64,000 nt of DNA, taken from assembly GCF_044324875.1 (NCBI RefSeq), contig NZ_CP172185.1; one strand, written 5' to 3'. The notes below the pieces were generated by a model. That model had not been told where the DNA came from. It did not search any database and worked only from the letters and a program-made list of their open reading frames with translations. Shown here piece by piece: positions 1 to 64,000 of the stretch. Each line of letters opens with the position of its first letter. The first letter of the stretch is position 1. Origin of the DNA: Escherichia coli (GTDB lineage Bacteria > Pseudomonadota > Gammaproteobacteria > Enterobacterales > Enterobacteriaceae). Both the position numbers and the translations under genes were made by a program.

Positions 1-654
1 ATTGAGAATTTGACGAAGTCATATCGCACGCCAACGGGGCGACACTATGTGTTTAAGGATTTAAACCTCGAAATTCCTTCAGGAAAAAGTGTTGCCTTTA
101 TTGGTCGTAATGGTGCGGGTAAATCAACGTTACTGAGAATGATTGGCGGCATTGACCGCCCCGACAGTGGAAAGATCATCACCAATAAAACGATATCATG
201 GCCAGTCGGCCTTGCAGGTGGATTTCAGGGAAGTTTAACCGGACGCGAAAACGTAAAATTTGTTGCGCGGTTATACGCGAAGCAAGAAGAGCTGAAAGAG
301 AAAATTGAGTTTGTCGAAGAATTTGCCGAACTCGGTAAGTACTTCGATATGCCGATTAAAACTTACTCATCTGGTATGCGATCGCGTTTAGGCTTTGGTT
401 TAAGCATGGCATTTAAGTTTGATTATTATATCGTCGATGAAGTAACCGCAGTCGGTGATGCCAGGTTTAAAGAAAAATGCGCTCAATTGTTTAAAGAAAG
501 GCATAAAGAATCTAGTTTTTTAATGGTTTCACATAGTTTGAATTCATTGAAAGAGTTTTGTGATGTGGCGATTGTGTTTAAAGACGATAATGCGGTTGGT
601 TTTTATGAGGATGTTCAGGAGGGAATAGAAGAGTATTATAGGATATATGCCTGA
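1..654 (+). CDS. kpsT: KpsT, capsule polysaccharide ABC exporter ATP-binding protein (5' end cut by window edge)
   Basis: ORF frame continues to base 1 (IENLTKSY...); Walker A GRNGAGKST; close resemblance to recalled group 2 capsule KpsT; sits upstream of region 2 and convergent with kpsS..kpsF. Confidence 0.9.
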   Translation: MENLTKSYRTPTGRHYVFKDLNLEIPSGKSVAFIGRNGAGKSTLLRMIGGIDRPDSGKIITNKTISWPVGLAGGFQGSLTGRENVKFVARLYAKQEELKEKIEFVEEFAELGKYFDMPIKTYSSGMRSRLGFGLSMAFKFDYYIVDEVTAVGDARFKEKCAQLFKERHKESSFLMVSHSLNSLKEFCDVAIVFKDDNAVGFYEDVQEGIEEYYRIYA

Positions 655-880
655 ATAGCCTGTTTGAATAATAATCCAGCCTGTGAATGTTAACACTAAA
701 TGATTCATGTTACATGATTAAAAATCATAGCGATAATATTTTTTAAATTTCTTGGTTTGTGTGCTGAATATTAGATTTCATTACACTATCAACCGTATGA
801 AAAAATTACTTTTCAAGAAAGTATTTATCAAGAAAGATATAAAATCTAACTTTCCAATTTATCTCAATAGGAAAATATAA

Positions 881-3800
881 ATGAATTTTTTATTCTTTTT
901 AGAGCCTTCTATAGAGTTGAATAATCCTCTCTTCAGATATGCTACTTTAAGAAACTCTCTTCTTCCTCAAATTAAAACATTAAGAAGAATGGGGCATGAT
1001 GTAGTTACATTATTGAGTGACTCGGTTGCACAAAAATGTATTGTAGATAATAAAGTAGAACAAATTGGAACAATTGCCGTAATTGATTCTATCGAATGGA
1101 TGAATGGAGAAGGGTATTTTCCTCGATCGCTGCGCCATCAATCTAGGAATTATTTCGATGGGGAACTATTGAATATAAAAAAAATATTGTTGAATTCTAT
1201 TGGGGACCTTTCTTATAAACCAGATGTAATTATAGTTTGGGAAACTCCAGCCTATTACTTAGAAGAGTTATTTCCAGAGGCAAAATGTATCTATCAAATG
1301 CCTGGGGTATTCTCAAGACCTCCATTTGCAAATTTGGTATCATTTGATGATAGATTGCTGGAAAGAAAAACAAAACCGGTAGATTATATTATTGATGATG
1401 GTGAGTTATCAGATTTTGAAAAATTAAGAGAAAAAGAGAATTCTTTTTTTTCCTCCATAAGCCCAACTAAAAAGAAGATAGAGGATATAAGGAAAAAATA
1501 TTCTAAAATAGTATTATTTCCATTGCAAATTGATAATTATTTCATGGTTTCATCGGTTCTGGGCGATGGGAAAACTCAGTTTGATGCATTGATATCTTGT
1601 TTGAAACTTTTACCTGGTGATATAGCATTAATTGTAACCAACTATATTTCTAGGGATATAAAAAGCGCCGTTTTGAGCCATGAGAATATTAAGTATTTAC
1701 GTAATAGATTTCCTAACTTTAAGTATATTGAGGAGTTTGACCTGATTCCTTGTGTTTCTCAATATTTAGTTCGTGAAGTAGATGGTGTAATTTCTATATC
1801 ATCTTCCTTGGGATATCAGGCCAGATATTGGGGCAAACCGCTATTAACTTTAGGCACTAGCCATATTCAAAACTTCGCCACCACAGATAATTTTGATGAG
1901 TTTATAGAGCAAATCTACACATCGATTGCTTACTTTAATGATAGTAATTTAATTGGTGAAATGAAATATAAGAATGTACCTCAGGACTTTTTATCTAGTG
2001 ACGAATATCCACAATGGCTAATAAATGCAATCACAAGTAAATATACGCATTCATGGTGCGATAATATTTCTAATGAGCTTGCCAAAAGAAAGCGAGAAAA
2101 AGCATGCCTTGACTCTCTTGTCCCATACATAAAAAAATATCATCCCCAAGATGATTATTTTTGTAAAGAGCTTTCAGCACAAATACAGCGTTACTCAATA
2201 ATATCTTTTGATATTTTTGATACCCTGCTTATGAGGCCCTTTAGGCATCCTACTGATTTATATGATTTTATAGAACCTCAAGTTAGGTTACTTACAAAAA
2301 TTCCTCATTTAAATTTCAAAAAAGAGCGAAAAAATGCTGAGAAAATTGCATTTGAAAATGCAATTAAGGCAGGGGTTGGTGAAATAACGATTGAGGAAAT
2401 TTATAAGGTTTTAGGAGGTGCTTTAAATATAAGTGCTCAAGTTCAGGAAAATATAATGCAACTTGAAATGCAAACTGAATATGATCTACTTTATCCAAGA
2501 AAAAGTGGATATAGAGCATATCTTGAGGCTAAACAAGCAGGAAAGAAGATAATTTTTATTTCTGATATGTATCTTGGGAAAAGTTTCTTATCCAAAATTC
2601 TGCATAAAAATGGCTATGAAGAATATGATAATTTATATGTATCCTCTGAACATCGAGTAAAAAAACATAGTGGTGAACTTTTTGACTATGTAATTAATGA
2701 TTTAGGCATAGAGCCGCAAACTATATTACACATTGGTGATAATGTCGAAGCTGATGTGAAAAAAGCAAAATCAAGGAATATTAAACCGTTTCATTTAAAG
2801 AAAGCATATGAAGAGTTTACAACATGTTCAGACTATCAAATGCTCTGGAGCAGAGATGAGAATAAACACTCCTTGGATTGGAAAATACTATTGTCAATAG
2901 CAGGCAATAATCTGCATGACAACCCTTATCTCCCATTCCGAAAAGGAACTATCTTTGGTGGATCTCCATTAAAGCTGGGCTATTATGGCCTGGGACCACT
3001 TTTATTAGGTTATGCAAAATGGTTGGTAGAATCAGCAATAAAGGATAAAGTCGAAAGGCTATATTTCCTATCAAGAGATGGAAAGATAATGAAACAAGCT
3101 TATGATATTGTAGCTAAGCTTTATCATAATGCTCCAGAATCTTATTATCTCCTATGTTCAAGAAGAGCTATAAATCTTGCAAAGGTAAAAACTTATAACG
3201 ATATAATTGATTTGGCAAATGTTGATTATGCGAATAATGTTAGTCTCTCACATTTACTTTTCAACAGGTTCGGTTTACAAATTGATACTATCGCAGATGA
3301 AGTATTAGAAAAACATGGGTTTGATAAACAGTCAAAATTAACGTCGAATGATGTTGATAAACTACAAGAACTGTTATTAGATGTGAAGGATGAGGTGTTA
3401 TCTATTGCAGAGAAAGAAAGGTGTTGTTATTTAGAATATCTTAATGAAATGAAGGTGTTCGATAAGGGAGAAATTTCTATCGTTGATATTGGCTATGCGG
3501 GAACAATGCAACAATCATTATATCAATTATCTTCCAATAGCAAAAAAATCGGTGGTTACTACTTAATAACTTTCAGGCCTGCGATTGATCGAGTTGTGAA
3601 TAATTTATTAGCTATAAAATCATATCTCGCTGAATTTATTGACAGGCATGATACATATCATCCTTTCTGCCGATATGTACCCCTTTATGAAACATTATTT
3701 AGTTGTTCTGATACAACATTTATCCGTATGACAAAGGACTTAAGTGGTACGCTCGTTCCTGTGTTTATGGAGAGTACTCCGGTAGAAAATACACGAAAAA

Positions 3801-4294
3801 CAATTGTTGAACATATACAAAAAGGTGCGGTAAATTATATTTCAGAAGTGGTAACCATATTAGGTGAGCATTTTAAACACCTTGATATAGAACCAAATAA
3901 AACACTTCGTGCATTAAATATATTTTTTTCCAATCCTCACCCAAGAGATGCAAAGATATTTTCAGGGGTGGTTTTTGAAGATGCTTATGGTGGAACTCAG
4001 CATAAAACAATTTTACCTGACATCAAAAACATCAATTCTACTTGCGTCTGGGAAACAGGTAGAAAAGTCTTAAGAAATAATCTAGTTAATGAACAGGAAA
4101 ATCAAAAAAATGGCCAAAAGGCTGATAAATATGAAAGTAATACTAAAACAACAAAGCAAAAAATAATATATTCTTTATTAGTAAAAACATTAGCCAAAAG
4201 GAAAAGAGAAAAATTCATCAAAAATCCTGAGCTTTTTTTTTATGATTCCAAAAAGACGATAGTCAAGAGTATTGGTAAATTATATTTATCATGA
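881..4294 (+). CDS. capsule region-2 multidomain protein (1137 aa): N-terminal KpsC/KpsS-like domain, central HAD-like domain, uncharacterised C-terminal half; putative serotype-specific polymerase
   Basis: AT-rich ORF between kpsT and kpsS; N-terminal segment with VLFPLQIDNYF resembles the LQV(Y/F)NDSQ region of KpsS/KpsC; HAD motif I FDIFDTLL and motif IV-like IGDNVEADV. Confidence 0.6.
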   Translation: MNFLFFLEPSIELNNPLFRYATLRNSLLPQIKTLRRMGHDVVTLLSDSVAQKCIVDNKVEQIGTIAVIDSIEWMNGEGYFPRSLRHQSRNYFDGELLNIKKILLNSIGDLSYKPDVIIVWETPAYYLEELFPEAKCIYQMPGVFSRPPFANLVSFDDRLLERKTKPVDYIIDDGELSDFEKLREKENSFFSSISPTKKKIEDIRKKYSKIVLFPLQIDNYFMVSSVLGDGKTQFDALISCLKLLPGDIALIVTNYISRDIKSAVLSHENIKYLRNRFPNFKYIEEFDLIPCVSQYLVREVDGVISISSSLGYQARYWGKPLLTLGTSHIQNFATTDNFDEFIEQIYTSIAYFNDSNLIGEMKYKNVPQDFLSSDEYPQWLINAITSKYTHSWCDNISNELAKRKREKACLDSLVPYIKKYHPQDDYFCKELSAQIQRYSIISFDIFDTLLMRPFRHPTDLYDFIEPQVRLLTKIPHLNFKKERKNAEKIAFENAIKAGVGEITIEEIYKVLGGALNISAQVQENIMQLEMQTEYDLLYPRKSGYRAYLEAKQAGKKIIFISDMYLGKSFLSKILHKNGYEEYDNLYVSSEHRVKKHSGELFDYVINDLGIEPQTILHIGDNVEADVKKAKSRNIKPFHLKKAYEEFTTCSDYQMLWSRDENKHSLDWKILLSIAGNNLHDNPYLPFRKGTIFGGSPLKLGYYGLGPLLLGYAKWLVESAIKDKVERLYFLSRDGKIMKQAYDIVAKLYHNAPESYYLLCSRRAINLAKVKTYNDIIDLANVDYANNVSLSHLLFNRFGLQIDTIADEVLEKHGFDKQSKLTSNDVDKLQELLLDVKDEVLSIAEKERCCYLEYLNEMKVFDKGEISIVDIGYAGTMQQSLYQLSSNSKKIGGYYLITFRPAIDRVVNNLLAIKSYLAEFIDRHDTYHPFCRYVPLYETLFSCSDTTFIRMTKDLSGTLVPVFMESTPVENTRKTIVEHIQKGAVNYISEVVTILGEHFKHLDIEPNKTLRALNIFFSNPHPRDAKIFSGVVFEDAYGGTQHKTILPDIKNINSTCVWETGRKVLRNNLVNEQENQKNGQKADKYESNTKTTKQKIIYSLLVKTLAKRKREKFIKNPELFFYDSKKTIVKSIGKLYLS

Positions 4295-4483
4295 ATATTA
4301 AGGGGGCGCATATGTATCCGAATTATATATATCATGATTATTTTTTTTAGTTGTTAGAAATAAATTCTTAGCATGGATGCTGTTATTCTTTTTTATATAA
4401 TAAACTTTAGATAATATGAATTGTTTATTGTCAAAAATAAGTATATTTTATTGGGTTAATATATATTTGTATGGTGCATCGGA

Positions 4484-5641
4484 ATGATTGAGTTTATTTG
4501 CTCTGAATTAAATAAAAACCCATATTTAGAAATAATTCCCAATCACAAGTCAAAAATGGTTTATATTGCTTTTTCATCGGTAGATATACCGAGAGGGGCA
4601 TTTATGTTTTGGAAAATAATCAATAGAATGGATGCCTCCAAGATTTTTATTAATGATGAACATAATGGGTGGTATGTTCATGGAATTCCTGGTGTAGGTG
4701 ATGTTAACAAAAGCATTGATTTTTTATTCAATATTTTAAATATGCTTAAAGCAGAAGAGGTAATATTGATAGGCCCCTCAATGGGGGGGTATGGTGCCAT
4801 GTTATATGGTGCTATTCTTAAAATGAAGATGCCATGGATACAATTTCGATGCCTTTCTTTTGGTGGTGAGTTTCATCTGTATATAAAGGAAGCAAGAAGT
4901 GGCAAGCTATCTAAAAAACCACGTAATCCATATTATGCTGATATAAGATGTTTAGTATCCTCATCTGAATTGGATATAGTTCAGGTTTATGGTGACGATG
5001 ATATCAATGATATTTATCAAGCCCATCTTGTTCATGGAATTAAAAATATTGATCTAATTTCTGTAAGAAATTCCCCGCATGCGGTTTCGACGTATTTAGG
5101 AAAGAAAATTGATTTAACAAAAGCAATTAAAAATTATGAATCCTATGGAAAGTTTGAGGTTGAATCTGCATCTAATGTCAGTCAATTTAAAGAGCATGGC
5201 GCTCTATTATATTTTGGTCATTTAATGATGCTTGATAATAATGCTAAAGAGGCAATTAAAAAATTAGAAAAAGCAATAACTATCATACCAGACCATGCTC
5301 TGACGCAGCATAAACTTGGACTTGCATTACTCATGCTGAAAAAAGAAAAAGAAGCACTTTTACACCAAGAATTAGCTATAAATCTAAATCCTGATCTGGC
5401 TCATGCACATTTTCATATTGCCATGCTATCAGAGATGAATGGCGATATTAAAAAGGCTGAGTATCATTACAAAGAGTGTATTAGGTCTGATGAACGTCAT
5501 ATTCGAGCATTGATTTCATTATCATTGTTATATGAAAAAGTAAAGGAGTATGAACTGGCTTTGGATTGTTCATATAAGGTTTTAGCGTATTCTGAAGGTA
5601 ATAAAATGGCCTTGGATATAGTACGAAGAATTACAAAGTAA
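4484..5641 (+). CDS. capsule region-2 protein (385 aa) with alpha/beta-hydrolase-like GxSxG motif and C-terminal TPR-like repeats; function unknown
   Basis: AT-rich ORF co-oriented with region-2 gene 1; GPSMGGYG motif; repeated helical A/L/K-rich C-terminal blocks typical of TPR. Confidence 0.55.
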   Translation: MIEFICSELNKNPYLEIIPNHKSKMVYIAFSSVDIPRGAFMFWKIINRMDASKIFINDEHNGWYVHGIPGVGDVNKSIDFLFNILNMLKAEEVILIGPSMGGYGAMLYGAILKMKMPWIQFRCLSFGGEFHLYIKEARSGKLSKKPRNPYYADIRCLVSSSELDIVQVYGDDDINDIYQAHLVHGIKNIDLISVRNSPHAVSTYLGKKIDLTKAIKNYESYGKFEVESASNVSQFKEHGALLYFGHLMMLDNNAKEAIKKLEKAITIIPDHALTQHKLGLALLMLKKEKEALLHQELAINLNPDLAHAHFHIAMLSEMNGDIKKAEYHYKECIRSDERHIRALISLSLLYEKVKEYELALDCSYKVLAYSEGNKMALDIVRRITK

Positions 5642-5731
5642 AATAATCTGTGTCTCAGTGTAGGTATGTGGCGGTAATGATTTAACTAATAGTTATTGAA
5701 TGTTTCAGTTATACTGAATAAAATTATTATA

Positions 5732-6982
5732 TTAATGGTTTTTAATTTGAGTAGTGTGCATTGTTTGTGTAATGAAAAGATTATTACCATTATTAATATT
5801 ATATTTAAAACACCCATAAAAAACCCAATTAACCTGTGTCTTCACCAATAAATACCCACGAAACTTCTTAAACAGTTTCATATTCGGTTTAAAATCGGCC
5901 TGCCAGAACTGGTGCAAATGCCCTTGATACGTCAAGCCCTTGATGTCGTACAGGGCATTGCCCATCACTTTGAGTGGTTTGTTATGAATCAGTGCAGAGA
6001 TCCCCGCCGTACTGTTAATCGTCACCACCGCTTTAGCATGGCGTAATAGTTCCGGCATCGGGAGATCGTGCACATAAATGACGCGCTCACCTAAGCCATA
6101 TTCCTTACTCAACCGCTTAATTAATGGTCGATAGAGTCTGTGACCACGATCCATCGGATGATGTTTGATCACCAAATAACTTTCTTTCGGCGCTTTACGT
6201 GAAAATGAGTACATGACTTCATTAATATAGTCACGCACATCGTTATAATTGCTGTGGTTACGAATCTGGCTATCGTTATATACCTGCAAAACGGCAAGAT
6301 AATAACGCTGGTCCAACTCGTTCATTAACCTCGGTAATACCTTACGCTGTGTTACCTTGTAAAGTTGCTTGCGCCAGTATGCACGAACCCAGCAACGAGC
6401 TTCATACCACGGGGAAAATGATTTATGGTGGCGGTAGCGAGGGAACTCATGACGGTAATGCCAGCCCATCAGGTAATACCACATCGCATGACCTATACGT
6501 TTCATCGTTGAAGGTTTTAAGTTCTCAACGTGCGGCGTAGGCATATCTGGTAACTTACGATAAAAATCCGGATCGCGCGGTAGCGATGAATATGCGTTCA
6601 CTCCGCCTTCTTCAACGGTAATAAATTGCGGGCGTAAATATCCTTCCTCAAATGCCAGAAAGCGGATCCCTTTCGACTTTGCCCAGCGTTTTGCTTCTTT
6701 GTGCAATGGGCGGCAGTCACCAAAGCAGAGGATGGTATCAAAGTCATATTGCCGGTGGAGATCCCGTAACCATCCGGGGAACTCTTTCGGCGTTTGGTAG
6801 TAAGCCAGGTATTGTCGATGGCGGCAGTAAAAACGATCCCCACCGTTGAATACAACATTCACAGCGTTACGTCCTAATGACTCTAACCATTCGGCGACGT
6901 CATTGAAAAAAGGTCCCATCGGCCCCTGCAATAGCAGATATTTTTTACCGGATAATAAAACGGTTAGTGCATTACCTTGCAT
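5732..6982 (-). CDS. kpsS: KpsS, capsule biosynthesis beta-Kdo transferase (region 1)
   Basis: 416-aa ORF MQGNALTVLLSGKKYLLLQGPMGPFF...; conserved YLAVLQVYNDSQ motif; last gene of the kpsFEDUCS block. Confidence 0.9.
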   Translation of the reverse strand: MQGNALTVLLSGKKYLLLQGPMGPFFNDVAEWLESLGRNAVNVVFNGGDRFYCRHRQYLAYYQTPKEFPGWLRDLHRQYDFDTILCFGDCRPLHKEAKRWAKSKGIRFLAFEEGYLRPQFITVEEGGVNAYSSLPRDPDFYRKLPDMPTPHVENLKPSTMKRIGHAMWYYLMGWHYRHEFPRYRHHKSFSPWYEARCWVRAYWRKQLYKVTQRKVLPRLMNELDQRYYLAVLQVYNDSQIRNHSNYNDVRDYINEVMYSFSRKAPKESYLVIKHHPMDRGHRLYRPLIKRLSKEYGLGERVIYVHDLPMPELLRHAKAVVTINSTAGISALIHNKPLKVMGNALYDIKGLTYQGHLHQFWQADFKPNMKLFKKFRGYLLVKTQVNWVFYGCFKYNINNGNNLFITQTMHTTQIKNH

Positions 6983-7016
6983 AAATAATTTACGTAATAG
7001 TCAACTATGAAATTGT

Positions 7017-9044
7017 TTAGCCAAATCTGACCTTGCAGAACATAATTAATTTGCGGTAATAGCGTATGACTCGCCCCGCTTTTTTTCGGGTAATAAACAT
7101 CGGCTTGCGCGGCGTCTTGATTAAATATTCCGCAGCTTCTTCTACCGTAATAGGTTGTAGCCGTGTTGGGTGGATATAGGTTGGATAAACAATCAACGCC
7201 TGATAGATCAAATCTGCTAACGTTAATTTTTGCTCGCGGCGCGGGCAGTGATGTTCATCAACGGTTAAACCCCAACCGGCATAGAAGGGCAGGCCGTAAC
7301 AATGTACGTGCTTGCCATGTAATAACGCTTCAAACCCGGACAATGATGTCATGGTGTGCACTTCATCTGCGCGCTGAATGCATTGAATAATATCGGCGTC
7401 CAGTGCCTGATAATCAGCGAGTTCAGCAGTCAGTTCTGCCGGAATATCGCCCTTGCGATTCCCCACCAGTACATCCGGGTGCGGTTTATAAACAATGTAG
7501 GCGTGCGGATTGCGCTCGCGTACTGTGCGTAATAACTCAAGGTTGCTCTTAATCGAGACAGTGCCTGTTTTAATAGAGGCATCGTCCTCTACCTGACCCG
7601 GCACCAGGATAACTTTTTTATCTTTGGCTTCGGCTGGTAGAGAGAAATCGGCTCCCAGGTTGTACTTACTCAGTTTGCTTTCAACCAGTCGCTGGCGTAA
7701 TTTTTCAGCTCGCATCTGCTGCGCCAGCGTTAACTGGCTGTGATTAAGCAGGACTTCCAGGTCGCTGGGGCGCGTGGCGTCATAGTAGATCCCGCGTTTA
7801 TCCAGTACCAACGATAGCGGCGGCAGCAGGTCAGAGCCAAGTCCGGATGAACGCAGAAAACCATCTTCCATTCGCCATAACGGCAGTGATTTTTGTTGCG
7901 CTTCGGCTAGCCATTGCTGTTCTCCCTTTACACCCCATACCACGCAAGCCGTCGCCGCAGTACAACGGCGTGAATAACTCAGTCTGTTTGTTGCGGTACG
8001 CAAGAAAGGTTTCAGGATTGCCGACTTCCACAGCGTTAAGCCTGGCGACCATAAATAGCCATTACGCTGTTGCTGATGGTTGCGCTGTAATTGCAGCCAT
8101 TGCAGTACGGTAAACAGATCGCTTGCGGCCCCCGTGAGCGGGTCGATATAGCGACAGTAACGCAGGTATGCAGCGGCAAAAAGTTCTTCCAGCGTGGCAG
8201 AACCGCGTCGGGCAGATAACAAAGCGGACTGCGGATGGCGATCGTCGGTTAAGCCCCAGCCTGCATACCAGGGCTGGCCGAAACATGTTACTGGTTTTCC
8301 TGCCAGCAAGGCTTCAAAGCCGTATTGGGATGTCACGACGTAAACCCGGGAAACGTGTCGCAACAGCGACTGCGGGCTGACATTCTCGGCAATCAAACGT
8401 ACTCGTTGCGTGGCGCGCAGATCAGCGAAATAACCTGTTTTCTTTCCTTCCAGGACATCCGGATGCACCTTCACCCAAATTTCGGCTTGAGGATTTTCCG
8501 CCATCGCGGCTTCCAGCATGGCAGCAAACTCATGCGGGCCAGCATTGCCATACGTCACTGACATATCATTAAATGTCTGATCGACAACCAGAACGATGTC
8601 TGAACGTTCTGACTCATCAGCCACAAACGCAGGTGCTAGGTTATATTTCGACAAATCCCCGGTCACGATGGTGTGCATCGCTTCTCTGGCCAGGCTTATC
8701 AGAGCTGTATTTCCGGCTTTATCCTGTACCAGTTTCTCCAGTGCTGAAGGCTTGCTGGCATCGTAGTAAATGCCACAATCATCCACCACCAGAGAAAGCG
8801 GCGGCTCGCCATTGACGCCAAGATCCAGCGAACGCACAAATCCATCTTCCAGACGAATGACGGGTTTTCCCGCTGCTTTGGCGATGGCGACTGGTTTCGC
8901 CGCGCTGGGACGATGTCCCCACACGGCGATAGCATCAACTTCTTGCGGAACAGGGCGCAGCAGAGAAAGTTTCTGGCACGGTTGCGCCAGAAATTTCTCC
9001 AGATGCGGAATACGCCAGATGCCAGGCGAGTAAATGCCAATCAT
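7017..9044 (-). CDS. kpsC: KpsC, capsule biosynthesis dual-module beta-Kdo transferase
   Basis: 675-aa ORF with two repeated modules ([14 protein letters not shown] / [14 protein letters not shown]); 4-bp overlap with kpsU. Confidence 0.92.
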
Positions 9045-9781
9045 GCGTTTTCAGCCAGTTCCTGTGCCATCAGGGCGCGCACTTTTTCCAGGCATGCTGG
9101 GGTGTCGACGCCCGGACCGGTTGCGGCAACCTCAAATGTGCGGATGTTGATCCCCGCGCTCATCAACCGCAGCTGCTCCAGTGATTCTGCCTGCTCCTGC
9201 ATGGACTCCGGTAACTGGCTGTAGTTTTGCAGCACATCGCGACGATAAGCGTAAATACCAACGTGTTTCAGGTAGCGCGCTTTTTCAGCATTACGCGGAT
9301 ACGGAATAGGCGAACGGCTGAAATAAAGCGCATCCTGGCGGGTATTTACCACCACTTTTACCGTGCTTGGCTCGGTCGCTTCTTCGGCAGAAATCGCGTG
9401 GCATAGCGTTGCCACTGGCAACGCGGGGTCATCACGCATTCCTTGTAACAGCGTTTCTACATCCCGCGGGCGAATCATTGGTTCGTCGCCCTGCAGGTTA
9501 ATGTAGATATCTGCCTCGACTTTATGCATCACCTCGACCAGCCGATCGGTGCCGGATTCATGATCGTTGCGCGTCATGATGGCTTTCCCGCCAAATGCCT
9601 GCACGGCCTGTTCAACACGCGGATCGTCTGTTGCCACCCAAACTTCCGCAACGCCCGCCACCTGTAACGCACGCTCGTAAACATGCTGGATCATCGGTTT
9701 GCCGACAATATCGAGTAGCGGCTTACCCGGCAGACGCGATGAGCCATAACGAGCCGGGATGACAATAACAGCTTTGCTCAT
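9041..9781 (-). CDS. kpsU: KpsU, CMP-Kdo synthetase (KdsB paralog)
   Basis: 246-aa [25 protein letters not shown]...; cytidylyltransferase signature; position in region 1. Confidence 0.92.
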
Positions 9782-9790
9782 TTCAACTCC

Positions 9791-11470
9791 TTACAAAGAC
9801 AGAATCACTTTTGCACCCACCGCCAGCTGATAGAGGATGGTGGAAATACCACGGGTAACTTCAATATTTTTCGATTCATATTTCGGCAGAACCATAATCT
9901 CATCGCCCGGCTTGAGTGAATCCACATCTTCCGCGTTGACCGCAGCACCGTTCTGACGAATGACGATAATTCTGGCGTTACCCGATTTTTGCGTCAGGCC
10001 ACCACATTTCTCGATGTAATCCTCGGTGGTCATTCCCTTCTGCCAGCTCACCGCGTTCGGGAACAGCACCTCGCCGTGAACCATAACCAGCGACGTTTTC
10101 TCCGGAATATTGATGACGTCGCCATCTTCCAGCAGAACAGAATCAATATTGGACTCGTTGAGGATCACTTCACCTTTCGGAACCACGGTGCGCGCTTTCG
10201 CCACAAAGCGGCTGATCAGTTGCGCTTCCTGCATTCGCAGGCTGGCTTCTTCTTTGGTGGAGGACTGGGCGGAAAGAGATGCTTCCTCCAGCTTTTGCAG
10301 CGAGAGATTCAGCATCTCTTTCTGACGCTGGGCCACTGATGGGCGATAAAGCTGAACCGCGTTCATCTGCGACATGCTGTTCGGACGGACTTTTTCCAGA
10401 ACCGCACGCATGGTAGAGCCATAAGGCAGCACCATGGCGTGTTCACCGGAGTGCGCGCCTTCAACCCGCACCTGAATGGTGCCTGCATAGCGGTCAGTGC
10501 TGACGATTAAGGTATCGCCATTTTGCAACATACGGCCTGGCGCAGAACTGATCGGATAGTATTCGCTACGTTTTTGCAGTCCCTGTTTACGCATAATCGT
10601 AATGTGAGTCGCGCCAGGCTTAGGGCGCGCCCAGCTCAACGCTTCCGTTACGGGAATGCTGCTTTCGCGGAACTCAAAGTCGTAGCTGTTAAAGACATCG
10701 CCCTGAACGCTGAAAGTATGCTGACGCGGCCCGACGATGATGGTGTCACCATCGGCGAACTGCGAAAGCCCCAGTTTACCGTTCAGCAGGAAGTCGTACA
10801 GGTTGACGTTGGAGCGCACGCGGTTACCGCGCTTGACCACAATATCAACGTAACTTCCGCGCTCTGGATCAACGCCGCCAGCCTTGATCAGATAATTGAG
10901 TAACGAATCAGACGTCACACCGCCATACAGACCAGGATTACGCACAAATCCGGTCACGTACACTTTTACTGGCTGCGCCTGTAATAAGGAGGCGTAGACG
11001 TTGACGTTGGACTGGTACACTTCCTTCACTTTTGATGTAACCAGAGTGTTCAACTGACTATTGCTAACCCCGGCAACTTTCACCGGACCAACGTTTGGCA
11101 GAAAAATATTACCTTTGGGATCAATCTGTAATGCACCATCAAAGGTGAACGCACCCCACAAGCGAACCTGAATGCTATCACCCGGATTCAGAATATAGTC
11201 AGGGTTGAATCCTACCGTCGCACCGCTATCCGCGCTGGTGCCGTTGAAAAGTTGAGCACCAAACATGCGGCTCATGACCACCGGCGGTGCGGGCGGCGGG
11301 GTATTGTCGAAGCCGCTCATGTTTTGCGTATCCGACTGTTGCCCGTTCAGAATACCGGTAAGCGGCGCGGCTCCTGTCAGGTTTGGGTCAGCGTTAATAT
11401 CAATGGCCGCGCTGGCCTGCGCCGCGTGACAGGCGGCAATCAGTAAAATTGATTTAAATAATTTCATCAC
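9791..11470 (-). CDS. kpsD: KpsD, capsule polysaccharide export protein
   Basis: 559-aa ORF with N-terminal signal peptide MMKLFKSILLIAACHAAQASA; position between kpsU and kpsE. Confidence 0.9.
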   Translation of the reverse strand: MMKLFKSILLIAACHAAQASAAIDINADPNLTGAAPLTGILNGQQSDTQNMSGFDNTPPPAPPVVMSRMFGAQLFNGTSADSGATVGFNPDYILNPGDSIQVRLWGAFTFDGALQIDPKGNIFLPNVGPVKVAGVSNSQLNTLVTSKVKEVYQSNVNVYASLLQAQPVKVYVTGFVRNPGLYGGVTSDSLLNYLIKAGGVDPERGSYVDIVVKRGNRVRSNVNLYDFLLNGKLGLSQFADGDTIIVGPRQHTFSVQGDVFNSYDFEFRESSIPVTEALSWARPKPGATHITIMRKQGLQKRSEYYPISSAPGRMLQNGDTLIVSTDRYAGTIQVRVEGAHSGEHAMVLPYGSTMRAVLEKVRPNSMSQMNAVQLYRPSVAQRQKEMLNLSLQKLEEASLSAQSSTKEEASLRMQEAQLISRFVAKARTVVPKGEVILNESNIDSVLLEDGDVINIPEKTSLVMVHGEVLFPNAVSWQKGMTTEDYIEKCGGLTQKSGNARIIVIRQNGAAVNAEDVDSLKPGDEIMVLPKYESKNIEVTRGISTILYQLAVGAKVILSL

Positions 11471-11490
11471 AAACTCATTCAGCGACAGCG

Positions 11491-12639
11491 TTAGTCTCGG
11501 TGATCTTCAATAACAGCCAGCAACAGTTTCAGGGTGCCGAACAGCAGGCAGCACACCAGTAACCAGCAGGCGATCAAATAAGGGATATTTGGAAAAGACG
11601 ATTCCTGCGGCAACTGTGGCGAACTGATCACTGACAGCACCTTGAGCTTACGAGCCGCTTCTACACGGGTCTTTTCAATGGAGGTCAGGGTCAGTTTGTA
11701 CAGCTCGGTGTTGAACTCTACTTTTGATTTGATTTCTTCAAAATCCACCGCCATACGGTTTAGCTTGTCACCCTGCGGCGCTGTGATTTTGCTTTTTTCT
11801 TCGTCAATTTGTGCCTGCAATGACTGAATCGCATTACGCGCACTCACAACTTGCGGGGCGTCCTCACGCAGATACGTCAGCAAGTTCCGCAGGTCCGCTT
11901 CCATCTGGATCTTCTGGCCCATCAGCGTATTCACTAACGTGCTCGCCGCCTGTGCCTGTGCCTGTGGATCCAGAACGTTGTTGTTGTCTTGATAAGAGAG
12001 CAATTCCGCTTTGCTGGCGTCCAGACGCTGGCGTGCTTTTTCCATCTCCGTTTCTGCAAAGGCAAGCTGGTCACGCGCGATGCGATGTGACATCTCATTG
12101 ATAAAGCGCTCTGACTCTTTCAGCACGGTCTGGTTAAACTTAAGCGCAAACTCCGGGCTAAAGCCCTGCGTCTGAATATTCAGTAATCCGGTTTTATCGT
12201 CATACGAGACGTTGATACGGTCCTTGTAGTACTTCAGGAAGCCTTCTGCAGTTTCATCCTTGCTAAGATGATTAAGAAAATCGAGCCCGCTGTGGCTAAA
12301 CGCTTCACGAAAATTTAGTTGCTTATCCAGCGCCGCCAGCATATCCGGCGAGTTGATGTACTCTTTCAGATACAACGCATCTTCTGCGGAACTGGGGTTA
12401 GAGGCACCCAGAAGCAGACCAAAATTCAGGCTGCCGCTGTTTAAATCATCCGAGCGTTTAATGGCGACTTTCGACTCGCTCATATAGCGAGGCTGGCTGA
12501 AGATAGCCAGATAGATCAGCAGCACCGCCATCGGTGTCAGAATGATGATTTTCGCCAGGTGTTTTTGGATATCTGCCAGTGAGATGGCAGACAGACGAGC
12601 ACGCATCCAGGATACGGCAGACTTCACTTTTATCAACAT
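11491..12639 (-). CDS. kpsE: KpsE, capsule polysaccharide export inner-membrane protein
   Basis: 382-aa ORF with N-terminal and C-terminal hydrophobic segments and central coiled-coil region; region 1 position. Confidence 0.9.
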   Translation of the reverse strand: MLIKVKSAVSWMRARLSAISLADIQKHLAKIIILTPMAVLLIYLAIFSQPRYMSESKVAIKRSDDLNSGSLNFGLLLGASNPSSAEDALYLKEYINSPDMLAALDKQLNFREAFSHSGLDFLNHLSKDETAEGFLKYYKDRINVSYDDKTGLLNIQTQGFSPEFALKFNQTVLKESERFINEMSHRIARDQLAFAETEMEKARQRLDASKAELLSYQDNNNVLDPQAQAQAASTLVNTLMGQKIQMEADLRNLLTYLREDAPQVVSARNAIQSLQAQIDEEKSKITAPQGDKLNRMAVDFEEIKSKVEFNTELYKLTLTSIEKTRVEAARKLKVLSVISSPQLPQESSFPNIPYLIACWLLVCCLLFGTLKLLLAVIEDHRD

Positions 12640-12710
12640 GTAACGATTATCAAAGTTTCAGTGGGGCGCAAACTCAATGAGAGACTAACCTCTCGAACCC
12701 CGTTGCTTAA

Positions 12711-13694
12711 TTAGTCGAAAATGCGCACAAGGCCAGTGACTTTATTTGCCTTGTTGGTCACCAATAATGTTGAGACGCGGTGCTTTTGCATTTTTTCTTC
12801 CGCTTCAATGATCATGGTGTCTTCCGGTAGCGTCAGCGGTTCACGTGTCATCATCTGCGCAGCCGTGGCGGATGTCAGAGAATCCTCTTTTTCCATAAAG
12901 CGACGCAGGTCACCGTCGGTGATAATGCCCGCTAGCCCACCTTCTGCGTCTTCTACCATCACCATTCCCTGGCATCCGCTGGTGATACGTTGAATCACGG
13001 TTTTAAATGACGCATCCAGCTGTACCGCAGGAACATCATGCTGCATGACATCAGCAACGCGGGTCAGCAGGCGACGACCTAATGAACCGCCCGGGTGATA
13101 GCGCGCAAAATCATTCGGCATAAATTTGCGTTGGTGGATCATGGCAATCGCCAGCGCATCGCCGATCGCCATCGTCAGCGTGGTAGACGTTGTTGGTGCA
13201 AGATTATTCGGGCAGGTTTCATTCGCCATGTGGAGTTCCAGCACGGCATCAGCATTTTTCGCCAGCGTGGAATTTCCATTATTGGTAATGGCGATAATTC
13301 GGTTGCCGAAATTTTTCAGTGAAGGAACTAGCTTGAGGATTTCATCCGTTTCACCGCTGGCAGAAATAAGGATCAGAAGATCGTAAGGCGTAATCATGCC
13401 CAGATCGCCATGGAAAGCTTCTGCAGGATGAATAAAGAAACTAGGCGTACCCGTAGAGGCCAGCGTCGCTGACATTTTACGACCGACATGCCCTGATTTA
13501 CCCATTCCCGAAAGAATAACGTGCCCTTTACAGTTCATTATCAAATTAAGGACACGCTGGTACTGCCCGGAATCCAGTTGTTTAGACAAGTTTTGTAATG
13601 CTGCGCCTTGTTCTGCCAGAGTCTGGCGAACAGAGGTAATTAGATATGGATCGATAGTACTGCTCTGGTCATCAGGTAAATGTCTTTCAGACAT
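12711..13694 (-). CDS. kpsF: KpsF, arabinose-5-phosphate isomerase (SIS + CBS domains)
   Basis: ORF track gives 12711..13730; I place the start at the ATG of MSERHL (13692-13694) because an AAAGGAG Shine-Dalgarno lies 6 nt upstream; SIS motif GMGKSGHVG. Confidence 0.88.
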   Translation of the reverse strand: MSERHLPDDQSSTIDPYLITSVRQTLAEQGAALQNLSKQLDSGQYQRVLNLIMNCKGHVILSGMGKSGHVGRKMSATLASTGTPSFFIHPAEAFHGDLGMITPYDLLILISASGETDEILKLVPSLKNFGNRIIAITNNGNSTLAKNADAVLELHMANETCPNNLAPTTSTTLTMAIGDALAIAMIHQRKFMPNDFARYHPGGSLGRRLLTRVADVMQHDVPAVQLDASFKTVIQRITSGCQGMVMVEDAEGGLAGIITDGDLRRFMEKEDSLTSATAAQMMTREPLTLPEDTMIIEAEEKMQKHRVSTLLVTNKANKVTGLVRIFD

Positions 13695-14300
13695 ATCAGC
13701 TCCTTTGCACGGAAATAATGCCACAGTCACAACAAACCCGAACCCACTATAATTTATTTATGCTAAATCAATGGGTTGTAAAAAATTTTTAATGAATATA
13801 AAACCATGGTCAGTCCATGCTTATATGCAGGACTTATCACCTTCTTATTAAGTCGCAATGTCTCATGGAGGTGCGAAGATGCTGCAATATTACAGGCGAG
13901 AAGGGGAACCAAATTTTGCCCACCTATTTAACACACCCCTACATTATGAACAAGGAATTTAGGATTTTTATCATTTATTAAAATGTTTTCTACTTGACTA
14001 TTAAGAACAAAAACAATTTATCAATTGATTATTTCCTTGTAAAAAAAGAACGTATGACTATGTTATTAATAAATAAAACACGCAAATAATGGTGATGTTG
14101 TTTTGTGATTAACTATTTAAGTGCGGCATAATAAACAGGTTGACAATTTCTATGTAAAGAAGAGGAAAATAATAAAATTTTAGCGGTGACTATTGAATGA
14201 TATGATAGTTGTGGTGTTGATTATTTCTGGTAATGAATGCGGAATTAAATCTGGCCGGATTGTATTTTTGCTATATCTATTTTTCAGGAGATTATTATTA
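13695..14300 (-). promoter_or_regulatory. AT-rich kps region-1 upstream/promoter region
   Basis: long AT-rich ORF-free tract immediately upstream of kpsF; promoter elements not individually resolved. Confidence 0.35.
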
Positions 14301-14503
14301 AATAGAAAAATAACAATGGTGATTATCTCCGGTTGAGCTGGAGTCACGTATGCCAGCGAGTGCTTTCTTCCGGGCCTTCCTTCACTTCAGAGAAAGAGCC
14401 TATGGAAAAGAGGCAATCATCAGGCTCTTTTTGAGTCATATGCGCCGATAATCAACTGTCTTGAACGTAAAAATTATGGAGCAACATGATGCTACGATTC
14501 ATT

Positions 14504-14734
<231 letters not shown>

Positions 14735-14840
14735 TTATGTGAACTGAACTGTGTTTTGTTAGCGGGGGATGTTTATTGATGATTCGGGAGTGTTTAAGAC
14801 CTGATGGCGTTATGCTCCCAAGTTTATTTTATATAAAGAT

Positions 14841-14870
14841 CCAAAAGCAAAAACCCGCCTTGTGGGCGGG
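14841..14870 (-). terminator. Rho-independent terminator-like hairpin
   Basis: CCCGCC-5 nt loop-GGCGGG stem followed on the minus strand by TTTTTGCTTTTGG. Confidence 0.55.
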
Positions 14871-14884
14871 TTCTTAAGAATTAG

Positions 14885-14906
14885 TGGTGCCGGACTCGGA
14901 ATCGAA
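14885..14906 (-). repeat. 22-nt copy of tRNA-Phe 3' end (island attachment-site direct repeat)
   Basis: minus-strand TTCGATTCCGAGTCCGGCACCA equals the 3' end of E. coli tRNA-Phe with one G missing from the GGG run; the terminator hairpin lies just beyond it, as downstream of a tRNA gene. Confidence 0.7.
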
Positions 14907-15016
14907 TATTTCATTTATCATATTGATATTTGTGTGATTTATTTGGTTTGATTAAAAATGTACCCTCATTTGTACCCGTAGTCCCTTTTGATATTGAAAG
15001 GGAATCACACTCGGGA

Positions 15017-15859
15017 TCAGGCTGAGAGCACAGAAAGAAAGTGCTTGGCTATTATATCGTTAATTCTGTCAATCAGTTCCAGCCTTTTGAAAGTGATGTG
15101 TGCAGATCCCTTCTTAAAATATTTAATGATGAACATCTCGTCTTCATAGCGCTCTTTACCCTGAACGGACTGGATGTGACCATCCAGACGAATAGTGATG
15201 TTTTCCCGGTTGTCGGGGATCGGTTTGCCGCTGAGCAGATGCAACATTCTTTCCAGGTCAGCCAGGCGATCTGCCTGCATTCCACTGATAAGATGAAATC
15301 CCCACCGGTCCCATCTCACCAGATTGTTGATAATGATTTTACTTCCAAATTTACAGGGAGAGTTGGTTTTATAATTCCAGCTCAGTTCCCTGAAGACGTT
15401 AATCACTCCCCGCTTAAACACCTCATCCTTGTTCTGGTGCACTTGTTCAAATGTGCTCAGAATGTTCGCTTCACTGATTTCCGGAAAATTATCATATTCC
15501 AGTGACCTGTACCATGTATCACGTGCCTGTGCATCCATTAAGGAAAGCATCCCGGAACGCTGCATCAGGTTACGCCAGATTTCGCGGTCAAGATTCCGGG
15601 TAATGGCTTTCATTGCTGTTTCTGGTTTCTCCATCAGCCAGCAGCCACAGCGAAAATTCTGTTTCATCGCCCAGTCCGGGGCGGCTTTACCGCCAATACT
15701 TTCCGTCAGTGCTGAGATTTCTGTCAGTTGCCGGATAAGCGTGTCGATTTGCAGCAGTGTACTCTTTCGTACAGCCAGGATGTGTCTGATACTTGTGGAA
15801 CAGATAACGGCTGTATGTCCGTTGACCGCGTTCGGGTGGGGGATTGTGATATATGACAT
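15017..15859 (-). CDS. hypothetical island protein (280 aa), tentatively DUF4942-like, downstream of cbtA module
   Basis: clean ORF, co-oriented with the CP4-like module; family assignment from memory only. Confidence 0.5.
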   Translation of the reverse strand: MSYITIPHPNAVNGHTAVICSTSIRHILAVRKSTLLQIDTLIRQLTEISALTESIGGKAAPDWAMKQNFRCGCWLMEKPETAMKAITRNLDREIWRNLMQRSGMLSLMDAQARDTWYRSLEYDNFPEISEANILSTFEQVHQNKDEVFKRGVINVFRELSWNYKTNSPCKFGSKIIINNLVRWDRWGFHLISGMQADRLADLERMLHLLSGKPIPDNRENITIRLDGHIQSVQGKERYEDEMFIIKYFKKGSAHITFKRLELIDRINDIIAKHFLSVLSA

Positions 15860-15951
15860 TATGGGGTTTCCTTTCTGTTTATAAACGAAAACGCCAGCTC
15901 TGTTCAGGCTGGCGTCAGTGGAATGAAGTATGGTGAGTGAGACTCACGCGC

Positions 15952-16296
15952 TCAGGTGAATGAGTTGCAGGTGACGCAGGGTACGGACATCCTCCTTGGC
16001 CTGTTCGATACAGGGCAACAATGCTGCCGAATCCGTTTTATCCTCATTGTTGTCAAAGATAATCCCCGATTCGCAGTCGATATTGTCCTGCAGCCACGCA
16101 ATGTCGTAAACGGTGGTGGAGTGCAGGTTGACTGCTGGTCAGGGTCGTCCACCACGCGGAGTGAATAACCGTATTCAGCGACCTTGTTAATCAGTTCAGT
16201 GAGCTCAACACCATCAATGTCAACGACAATTCGCCCTATATTCAGTGCCTGTACGTTAACGCTGTCTGCTTCCAATGTCAGGGCCAGTTTCATCAT
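15952..16296 (-). CDS. YeeW/YpjJ-like small protein; C-terminal half is low-complexity and may be read-through
   Basis: start overlaps cbtA stop (ATGA); N-terminal ~55 aa looks globular, remainder is R/C/T/P-rich. Confidence 0.45.
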   Translation of the reverse strand: MMKLALTLEADSVNVQALNIGRIVVDIDGVELTELINKVAEYGYSLRVVDDPDQQSTCTPPPFTTLRGCRTISTANRGLSLTTMRIKRIRQHCCPVSNRPRRMSVPCVTCNSFT

Positions 16297-16667
16297 TTCG
16301 CCTCCGGATACTTACCCAGGGTAATGTTATTTACCGTTCTGTAATTGTCGCGGGTCATCAGGCCGGTCGCCCTGCGAGCCCGGAGGATATCGATGCTGTT
16401 TATTAACTGAGAGCGGGTACAGGTGCTGAATCCCGGCTGGTCGGTACGCACCAGCGCGTATTTTTCCACGAGAAAGTTCACCGCATCACACAGTGAAATG
16501 CCAGCCTCAATATGCTGCTCAATCACACGTTCATCGGCAAACGGTGTGTCATGCAGTGTGAGGCCGTAATGCTGGTCCAGCAGCCGGGTCAGCAGTATCT
16601 GCCAGATTTCAAGCGGAGACGGGCGTGAACTGGCCGCTTGCTTGGGTAATACAGGTAATGTTTTCAT
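16293..16667 (-). CDS. cbtA: CbtA/YeeV-family toxin (cytoskeleton-binding toxin)
   Basis: 124-aa ORF MKTLPVLPKQAASSRPSPLEIWQILLTRLLDQHYGLTL... nearly identical in pattern to K-12 YeeV/YpjF. Confidence 0.9.
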   Translation of the reverse strand: MKTLPVLPKQAASSRPSPLEIWQILLTRLLDQHYGLTLHDTPFADERVIEQHIEAGISLCDAVNFLVEKYALVRTDQPGFSTCTRSQLINSIDILRARRATGLMTRDNYRTVNNITLGKYPEAK

Positions 16668-16712
16668 TTTAAGTTCTCAGTAATGGGGGAGATAAAGGTG
16701 AGATATTCGGGA

Positions 16713-17075
16713 TTATGCTGTTGTTGCGGGAACTGCTGGTGTCGGATAAACAGCCATATAAACGTAGCCACAACTGCCGAGGGTGTCGGCTTCGCAGGTC
16801 AGCCCTTTTGCATACAGCGTGACGGTATGCTGATGACGGGGACTGAGTTCACCGCTGGTGAGCATTAATTCCAGTTGTTTCATCAGCAGCGGAAAGGCCT
16901 GGTCCGGATGGTATGCATCTGCGTCGCTGAAGCGGCCTCTGATACCGGCGCGGTCGGCAAGGTAATGCAACCGGTTACCCTCCTGCACCAGACAGGCCCC
17001 GAAACAGGGCGTCACGGTGCAGGGTAGTCCCCACCAGGGGCGGTCGTGATTGTTGTCGGGGAGTGTGTCTGACAC
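16713..17075 (-). CDS. cbeA: CbeA/YeeU-family antitoxin
   Basis: 120-aa ORF ...DRPWWGLPCTVTPCFGA...LYAKGLTC...; immediately upstream of cbtA. Confidence 0.9.
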   Translation of the reverse strand: MSDTLPDNNHDRPWWGLPCTVTPCFGACLVQEGNRLHYLADRAGIRGRFSDADAYHPDQAFPLLMKQLELMLTSGELSPRHQHTVTLYAKGLTCEADTLGSCGYVYMAVYPTPAVPATTA

Positions 17076-17150
17076 GATAAAGTCCTCACAGAAAATCGGT
17101 TAAGAATGGTCCGGTAGTGGCGATAATTCTGCTCATCAGAATGCCCTGAC

Positions 17151-17372
17151 TCAGTTCAGGGTGACACTCATCAGGCGGACATACGGGCCAAAACTGTCCT
17201 TACGGCGTTCTGCAAATACAGCCAGCACACCGGGAATATCCTGTACTTCACGACCGGTATACGTCTCAGCACTGCCGTGCCAGCGGTATTTACCGGTACA
17301 GAACGGAAAAAGACGGGATGTCGGATGTTGTTGGTGAATACGCATGGCTTCACCACGGGTGATAATTTTCAT
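17151..17372 (-). CDS. yeeT: YeeT/YkfH-like protein (DUF987)
   Basis: 73-aa ORF MKIITRGEAMRIHQQHP...; conserved position upstream of the antitoxin. Confidence 0.8.
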   Translation of the reverse strand: MKIITRGEAMRIHQQHPTSRLFPFCTGKYRWHGSAETYTGREVQDIPGVLAVFAERRKDSFGPYVRLMSVTLN

Positions 17373-17434
17373 AATGGGATACCTCTGAAGACAGAAGATA
17401 AAAGTGAAAACAGGTGTGATGTGGTTGTGACGGG

Positions 17435-17911
17435 TTAAAGCAGACCATGTTCGGCAAAGGAGAAAACCTGGCTGCCACCGACTATCAGATGGTCCGGCAC
17501 CCGGATATCCACCAGGCCCAGTGCCTGTACCAGACGTTCCGTGATAAGGCGGTCTGCCTTGCTGGGTGTGACTTCACCGGACGGGTGATTGTGCGCCAGC
17601 ACCACGGCAGCGGCATTGTGGTACAGGGCGCGTTTAATCACTTCCCGGGGATGGACTTCCGTGCGGTTGATGGTGCCGGTGAAGAGGGTTTCACCGGCAA
17701 TCAGCTGATTCTGGTTGTTCAGATACAGCACCCGGAATTCTTCACGCTCCAGTCCCGCCATGTTCAGAATCAGCCATTCCCGTGCCGCATGCGTGGAGGT
17801 GAAGGCCACGCCGGGTTCATGAAGATGGCGGTCCAGGGCTTTCAGGGCCCGCTGAATGAGGCTGCGCTCTCTGGTTGTCATTTCTCCGGGCAGAAAGGAA
17901 ATCTGTTGCAT
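17435..17911 (-). CDS. RadC-like JAB-domain protein (YeeS/YfjY/YkfG family)
   Basis: 158-aa ORF with JAMM-like HNHPSGEVTPSKAD motif. Confidence 0.85.
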   Translation of the reverse strand: MQQISFLPGEMTTRERSLIQRALKALDRHLHEPGVAFTSTHAAREWLILNMAGLEREEFRVLYLNNQNQLIAGETLFTGTINRTEVHPREVIKRALYHNAAAVVLAHNHPSGEVTPSKADRLITERLVQALGLVDIRVPDHLIVGGSQVFSFAEHGLL

Positions 17912-17926
17912 TGTTCCGGCCCCCTT

Positions 17927-18406
17927 TCAGTCAATGATGCGCATAATGGCGCTGCATTCCGGATGCTGCAGGGCGTAATCCCGCAGACGGTAATAATGAA
18001 CCGTCATGGCATAACACTCCGTACGGCAGGCGTGATGACTGTACGTCATCAGACAGGCAGCAATGCCGGCGGCTTCCGGGCTCATTTCAGCGCGGTTACC
18101 GTTCATGGCATTGAACAGTACCCATGTTTCGTCATCATCATCATCCGGTTCGGGGGCCATAAATGCCCCGCCGTTGTTCAGGGTGTACAGATTCCAGATA
18201 CCACCGCAGTAGTCTTCGCACAGACGGTCCATCCAGCCGAAGACACTGGGCTCCAGGGTCACCCACTGTGGAATGAGGCCAAAATGCTGCGGCCAGAAGC
18301 TGATGCGCTGTTCATCAGGGACGAGGCTGGCAACCAACTGAGGCGGATTATTCTCTGGTGTTGTAGCTGAATAAATTGTGGGGGTATTCTGAGAAACGGT
18401 TTTCAT
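17927..18406 (-). CDS. antirestriction protein (KlcA/ArdB-like, YfjX/YkfF family)
   Basis: 159-aa ORF with acidic DDDDDE stretch; conserved position between yafZ-like and radC-like genes. Confidence 0.8.
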   Translation of the reverse strand: MKTVSQNTPTIYSATTPENNPPQLVASLVPDEQRISFWPQHFGLIPQWVTLEPSVFGWMDRLCEDYCGGIWNLYTLNNGGAFMAPEPDDDDDETWVLFNAMNGNRAEMSPEAAGIAACLMTYSHHACRTECYAMTVHYYRLRDYALQHPECSAIMRIID

Positions 18407-18487
18407 GAGATAACGCCTTAAATAACAAATAAATGTGTGTTTTTCAGGAACGAAAGCTGAATGATTCCCTCACTCAGGGAAACGGCA

Positions 18488-19306
18488 TCAGCGCATGCTC
18501 TCCAGCAGCGTTTCTGCCATCACCCACAATGCGCGGTTGAGTTTTATATCGGTATCAATGCTGTGAATGGCCCGGGTATGGATACGTTTTCCTTTTGCAC
18601 TGCGACCGGAAATCCCGCCTTTCAGCATATTCTCCTGGATGGTCTGATAAGCACTCCACAGGTCCTTACCGTAATCCTCCCGGCGTCGTGGTGTCAGAAT
18701 GTCGGCGGTGGTGACGGGCTGATGTTCGTCACCATAACGGTAAGTCAGTGCCGCCTGTGCCAGCGCCTGGCGTGCCGGTGGCGGCAGGACCAGCGACTGC
18801 ATGGCATCACGCTTCTCCTCTATCCGGTCAAACACGCCCACCACCTCGTAAGCCCCTTCAATGACTCTGTCCACCACATTTCCCCGGTGCGGAACACGCA
18901 CTTCCCCCCGAGACTGACCGCAGACGCATCCGTTCTGGCAGACGAACCTGAAGTAACCCGGCAGCATCTGGTAGCTGGAGGTACCGTCATGAGAGTTGAG
19001 CAGAATAATTTCAGGGACATGTTGTCCGTTTATCTCCCCGTCACGGCGCAGACGCAGCATGTGTTTGGTATACCCCCGGCGACCCGGGTCACGTACGCGG
19101 GTCTGGCAGGCGAAGAATGGCTGAAAGCCTTCCCGCTGCAGGCTTTCCAGCACGGTGATGGTGGGGATGTATGTATAGTTCCGGCTCCGGGAGGTGTGTT
19201 TATCTTCCCCGAAAATCCCGGGCACATGGTGCATCAGCTCTTCACGGGTCAGCGGACGGTCACGGCGTATCTGGTTCGCATAACCAAAACGACTGGCTAA
19301 TCGCAT
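18488..19306 (-). CDS. YafZ/YfjQ-like DUF932 protein
   Basis: 272-aa ORF; conserved position between GTPase and antirestriction gene. Confidence 0.75.
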   Translation of the reverse strand: MRLASRFGYANQIRRDRPLTREELMHHVPGIFGEDKHTSRSRNYTYIPTITVLESLQREGFQPFFACQTRVRDPGRRGYTKHMLRLRRDGEINGQHVPEIILLNSHDGTSSYQMLPGYFRFVCQNGCVCGQSRGEVRVPHRGNVVDRVIEGAYEVVGVFDRIEEKRDAMQSLVLPPPARQALAQAALTYRYGDEHQPVTTADILTPRRREDYGKDLWSAYQTIQENMLKGGISGRSAKGKRIHTRAIHSIDTDIKLNRALWVMAETLLESMR

Positions 19307-19491
19307 ACTTTGCTCCTTATCAGTGGTTAAGACTGAATGACGTAATCAATGAAAAAGCCGCGTCTCACGGAGAAGACGCGGCCTGATGGATGAAATGAAT
19401 GAGGGTTTACCGAAGCCCTTCAGCATTGTGGTGACGCAACCGGAAATGCGTTTCCTGGTTATCGCCGGGGCCGGTCAAAAAGCGGGGACAT

Positions 19492-20376
19492 TCAGAACAG
19501 GCGATCCCACAGTGTGATCAGCAGGCGGATAATGCGATCACGGGCTTTGCGCAGAAGCTGCAGCATCCAGGCCGGAAAGCTGAACCGGGCAATGGCAGCG
19601 TCAAAACTCTGGCCGATGGCGTCACCAAAAGCCTGCTGTGCGTGTTGCTGATCCTGCGCAGTGCGCTTTTCATTCCGGATATGCGAATAAACCGCGCTGG
19701 TTGCCTGTGGTGGCAGGGCGTGGATCATCAGAGACACAAATGCCGGAAGATTCCAGCCGGCAGGAGCGGCTATGGGGAGTACCGGAAATGATGAAGGGAA
19801 CAGGGTTGCCACCCGGGCTGTCACCGTCGCCAGTGAGAGTTCCTGCTGACGGGATGGCGTGCTGCTCTGGTTGTTCCATTCTTCAGCCGGGTGGATGCGA
19901 TCGGCATGGCTGAGAACAAACAGAAAACGCGAGGGATCGGCACCTTCATTCAGTAAAAACTGATGCATGGCGATGTCGGCAGCATACGCACGTTCATCAG
20001 CCCGCAGGATCCAGATAATCAGATCCAGTTCGGGCAGTAACTGACTGTAAAGTGCCCGGTATTCCTGATCATGCTGTGGTGTTTCGCCAGTGCCGGGCAG
20101 ATCGACCAGCGTCATTCTTCGTTCACCGGGCTGAAAGGTAAGACGATGAGCCTGACGGGTGCAGCCGTTCAGCGGATGCGTGGCGCAGACACGGGACTGA
20201 AAAATGGCATTGCACAGGCTGCTTTTTCCGGCACCGGATTTACCCATAATGCCAATAACGGGTTCGTACTGAATGACGCTGCGAAGATGTTCAAGGATTT
20301 TCTGGCGAATTTCTTCAGGAAGAAAGGTCAGATGTGACTTTACGTGTGCGGAGAGGGAAGAATGGCTGAATGACAT
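19492..20376 (-). CDS. YeeP/YfjP/YkfA-family GTPase
   Basis: 294-aa ORF with G1 motif GIMGKSGAGKSS and DLPG G3-like motif. Confidence 0.85.
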   Translation of the reverse strand: MSFSHSSLSAHVKSHLTFLPEEIRQKILEHLRSVIQYEPVIGIMGKSGAGKSSLCNAIFQSRVCATHPLNGCTRQAHRLTFQPGERRMTLVDLPGTGETPQHDQEYRALYSQLLPELDLIIWILRADERAYAADIAMHQFLLNEGADPSRFLFVLSHADRIHPAEEWNNQSSTPSRQQELSLATVTARVATLFPSSFPVLPIAAPAGWNLPAFVSLMIHALPPQATSAVYSHIRNEKRTAQDQQHAQQAFGDAIGQSFDAAIARFSFPAWMLQLLRKARDRIIRLLITLWDRLF

Positions 20377-20476
20377 ACCGTTATCCTGTTGATTTCACTG
20401 AACCGGATCACATTAATCCGGCCTCTCAGTCAGGTAATATGGACGTGAAAATTTTTCCATTGACGGGAAGAAGAGT

Positions 20477-21700
20477 ATGGCTAAAAACAAAGGTATCTGT
20501 CGGAATAAAAAATGCAGCAATCCTGTTTCAGAATTTGATGAGGCAAATGCCCTGAGGTTATGTGATGATCATTATCAGTTATGGAAACGAAATAAAGAGA
20601 ACCGTCGGGTCAGGAATATTTGTCGTATAATCAGTAAATATGACAAAAGTCTGGACCGGGAGATATTTGACAGAGTAATAGATGCTGCAAGAAATCAAAC
20701 GGGAAAGAGAATTGTTGAGGACGCAAAAATATTACATCAATTGCGCAATTCAAAGCAAGTAAGAAAAAGTCTTCATAATGGAGTACTCCGGTCACGGGAA
20801 TGGCTCAATACACAGGAGTTACTGAGAAGAAAAAATATATCTGTTACAGGTGACTCATTTAAATCTTACATAAAGGATATTGTCAGATTATATTGCTATA
20901 AGTTTCTCTACAGCAGAGAATATCTTAATGAAAACGCATACAAAAAACAATATCAGAGAGTTATTAACCCCAGAGAATTTAATGTTCCGATACTTCAACT
21001 TGAAGTTGCATGGATCAATAATAATTGCCGTTCAAGTGATTCAAGCTCTGATATTATCATCCTTCCCAGGATGATAAGAAGAATGGTTGTATTTAATGAT
21101 ACGAAGATAAATAAACAATTAGAGGAAATGTTGGGGGGGATAGCACGAAAAAAAGTCGCAGTAAGGAATAAAGGCGGTCTCTATACCAGAATAAAAAAAG
21201 AAAATGATTTTCGTTCTATGGATAGATTTATGGTGGAAATCGAAAATATCATAAGACCTGAAATATTTCCGACATCAATTTACCCGCCTTTTTCACTTTC
21301 ATTTATCGAGAGAGAATTGCCACTACTGAATCTGGCGCACTCACAGTACAAAAGAGCAATAAGTAAAAAAGTGGCGAATTCAATTTTTTATACTTTGCGA
21401 AAAACTCACGTGGCATTATGGCTGCATCTTGAAATGTTTGCTCTTGTGGCATTCATCAAACTGTATACAGGAAAAGGGTTTGAATTCATGAAAAACATGT
21501 GTGTATTTATAGATTATGATAAAGGGATAATAAAATCCACGCATGAAGAACTGCTGAGTGAAATTAAGTGTAACATTCAGTTGAATTTAAAGGTGAATCC
21601 TGATAATTTTCCTGAATTAATAGAAATATACAATTCATGCTTTAGTAAAAATATATTGTTGTATGATGTTCAGGATGATGGTTTTAAATGGTGTTTATGA
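20477..21700 (+). CDS. hypothetical protein (407 aa), AT-rich orphan with N-terminal Cys/His cluster; no family recognised
   Basis: long clean ORF, visibly more AT-rich than flanking prophage genes; N-terminus CRNKKCSNP...LCDDHY; divergent from GTPase gene. Confidence 0.6.
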   Translation: MAKNKGICRNKKCSNPVSEFDEANALRLCDDHYQLWKRNKENRRVRNICRIISKYDKSLDREIFDRVIDAARNQTGKRIVEDAKILHQLRNSKQVRKSLHNGVLRSREWLNTQELLRRKNISVTGDSFKSYIKDIVRLYCYKFLYSREYLNENAYKKQYQRVINPREFNVPILQLEVAWINNNCRSSDSSSDIIILPRMIRRMVVFNDTKINKQLEEMLGGIARKKVAVRNKGGLYTRIKKENDFRSMDRFMVEIENIIRPEIFPTSIYPPFSLSFIERELPLLNLAHSQYKRAISKKVANSIFYTLRKTHVALWLHLEMFALVAFIKLYTGKGFEFMKNMCVFIDYDKGIIKSTHEELLSEIKCNIQLNLKVNPDNFPELIEIYNSCFSKNILLYDVQDDGFKWCL

Positions 21701-22199
21701 TGTGAAAATATTAAATTTATATTACATTTTAATTATCGACAAAAAACACATAAAGAAATCTAAAGGGAATGAGCGTCAAATGAGCTGATATAGCGCCAGT
21801 TTGGTATGGTCATGTGATTTGATGATTAAAGCTTACGGATAATAACACTCCTCTGTGAGCCATATAAATGAGCATGCCATAATCGTCAGTTCAGAGATAA
21901 AACTGACTGAATGATCTTATGTTATAGTAAGCAGTGTTTACCGGATACGATGACTTATCTCTCTCACATCATATGGATTCACTTTCATGGGGTAAAGCGA
22001 TGGGACTACAGACGCTGATTATGATGGTTTGCTGTAAAGTTAGCACAAGTTTTTGCTGTACAGAATACGGAGTAAGAAAAATAATTCCAGAGTAAATCTG
22101 CTCTGCTTTTGAACAGAAAAGATTCATGCTTACCGTGAAAAACTGAAACCAACATTCAGTCTGCATGGATGTCTTAAGATGTTGAGAATGTCGGATATG

Positions 22200-23283
22200 G
22201 TATTATATACACCTTTTCCATTAGGTCCTTTTATGTTTTCATTAAGTCGTTTTGTATGTATTCCTTCAGTGATTCATTAGTGCATGTTTACGCATTTACA
22301 CACTTTTCCCATTAATCTCCTTTAAATGTGTTTCATTACGCATTGCTGTACACATTTTTGAACTGATACACATCCAAGTTAGTAAACCTGTCAGTTCTGA
22401 TTTTACGTTAACTAAATCAGTTTAATGCTGCTGTAAAACAATCTTTCCTGTTTAAGCAATCAATCTGCTATTCGATTTTACTGATGTGACGTTTAACCTT
22501 TCCTGAGCTTTGGTTGTTTGTGGTTTTTGGTTTGTGTTTCGACGTTAAGCTGAGAAAAGTATCTTTACGCTAAATCAACCCGAACTTTCCTGAGGTGATC
22601 TGACGTTCTTTTCGATGTGCTTACGACGATTCTGTTAAACGACTTTCTGGATGTTTTGATAACAATCAGATTGAGGCATTAACGATTCCTGACGTTTTGC
22701 TTTTTCATGTAAGGTCATTGTTTTCGTCATGATGTGGTTTTTCTTCTTGCATTGCGAAAGTGTGATGATTGGTTTTGGTTTTTTGATTCAGATGAGATTT
22801 ACGTTATCGATGGTTAATCGTTTTTATGGTGCGTAGTGAAACGTAACATTTTCGGGATGAGAAAATCGATTCTGATGGTGATGGGGATGATCGTGTTACG
22901 GCGTTATCTGTAAACAGGTTTTAAACGTGTCATTCGCATTCGTGATTGAGTTGTGTGATTAAGCTGTAGGTTTTGGCGTTGTTGTTGATTTGCATTGCCA
23001 GGAAGCGTTCTGGTTGCGTTTCTGGTGTTTTGTTCGAATGTTCTGTGGATCCTTTTCCCTTCAGGCTTTTCTCGTCGTCCATGTCGTTTTTAAATCCATT
23101 CATGCTGTTGTTGCGTGTTTTGCTGCTGTGTGCAGGATTATCTTTTCGTTCCGGGATGGTTTGTTCCGTTTCAATCACTCTTAATCAGAGAGTTGTAGCA
23201 TTGCTTAATGACATGATGCCGTAAAGTTTTACCGCGGTGATTAATGATGTGAAGTCAATCCAAATCAACGGAGATCTCTCATC
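22200..23283 (+). other. ORF-poor, strongly GT-skewed (plus strand) non-coding tract upstream of YagK/YfjJ paralog 1
   Basis: about 1 kb of T- and G-rich sequence with short motifs repeated; only short low-complexity ORFs. Confidence 0.5.
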
Positions 23284-24015
23284 ATGAATCAACCAATACA
23301 CAATGCTTACTGGTTATCCCGTTTTGACAGCCTTCTCGACAGTGCCCTGTCGCAGCACCGTGCCGTCTCGTTAATCCGGGTGGATTTACGTTTCCCTGAG
23401 TATATGCCTGTCACCATCATGGATCCCGATCCGGATTCAGCGGTGATTTCTCGTTTTTTCGAATCCCTGAAAGCCAAAATCCAGGCTTACCAGCGGAAAA
23501 AACGACGTGCCAACAAGCGTGTGCGTGCAACCACTCTGCGTTATTTCTGGTGTCGGGAGTTTGGCAAGGAAAAAGGCAGGAAACATTATCACGTGATATT
23601 GCTGCTCAACAAAGATACCTGGTGCTCGCCAGGGGATTTCAGCGAACCATCTTCGCTGGCGACGATGATCCTGGAGGCATGGTGCAGCGCCCTGCATCTT
23701 GAGGCCTGGCAAGGCGATGGCCTGGTCCATTTTTCCAGGTGGACGCCTTCCCGTAAACCAGCATCGTCTGATGCTCGCCCTTCTTCCGATGACACGCCTT
23801 TGTCGGGTGGATGTTCTGATACCAGGAAGGCTTCAGAAAAAAAGCCGGGTGAAGCCGCTGTTCTCTGGATCAAGCGTGGTGATGTGGAAGCGCTGCAGAA
23901 AGCCCGGAACAGAGCCAGTTATCTCGTGAAATATGAGACGAAGCAGCATGACGGTTCCGGGCAACGTAATTATGGTTGCAGTCGTGGGCCGGGGCGTCTG
24001 CTGGATGGCAGGTGA
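23284..24015 (+). CDS. YagK/YfjJ-family (Inovirus Gp2-like) protein, paralog 1
   Basis: 243-aa ORF; shares blocks with paralogs 2 and 3 (HYHVILLL / EYHVVLCV; MILEAWCSAL / LILDAWSNVL). Confidence 0.7.
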   Translation: MNQPIHNAYWLSRFDSLLDSALSQHRAVSLIRVDLRFPEYMPVTIMDPDPDSAVISRFFESLKAKIQAYQRKKRRANKRVRATTLRYFWCREFGKEKGRKHYHVILLLNKDTWCSPGDFSEPSSLATMILEAWCSALHLEAWQGDGLVHFSRWTPSRKPASSDARPSSDDTPLSGGCSDTRKASEKKPGEAAVLWIKRGDVEALQKARNRASYLVKYETKQHDGSGQRNYGCSRGPGRLLDGR

Positions 24016-24341
24016 GCCCTGTAAAACGACATCCGGTGCCTGAGCTTATGCTACAGGACGTTGGCTGACGCCCTTAGCTCGTTTTCTGAAAAAGTCGTCC
24101 TGAAGTCATGCAACGGTATTTTTCTCTGCTTTCGCTCCTGGAAACACTCCGTCGGTAAAACCTTACTGTCCTGCTTAATGATGTGAACCGAAGTCAACGG
24201 AGATCATTCATTCTGAACCTGCATCCGGTGTTCTGTCCCTTGTCGGTTACCTGATCTTCCCGTTCTGCCGCGGTTTTTCACTTATTCCATCAACCCCATA
24301 CGCAAGCCATAACACGTCAGCGCATCCACGGGCAGGACGCG

Positions 24342-24944
24342 TTGTGGGCTGCGTATAACGGAACATATCTTATGAATGCTATCCCTTATTTCGACTATAG
24401 CATGGCGCCCTTCTGGCCATCTTATCAGAACAAAATCATCGGCGTTCTCAACCGTGTGTTGCGCGAGCAGTCCGGCTCCAGGATACGGCGGATCCTGCTT
24501 CGTCTGCCGGGGGAACATGGCAACATCTTCAGCGACAGAAAAACCTGGTTCGGTATGGCCTTTATCGAAACCGTCAGTGCGCTGATGAATGCAACCCCCG
24601 GACGCGACCTCTGCTGGCTCCTGACCCGTCATCCTGAAAAACCGGAATACCACGTGGTGCTGTGCGTCAGACAGGAATATTTCGACGGCCCTGAGCTGGA
24701 CCGGTTGATTCTGGATGCCTGGAGCAACGTACTGGGCTTCGCGTCACCGGGTGAAGCAGCACCGTACCAGAAACAGATAACCCGGGATGTGGTGCTGGAC
24801 AGTTGTTCACCGGACTGCGAAGAGAGACTCAAAGAGCTGATATGGGCGTTCAGTGATTTCGCCCGCGATCGTCGTGGTGTGCGCGATCCGGAAGCCCGTT
24901 ACCTCGCCGGTAATCCCTGGTATCCCGTAGCAGGCCAGCTCTGA
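24342..24944 (+). CDS. YagK/YfjJ-family protein, paralog 2
   Basis: 200-aa ORF paralogous to 23284..24015; shares the upstream motif TTAATGATGTGAA...TCAACGGAGATC. Confidence 0.7.
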   Translation: MWAAYNGTYLMNAIPYFDYSMAPFWPSYQNKIIGVLNRVLREQSGSRIRRILLRLPGEHGNIFSDRKTWFGMAFIETVSALMNATPGRDLCWLLTRHPEKPEYHVVLCVRQEYFDGPELDRLILDAWSNVLGFASPGEAAPYQKQITRDVVLDSCSPDCEERLKELIWAFSDFARDRRGVRDPEARYLAGNPWYPVAGQL

Positions 24945-25012
24945 AAGCTCAGCTCAGCAGATTCACCCGCATTTGCCCAACATTCATAAATCTCACAGAG
25001 GACATTCTGACC

Positions 25013-25249
25013 ATGTTGACCTCAATGACAGGTCACGACAGCGTATTGCTGCGTGCCGACGATCCCCTGATCGACATGAACTACATCACCAGCTTCACTG
25101 GTATGACCGACAAATGGTTTTACAAGCTGATCAGTGAAGGCCATTTCCCTAAACCCATCAAACTGGGGCGCAGCAGCCGCTGGTACAAAAGTGAAGTGGA
25201 GCAGTGGATGCAGCAGCGAATTGAGGAATCACGAGGAGCAGCAGCATGA
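25013..25249 (+). CDS. alpA: AlpA-family prophage regulatory/excisionase-like protein
   Basis: ...MTDKWFYKLISEGHFPKPIKLGRSSRWYKSEVEQWMQQ matches the AlpA HTH pattern; true start may be an internal Met. Confidence 0.8.
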   Translation: MLTSMTGHDSVLLRADDPLIDMNYITSFTGMTDKWFYKLISEGHFPKPIKLGRSSRWYKSEVEQWMQQRIEESRGAAA

Positions 25250-25478
25250 AACGTGTTGTAATGCCAGTACGCTGGCAATGTGCGAAATGCCGGCGCTGGT
25301 ATTGTGGAAATCAGCCCTGTCCCTGGTGCTGGCGCTGACAACTCCCGCTCATCTTTCTGCTGGCACCCTCTGGCCAGCCAACTGTTTGTCATCATTTCCT
25401 GACTGATTCGTCATTCCCTTCGTCCCGCCAGTCACTGGTGTTTGTATCGTACCGTGCCGGTGTCGATGTGCGCTTTCC

Positions 25479-26075
25479 GTGTGTCTGGTCTGCACCGGCT
25501 TAACAAAATTCAACGGGGATAAAATAGTGCAAATAACCGAAGCCTTACTTTCAGCGCCGGGGGAAATCCGGCGTTTTGTTCAGCAGGCGGTGGACCACTG
25601 GCCAAATCTGTTGGCATTTCACTTCACGCTCCATTCGGCAGAAGGAAACATCAACGGACAACAGATTCATGCATTCTGTACTTCCTTTTACCGACAGGTG
25701 CACGAGCGTATTACTGAACGTAATCACACGGCCAGTCCAGCACCACCGGTGGTATTACGCTGGTTGCGGGAACAACATGGAGGAGCAACAATGCGATGCC
25801 TGTTGCTGCTCAGCCAGACGAGCATTTGCCATCCACGGGTCAGTGCCACGGTTGATGAAGAATGTTCGCAACGGGTGGATTTATTGCAACAGACATGGCG
25901 GGTGATAAGTGCTGACGGACAATGCCGGGTGGAAAGGTGTTTTCAGGCTGCCCGGGGTGATACATCCGGCCAGTATATTGCGTTAAAAACAGTTGCATTG
26001 TCTCTGGGGTTACCGGTTGTGACCGGTATTACCCATCGCCCGGTACAGCGCTGTACATTGATTACAGCTCAGTGA
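25479..26075 (+). CDS. probable third YagK/YfjJ-like paralog (divergent)
   Basis: 198-aa ORF with weak shared blocks (ATMRCLLLLSQ, LLQQTWRVI); start uncertain. Confidence 0.45.
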   Translation: MCLVCTGLTKFNGDKIVQITEALLSAPGEIRRFVQQAVDHWPNLLAFHFTLHSAEGNINGQQIHAFCTSFYRQVHERITERNHTASPAPPVVLRWLREQHGGATMRCLLLLSQTSICHPRVSATVDEECSQRVDLLQQTWRVISADGQCRVERCFQAARGDTSGQYIALKTVALSLGLPVVTGITHRPVQRCTLITAQ

Positions 26076-26092
26076 ACAGCGCTGTTGTGCAG

Positions 26093-26395
26093 TCAACGAG
26101 GTTTTCTGTCTTTTCGTCGGTCATTCAGCATCATTAAACGGGTCTCTGCCTCTTTCTGTTCCTGTGGTGTCACTTCCCCGCACGGCTGACCGTTCAGGTT
26201 GTAACGGGCGCCACCTGCTATTAACGCACGGTAATAGCACGGAGACTGCACATAAGACGCCACTGCTGCATGTAATGTACCAGCGCCAAACGCCAGTTCT
26301 CGGATGGCGATATCCTGTATCAGGTCGTCAGGTATCCCCACTTTAAGTGGTTTTGTTTTTTTCCCGGTTGAATGACTCAGGCCAGAGTTCCACAA
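26093..26395 (-). CDS. hypothetical protein (100 aa), possibly a fragment
   Basis: ORF only; adjacent minus-strand ORF 26410..26604 may be its frameshifted upstream part. Confidence 0.3.
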   Translation of the reverse strand: MWNSGLSHSTGKKTKPLKVGIPDDLIQDIAIRELAFGAGTLHAAVASYVQSPCYYRALIAGGARYNLNGQPCGEVTPQEQKEAETRLMMLNDRRKDRKPR

Positions 26396-27196
26396 GACGA
26401 ATAATGCGCTTACGGTTTTTGCTCTGGCGTTTTGTCATGTCGCCACGGTGTTTTATCAGCAGGTTTCTGTTTATCGTTCAACTGTGGTATCTGGTCACCG
26501 GCCTTCATTTTGTATGCTGTGTCCGTTTTATCCTGCAGCGGCGTTGCCGGTGATTTACTGAAAATACCCTGCGGTTTACGGTTAATGGTCAGAGTTACCA
26601 TCAATTTTGTTACCTCGCGCTGTCAATGGAAGTAGTACCTCATCCGATATCTGAAAATGTTTTCCGGTGGATGTTACAGCGAATTTCATGTAAGACATGT
26701 TGTTGTCGGTATTGTTCAGTACTGTGCGTTGTGAGCGTATTCGTTATCAGACAGAGGGGCAGGGAACAAACGTCAGAGGTTAAGGATATCCGGGAACAAA
26801 TGGCGTAAACGGACATCTCAGTGCCTGAGAAACAGTACAGGTCAGGCCATCATGGCCTGCAAACAGAGCCCTGGCGACCCCGTGGCCGAAAACGAAACAA
26901 TAACCCGCGCGCAGTGCGAGGAATCCGGATGTGAAGCAATCAGCAGGTAATATTAATGGCAGGACCAGCAGGTTCTTTAAACAAACGAACATGCTGTAAT
27001 TGATATTTTGCTTATTGTATTTTCTTTTTAGTTATTAAATTAATTTATTTACGAAAAATTTTCTGCAGATACAGGATGGGAATTCAGGGTGTCATCACGC
27101 CTTATGATGACACCCTTCCCCTGGTTGTGGAAAACCGAAGGATATATCAGGTTCAGCAACAAAATCAGTGAGCTGAAAGATACCAGTCCCCCAGCT

Positions 27197-28216
27197 TCAG
27201 CAGCTTTCACGTAAACATAAACAGGGCTCAATGAATATCTGATTGCTCCAGTTACCTTCTTTAATTCGTTCCAGCAAAACATTTCCTGCTTCCAGACCAA
27301 TTTTCCTGTGAGGAACGGCCATTGTTGTTAATGATGGTTGGCAAACTTTGCTGACGTCACTGTCACCAAATCCTACTACGGCGAGCTCGTCTGGAACTTT
27401 GATCCGTCTTCGTTGACATTCATAGAGAACACCGCAGGCTAACTCATCTGACACACATACCAGGGCATCCAGTTCCGGCCATGCGAGCAAAAATTCCGGT
27501 AGTTGTGATGCTCCGGTGGAAAAAACAGGTGGCAGAGCAGCGTTAATAACACGGTTGGGAGACATATGATGGCGTAACATAGCTTTATACCATCCCTGTA
27601 AATGCTGCTGAAAGATCCACTGTTCCTGGTTAGCGCATAGCAAACCGATATTCTGATAACCACGTTGTACCAGCATATCCGTCAGCTCGAACATTGCTGC
27701 AACATTATCAATACCAATGTTGATATCTATCGGATCAGTACGAATGGCACCGATTTCTATAACAGGAATCGAGGCATTTTTGAGCAAGTGACGCACGGTA
27801 CTATTATGCTCAACACTAAGCAAAATTGCTGCAGCGATATTAGAAGCCAGCAGGGTTTCCAGCAGTTTTTCTTCTTGTTCCAGACGATGGCGTGACTCAG
27901 CCAGGATTATTTGATACCCCGCTGGTTGTAGCACATGTTGCAGCCCGGCAAACATTTCCGTGCATCCCGCTTCAGCCAGGTTTGGCACGACCATTGCGAT
28001 CGTGTGTGAAGATGCCGATGCCAGTGCGCTTGCAGTGAGGTTGGGCATATACCCTAATTCATTAACTGCGGCTTCAATCTTCTCCCTCAATTTATCTGAA
28101 ACTTGTTCGGGAGTGCGTAACGCTCTGGATACAGTCATTGTGCCAACTCCCGCGAGTTGCGCGACATCAGCAATAGTGACTTTACCTGTACTACGACGTT
28201 TTCGGGTTATTGCCAT
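27197..28216 (-). CDS. LacI-family transcriptional regulator
   Basis: 339-aa ORF with N-terminal HTH VTIADVAQLAGVGTMTVSRAL and periplasmic-binding-like effector domain; divergent from PTS operon. Confidence 0.9.
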   Translation of the reverse strand: MAITRKRRSTGKVTIADVAQLAGVGTMTVSRALRTPEQVSDKLREKIEAAVNELGYMPNLTASALASASSHTIAMVVPNLAEAGCTEMFAGLQHVLQPAGYQIILAESRHRLEQEEKLLETLLASNIAAAILLSVEHNSTVRHLLKNASIPVIEIGAIRTDPIDINIGIDNVAAMFELTDMLVQRGYQNIGLLCANQEQWIFQQHLQGWYKAMLRHHMSPNRVINAALPPVFSTGASQLPEFLLAWPELDALVCVSDELACGVLYECQRRRIKVPDELAVVGFGDSDVSKVCQPSLTTMAVPHRKIGLEAGNVLLERIKEGNWSNQIFIEPCLCLRESC

Positions 28217-28348
28217 ACAAAATCCTGCTCAGCGACTACATATGGAGATCTTTTATTACTTATCATCAACGGCTTCCTGCACTGCCAGTAGCAGAGTATA
28301 CCTCTTAATATCTGCCATAAGTCTGGATTTAATCAGTGAAATCTATTT

Positions 28349-28362
28349 TGATAGCGCTATCA
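28349..28362. promoter_or_regulatory. candidate LacI-family operator O1 (perfect palindrome TGATAGCGCTATCA)
   Basis: 14-bp perfect palindrome with central CG in the divergent intergenic region. Confidence 0.6.
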
Positions 28363-28382
28363 CAAATTCGAACAATACCTCC

Positions 28383-28396
28383 TGATAGCGCTATCT
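28383..28396. promoter_or_regulatory. candidate LacI-family operator O2 (TGATAGCGCTATCT, 13/14)
   Basis: near-identical second copy 34 bp downstream of O1. Confidence 0.55.
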
Positions 28397-28467
28397 TTGT
28401 GATATTGATCGCAGATATACCGTCGTTACTTGAATACATTCTGGTCATATAAATAAGAAATTAGGGG

Positions 28468-28917
28468 GTGGGAGTGCTTAATATCTGGCTTTCTGATTCA
28501 ACAATCGCATTACGAAAGAATGCCGCAACCTGGCAGCAGGCATTAGATATCTGTGCCAGACCGTTACTGGATGCAGAGATAATTACGACGGATTATCTCA
28601 GTGCGATAAAGACACAACATGAAAAACTGGGGCCTTATTATGTCCTGGCACCCGGGCTGGCCATGCCGCATGCCCGACCAGAAGAAGGGGCAAAAGGATT
28701 AGGTTTATCATTATTAAAACTTGAAGAAGGTGTCAGTTTTCATACAGAGGAATTTGATCCTGTAGATGTTATCATTTTACTTGCCGCACCAGACAAACAC
28801 AGTCATATCGAAATGATATCTGCACTGGCTGAGTTATTCTCCAGCGAAAAAGATTTACATGAATTGCATCAGGCTCGCAATGTGGAGGAAATAAAAAAGA
28901 TAATTTCACGGTTCTGA
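28468..28917 (+). CDS. PTS EIIA component, ascorbate (UlaC/SgaA)-type
   Basis: 149-aa ORF with conserved YYVLAPGLAMPHARPEEG phosphorylation-site region; GTG start. Confidence 0.8.
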   Translation: MGVLNIWLSDSTIALRKNAATWQQALDICARPLLDAEIITTDYLSAIKTQHEKLGPYYVLAPGLAMPHARPEEGAKGLGLSLLKLEEGVSFHTEEFDPVDVIILLAAPDKHSHIEMISALAELFSSEKDLHELHQARNVEEIKKIISRF

Positions 28918-28995
28918 TTACATTATAAATTCAGTCTTTTCACAACATTGCGCCGTTGCGTGATGGGACTTCTTCAACTTAAAATGGTGAATATA

Positions 28996-29268
28996 ATGAA
29001 AATTATGGCTATTTGTGGCTCAGGGCTTGGTAGTAGTTTTATGGTCGAAATGAATATTAAAAAAGTTCTGAAAAAAATGGATATAGAGGCGGAAGTGGAA
29101 CATTCCGATCTCTCATCAGCAACGCCAGGGGCTGCCGATTTATTTGTGATGGCCAAAGATATTGCTGCCAGTGCCAGCGTACCGGAAAGTCAGTTGGTGG
29201 TTATCAACAACATCATTGATATTAATGAACTCGAAACGCAACTGCGTAACTGGTTAGCAAAACAATAA
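28996..29268 (+). CDS. PTS EIIB component, ascorbate (UlaB/SgaB)-type
   Basis: MKIMAICGSGLGSS active-site Cys motif; start placed at the internal ATG rather than the ORF-track start 28948. Confidence 0.8.
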   Translation: MKIMAICGSGLGSSFMVEMNIKKVLKKMDIEAEVEHSDLSSATPGAADLFVMAKDIAASASVPESQLVVINNIIDINELETQLRNWLAKQ

Positions 29269-29284
29269 CCTTAATTGAAGCGAG

Positions 29285-30679
29285 GTGGATATGTTTATCC
29301 TTGAAACGCTGAATTTTGTTGTTGATATACTTAAAGTGCCCGCGATACTGGTCGGCTTGATTGCCTTAATTGGTCTGGTTGCCCAGAAAAAATCTTTTTC
29401 AGATGTTGTTAAAGGTACAATTAAAACTATTCTCGGCTTTATTGTACTGGGCGGTGGTGCCACTGTTTTGGTTGGTTCGTTAAATCCTCTTGGGAGTATG
29501 TTTGAACATGCCTTTAATATTCAGGGCATCATTCCGAATAATGAGGCTATTGTTTCTATTGCGCTGGAAAAATATGGCGCATCGACGGCCCTTATTATGG
29601 CATTTGGTATGGTGGCGAATATTATTGTTGCCCGCTTTACCCGCCTTAAATATATCTTCCTGACCGGACACCACACATTTTACATGGCCTGCATGATTGG
29701 TGTGATTCTGACAGTGGCTGGTTTTGAAGGTATATCACTGGTCTTTACCGGTTCTCTTATTCTGGGACTTGTGATGGCATTTTTCCCGGCATTAGCACAA
29801 CGCTATATGAAGCGTATTACGGGGAATGATGACATTGCTTTTGGTCACTTTGGCACTCTGGGATATGTACTTTCTGGCTGGATTGGCAGCGTGTGCGGTA
29901 AAGGTTCCCGCTCCACCGAAGAGATGAATTTGCCCAAAAATCTGAGCTTCCTGCGCGACAGTTCCATCTCTATTTCTCTTACGATGATGGTGATTTATCT
30001 GATCATGGCGATCAGTGCTGGTCGTGAGTTCGTTGAAAGCCAGTTCAGTGGTGGTCAAAACTACCTTGTCTACGCCATCATAATGGCCATCACCTTCGCT
30101 GCTGGTGTATTTATTATTCTGCAAGGCGTGCGTTTAATCCTTGCTGAAATAGTTCCGGCATTTACCGGGTTTTCAGAAAAGCTGGTGCCGAATGCCCGTC
30201 CGGCCCTCGATTGCCCGGTTGTGTATCCGTATGCGCCAAACGCAGTGTTAGTTGGTTTCTTGTTTAGCTTTTTTGGCGGTCTGGTAGGGCTATTTTTGTT
30301 GGGACAGATGAAACTGGTGTTGATTCTTCCGGGTGTCGTTCCTCACTTTTTTACCGGGGCGGCTGCTGGCGTATTTGGTAACGCTACGGGGGGACGTCGT
30401 GGCGCAATGATTGGTGCTTTTGCGAATGGCTTATTGATTACCTTCCTGCCAGTACTGTTATTGCCGGTTCTTGGGGCGATAGGCTTTGCTAATACGACCT
30501 TTTCCGATGCAGATTTTGGTGCTGTCGGCATCGTCCTCGGAAACCTGGCACGTTATCTCTCACCTTTTGCCATCACCGGACTTGTAGTAGCGCTATTTGT
30601 GCTGCTGGTTGCCTGGAACATTTTCGCCAGTAACAAAATCGCTGCCAAAGCGCAGAAGAAGAGCGGAGCCAAATCATGA
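29285..30679 (+). CDS. PTS EIIC permease, ascorbate (UlaA/SgaT)-type
   Basis: 464-aa polytopic membrane ORF resembling the UlaA family. Confidence 0.85.
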   Translation: MDMFILETLNFVVDILKVPAILVGLIALIGLVAQKKSFSDVVKGTIKTILGFIVLGGGATVLVGSLNPLGSMFEHAFNIQGIIPNNEAIVSIALEKYGASTALIMAFGMVANIIVARFTRLKYIFLTGHHTFYMACMIGVILTVAGFEGISLVFTGSLILGLVMAFFPALAQRYMKRITGNDDIAFGHFGTLGYVLSGWIGSVCGKGSRSTEEMNLPKNLSFLRDSSISISLTMMVIYLIMAISAGREFVESQFSGGQNYLVYAIIMAITFAAGVFIILQGVRLILAEIVPAFTGFSEKLVPNARPALDCPVVYPYAPNAVLVGFLFSFFGGLVGLFLLGQMKLVLILPGVVPHFFTGAAAGVFGNATGGRRGAMIGAFANGLLITFLPVLLLPVLGAIGFANTTFSDADFGAVGIVLGNLARYLSPFAITGLVVALFVLLVAWNIFASNKIAAKAQKKSGAKS

Positions 30680-31506
30680 ATGTTAAAGAATTGACTCAAT
30701 TTGCACGGGATATACGTATCCAGACGCTTAAATCATTAACTCATCTCGGCTTCGGTCATTATGGTGGCAGCATGTCGGTTGTGGAAACGCTGGCAGTGCT
30801 TTATGGCGCTGTAATGAAAATTGATCCTGCTGCTCCCGACTGGCCTGAGCGTGACTATTTTATCCTGTCCAAAGGACATGCCGGACCTGCTCTCTACAGT
30901 ACTCTGGCGCTGAAAGGCTACTTTCCACTGGAAGAATTAAGCACCTTAAATCAGAACGGAACCCGCTTACCAAGTCATCCGGATCGGCTAAAAACGTGTG
31001 GTGTTGATAGCACCACAGGATCGCTGGGGCAGGGGATATCCATTGCCGGAGGGATGGCGCTGTCGCATAAACTGGCGGGGCGCAAGAATCGGGTTTTTTG
31101 TATTGTCGGCGATGGCGAACTTAATGAAGGCCAATGTTGGGAAGCTTTCCAGTTTATCGCGCATCATCGTTTGAATAACCTCACTGTGTTTGTGGACTGG
31201 AACAAACAGCAGCTTGATGGTCAACTGGATGAAATTATTAATCCATTTGATTTGGAAGGAAAATTCCGGGCTTTCGGTTTTGATGTCGTGACAGTGAAGG
31301 GCGATGATATTGAGGGCTTGTTGAATGTAGTTAAACCTGTCCTGCCAGCTGAGGCCAGACCGAGAGTGGTCATTCTCGATAGCATTAAAGGGCAGGGGGT
31401 GCCGTGTCTCGAGCAACTCAGTAATTCTCATCACTTACGCCTCACAGAAGAGATGAAGGGGACGCTAAACGAAACAATTCGCCAACTGGAGGATATGCAT
31501 GATTAA
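30676..31506 (+). CDS. transketolase, N-terminal (thiamine-diphosphate-binding) subunit of a split enzyme
   Basis: 276-aa ORF with GHxG-type and GDGELNEG motifs; 4-bp overlap with EIIC gene. Confidence 0.85.
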   Translation: MNVKELTQFARDIRIQTLKSLTHLGFGHYGGSMSVVETLAVLYGAVMKIDPAAPDWPERDYFILSKGHAGPALYSTLALKGYFPLEELSTLNQNGTRLPSHPDRLKTCGVDSTTGSLGQGISIAGGMALSHKLAGRKNRVFCIVGDGELNEGQCWEAFQFIAHHRLNNLTVFVDWNKQQLDGQLDEIINPFDLEGKFRAFGFDVVTVKGDDIEGLLNVVKPVLPAEARPRVVILDSIKGQGVPCLEQLSNSHHLRLTEEMKGTLNETIRQLEDMHD

Positions 31507-32443
31507 TCTCGCACCGGCAGGACAAAAAGACAGCATTGAAATGCGCAAAGTTTATGCAGATTTTATCGCGCAACAGAGTAAAAACGTCAGTTCTGTCATT
31601 GCTCTTGAGGCTGATTTAATGAGTTCCATGGCAATGGACAGCGTGGCGCAGGATTATCCAGATCACGTCATTAATTGCGGCATTATGGAAGCCAATGTTA
31701 TCGGCACAGCTGCAGGGCTGGCCTTAACCGGGCGCAAGCCATTCGTGCATACCTTTACCGCATTTGCCAGTCGTCGCTGTTTTGATCAACTCTTTATGTC
31801 GCTTGATTACCAGGGCGCTAACGTCAAAGTTATAGCTTCTGATGCGGGTGTTGCTGCTTGCCACAATGGCGGAACACATATGTCATTTGAAGATATGGGA
31901 ATTGTGCGCGGGCTGGCGCATTCGGTGGTGATGGAGATGACAGATGCCGTAATGTTCAGCGATATCTTGCGTCAACTCGTTGCACTGGAAGGATTTTATT
32001 GGATTCGTACCATTCGGAAGCAAGCAGCGAGTATTTACGCACCAGGTACAACCTTTACAATTGGCAAAGGGCAGGTATTACGTGAAGGTACGGATGTCAC
32101 CTTAATTGCTAATGGCATTATGGTGGTGGAAGCCCTGGAGGCCGCACGTCAACTTGAGCTGGCTGGGGTAAGTGTAGCGGTGATTGATATGTTTACGCTC
32201 AAACCCGTTGATCGGATGTTAATTAAAAATTATGCCGAAAAAACAGGACGGATCGTAACATGTGAAAACCATAGTATTCATAATGGATTAGGTTCAGCGG
32301 TTGCTGAAGTGCTTGTAGAAACTTGTCCTGTGCCCATGCGTCGGGTGGGGGTTAAAGAGCGGTATGGCCAGGTTGGAACTCAGGACTTTTTACAGAGAGA
32401 GTACGGGTTAACCGCGCAAGATATTGGTAAGCGTACAGCCTGA
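31499..32443 (+). CDS. transketolase, C-terminal subunit; last codons replaced by IS66-family insertion
   Basis: 314-aa ORF; IS left end (32427) lies 17 nt before the stop, so the terminal GKRTA* is IS-derived. Confidence 0.85.
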   Translation: MINLAPAGQKDSIEMRKVYADFIAQQSKNVSSVIALEADLMSSMAMDSVAQDYPDHVINCGIMEANVIGTAAGLALTGRKPFVHTFTAFASRRCFDQLFMSLDYQGANVKVIASDAGVAACHNGGTHMSFEDMGIVRGLAHSVVMEMTDAVMFSDILRQLVALEGFYWIRTIRKQAASIYAPGTTFTIGKGQVLREGTDVTLIANGIMVVEALEAARQLELAGVSVAVIDMFTLKPVDRMLIKNYAEKTGRIVTCENHSIHNGLGSAVAEVLVETCPVPMRRVGVKERYGQVGTQDFLQREYGLTAQDIGKRTA

Positions 32444-32497
32444 ACCGTCTGGTCAGAATCTGACGAATTAGACAAAGTGGTGTCCACCAAATAAGTA

Positions 32498-32899
32498 GTG
32501 GGAACCAAAGTGTCAGATATGCAGAAAAATGTGACTCCCGGCAGGCGAAAAGGCTGCCCTAATTATCCTCCCGAATTTAAACAGCAGCTCGTTGCTGCCT
32601 CCTGTGAACCCGGGATATCCATCTCAAAACTTGCTCTTGAAAATGGCATTAACGCCAATCTGTTGTTCAAATGGCGACAACAATGGCGCGAGGGAAAGCT
32701 GCTATTACCTTCTTCAGAGAGCCCCCAGCTACTTCCTGTGACTCTCGATGCAGCTGCCGAACAGCCAGAATCGCTCGCAGAGGACCCGGAAACCCTCAGT
32801 ATCAGCTGTGAGGTAACGTTCCGGCACGGGACGCTCCGCTTCAATGGCAATGTCAGCGAAAAGCTCCTGACTCTGCTGATACAGGAACTGAAGCGATGA
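32498..32899 (+). CDS. IS66-family accessory protein OrfA
   Basis: 133-aa ORF with HTH-like ...NANLLFKWRQQWREGKL. Confidence 0.85.
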   Translation: MGTKVSDMQKNVTPGRRKGCPNYPPEFKQQLVAASCEPGISISKLALENGINANLLFKWRQQWREGKLLLPSSESPQLLPVTLDAAAEQPESLAEDPETLSISCEVTFRHGTLRFNGNVSEKLLTLLIQELKR

Positions 32900-33243
32900 T
32901 CCCTTTACCTTCCGGGACCAAAATTTGGCTGGTTGCCGGTATCACCGATATGAGAAATGGCTTCAACGGCCTGGCTGCGAAAGTACAGACGGCGCTGAAA
33001 GACGATCCCATGTCCGGCCATGTTTTCATTTTCCGGGGCCGCAGCGGCAGTCAGGTTAAACTGCTGTGGTCCACCGGTGACGGACTGTGCCTCCTGACCA
33101 AACGGCTGGAGCGTGGGCGCTTCGCCTGGCCGTCAGCCCGTGATGGCAAAGTGTTCCTTACACAGGCGCAGCTGGCGATGCTGCTGGAAGGTATCGACTG
33201 GCGACAGCCTAAGCGGCTGCTGACCTCCCTGACCATGCTGTAA
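32896..33243 (+). CDS. IS66-family OrfB
   Basis: 115-aa [34 protein letters not shown]...; 4-bp overlap with orfA. Confidence 0.85.
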
Positions 33244-33292
33244 ATCTCTTTATCCTGGTTGTCACAGAATAAGCCCGGTAAAATACGGGCTT

Positions 33293-34831
33293 ATGAACGA
33301 CATCTCTTCTGACGACATCTTCCTGCTGAAACAGCGCCTGGCCGAACAGGAAGCGCTGATCCACGCCCTGCAGGAAAAGCTGAGCAACCGGGAGCGCGAA
33401 ATAGACCATCTGCAGGCGCAGCTGGATAAACTCCGCCGGATGAACTTCGGCAGTCGTTCCGAAAAAGTCTCCCGCCGTATCGCACAAATGGAAGCCGATC
33501 TGAACCAGCTTCAGAAAGAGAGCGATACGCTGACTGGTAGGGTGTATGACCCGGCAGTACAGCGTCCGTTGCGTCAGACCCGCATCCGTAAGCCGTTCCC
33601 TGAATCACTACCCCGTGACGAAAAGCGACTGTTGCCTGCGGCGCCGTGCTGCCCGAACTGCGGCGGTTCACTGAGCTATCTGGGCGAGGATACCGCCGAA
33701 CAGCTGGAGTTGATGCGTAGCGCCTTCCGGGTTATCCGGACGGTACGGGAAAAACATGCCTGTACTCAGTGCGATGCCATCGTGCAGGCACCTGCACCTT
33801 CGCGGCCCATCGAGCGGGGTATCGCCGGACCGGGGCTGCTGGCCCGCGTGCTGACCTCGAAGTATGCAGAGCACACCCCGCTGTATCGCCAGTCAGAAAT
33901 ATACGGCCGGCAAGGTGTGGAGCTGAGCCGTTCACTGCTGTCGGGCTGGGTGGATGCATGCTGCCGGCTGCTGTCTCCGCTGGAAGAGGCGCTTCATGGC
34001 TATGTCATGACTGACGGCAAACTCCATGCCGATGATACCCCGGTCCAGGTACTGATGCCGGGTAATAAGAAGACGAAGACCGGGCGGTTGTGGGCGTATG
34101 TTCGTGATGACCGCAATGCCGGGTCAGCGTTGGCACCTGCAGTGTGGTTCGCTTACAGCCCGGACAGAAAAGGCATCCATCCGCAGACTCATCTTGCTTG
34201 CTTCAGCGGTGTGCTGCAAGCGGATGCGTACGCCGGGTTCAACGAGCTGTATCGCAATGGTGGGATAACGGAAGCTGCCTGCTGGGCTCATGCCCGCCGA
34301 AAGATCCACGATGTGCACGTCCGCATCCCGTCAGCACTGACGGAAGAAGCCCTGGAGCAGATCGGTCAGTTGTACGCCATAGAGGCGGATATAAGGGGAA
34401 TGCCGGCAGAGCAGCGGCTTGCTGAACGTCAGCGAAAAACGAAACCGCTGTTGAAATCCCTGGAAAGCTGGTTGCGTGAAAAGATGAAGACCCTGTCGCG
34501 ACACTCAGAGTTGGCGAAGGCGTTCGCGTACGCACTTAACCAGTGGCCGGCACTGACGTACTATGCGAACGATGGCTGGGTGGAAATCGACAACAACATC
34601 GCTGAAAATGCCCTGCGGGCGGTAAGTCTGGGTCGTAAAAACTTCCTGTTCTTCGGCTCTGGCCATGGTGGTGAGCGGGGAGCGCTACTGTACAGCCTGA
34701 TAGGGACGTGCAAACTGAATGACGTGGATCCAGAAAGCTACCTTCGCCATGTGCTTGGCGTCATAGCAGACTGGCCGGTCAACCGGGTCAGCGAACTGCT
34801 TCCGTGGCGCATAGCACTGCCAGCTGAATAA
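33293..34831 (+). CDS. IS66-family transposase OrfC
   Basis: 512-aa ORF with N-terminal leucine zipper, CCPNCGG zinc motif and DDE core. Confidence 0.9.
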
Positions 34832-35113
34832 CACATCCCCGTCAATACGGCCCTCGCTGTACGCTTACAGATATTGTGGCGGCAGCCAGAGAGCTATTGT
34901 AATTCATGGAGTTTGTTTACCATTCTGTTTTTCTTAAAAGTGAGTGTCTGTGCGGTCACTAAACTCGGTAATAAAGCAGTTCATTGCAGGATAAGAAGCG
35001 TTTGGTTGTGTCGTTTTACCGTAAGAACCGACCGCCGTATGTAGCCATTAAGCCAGTATTGGTAACGTAGGTGCCCACCTTTTCAATGTACTGCGCCCCA
35101 AATCTTGGACATC

Positions 35114-35893
35114 CTATGAAAAATGTTTAAGTCGATATTGAACCGGACTCATACCATCGAGTTTCTCTTTAATGCGATGGTGATTGTAGTATTCAATGTA
35201 ATCAATTATATCTTGCTTTAGATGATGTAACTTATTGTATTTATTTAGATAGTAACATTCTGATTTTAATGTACTAAAAAAGCTTTCCATTGCTGCATTA
35301 TCTAAGCAGTTACCACGTCGGGACATGCTTTGTGTTATGCCATTATCACTCAACCAACGTTGCCAACGAGGCATCTGATATTGCCACCCCTGATCACTAT
35401 GCAACAAGGGCTTATCGTCTTTATTGAGTTGTTCTACCGCATCTAATAGCATGCTCTTTACCATTGATGCTAATGGGCGCTCAGTAAGGTTATATGAGAC
35501 TATTTCTCCATTATACAGGTCCATGATTGGTGATAAATAGAGCTTCCTGCCATCGACCTTAAACTCAGTGACATCTGTTACCCACTTTTGATTTGGGCGG
35601 TCAGCATAAAATTGTCTCTTCAGTAAATTATTACAAGTTCGCCCCTGTTCTCCACGATAGGCACGGTACTTCTTGCGCCTGATAAGTGAGCTGATACCCA
35701 GTTCCTTCATTAACTTTCTGATGGTTTTACCATTAAGTAAAATGCCCTCGTTACGGCAGGCAAGTCTGATGCGTCGATAACCATAACGCCCTTTATGCTG
35801 ATGGTATATTCTCAATATTACTTGTTTAACAAGTTGATATGGATCTGGCGCATTAAGGCGTTTCACGTGATAGTAAAATGTACTACGTGGCAA
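35114..35893 (-). CDS. IS3-family transposase OrfB (DDE integrase core); probably expressed as OrfAB fusion by -1 frameshift
   Basis: 259-aa ORF with rve-type motifs; its frame stays open upstream into the end of orfA. Confidence 0.8.
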   Translation of the reverse strand: MPRSTFYYHVKRLNAPDPYQLVKQVILRIYHQHKGRYGYRRIRLACRNEGILLNGKTIRKLMKELGISSLIRRKKYRAYRGEQGRTCNNLLKRQFYADRPNQKWVTDVTEFKVDGRKLYLSPIMDLYNGEIVSYNLTERPLASMVKSMLLDAVEQLNKDDKPLLHSDQGWQYQMPRWQRWLSDNGITQSMSRRGNCLDNAAMESFFSTLKSECYYLNKYNKLHHLKQDIIDYIEYYNHHRIKEKLDGMSPVQYRLKHFS

Positions 35894-35952
35894 ATCAGCG
35901 ATAACCAGTAATTGTGATAATGGATGACATTGCCTTAACTCATTAATAATGA

Positions 35953-36453
35953 TTACTTTTTCTTTTGTTCCAATCGTAATTTTTCCTGAGCTAAGGCTTT
36001 CAGCTTTTTTAGATAAGCGTTCTCAACTCTCAGAAACTCAAGTTCTTCCCGTTCACTGATTGTCAGTTGTGTCGAACGATTTCGTTGATAAACAGCAGGA
36101 GTTTTCGGCCTCAAATCTTCCTTTTGTCCCTTCATCGAAAAATCAACCTCACTGTATTTTTTAATCCATTTGGATATGGTGTTAAAAGCAGGGATCCCAT
36201 ACTTCACTGCAGCTTCCCTTATAGAAAGAGAATTATCAATAACATCTCTGACCACATTCAATCTGAAGTTATCGTCATAACGTCTTTTTTGCCCAGTCAG
36301 TGTTTTTAATCCGTGCTTACGGTAAACATAAGCCCATTTCCTTACCGTGCTGGGGTCAATATTGTACATTTTTCCAACAGACTTCAAACTCAGCTCACCT
36401 TCCAGGTATTTTTCTGATACTTCCCTTTTGAATTCTAATGAAAATTTGCTCAT
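35953..36453 (-). CDS. IS3-family transposase OrfA (HTH)
   Basis: 166-aa ORF ending in coiled-coil EQKKK; G-AAA-AAG slippery-like run at its 3' end. Confidence 0.8.
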   Translation of the reverse strand: MSKFSLEFKREVSEKYLEGELSLKSVGKMYNIDPSTVRKWAYVYRKHGLKTLTGQKRRYDDNFRLNVVRDVIDNSLSIREAAVKYGIPAFNTISKWIKKYSEVDFSMKGQKEDLRPKTPAVYQRNRSTQLTISEREELEFLRVENAYLKKLKALAQEKLRLEQKKK

Positions 36454-36519
36454 ACGCTCCTCAGTTACAGATCTGGTGTCTAACTATTGGGGCGCACTTC
36501 ATCAAACTGGTGGACGCCT

Positions 36520-36695
36520 GTTATGGAGCAAAAACATTATCCGCAGAACCCCGCAGATCATTTTCAAATGAGTTAAACTTCAAATGGTTAAACTGGTTTT
36601 GCAACCAGGAGCCTCTGTTGCCCGTATTGCCCGGGAACACGATATCAATGATAACCTCCTGTTCAAATGGCTCAGACTCTGGCAGAACGTAAGGT
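36520..36695 (+). pseudogene. degenerate IS OrfA-like remnant (HTH transposase N-terminus, frame-shifted)
   Basis: two adjacent frames give ...RRSFSNELNFKW... and ...GASVARIAREHDINDNLLFKWLRLWQ..., typical of IS66/IS3 OrfA. Confidence 0.35.
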
Positions 36696-37548
36696 AAAGG
36701 GAGATGAAAAAGGCAATAGCAGAACTGAGTGACAGTGAAACCATTCTGGCGTACAGGGTTGGATGGTGAAACTGATAAAAAAACCCCTCTGAAAATTCTG
36801 TCAGAGGGGTGTAGTCAATAAGGGTGTCATATTCAACATGAAGATGTCTTCTGGGAATGTTTACATAGCAAATGCTTTCACTCCGGTAATTAATTTCCGT
36901 GATTAACTGCTTTCGATCAATAAAGGAATTGCAAAAGTGTGATCTTGTTCACGACATTGTGGATGATAATATGCCTGATGTCTGAATCCGGAAACAGTGA
37001 TCTGGCGGTTTCATGTGAAGTTGACGGATAAAAAATCCGCACGACCAGACAGACGTGCGGTTTACGAAATTCGTAACAAGAGGCTTTTCTACGGATCACG
37101 TGGTGCGTGCCACGTGAAATTTTTGTAGCGCAAAATGTGTGATGTGTAAATACAAGGAAGGAAAAAAGTTAAATCGGTGGAAGTCCATGCCTGCCACATG
37201 TATGTCTGCATTCCTCGTTTTGAACAGAATTCTCACCAGACATCGTGAATTTCTCATTCAATCATCAGAGATATTACCCAGGATTTTTATTGTTTTGTGA
37301 TAGCAGTACTTTAAATGTTCAGATGCTAAAATAAGCGCGCTTATTATAATTATAGTTATGATGTTTTATCTTTATGTATTTTAATGATTTTCTCGTCATT
37401 GCTTTTCTGCTGCTTAAATTGAGGGCGCATATTATACACAATAATATTCCTGGCATTATTAAATTAATAAAAGAGGATTCTTATCACTGTATTTTTGCTC
37501 CGCACTACCGTTCTGGCTGGTGAAGTAATAATACAGGAGAATAACAGA

Positions 37549-39096
37549 ATGCTTAAAAGACGTGATGCTTTTTTAAAGAAAAGCGCGCTGGCAGTGAGTG
37601 TGGCCCTGCTGCTCTCATCTCAGGCTCAGGCTCAGGATATTTTATTCGGACCGATTCAACCTGGCGAAGATAATAGCTTTCTTGTTGGAGATTCAGTAGC
37701 TGGCCGTTCGTCTGGTGACATAAGAAATGTATGGTTGGTGGGTGATAATTCTTTTTTATTAGACTCAAACAGGACTGTGCTTTTGGGGAATAATTCTGGT
37801 GTTGTGAGCTCTCCGGGAAGTGTGAGTCTGGGGCATGATGCACTTATTGCTGACTCTGAATGGGGGACTGTTGCAGGAAAAGAAGCGTCACTTATTTCTT
37901 CTCGTCAGAGCTCGGCAATTGGTGCGTTTTCATCTGTGCAGGATTCTACCAGTTCTGTAGCTCTGGGCCATGGCTCACAGGTGTCGGGAGAAAATAACGT
38001 GGTATCTGTTGGTGCCGGGCCTGAGGGATATGGAGAGAGTGTCAAAGGAGCACCGGAAACCCGCCGGATTATAAATGTGTCTGATGGTATCAATAACACA
38101 GATGCAGCGACGGTAGGGCAACTGAATGAACGATTTGATGATGCACAGGTCTTTTTGTTGCAGACGAATGAAAGAATTGACGAGACAGATAAACGTCTTT
38201 CAACAGTTCATGCTGAACTCAGCAGGGATATTATTGCAGGCACATCGGCAGCGGTGACGTATACAGATGTAACAGCGCTTGCACTTCAGGATGAGATAAA
38301 GGATGGGACGAACAAAGTACGTGATGAGTTGAAATCACAGGGAGACAGTCTGCGTGGTGAGATAGGCGGTGTATACAGAGATGCCCGTGCTCATACTGAC
38401 AGTCAGGTCACAGCAGTACGTGATGAACTGAAGGCAGAGGGAGACAGTCTGCGCGGTGAGATAGGCGGTGTATACAGAGATGCCCGTGCTCATACTGACA
38501 GTCAGGTTACAGCAGTACGTGATGAACTCAGCAGGGATATTATTGCAGGCACATCGGCAGCGGTGGCGTATACGGATGCATCTTCTCTTGCTCTTCAGGA
38601 TGAAATAAAAGAAAAAGCGGATGAAACAGTTCAGGTTTCCCGGGCTTATACAGATAAAAGTGTACGGGATGCCCGTAAAGAAGCGAAAAGCCAGGCAGAA
38701 CATCTCAGCGATGTGCTTGTGAAGAACAGGGCGCAGACGGATGCAGCAATAGCCTCAAATACAGCAGCGATAAGGAATAACAGTCATCGTCTGGATTTGA
38801 CGGAAGCCTGGCAGAAGATGGCGACAGAGAGAATGAATAATATGCAGGAGCAGATTAAAGAGAACCGGAAGGAGTTAAGGGAGAGTGCAGCCCAGAGCGC
38901 GGCACTGGCAGGTCTTTTCCAGCCATACAGTGTTGGAAAATTTAACGCGACAGCAGCCGTTGGTGGTTACCGTGATGAGCAGGCCATTGCGGTGGGCGTG
39001 GGCTACCGTTTCACAGAGAATGTGGCAGGAAAAGTTGCAGTTGCTGCAGGTGGGTCATCCGCATCGTGGAATGCTGGTGTGAATTTTGAGTTCTGA
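37549..39096 (+). CDS. trimeric autotransporter adhesin (YadA-like C-terminal anchor) with repetitive coiled-coil stalk
   Basis: start placed at ATG 37549 (AGGAGA 9 nt upstream; signal peptide [28 protein letters not shown]); C-terminus ...GVGYRF...AGVNFEF. Confidence 0.85.
38317..38514 (+). repeat. 2 x 99-bp in-frame near-perfect tandem repeat within the adhesin stalk
   Basis: units at 38317-38415 and 38416-38514 differ at a few positions; flanked by a ~95-bp dispersed repeat pair at ~38211-38306 and ~38521-38615. Confidence 0.85.
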
Positions 39097-39157
39097 CAGG
39101 TCAGGATTTAGATATCTGTCCCGGGGGGAGTCCCCCGGGATATAATGAGGTACAGAG

Positions 39158-39613
39158 ATGCTGGATATAATCCTGGCGACGAGAGATATTTATTTTGAAA
39201 AAGCCCTGCGAGAGATATTTGGAACCGTAAGCAGTCGAATCAGATATATAGAAGATGCCATATCAGACAGAAGAAGGGTGCAGTCAGGCAGGTCATTCAG
39301 ATATTATTTTGTATTCTGTGATGATGAGTATACAGATATTGTTCGTATTCTTTTTACCGGAGAGGCCTGCTGTATTCTGAATAAGTCGATGCTGAATCTG
39401 AGAGCGGCCGGAGGTGTGTTGACGCTGGAAGAGCGCAGAGCGGTACTGAACCGGTATTACAGAGGTTTAAGTATTGCGGAGATTACAGAAGAGACGGGGC
39501 AGAATGACAAGACGGTATACGGTCATCTTCGTCGTGCACTGCAGCGGTCTGGATTCCGGAAGGGGCGTTTTATAAAGGGGAGAGAAGCGGCGGGGGATTC
39601 AGGTGTTGAATAA
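39158..39613 (+). CDS. small HTH protein resembling sigma-70 region 4 / LuxR-type DNA-binding domain
   Basis: 151-aa ORF; LTLEERRAVLNRYYRGLSIAEITEETGQNDKTVYGHLRRALQR pattern; start uncertain. Confidence 0.5.
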   Translation: MLDIILATRDIYFEKALREIFGTVSSRIRYIEDAISDRRRVQSGRSFRYYFVFCDDEYTDIVRILFTGEACCILNKSMLNLRAAGGVLTLEERRAVLNRYYRGLSIAEITEETGQNDKTVYGHLRRALQRSGFRKGRFIKGREAAGDSGVE

Positions 39614-39900
39614 TGTATCTTATATTGTGATATCGGTGCTGCTGCTGTTATTTTTTGTTGTATTTGTGACGAATGGTTAAGAATAAAACATGAGTTGGTG
39701 ATTATCAGGACAGGTTGCTTGTATATGAAGATAACAAAGGCGGCATTTATTTTTGCGCTGTCAGTGTGGAGTGTTGCTGTGATATGTCTTTTATTATTTG
39801 TACTGGTTGTTCTGGGATAGCCATAGTGAAATAAAAAGCTGTCTGAATTAAATTATTTTGCACACATGTTTTAATTCTGCACTGAATTCAGAATGGGTAA

Positions 39901-50455: not shown

Positions 50456-51535
50456 TTACTGCATCATGACCTCACGAACGAAATCTTTTTTGAGCTGTGT
50501 ACTGTACGCTTTGCCATAAAACTCCACCGTGGGCTCCGGGATCTCATTCAGATCCGGACGGAGCTGTTTGTTCATCGGCGTGGAGCCGAAGACTTTACTC
50601 AGTGCATGTTGCGTTTCAGGCTGAATCAGCCAGTTGAGGAATAAGCGTGATGCCGCCGGATGTGGGCTGTTGGCGGCAATGGCAGCGATGTTACCGCCGC
50701 CAGGCATGCCAAACTCCGGTACGTAAAATTTCAGCCGCGAATTGATAGCCCCGGTTTTTTGTAGTCCGACAAGATGATCTTCCCAGGATGGTGTCAGCAT
50801 CAGCTCGCCGTCATTCAGGCGTGTCAGACTATCAGCACCGGAGGCCGTGCGGGTAATTTTGTCCTTATTAGCGGCAAACCACTGCCAGCCTTTCTGCCAG
50901 TTTTTCACCACTGCCGGGTCAACGCTCTCCGCTTCGCTGTTAAACGTGTCGCCCTGAGTAGTGACGATGCGCTGGATAAAGGCTTCCCCAGCGCCGCCGT
51001 TGTTCGGGTCGTTATAGCCGAACTTTTTCGGGTTGGCGTCGATAAAGCTCTGCAACTGCTCCAGCGTTTGTGGCAGCGCCCGGTCACCCATCTGCTGCGG
51101 GTCGTAAGCAAATCCGGTCTGGTTGCCCCAGAACGCCACGGCATAACCCTGGGTGTCAACGTTCTGAATCTGGTGAATGGCGTCGCCATAGCCCGGCAAA
51201 TCGTCCACCTTCGCCAGCGCTTTCGCTCCCATTGCCACTGGCAGTTGCGCAACAGACAAGGCGATAACATCTATTTTACCTTTTTTTTTCCCCGCTTCTG
51301 CCAGCAACTTGTTCACGTTTCCGTCGATATTCCCTTCCGGGATGCGCACCTTAACACCGTACTGCTGCTCAAAATCCTTCACAAAGCTGCGCCACTGCGG
51401 CTGTAAGTACCAGACGTTAAAGGTCACGCTGCCCTCTTTTTTCGCTTGGGCAATCAGGTCGGGGCTATCCGCCGCCGTTGCCAGCGAGCTGCACAGCAGG
51501 CCGCCCGCCAGAATCATCACTGTTTTTTTCATCAC
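50456..51535 (-). CDS. ABC transporter periplasmic substrate-binding protein
   Basis: 359-aa ORF with signal peptide; last gene of a four-gene ABC operon. Confidence 0.8.
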   Translation of the reverse strand: MMKKTVMILAGGLLCSSLATAADSPDLIAQAKKEGSVTFNVWYLQPQWRSFVKDFEQQYGVKVRIPEGNIDGNVNKLLAEAGKKKGKIDVIALSVAQLPVAMGAKALAKVDDLPGYGDAIHQIQNVDTQGYAVAFWGNQTGFAYDPQQMGDRALPQTLEQLQSFIDANPKKFGYNDPNNGGAGEAFIQRIVTTQGDTFNSEAESVDPAVVKNWQKGWQWFAANKDKITRTASGADSLTRLNDGELMLTPSWEDHLVGLQKTGAINSRLKFYVPEFGMPGGGNIAAIAANSPHPAASRLFLNWLIQPETQHALSKVFGSTPMNKQLRPDLNEIPEPTVEFYGKAYSTQLKKDFVREVMMQ

Positions 51536-51553
51536 ATTATCTCCTGTAAAAGG

Positions 51554-52390
51554 TCAGGCTTTTCCCGTGGATTGCGACAGATAGTTCCCCTTCAGCAACT
51601 TCTCAATGATGACCATCAGGATGACATTGGGGATCACCAGAATCATCGACACCACCGCCGCATCCGGGCGGACGAAGGAGTAGCCAAGGAAAGAGTAAAG
51701 AATGGTCGGAACGGTGATAAAGTCCGGCGCGCCCAGCACGTATGAGATGCTGAACTCTTCCAGGCTTCGCACCAGACAAAAAATCAGCGCCGCCAGGAAG
51801 CTCGGTTTCAGCAGCGGCAGATAGGCATTGCAGAAGGTGTCCCACGCGCCGGAGCCCAGGTCGCGGCTGGCGTCGATCAGATCCTGCGGCACCGACTTAA
51901 ACCCCGCAGACATAATGCGGATCGAATAGGGCAGCGTCAGTACCGTATGGCCGATAACAATGCTGATAAACGCGTTGTCGATATTGAGGTTGATCAGCAT
52001 GGCGCTGAAAAAAATCCCGATCAGCATCCCCGGCATCACCAGCGGGATCAGCGTCAGCATCTCCGCCACCGCCTTACCGCGAAAGGTCATGCGCCCGAAG
52101 GCATACGCGGTGGGTAGCGACAGCAGCAGGCTGGCGACCGCTACCGCAGGCGCAATGGTGTAGCTGTTGAACAGCGCCTCGGAAAGCGAAGTCTTTTCCC
52201 ATACCAGCAGCCAGCGGCTGAACGACAGCACGGGCGGGAAGATATCCGGGTAGCTCCACGGATGGGCCGGGTCAACCAGCGACCAGAGGATCGCCATGCC
52301 GAACGGCATGCCCAGCCAGATCAGATTAGCGACCACGAAGAAGATCAGCGAAATCGTCACCACCCGGCAACCGTTGGCAGTGTGGCTCAT
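51554..52390 (-). CDS. ABC transporter permease (second); start set at the downstream ATG
   Basis: the ORF-track start 52438 would add 16 residues (MSHTDYPVRHPQRRGQ) encoded by one copy of a 48-bp tandem duplication. Confidence 0.75.
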   Translation of the reverse strand: MSHTANGCRVVTISLIFFVVANLIWLGMPFGMAILWSLVDPAHPWSYPDIFPPVLSFSRWLLVWEKTSLSEALFNSYTIAPAVAVASLLLSLPTAYAFGRMTFRGKAVAEMLTLIPLVMPGMLIGIFFSAMLINLNIDNAFISIVIGHTVLTLPYSIRIMSAGFKSVPQDLIDASRDLGSGAWDTFCNAYLPLLKPSFLAALIFCLVRSLEEFSISYVLGAPDFITVPTILYSFLGYSFVRPDAAVVSMILVIPNVILMVIIEKLLKGNYLSQSTGKA

Positions 52391-52476
52391 TTGACCTCTC
52401 CTTTGCGGGTGGCGAACGGGGTAATCAGTGTGGCTCATTTGACCTCTCCTTTGCGGGTGGCGAACGGGGTAATCAG
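52381..52476. repeat. perfect 2 x 48-bp tandem duplication spanning the permease1 stop / permease2 start junction
   Basis: TGTGGCTCATTTGACCTCTCCTTTGCGGGTGGCGAACGGGGTAATCAG occurs twice back to back; contains RBS, ATGA stop/start overlap and first codons. Confidence 0.9.
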
Positions 52477-53301
52477 TGTGGCAATCAGCAACGTGCAGAT
52501 GGCCGCCGTGACCATAATGATCACCGCAATCACCGCCGCGTTATTCCACTCGCCGTACTCCATGGCGGTGGCCTGCATCAGCCGCGCCAGCGAGTAGGTG
52601 TTGCGTGGCCCGGCCACCGAGAAGAAGGCGAAGTCGCCCAGCGCGCCGATAAATACCAGAATCAGCGTCACCTGCACGGCGGGCAGCGTCAGCGGCACCA
52701 CCACGCCGGTAAAACTGCGCCAGCGGCTGGCACCGAGATTGCTGGCGGCGTCCAGCACGTCGTTACGGATGGCGTTGACTGCGCCGCCGACGAGGATCAG
52801 GGCGAAGGGCAGGTTTTTCCAGATTTGCAGGATAACCACGCCCCAGCCGAAGTCATCGTTCTGCATCCGCAGCGGCTCGCTGATAATCCCCAGCGCCAGC
52901 AGCAGTTCGTTGATAATGCCGTGATAAGCGACGATATTGACGAACAGAAACGCCGCCACCAGACCGGGGATAAACATCGGCGCACGCAGCACCGCGATAA
53001 TGCCCTCTTTATAGGCCATCGGTTTACGCAGCCACAGCGCCAGCGGATAGGCGAAAATCACCGAGCCGAACGACCCCAGCAGTGACACTTTCACTGAGTA
53101 GAACAGGGCGCTTTGCAACACTTCGTCCTGCAACATATTGCGCCAGTATTCCAGCGAGAAATTGCTGTCGCCTTCGATGTTGAACCAGCCCAGGCTCTGG
53201 ACGATCACCACATAAAACGTCGATCCCATCAGTAGTAGGATCGTGCCCAGCCCGCTGAGCATCAGCAGCCAGGCGACCGCATCATTGCGCCAGTTTTTCA
53301 T
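52435..53301 (-). CDS. ABC transporter permease (first)
   Basis: 288-aa polytopic ORF with permease EAA-like loop region. Confidence 0.85.
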   Translation of the reverse strand: MKNWRNDAVAWLLMLSGLGTILLLMGSTFYVVIVQSLGWFNIEGDSNFSLEYWRNMLQDEVLQSALFYSVKVSLLGSFGSVIFAYPLALWLRKPMAYKEGIIAVLRAPMFIPGLVAAFLFVNIVAYHGIINELLLALGIISEPLRMQNDDFGWGVVILQIWKNLPFALILVGGAVNAIRNDVLDAASNLGASRWRSFTGVVVPLTLPAVQVTLILVFIGALGDFAFFSVAGPRNTYSLARLMQATAMEYGEWNNAAVIAVIIMVTAAICTLLIATLITPFATRKGEVK

Positions 53302-54365
53302 GATACCGGCTCCAGAAAATGGATGGCGTTTTCCGCCAGACGGAAGCAGGCACTCTCGCCGGGGGCGACGGGCGGCTTTTTAATTAGATGTAAGCGGACC
53401 GATAACCCGCTGTCGTTGTGGCCCCAGGCTTCGGTGAGGTTGCCCATAAAGGCCATTTTGTCGAGCGTCAGGGAGAAGTGGTTGTTGCCTGCCTGAGGCT
53501 GGCTGACATACTGCGCATCTTCCGGTCGCCAGCAGATATAGCAGTGCTCTGTGCGTGGCGGCTGTACGGAATGCACATAAAACTCGCCGAGGGCACAGCG
53601 TACCCGGTAATAGCCCGGCTGCTCTGAGGGCGTGACCTGCGCGGTGTCGATATTGGCCGCGCCGATAAAGTCGGCCACAAAGCGGTTGGCCGGACGGTAG
53701 TAAATCTCTTCCGGTTTGCCTATTTGCTCAACATTACCGGCGTTCAGCACCACAATTTTATCCGACATCGCCAGCGCTTCCGCCTGGTCGTGTGTGACGT
53801 AGATCGAGGTGAGCTGATACTGCCGCTGGAGTTCCTTGATTTCAAAACGCACGCTTTCGCGCAGCTTGGCATCAAGGTTGGAGAGCGGTTCGTCGAACAG
53901 GATCACGTCCGGGCGGGTGATCATCGCCCGCGCCAGCGCCACGCGCTGCTGCTGGCCGCCGGAGAGCTGGGCGGGCATTTTCAGGCGCTGGCTCTCCAGC
54001 CCCACCTGCTTCAGCGCCTCCGCCAGCCGGGCCTGCTGTTCACTGATAGCGACTTTTTTCTGCTTCAGGCCGAAGCAGATGTTGTGTGCCACGTTGAGGT
54101 GCGGAAACAGCGCATAGGACTGGAAACACATGGCGGTATTGCGCTTTTCTGGCGGCAGGGCGTTGACCGTTTTATCGCCAATCAGAATGCGTCCGCTGTC
54201 CGGCTGGTGAAAACCGCCGATCATTTTCAGCAGGGTGGTTTTACCGCAGCCGCTCGGCCCAAGCAGGGTCACGAACTCCCCCTCTTCGGCGCAGAACGAG
54301 ATTTCCCTGGCGGCATAGAATTCGCCGAAGGTTTTGGTCACCTGTTCCAGAACCAGTTTTGACAT
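53298..54365 (-). CDS. ABC transporter ATP-binding protein (PotA/MalK-like)
   Basis: Walker [10 protein letters not shown], signature [14 protein letters not shown], Walker [12 protein letters not shown]. Confidence 0.9.
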
Positions 54366-54580
54366 GAGTCTCTCTTCTATCGGTTAAAAAGATGATTATT
54401 AAATTTACATACTAAACATTAAATTTATGTGACACAGATCCTTAAAGCTAAAAAATGATCTAAATATCAAATTAAAAGCATATAAAACAATGGATTAACC
54501 ATAAAATAACAAAAACATCTTTCACATTTAAATTTAAGTAGTAAAGTTAATTACCATCTTACATTCGAGAGGAAAAGAAG

Positions 54581-55411
54581 ATGGCGTTTAACTTTCACCG
54601 GGCGGCAGAGGGGATCGTGCTGGCCAACAGCCACCGAGGTTATTCCAGCTGCGCGCCGGAGAACACATTCCCGGCCTTTGAAGCCGCCCGCCTGGCGGGA
54701 ACCCACTGTATTGAAATCGATATCCACCTGACGGCGGATAACCAACTGGTGGTCACGCACGATCACCGTATCGACCGGGTATCCACCGGACACGGATTTG
54801 TGGAGCAGATGACGTACCCGCAGCTGCTGGCGTGCGACTTTGGCGTGAAATACCATCCGTCGTTTGCCGGAACGCGCATCCCCTTGCTGGCGGACGTGCT
54901 GCGCTGGGCGGTGGAAAACAGCATGGGGCTGATTGTTGAGGTCAAACAGCGCAACCGCCATGACGAGTTTGTGGCGGCGCTGGTCGCACTGCTGCATGAG
55001 CATCTGGATGCCCTCGGCCATATCCAGTTGCTGGGCTTCAACCATGTGCTGATCAACCGGGTGAAGGCGCAAATCCCGCAACTGGCGTTACAGGTGGTGA
55101 CGCTGGAGCGCTACAATAACCAGCTTGCGGCGGTACAGCAGTCCAATGCCGGATGCGTCTGCTTTGAGTTCGAGTTCGCCCATATCGACGACCTGCGGGC
55201 CTACAAAAATGCCGGACTGGGCGTGCGGATGTATCTGCATGAAATGAAAAACGGCATGACGCCGCTGGAGCAGTACGACTATAAATTCGGCTGTGACAGT
55301 CGTCCGGTGATTATCGGCTGGATGCAGGCGGGGCTGATTGATATGCTCAGCCACGATGATATTCCGTATTTGCAGGGACTGATTGAAGAAGCAGGCCTGC
55401 GCTGGAACTAG
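54581..55411 (+). CDS. glycerophosphodiester phosphodiesterase-family protein
   Basis: 276-aa ORF with HRG...ENT..AF...EIDIHLT motifs. Confidence 0.8.
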   Translation: MAFNFHRAAEGIVLANSHRGYSSCAPENTFPAFEAARLAGTHCIEIDIHLTADNQLVVTHDHRIDRVSTGHGFVEQMTYPQLLACDFGVKYHPSFAGTRIPLLADVLRWAVENSMGLIVEVKQRNRHDEFVAALVALLHEHLDALGHIQLLGFNHVLINRVKAQIPQLALQVVTLERYNNQLAAVQQSNAGCVCFEFEFAHIDDLRAYKNAGLGVRMYLHEMKNGMTPLEQYDYKFGCDSRPVIIGWMQAGLIDMLSHDDIPYLQGLIEEAGLRWN

Positions 55412-55426
55412 AAAAATAAGGACACC

Positions 55427-56539
55427 ATGAACGCCCACTCTGAACGCCTTGAACTACGTGGTTCGCAGCGCCTGCTGCTGGAACTGATCCGTCTCCACGC
55501 CCCGGTGACGCGGGCTGAACTGGCACGGCTGTCGGGACTGACGGCGGGGGCGATCACCCAACAGTGCCGAGAGCTGATGTTCTCCGGCCTGGTGGTGGAA
55601 GGGGAGCGCAATACCGGGCAGCGCGGCCAGCCGTCGCTGCCGTTGCGCCTTAACCCCGGCGGCGGTTGTGCTATCGGGTTGTCGTTCAGTCCCGGTTTTA
55701 TCGATATGACGGTGGTCGATCTCAGTGGTCGCCAGCTGCTGTCGCTTTGCGAAGCACATCAGGAGAATCAGCCACTGGAGGCCTCTCTCGCGCAGATCAA
55801 AACCTTGGTGGAGAAAATGCTGAAAAAGCGCCAGCTCCAGCACGCACGTATTCTCGGCATTGGCTATGCAGTGCCCGGATTTCTGAAAGCGGATGGTCGC
55901 AAGCGCCACAGCGTACCGTGGCTGGAGAGCTGGCGTGAGGTAGATCTCCAGCAGGCGTTTGCCGACAACCTGCCGTGGCCGACGTGGGTGGAAAATAATG
56001 CCAACGCCTCGGCGGTAGGTGAACTGTACAGCGGCAAATGGAATGCGTACAGCGATCTAACCTTTATCGACCTTGGCTACGGTATCGGCGCGGGTATTAT
56101 CTCCGGGAATAAAATGCTACGCGGCGGGTTCTGCAATGCCGGTGAAGTCGGGATGGCGTTTCCATCCGGTACACCGCGCCCGTCGTATAAGGATTTGCTT
56201 GCCACACTGGAGCGTGAAGGATTCAGTGAAACTAAGCTACCGGAGCTGATAGCCGGGCAGCACCCACTGCTGGAAAGCTGGTTTGAACGCTGTCGTGGCC
56301 AGGTGGAGCAGACGCTCTTCAGCTGTGTGCAGTGGGTAGACCCGCAAATCATCGTACTCGGTGGCGCGATGCCGAAACCGATTATCAGTCGTCTGGTGCA
56401 GGAACTGAATCAACTGATGGAAGCCTGCCTCGATCCCAACCGCCCCAGAGTGAAGTTAGCTGCCTCTTCGATGGGAGCACAGAGTGCGTCATGCGGCGCG
56501 GCGATGCTCCCGTTGTATAAGGTGATTAATAATGGATAA
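55427..56539 (+). CDS. ROK-family (NagC/Mlc-like) transcriptional regulator
   Basis: 370-aa ORF with N-terminal HTH and ROK sugar-kinase-like fold motifs. Confidence 0.8.
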   Translation: MNAHSERLELRGSQRLLLELIRLHAPVTRAELARLSGLTAGAITQQCRELMFSGLVVEGERNTGQRGQPSLPLRLNPGGGCAIGLSFSPGFIDMTVVDLSGRQLLSLCEAHQENQPLEASLAQIKTLVEKMLKKRQLQHARILGIGYAVPGFLKADGRKRHSVPWLESWREVDLQQAFADNLPWPTWVENNANASAVGELYSGKWNAYSDLTFIDLGYGIGAGIISGNKMLRGGFCNAGEVGMAFPSGTPRPSYKDLLATLEREGFSETKLPELIAGQHPLLESWFERCRGQVEQTLFSCVQWVDPQIIVLGGAMPKPIISRLVQELNQLMEACLDPNRPRVKLAASSMGAQSASCGAAMLPLYKVINNG

Positions 56540-58036
56540 GAAGTTATGTGATTGTTGCTTCTGAAAGTGATATTTTATGTTGTTAAAATGTAAAGTAATA
56601 ATACAATGAGCTATCCATGATGGGGTTCTGTAAATAAACAAAACACTCTCTTCAATTCTGCTCACCTTCGGTATTTGTGTATCATCACTGGCTACTGATA
56701 AAAACAGAACCGTCAGTTTTCCACGATGTGAAGGGCAGGAATCATCGGCTGTTGCAGCCAGCGTCAAACGGGACTATCTCCAGAAACAGGTGCTTCACTG
56801 GAAAGATGACTAGGTGATCTTCAGTCAGCAGCATCCTGTTGTCTGGGTGAATCTTCGTGAGCTGGTAAGTAAAGGTGATAATTTAGTCACAGTGCATCTC
56901 ACCGCCCGGGGGAAGAAAGCCGATATTCAGTATCGGGTGCGCATTGACTGTAAGAACGAAAACGCTATCTGGCAGCGCCAGAGATGAACGTATGGAGATA
57001 ATCACAGAGTATGAACAAACGGACTCTACATGTTCATTATGACTAAAAAACGCTGTTTTATTTTACGTTGCTGTCATAACGTGTTTATCTCAATTTTCGG
57101 GAACATGTTCTTAGCGGTTAGACTGGCCCCCTGAATCTCCTGCGTTTGAAGGACAGTAACAGGTTAAGTGATAACAGATGTATGAAAATATAGAGATACA
57201 TCCAAGGAAGAGCCACTTTTGCGCCGTTCGTGACAGTTTTGTCATGTCCTTGCTCCGGCCTGGTTTATGTTCATAAGTCCTTCTTCACCAGTATCTTTGT
57301 AAACCTTCACCCAGTGCCAGATAATGGTTTCATTTGATATATTAAACTGTGTAGTGGCCTAGCGCATGGTAAGTTCTTCACTCAAACCTTCAGGACAACT
57401 GTCAGTCGAAACTCAGGAGAGCCGCGGTCATTTTGCCATGTAATACCATCAATACCGTGGAGTTGCCAGCCCTTGACCCAGCATCGCTCTGATGTTTCTT
57501 CAACACCAAAACGTTCAGCGGTACGACGTGTACCATCGTGTCCGGCAATATAATGATTAACTACAGCTTATTCGGTTTAGAGAAAATATTTTGGCTTTGC
57601 CATAAAAACTAACCTTAATCAGTTGGATGTCCAACTTTTGGAGGGAGAGTCCAACGATGGTACAGGATTTATTCATGTTAATTTTTCACAAACTCCTTTA
57701 TTCGTGTGATGTTAATCACAAAATACCAAAGAGAACGTTGAAAAAATAATGATACATTGTAAAAGATATATTAATTAATTTTTCATAATTTTATTATATA
57801 TGCTGCATGTCAATTATTTATATACCAAAAACCGAACAAAAATATTTATTATAGGTATTATGAAATAACCTTTCCATATTGTTTATTTTAATGCAATCAG
57901 CACAGATTACTTCAAAAATATAATTAGATGCATGAAAAGGGAGAAACAATATATTTTATTGTTTAAGATATTTTGTTCAACATGTATGCTGAGAGATAAA
58001 CTTATCGATACTTAAAAAATCCGAAAAGGAGGAATA

Positions 58037-59596
58037 ATGATAACAAAAAGAGAAAGACGTTTCCTGAGAACAGTAGAATGGCTTGGCAATGCACTTCCTC
58101 ATCCCGTCATCCTGTTCATAATATTAACAATTTCCTTAATTGTAGTTTCGATGATTGGACAATATTTTAATATTAGCGCCCCAGACCCAAGACCACCTGG
58201 AGCTAAAGGCCGGAATGATGATGGTATTATTTATATTGTAAGTTTACTGGATGCAGATGGAGTTCGTAAAATTCTTTCGAATCTGGTTACTAATTTTACG
58301 GGATTTGCACCACTGGGCACTGTTCTGGTTTCTCTTCTTGGTGTTGGTATTGCAGAACGGTCCGGGTTAATTTCAGCAACCCTTCGTCTTATTGTGACAA
58401 AAGCCCCTGCAAAAGTAACAACTATAGCTGTTGTCTTTGCCGGTATCATGTCCAACATGGCTTCAGAACTTGGCTATGTCGTTTTAATACCACTTTCGGC
58501 AATACTTTTTCATTCTCTGGGAAGACATCCCTTGGCCGGGCTTGCTGCTGCTTTTGCGGGAGTCTCGGGTGGCTATTCAGCAAATTTAGTATTAGGTACA
58601 ATCGATCCGCTCTTGTCAGGAATCACCCAGCAAGCAGCGCAAATTGTATCATCTGATTATATTGTAGGGGCTGAATCCAACTGGTATTTTATGTTTGTCA
58701 GTACATTTTTTATAACACTCATGGGGTACCTGATAACAGAAAAAATAGTTGAACCACAGTTAGGGAAATACAAGGGTGGAGGGTTCAATCAGGATGAACA
58801 GTCAATTCGTAATTCATCTGATGTTACAGCAGTTGAGAAAAAAGCGTTAATGCTGTCCTTTTTATCTGTACTTCTACTATCTGTTATTGTTGCCATTCTG
58901 GTTATTCCTGAAGATGGAATCTTACGTAATCAACAAACAGGATTAATCAGCAATTCTCCATTTCTTAAATCAATAGTGGCTTTCATTTTCATATTCTTTT
59001 CATTAGCTGGTGTAGTATATGGATATACAGCGGGAACAATAAAAAATAGCAAAGATATTGTTGATGCCATGACTCATTCAATGAGTACATTAGGACTTTA
59101 TCTGGTCATTATATTTTTTGCCTCTCAGTTTGTAGCTTTGTTTAGCTGGACAAATATTGGTCAGGTTATTGCGGTTAAAGGCGGGAGTTTTCTGAATAGT
59201 CTTGATTTGCCAGATTCCGTAATATTTATTGGATTTATATTGATTTGTGCTGTCATTAATTTAATGATTGGGTCCGCATCTGCTCAATGGGCAGTAACAG
59301 CACCAATTTTTGTTCCTATGTTAATGATGGCAGGATATGCCCCTGAAGTAATACAGGCTGCTTATAGAATTGGAGATTCAGTAACAAACATTATTACTCC
59401 AATGATGAGTTATTTTGGGCTTGTTATGGCTATTGTACTTAAATACAAAAAGGATGCCGGTGTTGGGACTTTGATATCAATGATGCTTCCATACTCCATA
59501 GTTTTCCTCGTCGGGTGGTCTGTATTCTTTGTTATATGGGTCTTTGTACTGAACTTACCCGTTGGCCCCGGGGCATCGACCTATTATCTCCCATAA
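58037..59596 (+). CDS. AbgT-family transporter
   Basis: 519-aa AT-rich polytopic ORF; N-terminus RFLRTVEWLGNALPHPVILFIIL typical of AbgT family. Confidence 0.85.
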   Translation: MITKRERRFLRTVEWLGNALPHPVILFIILTISLIVVSMIGQYFNISAPDPRPPGAKGRNDDGIIYIVSLLDADGVRKILSNLVTNFTGFAPLGTVLVSLLGVGIAERSGLISATLRLIVTKAPAKVTTIAVVFAGIMSNMASELGYVVLIPLSAILFHSLGRHPLAGLAAAFAGVSGGYSANLVLGTIDPLLSGITQQAAQIVSSDYIVGAESNWYFMFVSTFFITLMGYLITEKIVEPQLGKYKGGGFNQDEQSIRNSSDVTAVEKKALMLSFLSVLLLSVIVAILVIPEDGILRNQQTGLISNSPFLKSIVAFIFIFFSLAGVVYGYTAGTIKNSKDIVDAMTHSMSTLGLYLVIIFFASQFVALFSWTNIGQVIAVKGGSFLNSLDLPDSVIFIGFILICAVINLMIGSASAQWAVTAPIFVPMLMMAGYAPEVIQAAYRIGDSVTNIITPMMSYFGLVMAIVLKYKKDAGVGTLISMMLPYSIVFLVGWSVFFVIWVFVLNLPVGPGASTYYLP

Positions 59597-59907
59597 AGTC
59601 AATCATACATATCATAATGGAGAATATTATTCTCCATTTCCAGGTTGAATCAATATTAAACCCATGCAGCCATAAAAACTTTAGCATTTTAAGTGTCAGG
59701 ATGTTTCTATGTAAAAATCACAATAATTTACACAATACAAATAAATATATAGTTGATTACATTGAAGATTGCAATCACAATGTAATTAAATAGAAAATCA
59801 ATTGTATGACTCCGGCTCAATGCCGACTTAACATCTGTATGCTGAGGTAAGTTTACGCTTCCGACTTTCTGTTATTTTGGTGATTATATTTTCAGGGGAA
59901 ATTAAAA

Positions 59908-64000: not shown

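Follow-up and report, generated by a model that had tools for sequence, protein, structure and literature searches.

The coding sequence at 37549–39096 of the window (the whole stretch of Escherichia coli DNA analysed, 64,000 nucleotides), as read from its sequence, specifies an intact trimeric (type Vc) autotransporter adhesin (TAA). Its stalk carries repeat cassettes in the order A-B-B-A, and it is likely that the inner B array changes in frame with the register of the coiled coil kept, alongside a shuffling of segments among paralogs. The gene and the domains of its product are laid out as follows.

37534–37539, plus strand: ribosome-binding site CAGGAG, 9 nt 5′ of the ATG (by inspection)
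37549–39096, plus strand: TAA coding sequence, 515 aa plus stop (open reading frame listing)
37549–37632, plus strand: Sec-type signal peptide, aa 1–28 (inspection by eye)
37619–37636, plus strand: (CTCAGG)x3 hexanucleotide tandem repeat (Tandem Repeats Finder, TRF; period 6, 3 copies, 100%)
37636–38028, plus strand: YadA-like beta-roll head, aa ∼30–160, allele ‘QDILFGP...’
38041–38133, plus strand: neck, aa ∼165–195 (Pfam PF05662, aa 173–194, 2.9e-5)
38134–38739, plus strand: right-handed/hendecad-type coiled-coil stalk, aa 196–397, with [Y/H/Q]TD motifs
38740–38916, plus strand: membrane-proximal left-handed coiled coil, aa 398–456, polar-core motif IASNT, Eib-like
38917–39093, plus strand: YadA-type beta-barrel anchor, aa 457–515 (Pfam PF03895, 3.5e-16)

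The limits of the coding sequence coincide with those of RefSeq ‘YadA-like family protein’ coding sequences of 1548 bp from E. coli genomes (99.2–99.3% identity). The sequence-only reading had called the product a TAA, and this identity is borne out by the Pfam neck and anchor matches listed above, by the YadA anchor structure 2lme (2e-17 with the single sequence and 7e-20 with the family profile), and by SadA head/neck fragments, which the single sequence already hits in the PDB and which the family profile matches more strongly (2yo0, 5e-9; 2yo3, 1.5e-6). NCBIfam models of YadA, BimA, EmaA and Vomp gave partial matches only, all of them sub-threshold. In the signal peptide, direct reading shows a basic n-region followed by a hydrophobic core, with AQA (AxA) as the cleavage motif, and residues 1–23 are near-invariant across 14 homologs. 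The hexanucleotide repeat codes for an (AQ)n tract in the cleavage region of the signal peptide, which differs by ±2 aa between homologs and results in proteins of 515, 517 and 519 aa. Beta-roll-type repeats occupy residues 30–160 of the head, where the Pfam YadA_head match is weak and where strands are present at residues 42–147 in an AF2 model (low confidence). The neck aligns with the SadA necks, and its core is invariant in the homologs. The order of the passenger is head, neck and coiled-coil stalk, as indicated by the SadA match, the Pfam neck, the YxD motifs and the hydrophobic period of the stalk, and the membrane-proximal coiled coil that follows is again invariant among homologs. The four-strand anchor, which is of the YadA/Eib type, would be expected to trimerise and form a 12-strand barrel.

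Two sets of direct repeats lie within the right-handed stalk.

38198–38303, plus strand: outer repeat A1, core aa 223–251 (direct-repeat pair, 106 nt)
38316–38414, plus strand: tandem unit B1, aa 257–289 (TRF and repeat search)
38415–38513, plus strand: tandem unit B2, aa 290–322, 93% identical to B1
38507–38612, plus strand: outer repeat A2, core aa 326–354, 86% identical to A1

TRF reports a period-99 array at 38316–38528 with 2.2 copies, 93% matches, no indels and a score of 377. A1 and A2 are spaced by 309 nt and bracket the B tandem, giving the order A-B-B-A. The tandem duplication had been placed at 38317–38514 in the sequence-only reading, which is within 1 nt of the limits found here, whereas the second repeat pair, put there at ∼95 bp, proved to be ∼106 bp, i.e. 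about 10 nt off. Both repeats are in frame, as had been claimed: the lags of 99 and 309 nt are multiples of three (33 and 103 codons, respectively), and the units translate in the frame of the coding sequence. Exact direct repeats in the coding sequence extend to 53 bp, compared with a longest repeat of 10.3 on average and 17 at most in 300 codon shuffles. Over a 99-nt window, the best identity is 95% for the 99-nt lag and 87% for the 309-nt lag, and no lag in the shuffles goes above 53%. The A and B repeats are thus far beyond chance. B1 and B2 differ at 7 nucleotides; the change is synonymous at five codons and replaces the residue at two (KSQ versus KAE), and six of the seven differences are confined to the first 39 nt, so that a 53-bp identical core remains.

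Repeats can be mis-assembled, and this generic point is all that speaks for the tandem duplication being an artefact of assembly; nothing specific to this locus was found. The array is only 198 bp in length, its two units are distinguishable at the seven positions above, and the same two-copy 701-bp segment recurs at 99.7–100% identity in 11 or more records of complete genomes (some seemingly re-deposits of one assembly), which makes an artefact hardly credible. A second copy of the adhesin was not found within the 64-kb window.

The placement of the repeats in a coiled-coil stalk, which was also part of the sequence-only reading, agrees with the helical character of this region, with its YxD motifs and with its hydrophobic periodicity. 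Motifs of the xTD type occur at aa 212, 238, 282, 315, 341, 367 and 396. The YxD motif (in which x is usually threonine) is a hallmark of right-handed TAA stalk repeats, and such repeats are restricted to the stretch from the last neck to the anchor (daTAA; PMC2373917). Fourier analysis of residues 196–395 gives a hydrophobic period of 3.68 residues, a signal that only 0.2% of shuffles equal in strength, and the B1–B2 block taken by itself gives a period of 3.67. From aa 398 onwards, a polar-core heptad pattern (IASNT) takes over and leads into the anchor; the [VI]xxNT polar-core motif is likewise described in daTAA (PMC2373917). The same Fourier analysis gave no significant hydrophobic periodicity in residues 396–456, and the left-handed assignment of the membrane-proximal segment is based on the polar-core motif and on homology to the Eib proteins. 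In the AF2 monomer model, helices span residues 186–342 and 352–454; as the mean pLDDT is 47, i.e. low confidence, the model was used for secondary structure only. With a period of ∼3.67, one B unit of 33 aa spans three hendecads and makes about nine turns of the helix, and the gain or loss of one unit should therefore preserve the register of the core. By the same reasoning, each B unit would shift the length of the stalk by ∼5 nm (33 × 0.15 nm). The B unit also holds a Gly-rich GEIGGVY stretch, which is unusual in a coiled-coil core.

To follow the array among relatives, the architectures of the best 120 protein homologs were assigned by motif mapping. In these homologs, protein lengths step by 33 aa, with values of 482, 515 and 548 aa for one series and 480, 513 and 546 aa for proteins with a second head allele. 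The architectures observed are ABA, ABBA, ABBBA, BBABBA, BABBA, BBBA, BB and BA, together with ABB and ABBB forms that carry internal deletions and with proteins in which an alternative cassette is found between A-like units (P0096 and P0102). The number of B units per homolog ranges from 0 to 4. Summed by hand, and hence approximate, ABBA is found on ∼300 contigs, ABA on ∼140 contigs and ABBBA on ∼60 contigs. None of the best 120 homologs had the length of ∼412 aa that a simple A–A deletion would leave. In complete genomes, the 701-bp segment is present as 701 bp (two B units), as 602 bp (one B unit) or as shorter forms with other cassette arrangements. Variation in copy number, as opposed to invariance across all homologs, is thus what the comparison returned, and it extends to proteins with identical heads: 14 groups of identical-head proteins each contain more than one architecture, which implies that the changes are recent and recurrent. 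Furthermore, a one-copy allele (L010) possesses a B unit with the 5′ end of B1 (KSQ, CGT) and the 3′ marker of B2 (GTT). Such a hybrid unit is the product that would be expected of unequal exchange within the 53-bp identical core.

These observations bear on whether the diversity of the family arises mainly through exchange of whole segments between alleles and paralogs, by horizontal transfer or gene conversion, and not through change of the array within the gene. The family is indeed a mosaic, with at least three divergent head alleles, two neck-exit variants, the alternative cassette noted above and multiple paralogs per genome, set against an invariant neck core and C-terminus. Segment exchange as the main source is nevertheless rather unlikely, given that one, two or three B units occur on identical heads and that the B1/B2 hybrid exists, for both of which local unequal exchange is the simplest explanation; the two processes are not mutually exclusive. 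We therefore retain the reading of local array change with segmental exchange superimposed. In this mechanism, the array would expand or contract in frame through unequal homologous recombination of B1 with B2, or through slippage from one to the other during replication, giving rise to the one-, two- and three-copy alleles of the E. coli population. As a second layer, segmental exchange among paralogs would bring head alleles, neck-exit variants and cassettes into new combinations. The sequence-only reading had proposed length variation by slipped-strand or recombinational events; the recombinational part is consistent with the variable copy number and the B1/B2 hybrid, whereas classical short-tract slipped-strand mispairing is not apt for units of 99 bp. 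The recombination pathway and the rate at which it operates are matters that we infer, and the polymorphism could also represent rare events that were spread via recombination between paralogs. As the repeats are in frame, a change in their number alters the length of the protein, not the on/off state of its expression.

The gene lies in a chromosomal region rich in insertion sequences, with capsule genes at the left end of the window.

9791–11470: polysaccharide export protein, left end of the window
12711–13730: kps capsule genes, kpsF-type isomerase, left end of the window
33293–34831: IS66-family element, upstream
35114–36453: IS3-family element, upstream
39117–39142, plus strand: GC-rich hairpin with an 11-bp stem and a GAGU loop, no T-tract, between the adhesin and HTH genes
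39158–39613, plus strand: HTH gene, 151 aa (Pfam Sigma70_r4_2, 4e-7, aa 87–130)
39901–41106: IS1414, downstream
59908–63732: classical autotransporter, 1274 aa

A LacI-type regulator, a PTS and transketolase genes are located upstream of the adhesin, and a YaiO/glycosyltransferase cluster is located downstream. The adhesin sits on an IS-rich chromosomal island patchwork next to the kps capsule genes. A tRNA scan of the window found none, so that the attachment site of the island is not in view. The HTH gene starts 62 nt 3′ of the adhesin gene and, according to annotation, adjoins it in most E. coli matches; NCBIfam sigma matches to its product are weak. The gene is conserved, and the 151-aa protein, whose HTH resembles sigma-70 region 4, is a candidate regulator. 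The hairpin between the two genes has an RNA fold of −23.6 kcal/mol (z = −2.1), and in one of the copies in strain TUM9803 an IS421 is inserted at the hairpin position. In that strain, the identical adhesin protein is encoded in two different islands.

Some part of the query is matched in 373 of the 5426 complete genomes, and in 15 of these at least 80% of it is covered. Full-length DNA matches are all chromosomal E. coli sequences annotated as ‘YadA-like family protein’; the search of plasmids yielded just one match, to a truncated N-terminal fragment that an IncI plasmid carries under the annotation ‘Tat pathway signal sequence protein’. The matches listed include many isolates from poultry and from humans, and the gene is often multi-copy. 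The stalk cassette segment is present in 183 of the 5426 complete genomes (∼3%), a restricted distribution that would suit a repeat polymorphism that is no more than a neutral consequence of a sequence prone to recombination, in a gene that is perhaps poorly expressed cargo of an IS island. The IS3, IS66 and IS1414 elements that flank the locus, as well as homologs that are truncated, IS-disrupted or pseudogene-like, point in the same direction, and for the Brucellaceae a case has been made that TAAs evolve non-adaptively (title of PMC7688925). Against neutrality, 86 of the best 120 homologs retain their full length in frame and have an invariant neck and anchor, every indel observed preserves the reading frame and lies at a boundary that keeps the register, and up to several paralogous copies are kept per genome. 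A purely neutral origin is, in our view, conceivable but doubtful, and an adhesin with a length-variable stalk is the reading that we carry forward.

By analogy to other TAAs, a change in the number of B units may alter the projection of the head past LPS and capsule and may alter the antigenic surface of the adhesin; the phenotypic effect of the repeats is likewise inferential. A change of repeat number in a TAA stalk is a real but already familiar way to alter the projection of an adhesin. A more far-reaching proposal is that A-(B)n-A constitutes a dedicated high-frequency length switch, in which clonal populations would carry one-, two- and three-unit stalks in steps of ∼5 nm, the exposure of the head would be matched to how thick the co-located K capsule and the O-antigen are, and the downstream HTH protein would control expression, making the adhesin a coiled-coil counterpart of the Periscope proteins. 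This proposal is speculative and quite improbable as it stands. If stalk length does tune the exposure of the head relative to capsule and LPS, then adhesion, aggregation and antibody access would be affected, and the protein would be harder to exploit for typing or as a vaccine target. The ABA, ABBA and ABBBA forms on identical backgrounds provide a natural series for tests of stalk length and TAA function.

No paper characterising this adhesin was found in the literature searched, and neither the IrmA paper nor the EAEC 042 genome paper yielded anything on its gene. Characterised E. coli TAAs are usually counted as four groups, Eib, Saa, UpaG and EhaG (PMC7247748), and the present family, so far known only from annotation, stands beyond these. 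An ‘ibr (immunoglobulin-binding protein)’ module, which may correspond to the adhesin locus, is mentioned in work on the pheV island (PMC11537424).

The closest comparison is with the Eib proteins (EibA, C, D, E, F and G), which are of similar size (∼390–510 aa) and share the succession of head, neck, right- then left-handed stalk and anchor; in both cases, several paralogs are possible per strain. This likeness raises the alternative that the protein is an Eib-type immunoglobulin-binding protein, the stalk of which binds the Fc of IgG or IgA and confers serum resistance, so that the repeats would set the number of binding sites and not the reach of the head. In agreement with such a function, some database entries name members of the family ‘immunoglobulin-binding protein’, EibA and EibD each share 57% identity with its final 118 aa (residues 398–515), and the Ig-binding regions of EibD are situated in its stalk (PMC7247746). 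The pairing of the adhesin with a small downstream ORF also resembles eib with orf-156, and the neighbours of one homolog (L009) are prophage-like, as is the setting of the eib genes. The resemblance diminishes beyond the C-terminal module, where the alignment with EibD is gappy and weak, and the EibD passenger structure 2XQH is unmatched by phmmer or by the family profile even at E ≤ 1. The database name probably derives from similarity of the anchor. Eib proteins are highly similar to one another in passenger and C-terminus alike (PMC7247748), whereas the head and right-handed stalk here are not recognisably Eib-like; the A/B cassettes are absent from the Eibs, with which the A and B units share only a short GGVY motif. 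In the Eibs, a saddle insertion joins the right- and left-handed coiled coils (PMC7247746). The saddle segment of EibD is without an aligned counterpart in the present protein, in which the YxD stalk runs directly into [VI]xxNT heptads. The genomic setting points both ways: eib genes are carried by lambdoid prophages with orf-156/orf-60 downstream, and this copy of the adhesin is found on an IS-rich chromosomal island beside kps, but its 151-aa HTH neighbour is a weak match to orf-156 (3′ of eibD; 22% identity, collinear, E = 2e-4), and homolog L009 has the prophage-like neighbours noted above. From these comparisons, the locus seems distantly related to the eib module but equipped with another passenger. 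Ig binding by the E. coli adhesin is possible but unsupported, and an Eib-type binding protein is an unlikely description of it; a TAA with a stalk of variable length is retained.

YadA of Yersinia has the same plan, with a right-handed YxD stalk that passes straight into the left-handed segment and the anchor. Assignment to YadA itself was rejected, as the NCBIfam model NF033478 scores 71.7 bits against a cut-off of 750 and the identity is ∼30% over the C-terminal third only. Saa, the STEC autoagglutinating adhesin of plasmid pO113, is likewise a TAA of E. coli, ∼516 aa in length, and its variation in size reportedly proceeds via a 37-aa repeat. That the size of Saa differs between strains is documented (PMC7247748). 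Saa was rejected as an identity on the basis of 24.9% identity over 72% of the query, its plasmid location and its different repeat unit. Two further candidates were set aside: eYadA of APEC TW-XM (PMC12955052), a protein of 338 aa encoded in the cueR–ybbJ region, which shows 23% identity over 160 aa and belongs to another locus, and the tkt1 island of APEC O1 (PMC3349570), which is a different island (metE–ysgA) with no adhesin.

With respect to the repeats, the nearest parallel is Cha of the Haemophilus cryptic genospecies, which likewise has an in-frame tandem peptide repeat of variable copy number in a TAA passenger. The Cha repeat unit is 28 aa in length, and its sequence is unrelated to that of the units described here. 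Its repeat number modulates surface exposure, adhesion and biofilm formation, according to the summary in PMC9704523. Periscope proteins, rod-like surface proteins of variable length, contain tandem stalk repeats of high DNA identity, the expansion and contraction of which in populations have been proposed to occur via homologous recombination and to alter the projection of the tip domain (PMC9704523). The class is defined by a monomeric stalk of independently folding, near-identical tandem domains, a definition that excludes multimeric coiled-coil TAAs (PMC9704523). The B units are coiled-coil segments with a small range of copy number (0–4), which places the adhesin outside this class; it would nonetheless work like a Periscope protein without being a member of the class.

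The features of the adhesin gene (37549-39096, + strand) and its surroundings considered here are as follows.

881-13730, within: a glycosyltransferase-like gene
881-13730, within: a gene for a 1137-aa protein with an HAD domain
9791-11470: polysaccharide export protein
12711-13730: KpsF/GutQ-family isomerase
33293-34831: IS66-family transposase
35114-36453: IS3-family element
37619-37636: (CTCAGG)x3 in-frame micro-repeat in the adhesin gene
39117-39142: GC-rich 11-bp hairpin (−23.6 kcal/mol) without a T-tract
39158-39613: conserved 151-aa ORF with a sigma-70 region-4-like HTH (Pfam, 4e-7)
39901-41106: IS1414 (IS256 family)
59908-63732: classical (type Va) autotransporter of 1274 aa whose C-terminal part is a beta-barrel domain (TIGR01414, 1e-14)

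At the signal-peptidase site, the micro-repeat encodes a tract, (AQ)n, that reads SAQAQAQD in some homologs versus SAQAQAQAQD in others, and a difference of one or two AQ units among the homologs gives proteins of 515, 517 and 519 aa. Length polymorphism thus also affects either the c-region of the signal peptide or the N-terminus of the mature protein. The n-region of the adhesin, KRRDAFLKK (37549-37580), bears a loose likeness to a twin-arginine motif, and a truncated plasmid copy of the 5′ end of the gene (L004, 5093-5677) is annotated as ‘Tat pathway signal sequence protein’. As trimeric autotransporter adhesins are Sec substrates, this label is probably a mis-annotation. Antisense to the repeat block, a 122-aa ORF (38335-38703, − strand) is also present, most likely a shadow ORF arising from the repeats.

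IS elements lie on both sides of the adhesin module (32426-36453 and 39901-41106). Approximately 2.4 kb of the window (32426-34869) is missing from the corresponding locus in strain TUM9803; elsewhere the two loci are 99.5–99.9% identical. In TUM9803, IS421 is inserted at the position of the hairpin that lies between the adhesin and HTH genes, with a ∼12 bp overlap at 39124-39135 in the alignment. Further upstream, the presence of kps-type capsule genes at 881-13730 (the first four entries above) indicates that the adhesin island adjoins a capsule locus, as is likewise the case for the pheV islands of ExPEC.

The HTH gene lies directly 3′ of the adhesin gene and is a candidate for a dedicated regulator. 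The adhesin homolog L009 (NZ_OY754357.1, 824-2281), in which the head differs and the stalk units are arranged as BBBA, is flanked on one side by a DinI-like gene and on the other by a gene for a DUF4376 (tail-fibre-associated) protein, a prophage-like context similar to that of the immunoglobulin-binding eib genes of E. coli. The eib genes in the ECOR-9 prophages are followed by an ORF, orf-156, with weak homology to the 151-aa HTH ORF of the window.

Follow-up and report, generated by a model that had tools for sequence, protein, structure and literature searches.

An ABC importer of an unstudied subfamily encoded beside a GDPD phosphodiesterase and a ROK regulator in Escherichia coli: a putative organic phosphodiester uptake locus

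We found that positions 50456-56539 of a 64,000-nucleotide stretch of Escherichia coli DNA (hereafter, the window) encode a system of known kind that is built from an unstudied transporter subfamily. The locus couples an ABC importer to a phosphodiesterase with intact catalytic motifs and to a ROK-family regulator, an association that is repeated in other species, and its two transcription units are separated by conserved palindromic boxes. On balance, we favour a role in the substrate-inducible uptake and cleavage of an organic phosphodiester under the control of the ROK protein. Given that the transporter adjoins a phosphodiesterase in dozens of other species, the most likely role of the locus is to scavenge a nutrient of the sugar- or polyol-phosphodiester kind.

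Organisation and distribution of the locus

A preliminary description of this DNA placed an ABC importer here together with a divergent GDPD-family enzyme and a ROK regulator, and we could confirm this: all six open reading frames are intact, and each of the six proteins carries the expected domain at a score above its Pfam gathering threshold. The transporter is encoded by a minus-strand operon comprising an ATPase (53298-54365; ABC_tran, 125 bits), two permeases with BPD_transp_1 scores of 50 and 53 bits (permease 1, 52435-53301; permease 2, 51554-52438) and a periplasmic binding protein (50456-51535; SBP_bac_8, 110 bits). These genes are joined by 4-bp overlaps or 18-bp spacing, and their A-B-C-D order is that of potABCD. 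With its secreted binding protein, its pair of BPD_transp_1 permeases and its ATPase all encoded in a single operon, the system is a type I binding-protein-dependent ABC importer. The genes for the GDPD phosphodiesterase (54581-55411; GDPD, 95 bits) and the ROK regulator (55427-56539; ROK, 86 bits, with HTH_24) lie on the plus strand and read away from the transporter, leaving an AT-rich divergent control region (54366-54580; 24% GC) between the two units. In E. coli strain 135, where the DNA is identical, RefSeq annotates these six genes as well.

A perfect 48-bp tandem duplication (52378-52482; TRF, 100% matches, 2.2 copies) covers both the stop of permease 1 and the start of permease 2, and permease 2 therefore has two possible starts. 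The upstream one, at 52438, is overlapped by the permease 1 stop by 4 bp; the other, at 52390, is the one given in RefSeq. Among the 20 E. coli carriers, only three match the full 6401 bp, while in the remaining 17 the match is split in two and the subject span is 47-48 bp shorter.

Those 20 carriers were found among 5426 complete E. coli genomes and are mostly chicken isolates. The locus is a rare, horizontally acquired accessory cluster on a mosaic island, which is of virulence type (SPATE protease, sodC, tellurite resistance) and belongs to poultry-associated strains. No copy of the locus was present in the plasmid collection, where only the adjacent sodC was plasmid-borne. The same gene arrangement, with proteins 47-99% identical, turns up in Salmonella, Buttiauxella, Serratia, Yersinia, Providencia, Proteus, Pantoea, Vibrio, Photobacterium and Pasteurellaceae. 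Since it does so across genera and between flanking genes that differ from host to host, it is no chance adjacency.

Properties of the encoded proteins and the control region

The binding protein (359 aa, with a Sec signal peptide; SBP_bac_8 E = 2e-31) is remote from every characterised relative. Its NCBIfam matches at E ≤ 0.01 were confined to the YnjB-like (61 bits, cutoff 203), PhnS (34 bits, cutoff 310) and YdcS models, all far below cutoff, with no UgpB model among them, and no PotD or PotF model was matched. Searches of PDB sequences, with the single protein or a 22-sequence profile, gave remote matches only, so that no ligand can be transferred; weak matches included HitA and the mannopine binder MotA. 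The preliminary description would have been refuted by confident clustering with polyamine or iron binding proteins, which we did not observe. The best solved-structure match is the uncharacterised 4edp (E = 1e-8 with the profile), and when an AF2 model (pLDDT 86.9) was compared with the PDB using Foldseek, iron, polyamine, sugar-phosphate and sugar binders were all 13-19% identical (13-14% for the PotD and PhnS structures), such that ligand classes are not discriminated. Across 71 homologues, the conserved residues include W42, R49, D89, W136-G-N, D235-S236 and R239, as well as E244, W251, D253-H254 and F275-G-M. The many invariant tryptophan and acidic residues would be compatible, too, with a head group that carries an amine or with a plain sugar. 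In a HMMER alignment, D253-H254-L falls opposite the YWY of Pseudomonas aeruginosa HitA, a segment presumed to contain the iron-ligand tyrosines, as in FbpA. A ferric binder of the FbpA/HitA kind was rejected, as this tyrosine pair is replaced by an Asp-His pair that is invariant in the family. W255 and D257 of PotD likewise seem unconserved, as judged by an approximate manual alignment to a presumed PotD sequence. The candidate ligand-contact residues are kept in organisms as far apart as E. coli, alpha-proteobacteria, Acidimicrobiales and a spirochaete, implying a single type of ligand whatever the partner enzyme. By these sequence comparisons, the binding protein founds an uncharacterised and distinct subfamily of the iron/polyamine/phosphonate structural class. 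Our literature searches, which covered DUF1868, the combinations of GDPD with ROK and ABC genes and of 2H with ABC genes, glycerophosphoinositol uptake and the SPATE island, returned no published characterisation of, or experiment on, any member of this binding-protein and transporter family.

The remaining transporter components are of Pot/Phn type, at superfamily level only and with every equivalog cutoff missed. The best NCBIfam match was PotB for permease 1 (79.8 bits, under the equivalog cutoff) and PotC for permease 2 (81.5 bits, far below cutoff); the MalG model scored the permeases at just 27-32 bits, and UgpA and UgpE models were absent from their top 25 matches. The ATPase (355 aa; ABC_tran E = 4e-36), which is extended at its C terminus, is matched about equally, and in each case below cutoff, by PhnT2 (361 bits), UgpC (334 bits) and PotA (329 bits).

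The GDPD enzyme (276 aa; PF03009 E = 7.5e-27, bit-score cutoff 23.6) has no signal peptide and is predicted to be cytoplasmic. Alignment to 2pz0 and 2otd indicates that its catalytic and metal-binding motifs are intact, with HRG, ENT, E-x-D, HD and E-x-K all present (H18-R19, E27-N28-T29, E45/D47, H60-D61 and E120/K122). It is not a UgpQ orthologue, since its score with the NF006989 equivalog, 107 bits, falls short of the 264-bit cutoff.

The regulator combines a ROK domain (E = 4e-24) with an N-terminal winged helix-turn-helix (HTH_24). Its NCBIfam scores for Mlc (74 bits) and NagC (70 bits) are both far below cutoff, and its best solved relative, over the full length, is the uncharacterised 7rhe. 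Neither the window protein nor any of the 53 family members carries the ROK zinc motif CxCGxxGC, and the sequence reads 'AGEVGM' where 'AGExGH' is expected. Because the zinc motif is missing, we assign the protein to an atypical ROK clade. The control region contains palindromic TAAATTTAAT boxes at 54398-54407, 54418-54427, 54527-54538 and 54542-54551, which belong to blocks that have been conserved among 10 Enterobacterales loci whereas the surrounding intergenic sequence has diverged. The motif has 75 matches in 36 intergenic regions compared to 15.6 ± 4.5 in shuffled sequences, and the 215-bp control region holds 5 of the 15 matches in the entire window. These boxes are probable operators for the ROK protein. 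A promoter consensus scan found six sites against 4.1 ± 1.7 in shuffled sequence and, given this lack of excess, we claim no promoter. Inspection of the intergenic region by eye for a Pho box revealed only a partial and unconvincing likeness (TGTCACA).

Genomic partners and comparison with known systems

Among the 61 well-flanked loci of other species, the binding-protein gene has a phosphodiesterase gene no more than 6 kb away in 49, and a ROK regulator adjoins the transporter in 46, which lends support to the earlier proposal of an accessory phosphodiester/sugar uptake system with its own repressor. The phosphodiesterase is either a GDPD, from any of three subfamilies across gamma- and alpha-proteobacteria and a spirochaete (in three GC-rich loci the GDPD was identified by tblastn), or a non-homologous DUF1868 2H enzyme. 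That one transporter has acquired phosphodiesterases with no relation to each other suggests that its substrate is a phosphodiester. In five or six loci, the next gene after that for the phosphodiesterase encodes a member of the inositol-monophosphatase family. In a Vibrio group, the transporter is accompanied by a phosphogluco/phosphomannomutase, a glycosyltransferase and an uncharacterised 533-aa protein, neighbours that fit glycerophosphoinositol poorly. The alpha-proteobacterial flanks showed nothing consistent for inositol or glycerol catabolism beyond an inositol monophosphatase and an aldehyde dehydrogenase in four loci.

The preliminary description called the locus Ugp-like, which holds for the logic of the system and not for its proteins. 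As in Ugp (UgpBAEC-UgpQ), an importer dependent on a binding protein is encoded beside a cytoplasmic GDPD that cleaves, or here would cleave, the imported diester, and the ATPase is likened to Ugp by its score against the UgpC model. However, no UgpB model is matched by the binding protein, which has 359 residues, whereas UgpB is CUT1-type and about 47 kDa; the permeases are nearest to PotB and PotC, while UgpA and UgpE are CUT1-type (MalF/MalG-like); the GDPD is no UgpQ equivalog; the genes are ordered as in potABCD; and the GDPD is transcribed divergently, with a dedicated ROK regulator and no convincing Pho box by eye. PotABCD and PhnSTUV share with the locus the order of ATPase, permease, permease and binding protein, the fold class of the latter and the best matches of the permeases (PotB, PotC, PhnU/V) and ATPase (PhnT2). 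They differ in that all of the locus components fall far below the equivalog cutoffs, with the binding protein so distant from the PotD and PhnS structures, and in that the neighbours are phosphodiesterases and ROK regulators rather than polyamine or phosphonate genes.

Among other systems, the Agrobacterium acc operon directs agrocinopine uptake and is comparable by description: its ABC importer takes up a sugar phosphodiester, which is cleaved in the cytoplasm by AccF, an enzyme of the GDPD family, and it has a dedicated repressor. It differs in its oligopeptide-type binding protein, AccA, and its DeoR-type repressor, AccR. AfuABC, formerly annotated as an iron transporter, imports hexose and heptose phosphates, and AfuA, of the 'ferric' fold class, uses a His-Asp pair to contact the sugar and Ser/Thr residues for the phosphate (PMC4546632). 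It too serves accessory nutrient uptake in enteric pathogens with a binding protein of that class, and the invariant Asp253-His254, standing where FbpA has tyrosines, is a candidate parallel to the AfuA pair. However, AfuB is a single fused permease, AfuABC comes without a phosphodiesterase or ROK regulator, and similarity is too low for AfuA to appear in PDB sequence searches with the locus protein. GpxB, a transporter of G1P/G3P in marine bacteria, has only lately been recognised as an ABC importer of organophosphates that does not belong to the Ugp family, and illustrates that such importers are still being discovered (PMC12718374). It was rejected as a relative, being PhnD-type (TC 3.A.1.9), a binder of monoesters and unrelated to the locus binding protein (PMC12718374).

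A model for function, its alternatives and implications

In the model that we favour, the periplasmic binding protein would capture a phosphodiester, which would be imported through the PotB/PotC-type permeases by the ATPase, the direction of transport being our inference. The cytoplasmic GDPD would then split the diester into an alcohol and a phosphomonoester, the latter most simply glycerol 3-phosphate, and these products would enter central metabolism. The ROK protein, bound to the TAAATTTAAT boxes, would repress both transcription units until released by the imported compound or a cleavage product, repression and inducer both being presumed. There is precedent in that the same structural class binds phosphorylated sugars and organophosphates, AfuA being an example (PMC4546632). 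A sugar or a cyclitol probably makes up the non-phosphate moiety of the substrate, and our best guess at the compound is glycerophosphoinositol or a related glycerophospho-sugar, -cyclitol or -polyol. The effectors known for ROK proteins are sugars and sugar phosphates, and so the regulator alone is no pointer to a glycerophosphodiester; nor does pathway context support glycerophosphoinositol, given the lack of consistent catabolic genes in the alpha-proteobacterial flanks. Counting against the phosphodiester reading as a whole, ten Pasteurellaceae loci encode the transporter with neither an adjacent phosphodiesterase nor a ROK regulator, and E. coli is already equipped with Ugp/UgpQ and GlpT/GlpQ, so that a further system would bring no obvious gain.

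Two other substrates are each improbable, and to a similar degree. One is a sugar or polyol phosphomonoester or a cyclic phosphate, taken up as by AfuABC, with the GDPD or 2H enzyme opening the cyclic phosphate or acting on a side substrate. The 2H enzymes classically hydrolyse cyclic phosphates, and DUF1868 members of this group accompany the transporter in 19-22 loci; the IMPase and PGM neighbours act on monophosphates; and AfuA-like G6P binders are among the Foldseek neighbours (PMC4546632). Against this, a GDPD is the sole phosphodiesterase at the E. coli locus and at 32 others, and the known activity of GDPD enzymes is on acyclic diesters; GDPD and 2H genes occur together in only six loci. 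The other is a non-phosphorylated sugar, polyol, opine-like conjugate or amine, with the GDPD linked in some other way, for example through internal phosphodiester turnover. Regulators of ROK type are typical of sugar regulons, the Pot/opine-type permease family carries polyamines and opines, MotA is among the weak PDB matches, sugar binders are structurally as near as any class, and the Pasteurellaceae loci manage without any phosphodiesterase. What this leaves unexplained is the independent appearance beside the transporter, in distant phyla, of three GDPD subfamilies, the 2H enzymes and, in an outgroup, a PHP phosphoesterase.

Automatic names such as 'PotD' and 'spermidine/putrescine' would instead make the locus an importer of polyamines, 2-aminoethylphosphonate or ferric iron, which we consider very unlikely. 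Some sources do name homologues PotD, the genes follow the potABCD order, and PhnS and HitA are weakly matched. However, the equivalog models are all missed by wide margins, D253-H254 occupies the place of the iron tyrosine pair, and the PotD residues W255/D257 seem to be lost (a weak point, for the reasons given above). Furthermore, no phnW/phnX-type phosphonate-catabolism genes were recognised among the annotated neighbours, where polyamine or iron genes did not recur either.

For the window alone, the finding amounts to a plausible, generically annotated nutrient-uptake operon. Organic phosphodiesters, which include deacylated phospholipids, fragments of teichoic acid and capsule, and plant and algal metabolites, are abundant sources of carbon and phosphorus in guts and oceans and, to our knowledge, Ugp is the only well-studied bacterial importer for them. 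Here, a second transporter family, unrelated to Ugp, is repeatedly wired to phosphodiesterases and a sugar-type regulator. That regulator, apparently in place of the phosphate-starvation regulon, implies the use of a specific nutrient over general phosphate scavenging. More tentatively, the E. coli locus may represent an unrecognised and widespread family of Pot-type importers for sugar- or cyclitol-phosphodiesters, with non-homologous yet interchangeable phosphodiesterases (the three GDPD subfamilies and DUF1868 2H) and a zinc-less ROK clade that senses the product; the substrates might then be glycerophosphoinositol, related head-group fragments of lipids or teichoic acids, or their cyclic phosphates. 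If so, this would provide the first function for the orphan DUF1868 (structure 2FSQ) and a new route by which gut, host-associated and marine bacteria obtain phosphodiester nutrients. Once the ligand is identified, functions could likewise be given to DUF1868 and the zinc-less ROK clade, and the locus itself may be a niche-fitness factor of poultry-associated E. coli.

Organisation of the locus and ancestry of the transporter

The six open reading frames of the preliminary description are all present and intact, as judged by ORF calls and Pfam matches, with every one of the six proteins passing the Pfam gathering thresholds. On the minus strand, in the gene order of potABCD, are an ABC ATPase (54365-53298, 355 aa), permease 1 (53301-52435, 288 aa), permease 2 (52438-51554, 294 aa) and a secreted binding protein (51535-50456, 359 aa), which are joined by 4-bp overlaps or spaced by 18 bp. 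Divergent from these, 215 bp from the start of the ATPase gene, the plus strand encodes a GDPD-family protein (54581-55411, 276 aa) and, 15 bp further on, a ROK-family protein with an N-terminal winged helix-turn-helix (55427-56539, 370 aa). E. coli strain 135 has identical DNA here, for which RefSeq annotates these six genes under generic names. Across the stop of permease 1 and the start of permease 2 runs a perfect 48-bp tandem duplication (2.2 copies, 52378-52482). It gives permease 2 two in-frame starts, at 52438 and 52390, and hence either 16 extra residues at the N-terminus or no 4-bp translational overlap. The duplication is apparently present in only three of the 20 E. coli carriers; the rest match in two pieces, with spans 47-48 bp shorter.

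Among the NCBIfam models, PotC and PotB come nearest to the permeases, at about 80 bits, and the ATPase scores almost equally against PhnT2, UgpC and PotA; neither permease nor the ATPase reaches an equivalog cutoff. The binding protein matches generic SBP Pfam families only, with very weak matches to the YnjB-like, PhnS and YdcS models, and its best solved-structure match by sequence or profile is an uncharacterised Clostridium protein (4edp, E = 1e-8). Its AF2 model (pLDDT 86.9, graded confident) shows 13-19% identity to binders of every class found, whether ferric, polyamine, G6P, 2-AEP, PLP or oligosaccharide. In an alignment with HitA, the positions expected for the iron-ligand tyrosines are occupied by Asp253-His254, which is invariant in the binding-protein family. 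We looked for a clear grouping of the protein with polyamine or iron binders, the outcome that the preliminary description had named as counting against it, and found none: the protein is about equally remote from all classes and the tyrosines are replaced. Judged by sequence, the transporter is of Pot/Phn-type ancestry and its binding protein forms a subfamily of its own. The label 'Ugp-like' therefore holds for the logic of the locus, which resembles that of Ugp/UgpQ or of the agrocinopine acc system, but not for its ancestry, since the transporter is no Ugp homologue.

The GDPD protein keeps all of the motifs HRG, ENT, E-x-D, HD and E-x-K, as in 2pz0 and 2otd, and has no signal peptide. With 107 bits it falls short of the cutoff of 264 for the UgpQ equivalog, which it is not. 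The ROK protein is related over its full length to the uncharacterised 7rhe, and distantly to Mlc and NagC; the zinc-cysteine motif is absent from it and from every relative found beside the transporter.

Phosphodiesterases beside the transporter

In a set clustered at 90% identity the binding protein has 423 relatives at E <= 1e-5, and 75 binding-protein loci were found in species-representative genomes; between them these cover the Enterobacterales, Vibrionaceae, Pasteurellaceae, Rhizobiales, Rhodobacterales, Rhodospirillales, spirochaetes and an Acidimicrobiales MAG. ORFs were called in all loci and clustered, and recurrent clusters were annotated; counts below refer to the 61 well-flanked loci unless stated. 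Few families other than the transporter recur across orders. A ROK regulator is a neighbour in 46/61 loci. A GDPD like that of the window, divergent from the ATPase, occurs in 33, a count that includes three of the DUF4996 type that follows. Two further GDPD subfamilies, with a DUF4996 tail, occur in six (alpha-proteobacteria and a spirochaete), three of these being found by tblastn only. A DUF1868 2H phosphodiesterase is present in 19 loci; in alpha-proteobacteria and Acidimicrobiales its gene comes next after that of the binding protein. An inositol-monophosphatase-family (IMPase) gene follows the phosphodiesterase in 5-6 loci, and a phosphogluco/phosphomannomutase (PGM/PMM) is found in seven, all from Vibrio.

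Taking GDPD and 2H enzymes together, 49/61 loci have one within 6 kb. Of the remaining 12, ten are Pasteurellaceae loci in which the transporter stands alone, and two are outgroup loci with binding proteins only 33% identical, where the neighbours are instead a PHP phosphoesterase, a GFO/IDH/MocA oxidoreductase and a xylose-isomerase-like TIM-barrel protein. Whichever enzyme is the partner, the binding protein keeps its candidate ligand-contact residues; only in this outgroup do they differ. That phosphodiesterases with no homology to one another were apparently recruited independently to a single transporter is the best evidence at hand for a phosphodiester as the cargo. Its other neighbours (ROK, IMPase, PGM and oxidoreductase) suggest a sugar or cyclitol as the alcohol part of the cargo.

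Several variant loci deserve mention. The DUF1868 2H family (PF08975; structure 2FSQ, Atu0111) is tied to the ABC transporter in 22 loci from four phyla or classes, often between the binding-protein gene, which it follows directly, and an IMPase-family gene (for example, in related loci of other genomes, L062 11158-11877, L064 11150-11866, L013 4249-4953 and L004 2636-3310, each in its own coordinates). In Providencia and Proteus (L005/L006 825-2816, L012, L056), a second, large GDPD-domain protein of about 640-660 aa with a signal-peptide-like N-terminus lies just beyond the ROK gene, and may be a secreted enzyme that makes the transporter's substrate. Seven loci of the Vibrio coralliilyticus/mediterranei group (L004, L052-L055, L065, L078) conserve the order 2H phosphodiesterase, PGM/PMM, ABC, ROK, a protein of 533 aa that matches no Pfam family, and a GT1 glycosyltransferase; this order may indicate that the product is a hexose phosphate or that the same transporter feeds a different downstream pathway. 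In Yersinia pestis NCTC5923 (L011) the ATPase ORF is shorter (7380-8285, versus about 7200-8285 in relatives) and the GDPD-ATPase gap is about 1.1 kb rather than the usual 0.2 kb or so, which suggests insertion or pseudogenisation.

Control region and chromosomal setting

When the divergent intergenic regions of ten Enterobacterales loci were aligned, conserved blocks stood out from an otherwise diverged AT-rich background, each with the palindrome TAAATTTAAT at its centre. Two such boxes, 20 bp apart, lie on the ABC promoter side (54398-54407 and 54418-54427) and two on the GDPD side (54527-54538 and 54542-54551). In the family's intergenic regions the motif is about five times as frequent as in shuffled sequence, and the 215-bp divergent region alone contains five of the 15 matches in the whole window; a generic promoter scan was uninformative. 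We infer that the ROK protein binds these boxes and represses both units. The motif is missing from the Vibrio loci, whose ROK proteins share only about 32% identity, a pattern that fits co-evolution of regulator and operator.

The locus (53-60% GC, against 38-44% in its flanks) occurs in 20/5426 complete E. coli genomes, in every case on the chromosome and in most cases in isolates from chickens, and was not found in the plasmid collection. The surrounding mosaic is made up of IS elements, a second sodC, an AbgT transporter and a SPATE autotransporter, to which strain 135 adds ter genes. The extra Cu/Zn superoxide dismutase gene sodC (49836-50360, minus strand; NF007628, 218 bits) is the next gene downstream of that for the binding protein. 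The 3' end of sodC and the spacer beside it (236 bp within the query) are 100% identical to sequence at sodC on poultry-associated E. coli and E. albertii plasmids. An IS3-family element (47357-48630, minus strand) with overlapping orfA and orfB (136 and 301 aa) separates the sodC/ABC segment from a TRAP-transporter DctM gene (45917-47218), and this junction is strain-specific, because strain 135 has other genes upstream of sodC. Just after the ROK gene, RefSeq annotation of the identical DNA of strain 135 places a YebF-family pseudogene with an internal stop (about 56688-56987, plus strand) and then an intact AbgT-family transporter (about 58037-59596, plus strand). Beyond it is the S6-family serine-protease autotransporter (SPATE; 59908-63732, plus strand, 1274 aa), whose N-terminus resembles that of Tsh/Hbp. 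Copies at least 99% identical appear in 24 E. coli records, and relatives at 80-95% identity are mostly plasmid-borne (329/408 matched places).

Proposed pathway and competing cargoes

We consider it reasonably probable that the locus is a phosphodiester uptake and hydrolysis system. The binding protein would capture a phosphodiester in the periplasm, ATP-driven import would follow, the GDPD would hydrolyse the cargo in the cytoplasm, and the ROK protein would repress both divergent units in response to substrate. Our guess at the leading candidate is a glycerophospho-sugar or -cyclitol such as glycerophosphoinositol, with which the PGM and glycosyltransferase context in Vibrio fits poorly.

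Other cargoes must be weighed against this. Organophosphate importers outside Ugp are still emerging, including AfuABC (PMC4546632) and GpxB (PMC12718374), and by analogy with AfuABC the cargo could be a monoester or cyclic phosphate; neither system is related closely enough to the locus for transfer of function, and we regard such a cargo as unlikely. Much the same doubt attaches to a non-phosphorylated sugar or opine-like compound, with the GDPD linked for another reason: the ROK-type regulator would suit it, and the repeated association with two kinds of phosphodiesterase speaks for the phosphodiester model. A polyamine, phosphonate or iron would suit the Pot/Phn-type ancestry, but given the divergence of the binding protein we think such a cargo very improbable.

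Our literature search found no publication on the binding-protein/transporter family, DUF1868 or the island segment. The linkage to phosphodiesterases across phyla, together with the orphan DUF1868 family, makes the question of substrate cleanly testable.

Follow-up and report, generated by a model that had tools for sequence, protein, structure and literature searches.

A 48-bp in-frame tandem duplication at the permease junction of an accessory ABC-importer operon in Escherichia coli, a probable microhomology-mediated polymorphism

The importer operon and its surroundings

A four-gene ABC transporter operon was found on the minus strand of the window, i.e. the whole stretch of 64,000 nucleotides of E. 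coli DNA that was analysed. The genes of the operon are listed below in the order of transcription.

53298 to 54365, minus strand: ATP-binding protein of the ABC transporter, 355 aa, first gene of the operon
52435 to 53301, minus strand: permease 1, 288 aa, BPD_transp_1 domain, PotB-like; its TGA stop is at 52435 to 52437
51554 to 52438 (or 51554 to 52390), minus strand: permease 2, BPD_transp_1 domain, PotC-like; 294 aa from the first possible start codon (ATG#1) or 278 aa from the second (ATG#2)
50456 to 51532, minus strand: periplasmic solute-binding protein, 358 aa, last gene of the operon

The two membrane subunits each contain a BPD_transp_1 domain, and their genes share the operon with those of an ABC ATPase and of a solute-binding protein; this places the system among the type I importers with a PotBC-like permease pair (Pfam, NCBIfam). 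The best PDB relative of permease 2 was PotC (8y5f_C) from the type I importer PotABCD, and the ATPase was found to resemble PhnT, UgpC and PotA (NCBIfam). The scores fell below the NCBIfam equivalog cut-offs for PotABCD orthology, with 79.8 bits for PotB (cut-off 348), 81.5 bits for PotC (cut-off 326) and 329 bits for PotA (cut-off 482), and there were no NCBIfam matches to PotD in the operon. Assignment of a substrate was rejected, as every NCBIfam score was far below the equivalog cut-offs. The neighbours of the operon are sodC and the genes for a glycerophosphodiester phosphodiesterase and a ROK regulator; the latter two give no more than a hint of a substrate of the phosphodiester or sugar type. 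A YebF-family gene located downstream of the ROK regulator (approximately 56.6-57.0 kb; 11289 to 11588 in locus L001) has an internal stop and is annotated as a pseudogene in every complete genome that was inspected.

The operon is accessory. Part of it was present in 34 of 5,426 complete genomes and the junction between the two permease genes in 23, mostly from chickens. Two main haplotypes of the four genes were observed, separated by 22 SNPs and 7 amino-acid differences, and the proportion of roughly 15 synonymous to 7 non-synonymous changes indicates past purifying selection. In Salmonella enterica (L030 and L031) the operon has an identical single-copy junction and adjoins a TraI_2 relaxase and an integrase, and for Klebsiella pneumoniae, too, there is an annotation of the common permease 2 sequence. 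Among Enterobacteriaceae the operon is mobile by horizontal transfer. Deletions of 1 nt were seen in several single-copy strains. Two genomes (L007 and L010) have a binding protein cut to 266 aa by a deletion equivalent to window position ~50755, and in another (L009) the ATPase is cut to 206 aa. These inactivating deletions suggest that the operon is decaying in some lineages.

No complete E. coli genome was colinear with the window. When compared with E. coli strain 135 no mapping was obtained upstream of ~48.7 kb, where the island structure is different. Capsule genes of the kps type and remnants of a CP4-like island are found in the left part of the window (within positions 1 to 48700). 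The stretch from ~40 to 48.7 kb, with a TRAP transporter and an intact IS3, matches strain ECCNB12-2 and not strain 135, while the haplotype of the operon matches strain 135; the island is thus recombinant. A 533-aa ORF at 37495 to 39096, which corresponds to an adhesin with a YadA C-terminal domain in strain 135, contains a tandem repeat of its own (38316 to 38528; 99 bp, 2.2 copies, 93% identity). The operon also adjoins the genes for an AbgT-family transporter (58037 to 59596) and a 1274-aa autotransporter peptidase of the S6 family (SPATE-type; 59908 to 63732), and this region looks like a pathogenicity-island mosaic.

Structure and coding consequences of the duplicated junction

Tandem Repeats Finder (TRF) reported a perfect tandem repeat at 52378 to 52482 with a period of 48, 2.2 copies (2.19), 100% matches, no indels and a score of 210. 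The raw sequence agreed with this call, showing 48-bp units placed head-to-tail with no filler bases between them. The total repeated stretch of 105 bp consists of two 48-bp units and an extra copy of a 9-bp arm, which reads CAGTGTGGC on the plus strand and GCCACACTG on the gene strand. An earlier note on this DNA had described a 96-bp repeat at 52381 to 52476, and both TRF and the raw sequence confirm this as a valid phase within the 105-bp repeat. A chance match was ruled out, as 57 consecutive positions match at a single offset (P ~1e-33 per position). The features of the junction are as follows.

52378 to 52482, no strand: perfect tandem repeat, two full units and a third 9-bp arm (TRF and sequence)
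52474 to 52482, minus strand: microhomology arm 1, Ala-Thr-Leu codons near the C-terminus of permease 1
52443 to 52449, minus strand: Shine-Dalgarno (SD) copy 1, GGAGAGG, 4 nt upstream of ATG#1
52436 to 52438, minus strand: ATG#1, overlapping the permease 1 stop (ATGA), start of the 294-aa extended permease 2
52426 to 52434, minus strand: microhomology arm 2, the novel junction made by the duplication (sequence comparison)
52395 to 52401, minus strand: SD copy 2, GGAGAGG
52388 to 52390, minus strand: ATG#2, from which the native 278-aa permease 2 starts; 44 nt separate it from the permease 1 stop upstream
52378 to 52386, minus strand: microhomology arm 3, GCCACACTG, codons 2-4 (Ser-His-Thr) of native permease 2

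Three arms are present in the two-copy allele, and the sequence of the novel junction is GGTCAAATGAGCCACACTGATTACCCCGTTC. Read on the gene strand, the unit contains the last 13 codons of permease 1 followed by TGA, the SD sequence GGAGAGG and the ATG-AGC-CAC-ACT of permease 2. The parts that are duplicated were correctly described earlier as the end of permease 1, its stop, the ribosome binding site and the start of permease 2. The unit of 48 nt equals 16 codons and is in frame.

Permease 1 ends at the first TGA and its sequence is unaltered by the duplication. Both permeases were full length in every locus compared, in one-copy and two-copy alleles alike. Two alternative in-frame starts of permease 2 are present, as proposed, and the predicted 16-residue extension MSHTDYPVRHPQRRGQ was reproduced exactly by translation. 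The spacer between the permease 1 stop and the second ATG, previously given as 45 nt, is 44 nt long (52391 to 52434; PGAP coordinates). The start codon assigned to such alleles depends on the annotation pipeline: ATG#2 (278 aa) was chosen by PGAP in all three complete two-copy genomes, and ATG#1 (294 aa) was chosen by other gene callers on 43 contigs. Between -44 and +13, counted from the ATG, the two SD-ATG modules do not differ. Folding predictions for the mRNA gave a probability of being unpaired of 0.75-0.82 for ATG#2, on a par with the native start (0.74-0.91), and a somewhat lower one for ATG#1 (0.45-0.56). No promoter-like or terminator-like site was found to be created or destroyed in a scan of 52000 to 52900, and an Rfam scan of 50-55 kb for known RNA elements gave just one sub-threshold chance match.

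The extension MSHTDYPVRHPQRRGQ contains three Arg, two His and one Asp and is net-positive. Six-helix permeases of type I importers, such as PotC, have cytoplasmic N-termini. Given the homology of permease 2 to PotC, the extension is predicted to be cytoplasmic and should be tolerated. ATG#1 still overlaps the stop and would be reachable by ribosomes terminating on permease 1, and ATG#2, with an identical SD and context, would give the native 278-aa permease 2. Judged from the sequences, it is most likely that both forms of permease 2 are made, that the transporter still works and that the allele is nearly neutral.

Origin, distribution and copy-number change

The single-copy junctions of E. 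coli and Salmonella read ATT-GCCACACTG-(39 nt)-GCCACACTG-CCAACGG, with the two arms exactly 48 nt apart. In this single-copy progenitor the first arm falls within the final codons of permease 1, and the second lies in codons 2-4 of permease 2. Klebsiella has a different upstream arm (GCCCTGCTT), and one copy only was seen there. A head-to-tail arrangement without filler, and a single-copy progenitor in which identical short direct repeats bound the unit, are the marks of microhomology-mediated tandem duplications (MTDs), and both were found here. It is quite probable that the repeat is a microhomology-mediated (slipped-strand) tandem duplication, and that it segregates naturally within this accessory ABC-importer operon, in E. 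coli mostly associated with poultry. As the anatomy of the junction suggests, replication misalignment between the two 9-bp GCCACACTG arms would have duplicated the 48 nt. As a class, MTDs are ascribed to slippage during replication or to misprocessed Okazaki fragments. Substrates of this kind are ordinary, since 52 loci with direct repeats of at least 9 nt, spaced 10-100 nt, were counted in the ancestralised window. Because the unit, 16 codons long, brings along the permease 1 stop as well as the SD and ATG of permease 2, both genes survive the duplication. A duplication of this junction is probably seen in nature since duplicating it does no harm.

Two copies were present in three of the 23 complete E. 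coli genomes with the junction, namely strain 135 (Guangdong), ECCNB12-2 (Zhejiang) and Br_112_kylling (Brazil), and one copy in the remaining 20. Exact-protein look-ups gave about 20 further isolate assemblies with two copies; this sampling of loci is non-random and frequencies are not estimable from it. A metagenome scan with a junction pattern matching any copy number gave two contigs only, both single copy. The two-copy loci were distributed over at least five flanking haplotypes (A to E, over 4.8 kb) from Asia and South America, and haplotypes C and E are recombinant upstream with the common single-copy haplotype. Over 8.4 kb, 19 sites distinguish ECCNB12-2 from the window, and their left flanks are not the same. 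An allele found on at least five flanking haplotypes and two continents does not fit the very recent event that had been read from the perfect identity of the copies. With a divergence of the locus of at most 0.3%, ~0.2 differences are expected in 96 bp, and the identity therefore says little about age.

All isolate two-copy alleles share one core haplotype and a derived SNP located 9 nt from the repeat, which changes residue 8 of permease 2 from R8 to C8 (outgroups have R8). The C8 allele was also found with one copy and the exact wild-type junction, on the same haplotypes as the two-copy alleles. The pairs compared are given below.

Haplotype A, one-copy L017 and two-copy L011: 0 SNPs over 4.8 kb
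Haplotype B, one-copy L048 and two-copy L046: 5 SNPs over 20.8 kb
Haplotype C, one-copy L053 and two-copy L054: 2 SNPs over 12.4 kb
One-copy L051 and two-copy L050: 9 SNPs over 13.6 kb

A further one-copy locus, L015, was one SNP from haplotype A. Assemblies of one-copy strains that share a haplotype with two-copy loci include GCA_027278105.1, GCA_964257775.1, GCA_052421175.1 and GCA_974490495.1. As one-copy and two-copy alleles occur on matching backgrounds in at least three haplotype groups, the copy number must have changed repeatedly. The proposal that the unit is prone to slipped-strand change is borne out by these identical or near-identical backgrounds (0-9 SNPs over 5-21 kb). Fitch parsimony on a neighbour-joining (NJ) tree gave seven changes, a figure judged to be inflated by zero-length branches, and at least four events is the conservative estimate. 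On the best reading of the pattern, a single gain would have preceded at least three precise losses. This direction is favoured because 57 nt of perfect homology allow a collapse much more readily than 9 nt allow a new duplication, and because the reversion of MTDs in fission yeast was ~100 times as frequent as their formation (Dan et al. 2021, PMC8639346). With so long a stretch of perfect tandem homology the duplication would be unstable, and its collapse would restore the exact wild-type junction. The sequences do not prove this direction of change against repeated gain or transfer by recombination. A maximum of two units was observed in ~50 loci, and an exact look-up of the 310-aa protein form expected of a three-copy allele found nothing. 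The two-copy state is the majority among the sampled C8-allele loci, for which drift, hitch-hiking or weak positive selection could equally account.

The earlier note had regarded the unit as a natural on/off or dosage switch. A dosage effect of the second copy is possible, though nothing observed points to one; the 48-bp duplication cannot be an on/off switch, as the change is one of 16 codons that leaves both permease ORFs intact and the native SD-ATG of permease 2 in place in both states. A selected, reversible regulatory device, a dosage or coupling switch of the contingency type in which one versus two SD-ATG modules alter the amount or the form of permease 2 and slipped-strand loss resets the system, would be compatible with the recurrent flips in copy number on near-identical backgrounds and with the predominance of the two-copy state among the sampled C8-allele loci, where it is spread over several haplotypes; a possible adaptive value of some fixed MTDs has also been argued for (Wei et al. 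2026 preprint, bioRxiv 10.64898/2026.02.28.708716). Such a device is nevertheless unlikely. Besides the in-frame nature of the change and the preserved ORFs and native start, the limitation to one or two copies, with no three-copy form found, and the lack of any newly created promoter-like or terminator-like site speak against it. Frameshift decay of the operon in several strains suggests weak selection, and with ~50 comparable microhomology pairs in the window the survival of this duplication is explained by its harmlessness.

A different view of the copy-number pattern is that the junction is a hotspot with many independent gains, in which case the one-copy C8 alleles would be ancestral in each haplotype and not revertants. 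The presence of both forms in at least three haplotypes fits with this, as do two-copy forms on ancestral R8 alleles (294 aa) in the protein collection. Those R8 forms were found only on pooled faecal metagenome scaffolds with mosaic SNPs, which may be chimeric, whereas every isolate two-copy allele carries the derived C8 SNP and one core haplotype. Loss from 57 nt of homology is, moreover, mechanistically far commoner than gain from 9 nt (PMC8639346), and many independent gains must be regarded as rather improbable. The scaffolds concerned (L033-L037, from the MUNK18 faecal metagenome) have two-copy junctions along with the ancestral R8 SNP, and their flanking SNPs are mosaic; they are either chimeric assemblies or genuine independent gains or recombinants. 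An independent gain on the R8 allele was not accepted as proven, its sole source being these mosaic pooled metagenome scaffolds.

As a side finding outside the duplication, a homopolymer tract was observed in the gene for the solute-binding protein.

51281 to 51289, minus strand: A9 homopolymer within the solute-binding protein gene

The tract is A9 on the haplotypes that bear the duplication and A7GG on the common haplotype. Variants of the A9 tract were found in five assemblies, with A10 in L014, A7 in L015, A8 in L019/L054 and L024, and loss of a flanking G in L020. Each variant shifts the frame and truncates the binding protein at 84-86 aa. Either slippage has really shifted the frame in these assemblies or the variants are errors in sequencing a homopolymer; if the frameshifts are real, the A9 tract and not the 48-bp repeat would be the on/off-capable element of the operon. 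It is very improbable that the 48-bp unit is a selected, reversible translational module by which permease 2 alternates between its native form and an extended form coupled to the stop, and that this module and the A9 tract on the same haplotype give poultry-associated E. coli a slippage-driven control, at two levels, of an accessory nutrient importer.

That the second copy is an assembly artefact absent from the cell, which the perfect identity of the copies would equally lead one to expect, can be dismissed, as the two-copy allele is found in three independently sequenced complete genomes (two countries) and ~20 independent assemblies from different projects with consistent linked SNPs, and as a repeated stretch of 57 nt, shorter than standard reads and final assembler k-mers, should be resolvable.

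Comparison with known systems

Taken as a microhomology-mediated tandem duplication, the repeat belongs to a well-known type of mutation and is an ordinary case of it. Mildly unusual are its position across a translationally coupled gene junction, with both gene ends rebuilt, and the repeated natural changes between one and two copies. A literature search combining tandem duplication, translational coupling and ABC transporters found nothing relevant. The effect on the biology of the transporter is expected to be small. The locus provides a clean natural example of an in-frame, junction-spanning duplication that persists in a bacterial population and whose copy number changes between one and two where the background is otherwise identical, and it illustrates that perfect identity of repeats is not to be taken as a sign of an artefact or a very recent event. 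If the two starts alter the stoichiometry of the permeases, the junction would offer a simple model for the evolution of translational coupling.

Tandem duplications are common in E. coli genomes, where ~13,000 variable loci have been reported, about half of them with arms of more than 3 bp (Wei et al. 2026 preprint). The repeat resembles the MTDs described in that study and in fission yeast (PMC8639346; bioRxiv 10.64898/2026.02.28.708716) in its 48-bp segment, its identical, GC-rich 9-bp arms, its head-to-tail arrangement and the precise wild-type allele present in relatives. As with MTDs, the duplication is polymorphic within the species and apparently reversible. The published functional MTDs shift the reading frame and inactivate genes, whereas this one is in frame, spans a gene junction and disrupts neither gene.

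A likeness is also seen to the phase-variable contingency loci of Neisseria, Haemophilus and Campylobacter, in which changes in simple-sequence repeats are likewise repeat-mediated, heritable, reversible and due to strand slippage. Contingency loci have many short units that shift the frame or the promoter spacing and act as on/off switches. The junction has one or two units of 48 nt that are always in frame. Neither a shift in frame or promoter spacing (16 codons, intact ORFs, no promoter-like site) nor a multi-unit range (just one or two copies in ~50 loci) was found.

The junction is also comparable to the translationally coupled ATGA overlaps found in ABC importer operons, such as those of potB-potC type permease pairs. 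The ancestral junction has the 4-nt ATGA with the SD sequence inside the upstream gene, and the overlap is kept by ATG#1 in the two-copy allele. Unlike the usual ATGA overlaps, a second, identical SD-ATG is located 48 nt downstream in the same frame, giving permease 2 two possible N-termini.

Follow-up and report, generated by a model that had tools for sequence, protein, structure and literature searches.

The window analysed here is a stretch of 64 kb of Escherichia coli DNA, and the locus under study is a spacer of 1497 bp within it (56540-58036). Its left border is the gene of a ROK-family regulator (55427-56539) and its right border the gene of an AbgT-family transporter (58037-59596). 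Along this part of the window the ROK cluster has a GC content of ~58%, which drops to ~43% within the spacer and to less than 30% in front of the AbgT gene. Homology breakpoints were located at 56532/33, 57204/05, 57235/36 and 57653/54, and five pieces can be told apart. The first is a module on the plus strand (56533-57118), which consists of a pseudogene related to YebF, its upstream region and ~130 bp on its 3' side, and which was found by BLAST to be common to other E. coli islands. It is followed by an IS2-like relic of 86 bp (57119-57204, plus strand), by a 31-bp flank of this relic (57205-57235, no strand assigned) and by the 5' stump of an IS3-family insertion sequence on the minus strand (57236-57653). 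The last piece (57654-58036, plus strand) is the AT-rich DNA upstream of the AbgT gene, with about 23-30% GC, which belongs to the AbgT/SPATE block and lies outside the decayed open reading frames. A search of positions 56400-58200 at a permissive E-value matched no Rfam family and returned two chance-level scores only (a snoRNA and an lncRNA model, E ~0.5). Promoter-like matches numbered 9, with 5.7 expected by shuffling, and terminator-like matches 2, with 1.2 expected; as these counts are near the shuffled expectation, they carry no information except for two conserved promoter-like sites that precede the pseudogene. The spacer conceals no further gene, no RNA family and no regulatory system, and its content is the pseudogene of a YebF paralog together with two IS relics.

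The pseudogene covers 56634-56987 on the plus strand, with 117 codons and a TGA, and was identified by Pfam, PDB and allele alignment as well as by the PGAP label in near-identical genomes. Its frame translates into INKTLSSILLTFGICVSSLATDKNRTVSFPRCEGQESSAVAASVKRDYLQKQVLHWKDD, a stop, VIFSQQHPVVWVNLRELVSKGDNLVTVHLTARGKKADIQYRVRIDCKNENAIWQRQR and the final stop. The inner stop is a TAG at 56811-56813, in frame between a stretch ending in YLQKQVLHWKDD and one which starts with VIFSQQHPVVWVNLREL and runs to QRQR at the end; it is the in-frame stop that the earlier note had described as splitting a small open reading frame. If Gln is put in place of the TAG, the product reaches 89.8 bits against the Pfam family PF13995 (YebF, cutoff 27) over 86 of the 89 profile positions, and it matches E. 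coli YebF (PDB 2LQV) with E=4.2e-25 and 45 of 95 residues identical, much more than chance would give. The TAG of the window copy aligns to a Gln in K-12 YebF. YebF has two conserved cysteines which form a disulfide pair, and both are aligned with those of 2LQV ('fprcegq'/'FPKCEDL' and 'ridckne'/'SVDCKAG'). By inspection, the N-terminus reads (M/I)NKTLSSILLTFGICVSSLA followed by TDK, with a basic residue, a hydrophobic run and a small-x-small end, and the alignment of mature YebF to the window product starts at residue 22.

The comparison with E. coli K-12 YebF reveals likeness in length (117 codons, 118 in K-12), in the order of a signal-peptide-like N-terminus and a domain of ~95 residues, in sequence (47% identity over 95 residues) and in the motif FP(K/R)CE...ASVKRDY...RGK.ADI.Y.V..DCK, which is kept. 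In contrast to K-12 YebF, the paralog is carried horizontally on genomic islands and does not lie at the core yebF locus, and the window copy is dead, having no ATG and a TAG at codon 60. After repair in silico, the window allele stays under both NCBIfam equivalog cutoffs, with 106.8 against 110 for NF041240 (YebF_not_Cmi) and 116.3 against 147 for NF010224; it is therefore classed as a YebF-family paralog pseudogene and not as core yebF. Our literature search found neither a described YebF paralog nor a pairing of AbgT with a SPATE. Small in size, YebF is reported to reach the medium by export and serves as a secretion carrier (Zhang et al. 2006, cited in PMC12137417). The PGAP annotation 'YebF family protein, internal stop' is already present in RefSeq, as is, in some genomes, an annotation of the IS3 remnant. 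The YebF-like pseudogene and the IS relics are ordinary junction debris.

Intact relatives of the paralog exist. A search of ~5.8 billion proteins delivered relatives of 117 aa at 79-84% amino acid identity, with the N-terminus MNK(T/A/I)LS... and with the sequence WKDDQ. These intact paralogs pass the NF041240 cutoff of 110 with 115-116.5 bits and fail NF010224. The upstream regions of the intact paralogs (P0001-P0003; among them WP_045146775.1 of strain PK-F-10122 and WP_311820160.1 of strain E7-1N7) are homologous to that of the window copy. Intact alleles are commoner in draft assemblies, and the collection has 436 indexed blocks with P0003. They are usually found in an integrase-bearing island, beside a divergent gene for an outer membrane beta-barrel protein (OMP) of 249 aa (PF13505), at 5969-6718 of the PK-F-10122 locus and at 6936-7685 of eight other loci (L012-L019); this gene is absent from the window. 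In PK-F-10122, genes for a DolP-like lipoprotein and for a thioredoxin-domain protein are also adjacent to the paralog. Judging from the gene neighbourhood, a functional link between the YebF paralog and the OMP gene is possible. A functional pairing of YebF with AbgT was also considered, given that fragments of an AbgT gene lie beside the intact paralog in E7-1N7. It was rejected: the orientation is not the same, an AbgT gene is missing next to most intact paralogs, and in the window IS junctions lie between the two.

An alignment of the DNA of four alleles (window, SCU-115, PK-F-10122 and E7-1N7) allowed us to place two lesions in the window copy. At 56634-56636 the start codon ATG, present in the three other alleles, is changed to ATA, which occurs in the window allele alone among the four. 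At codon 60 (56811-56813) a CAG for Gln, kept in both intact alleles and in K-12 YebF, is changed to TAG, and this nonsense codon is common to the window allele and the SCU-115 allele (~95% identity). As the TAG is shared with SCU-115 and the ATA is private to this block, the nonsense mutation is older than the loss of the start. The SCU-115 allele carries an extra 1-nt deletion in codon 24. Nei-Gojobori counts were used to measure selection and give a dN/dS of 0.15 for the two intact alleles; for the two TAG alleles (window and SCU-115) Sd is 2 and Nd is 14. On this base of only 16 substitutions, the probability of two or fewer synonymous changes is 1e-5 at omega=0.15 and 0.25 at omega=1. The intact alleles are under purifying selection, and the changes between the TAG alleles fit neutral drift since inactivation.

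The window copy lacks the start codon and the unbroken frame that a functional gene would have, and from its sequence it would be non-functional, as would the IS relics. Continued translation of the YebF-like gene would demand a start at the ATA, or at an upstream ATG with frameshifting, and in addition readthrough of the TAG. In favour of it, a coding sequence for a putative signal peptide is recognisable, and two overlapping sigma-70-like promoter matches lie at 56561-56607 on the plus strand (CTGAAA-17-TAAAAT with TG, and TTGTTA-16-TACAAT, both by consensus only), in a putative promoter region that is conserved in the SCU-115 and PK-F-10122 alleles. However, two independent rare translational events would be required, both ATGs further upstream (56617 and 56620) lie out of frame and run into a stop 6 codons on, substitutions follow a neutral pattern, and the sister allele of SCU-115 is additionally broken by its deletion at codon 24, so that we assign to such expression a practically negligible probability. 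A related question concerns the residual open reading frame of 57 aa (56814-56987, plus strand), which covers the C-terminal half of the YebF fold and is present as CDS in some RefSeq records (WP_000577803.1, WP_001354053.1). That it is a genuine small cytoplasmic protein, as annotated, might be suggested by its uninterrupted frame, by the GTG start directly after the TAG, and by the PGAP calls in PKF11 and SCU-115. Yet the same DNA is a pseudogene according to PGAP in most genomes, and this half of the gene differs from SCU-115 by 6 non-synonymous and 1 synonymous changes. The product would have no signal peptide and would lack the first Cys of the conserved pair, and so small a single-domain fold would probably not be stable when halved. 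We regard a genuine protein as highly improbable; most likely the 57-aa frame is not a functional gene, and the 57-aa 'YebF family protein' of some RefSeq genomes is the fragment of a pseudogene, which is of use for annotation.

A further reading goes beyond decay and takes the paralog lineage as an accessory factor that is mobile and secreted and has a role other than that of core YebF; its fixed inactivation in the poultry-associated block could then be due to selection and not to drift alone. The presence of intact copies in hundreds of E. coli assemblies, the dN/dS of 0.15 and the repeatedly neighbouring genes for an OMP beta-barrel, a DolP-like lipoprotein, autotransporters and AbgT are suggestive of an accessory factor. 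Selection for loss finds no support within the window itself, and the reading as a whole seems quite unlikely to us.

The 86-bp relic at 57119-57204 was compared with the PGAP-annotated IS2 of E7-1N7 and consists of the left end and the last ~64 bp of the right end of such an element, so that both IS2 ends are represented. Its left end TAGACTGGCCCCCTGAATCTCC is identical to IS2 in 22 of 22 positions (23/23 in the BLAST match). The right end (...GGTTAAGTGATAACAGATGTATGAAAATATAGAGATACATCCA), which includes C-terminal codons of orfB, is identical in 41 of 49 positions (~84%), and this divergence from the IS2 of E7-1N7 suggests a relative of IS2 and not IS2 itself. Transposase genes are absent from the relic, in which 86 bp of ~1.33 kb remain. 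Insertion of IS2 makes a 5-bp target duplication; none is found at 57119-57204, where the flanks are GCGGT and AGGAA. The left flank is common to the copies in SCU-115 and NRZ14408, and the right flank, the 31 bp at 57205-57235, is also present in NRZ14408, at a locus near sitCD/iutA. These flanks bear on the question whether the 86 bp are an active miniature element (MITE), mobilised in trans by full-length IS2. Terminal regions of IS2 type are kept on both sides, IS2 copies are available in these genomes (one of them at 56607/56608 in PK8275-type strains), and similar 86-bp pieces occur at no fewer than three genomic places. Against mobility, the left flank is the same in all three copies examined and the right flank in two of them, which points to one ancestral insertion that was passed on along with its surroundings; the missing target duplication and a right end only ~84% identical to IS2 speak against it as well. 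Transposition of the 86 bp is accordingly judged very improbable, and with the same flanks in its copies the piece is an inherited relic, not an active miniature element.

The minus-strand piece starts at 57653 with a terminal repeat (TGGACT, TGGACTCTCCCTCCAAAAGTTGGACA) and comprises a leader, the ATG of OrfA (57603-57601) and OrfA codons 1-123 down to 57236. The nearest intact copy is an element of 1447 bp on the Citrobacter braakii plasmid NZ_CP077406 (WP_142478931.1), which has the ends TGGACT...AGTCCA and a 3-bp TAA duplication. From the TGGACT to codon 123 the stump is colinear with this element and shares its double HTH_28 domain; it has the 5'-TG of the terminal inverted repeat at the left end only. 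In contrast to the intact element, the stump is devoid of the site of the programmed -1 frameshift, of the DDE (rve) domain of OrfB and of the right end, and it carries three stops and two single-base deletions. By DNA alignment these are TAA at codon 9 (57579-57577), TAA at codon 12 (57570-57568), a 1-nt deletion between 57387 and 57386, TAG at codon 82 (57361-57359) and a further 1-nt deletion between 57267 and 57266. Homology ends at 57236, and no OrfB sequence was found beyond this point. The peptide IAGHDGTRRTAERFGVEETSERCWVKGWQLHGIDG is encoded at ~57549-57445 on the minus strand; together with its frameshifted continuation, the stump is 76.6% identical to annotated IS3-family transposases over 107 residues (tblastn, E=2e-50), and a two-frame reconstruction contains HTH_28 twice (36 bits, cutoff 25). 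Relative to the intact CDS, tblastn places the start of the match at codon 14 and the DNA alignment places it at codon 1. The piece is a remnant of an IS3-family element and no functional IS. The element may belong to the IS150 subgroup, to judge by its size, its duplication of 3 bp and an OrfA with a double HTH. PGAP labels the stump 'IS3 family transposase, incomplete' in some genomes, and as the terminal repeat and the start codon are retained, the PGAP label 'missing N-terminus' for this remnant is imprecise.

For the minus-strand fragment, the earlier note had proposed the N-terminus of an HTH transposase or regulator, of which the transposase is borne out as IS3-family OrfA and the regulator can be dropped. 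Its claim of decay in the DNA that separates the ROK regulator from the AT-rich AbgT/autotransporter segment holds, given the lesions and the clear homologs of both pieces. It had named a lack of homologs for either fragment as evidence to the contrary; intact homologs were found for both, which removes this objection. The extent given there (56700-57560) contains features described here and is too narrow at both sides, with the pseudogene starting at 56634 and the IS stump reaching to 57653. The account of degraded open reading frames was right in respect of decay, and it made no mention of the name YebF, the loss of the start to ATA, the 86-bp IS2-like relic or the retained IS end (57653-57601). 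The present analysis adds the loss of the start, the order in age of the two lesions, the finding of neutral drift, the IS2 relic of 86 bp and the true limits of the IS3-family stump. The importance of these additions is small and lies in annotation and in island archaeology.

Local BLAST matched window positions 56534-57193 to SCU-115 at 89.7% and positions 56534-57037 to PK-F-10122 at 82.6%. At base level, the left junction lies at 56532/56533, with ...AATAAT on the ROK side and GGATAAGAAGTTATGTGA following. This is one codon before the stop of the ROK gene, and the last ROK codon (GGA) and the TAA are supplied by the yebF module. A truncation of ROK at this junction was considered and rejected: the alignment reaches to ~4 positions from the end of the ROK-kinase model and the loss is negligible, so the regulator looks essentially full length. 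At least 8 of the 28 genomes with this block have a full IS2 adjoining position 56608 instead of the ROK cluster. In PK8275 the yebF pseudogene borders on an IS3-family/IS2 element (positions 3671-5000 of that locus), to which the window itself contains, at 47347-48676, a sequence of 98.7% identity. Recombination between such copies could be the source of the alternative left junction at 56608.

The pieces can be arranged in a tentative history. A horizontally carried paralog of YebF, itself a small Sec-exported protein, would have been killed first by a C to T nonsense mutation (Gln60, CAG to TAG); the G to A change of the start codon (ATG to ATA) would have come next, in this lineage, with neutral drift since. 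The IS2-like element would have lost its interior by deletion, with 86 bp left from its two ends, and the IS3-family element would have been inserted upstream of the AbgT block. A later deletion, with one end within orfA and the other at the flank of the IS2 relic, would then have left 418 bp of the IS and joined the yebF-bearing module to the AbgT/SPATE module, whose fusion point we place at 57235/57236. The order of these rearrangements is derived from a handful of comparator genomes and should be taken as provisional. Taken together, we are strongly inclined to regard the spacer as non-functional junction debris of a mosaic island, with a dead YebF paralog, an IS2 relic and an IS3-family stump.

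The distribution was surveyed in 5426 complete E. coli genomes. The paralog was present, in any allele, in 51 of them: 27 carry it at >=99% identity (the allele group of the window, with ATA and TAG), 22 at ~95% identity (the SCU-115 allele group) and two at 81-87% identity (intact alleles). The whole spacer, and likewise the AbgT region, was found in 28 of the 5426, mostly chicken isolates. In these 28 genomes the pseudogene, the IS relics, the AbgT gene and the Hbp/Tsh-like SPATE form one block, which is conserved at >=99%. The left neighbour is variable (ROK cluster or IS2) and the right side is constant, which links the pseudogene with the AbgT/SPATE block rather than with the ROK cluster. 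The island that holds the block is not the same in all genomes. In strain VTB97420v the block is situated at tRNA-Phe, adjoining yqgA; in ECCNB12-2 it is found past setC/yicL, at a distance of ~40 kb, where the island of that genome has its far end. The yebF pseudogene is thus usable as a lineage marker of the AbgT/SPATE block in poultry-associated E. coli.

The context of the window as a whole was compared with the same two reference genomes. The BREX, Ag43 and pheV context of VTB97420v was considered for the entire window and rejected, with the BLAST match to that genome running from 48.7 kb on only. ECCNB12-2 matches the window at 17-48 kb. Outside the spacer, too, the window is a mosaic island. 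By homology to ECCNB12-2, positions 17000-48000 comprise genes of CP4 type (CbtA/YeeU toxin-antitoxin, antirestriction, RadC), a PTS/transketolase cluster, IS1414 copies, a YadA-like adhesin, a YaiO/glycosyltransferase cluster and a TRAP transporter. Neither VTB97420v nor ECCNB12-2 matched the initial ~15 kb of the window, and ARAGORN detected no tRNA in the 64 kb.

Some observations were made on the genes next to the spacer. The AbgT-family transporter gene (58037-59596) has ~38% GC and barely reaches the cutoff of the TIGR00819 'antimetabolite efflux' subfamily (756.6 against 753.55). Among complete E. coli genomes it occurs in 28 only, in addition to a fragmented copy at 87% adjoining the intact YebF paralog in E7-1N7. 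The SPATE autotransporter at 59908-63732 is Hbp/Tsh-like (PDB 1WXR, 1263 bits) and has 1274 aa in the window and in PK8275 and 1291 aa in VTB97420v; the length difference of 51 nt was placed at window positions 62693-62832, where no megablast alignment was obtained between the versions. On the other side of the spacer, the gene for the ATP-binding protein of an ABC transporter (53298-54365, minus strand) is an intact open reading frame of 355 aa in the window and is frameshifted according to PGAP in VTB97420v and PKF11, which match the region at >99% elsewhere.
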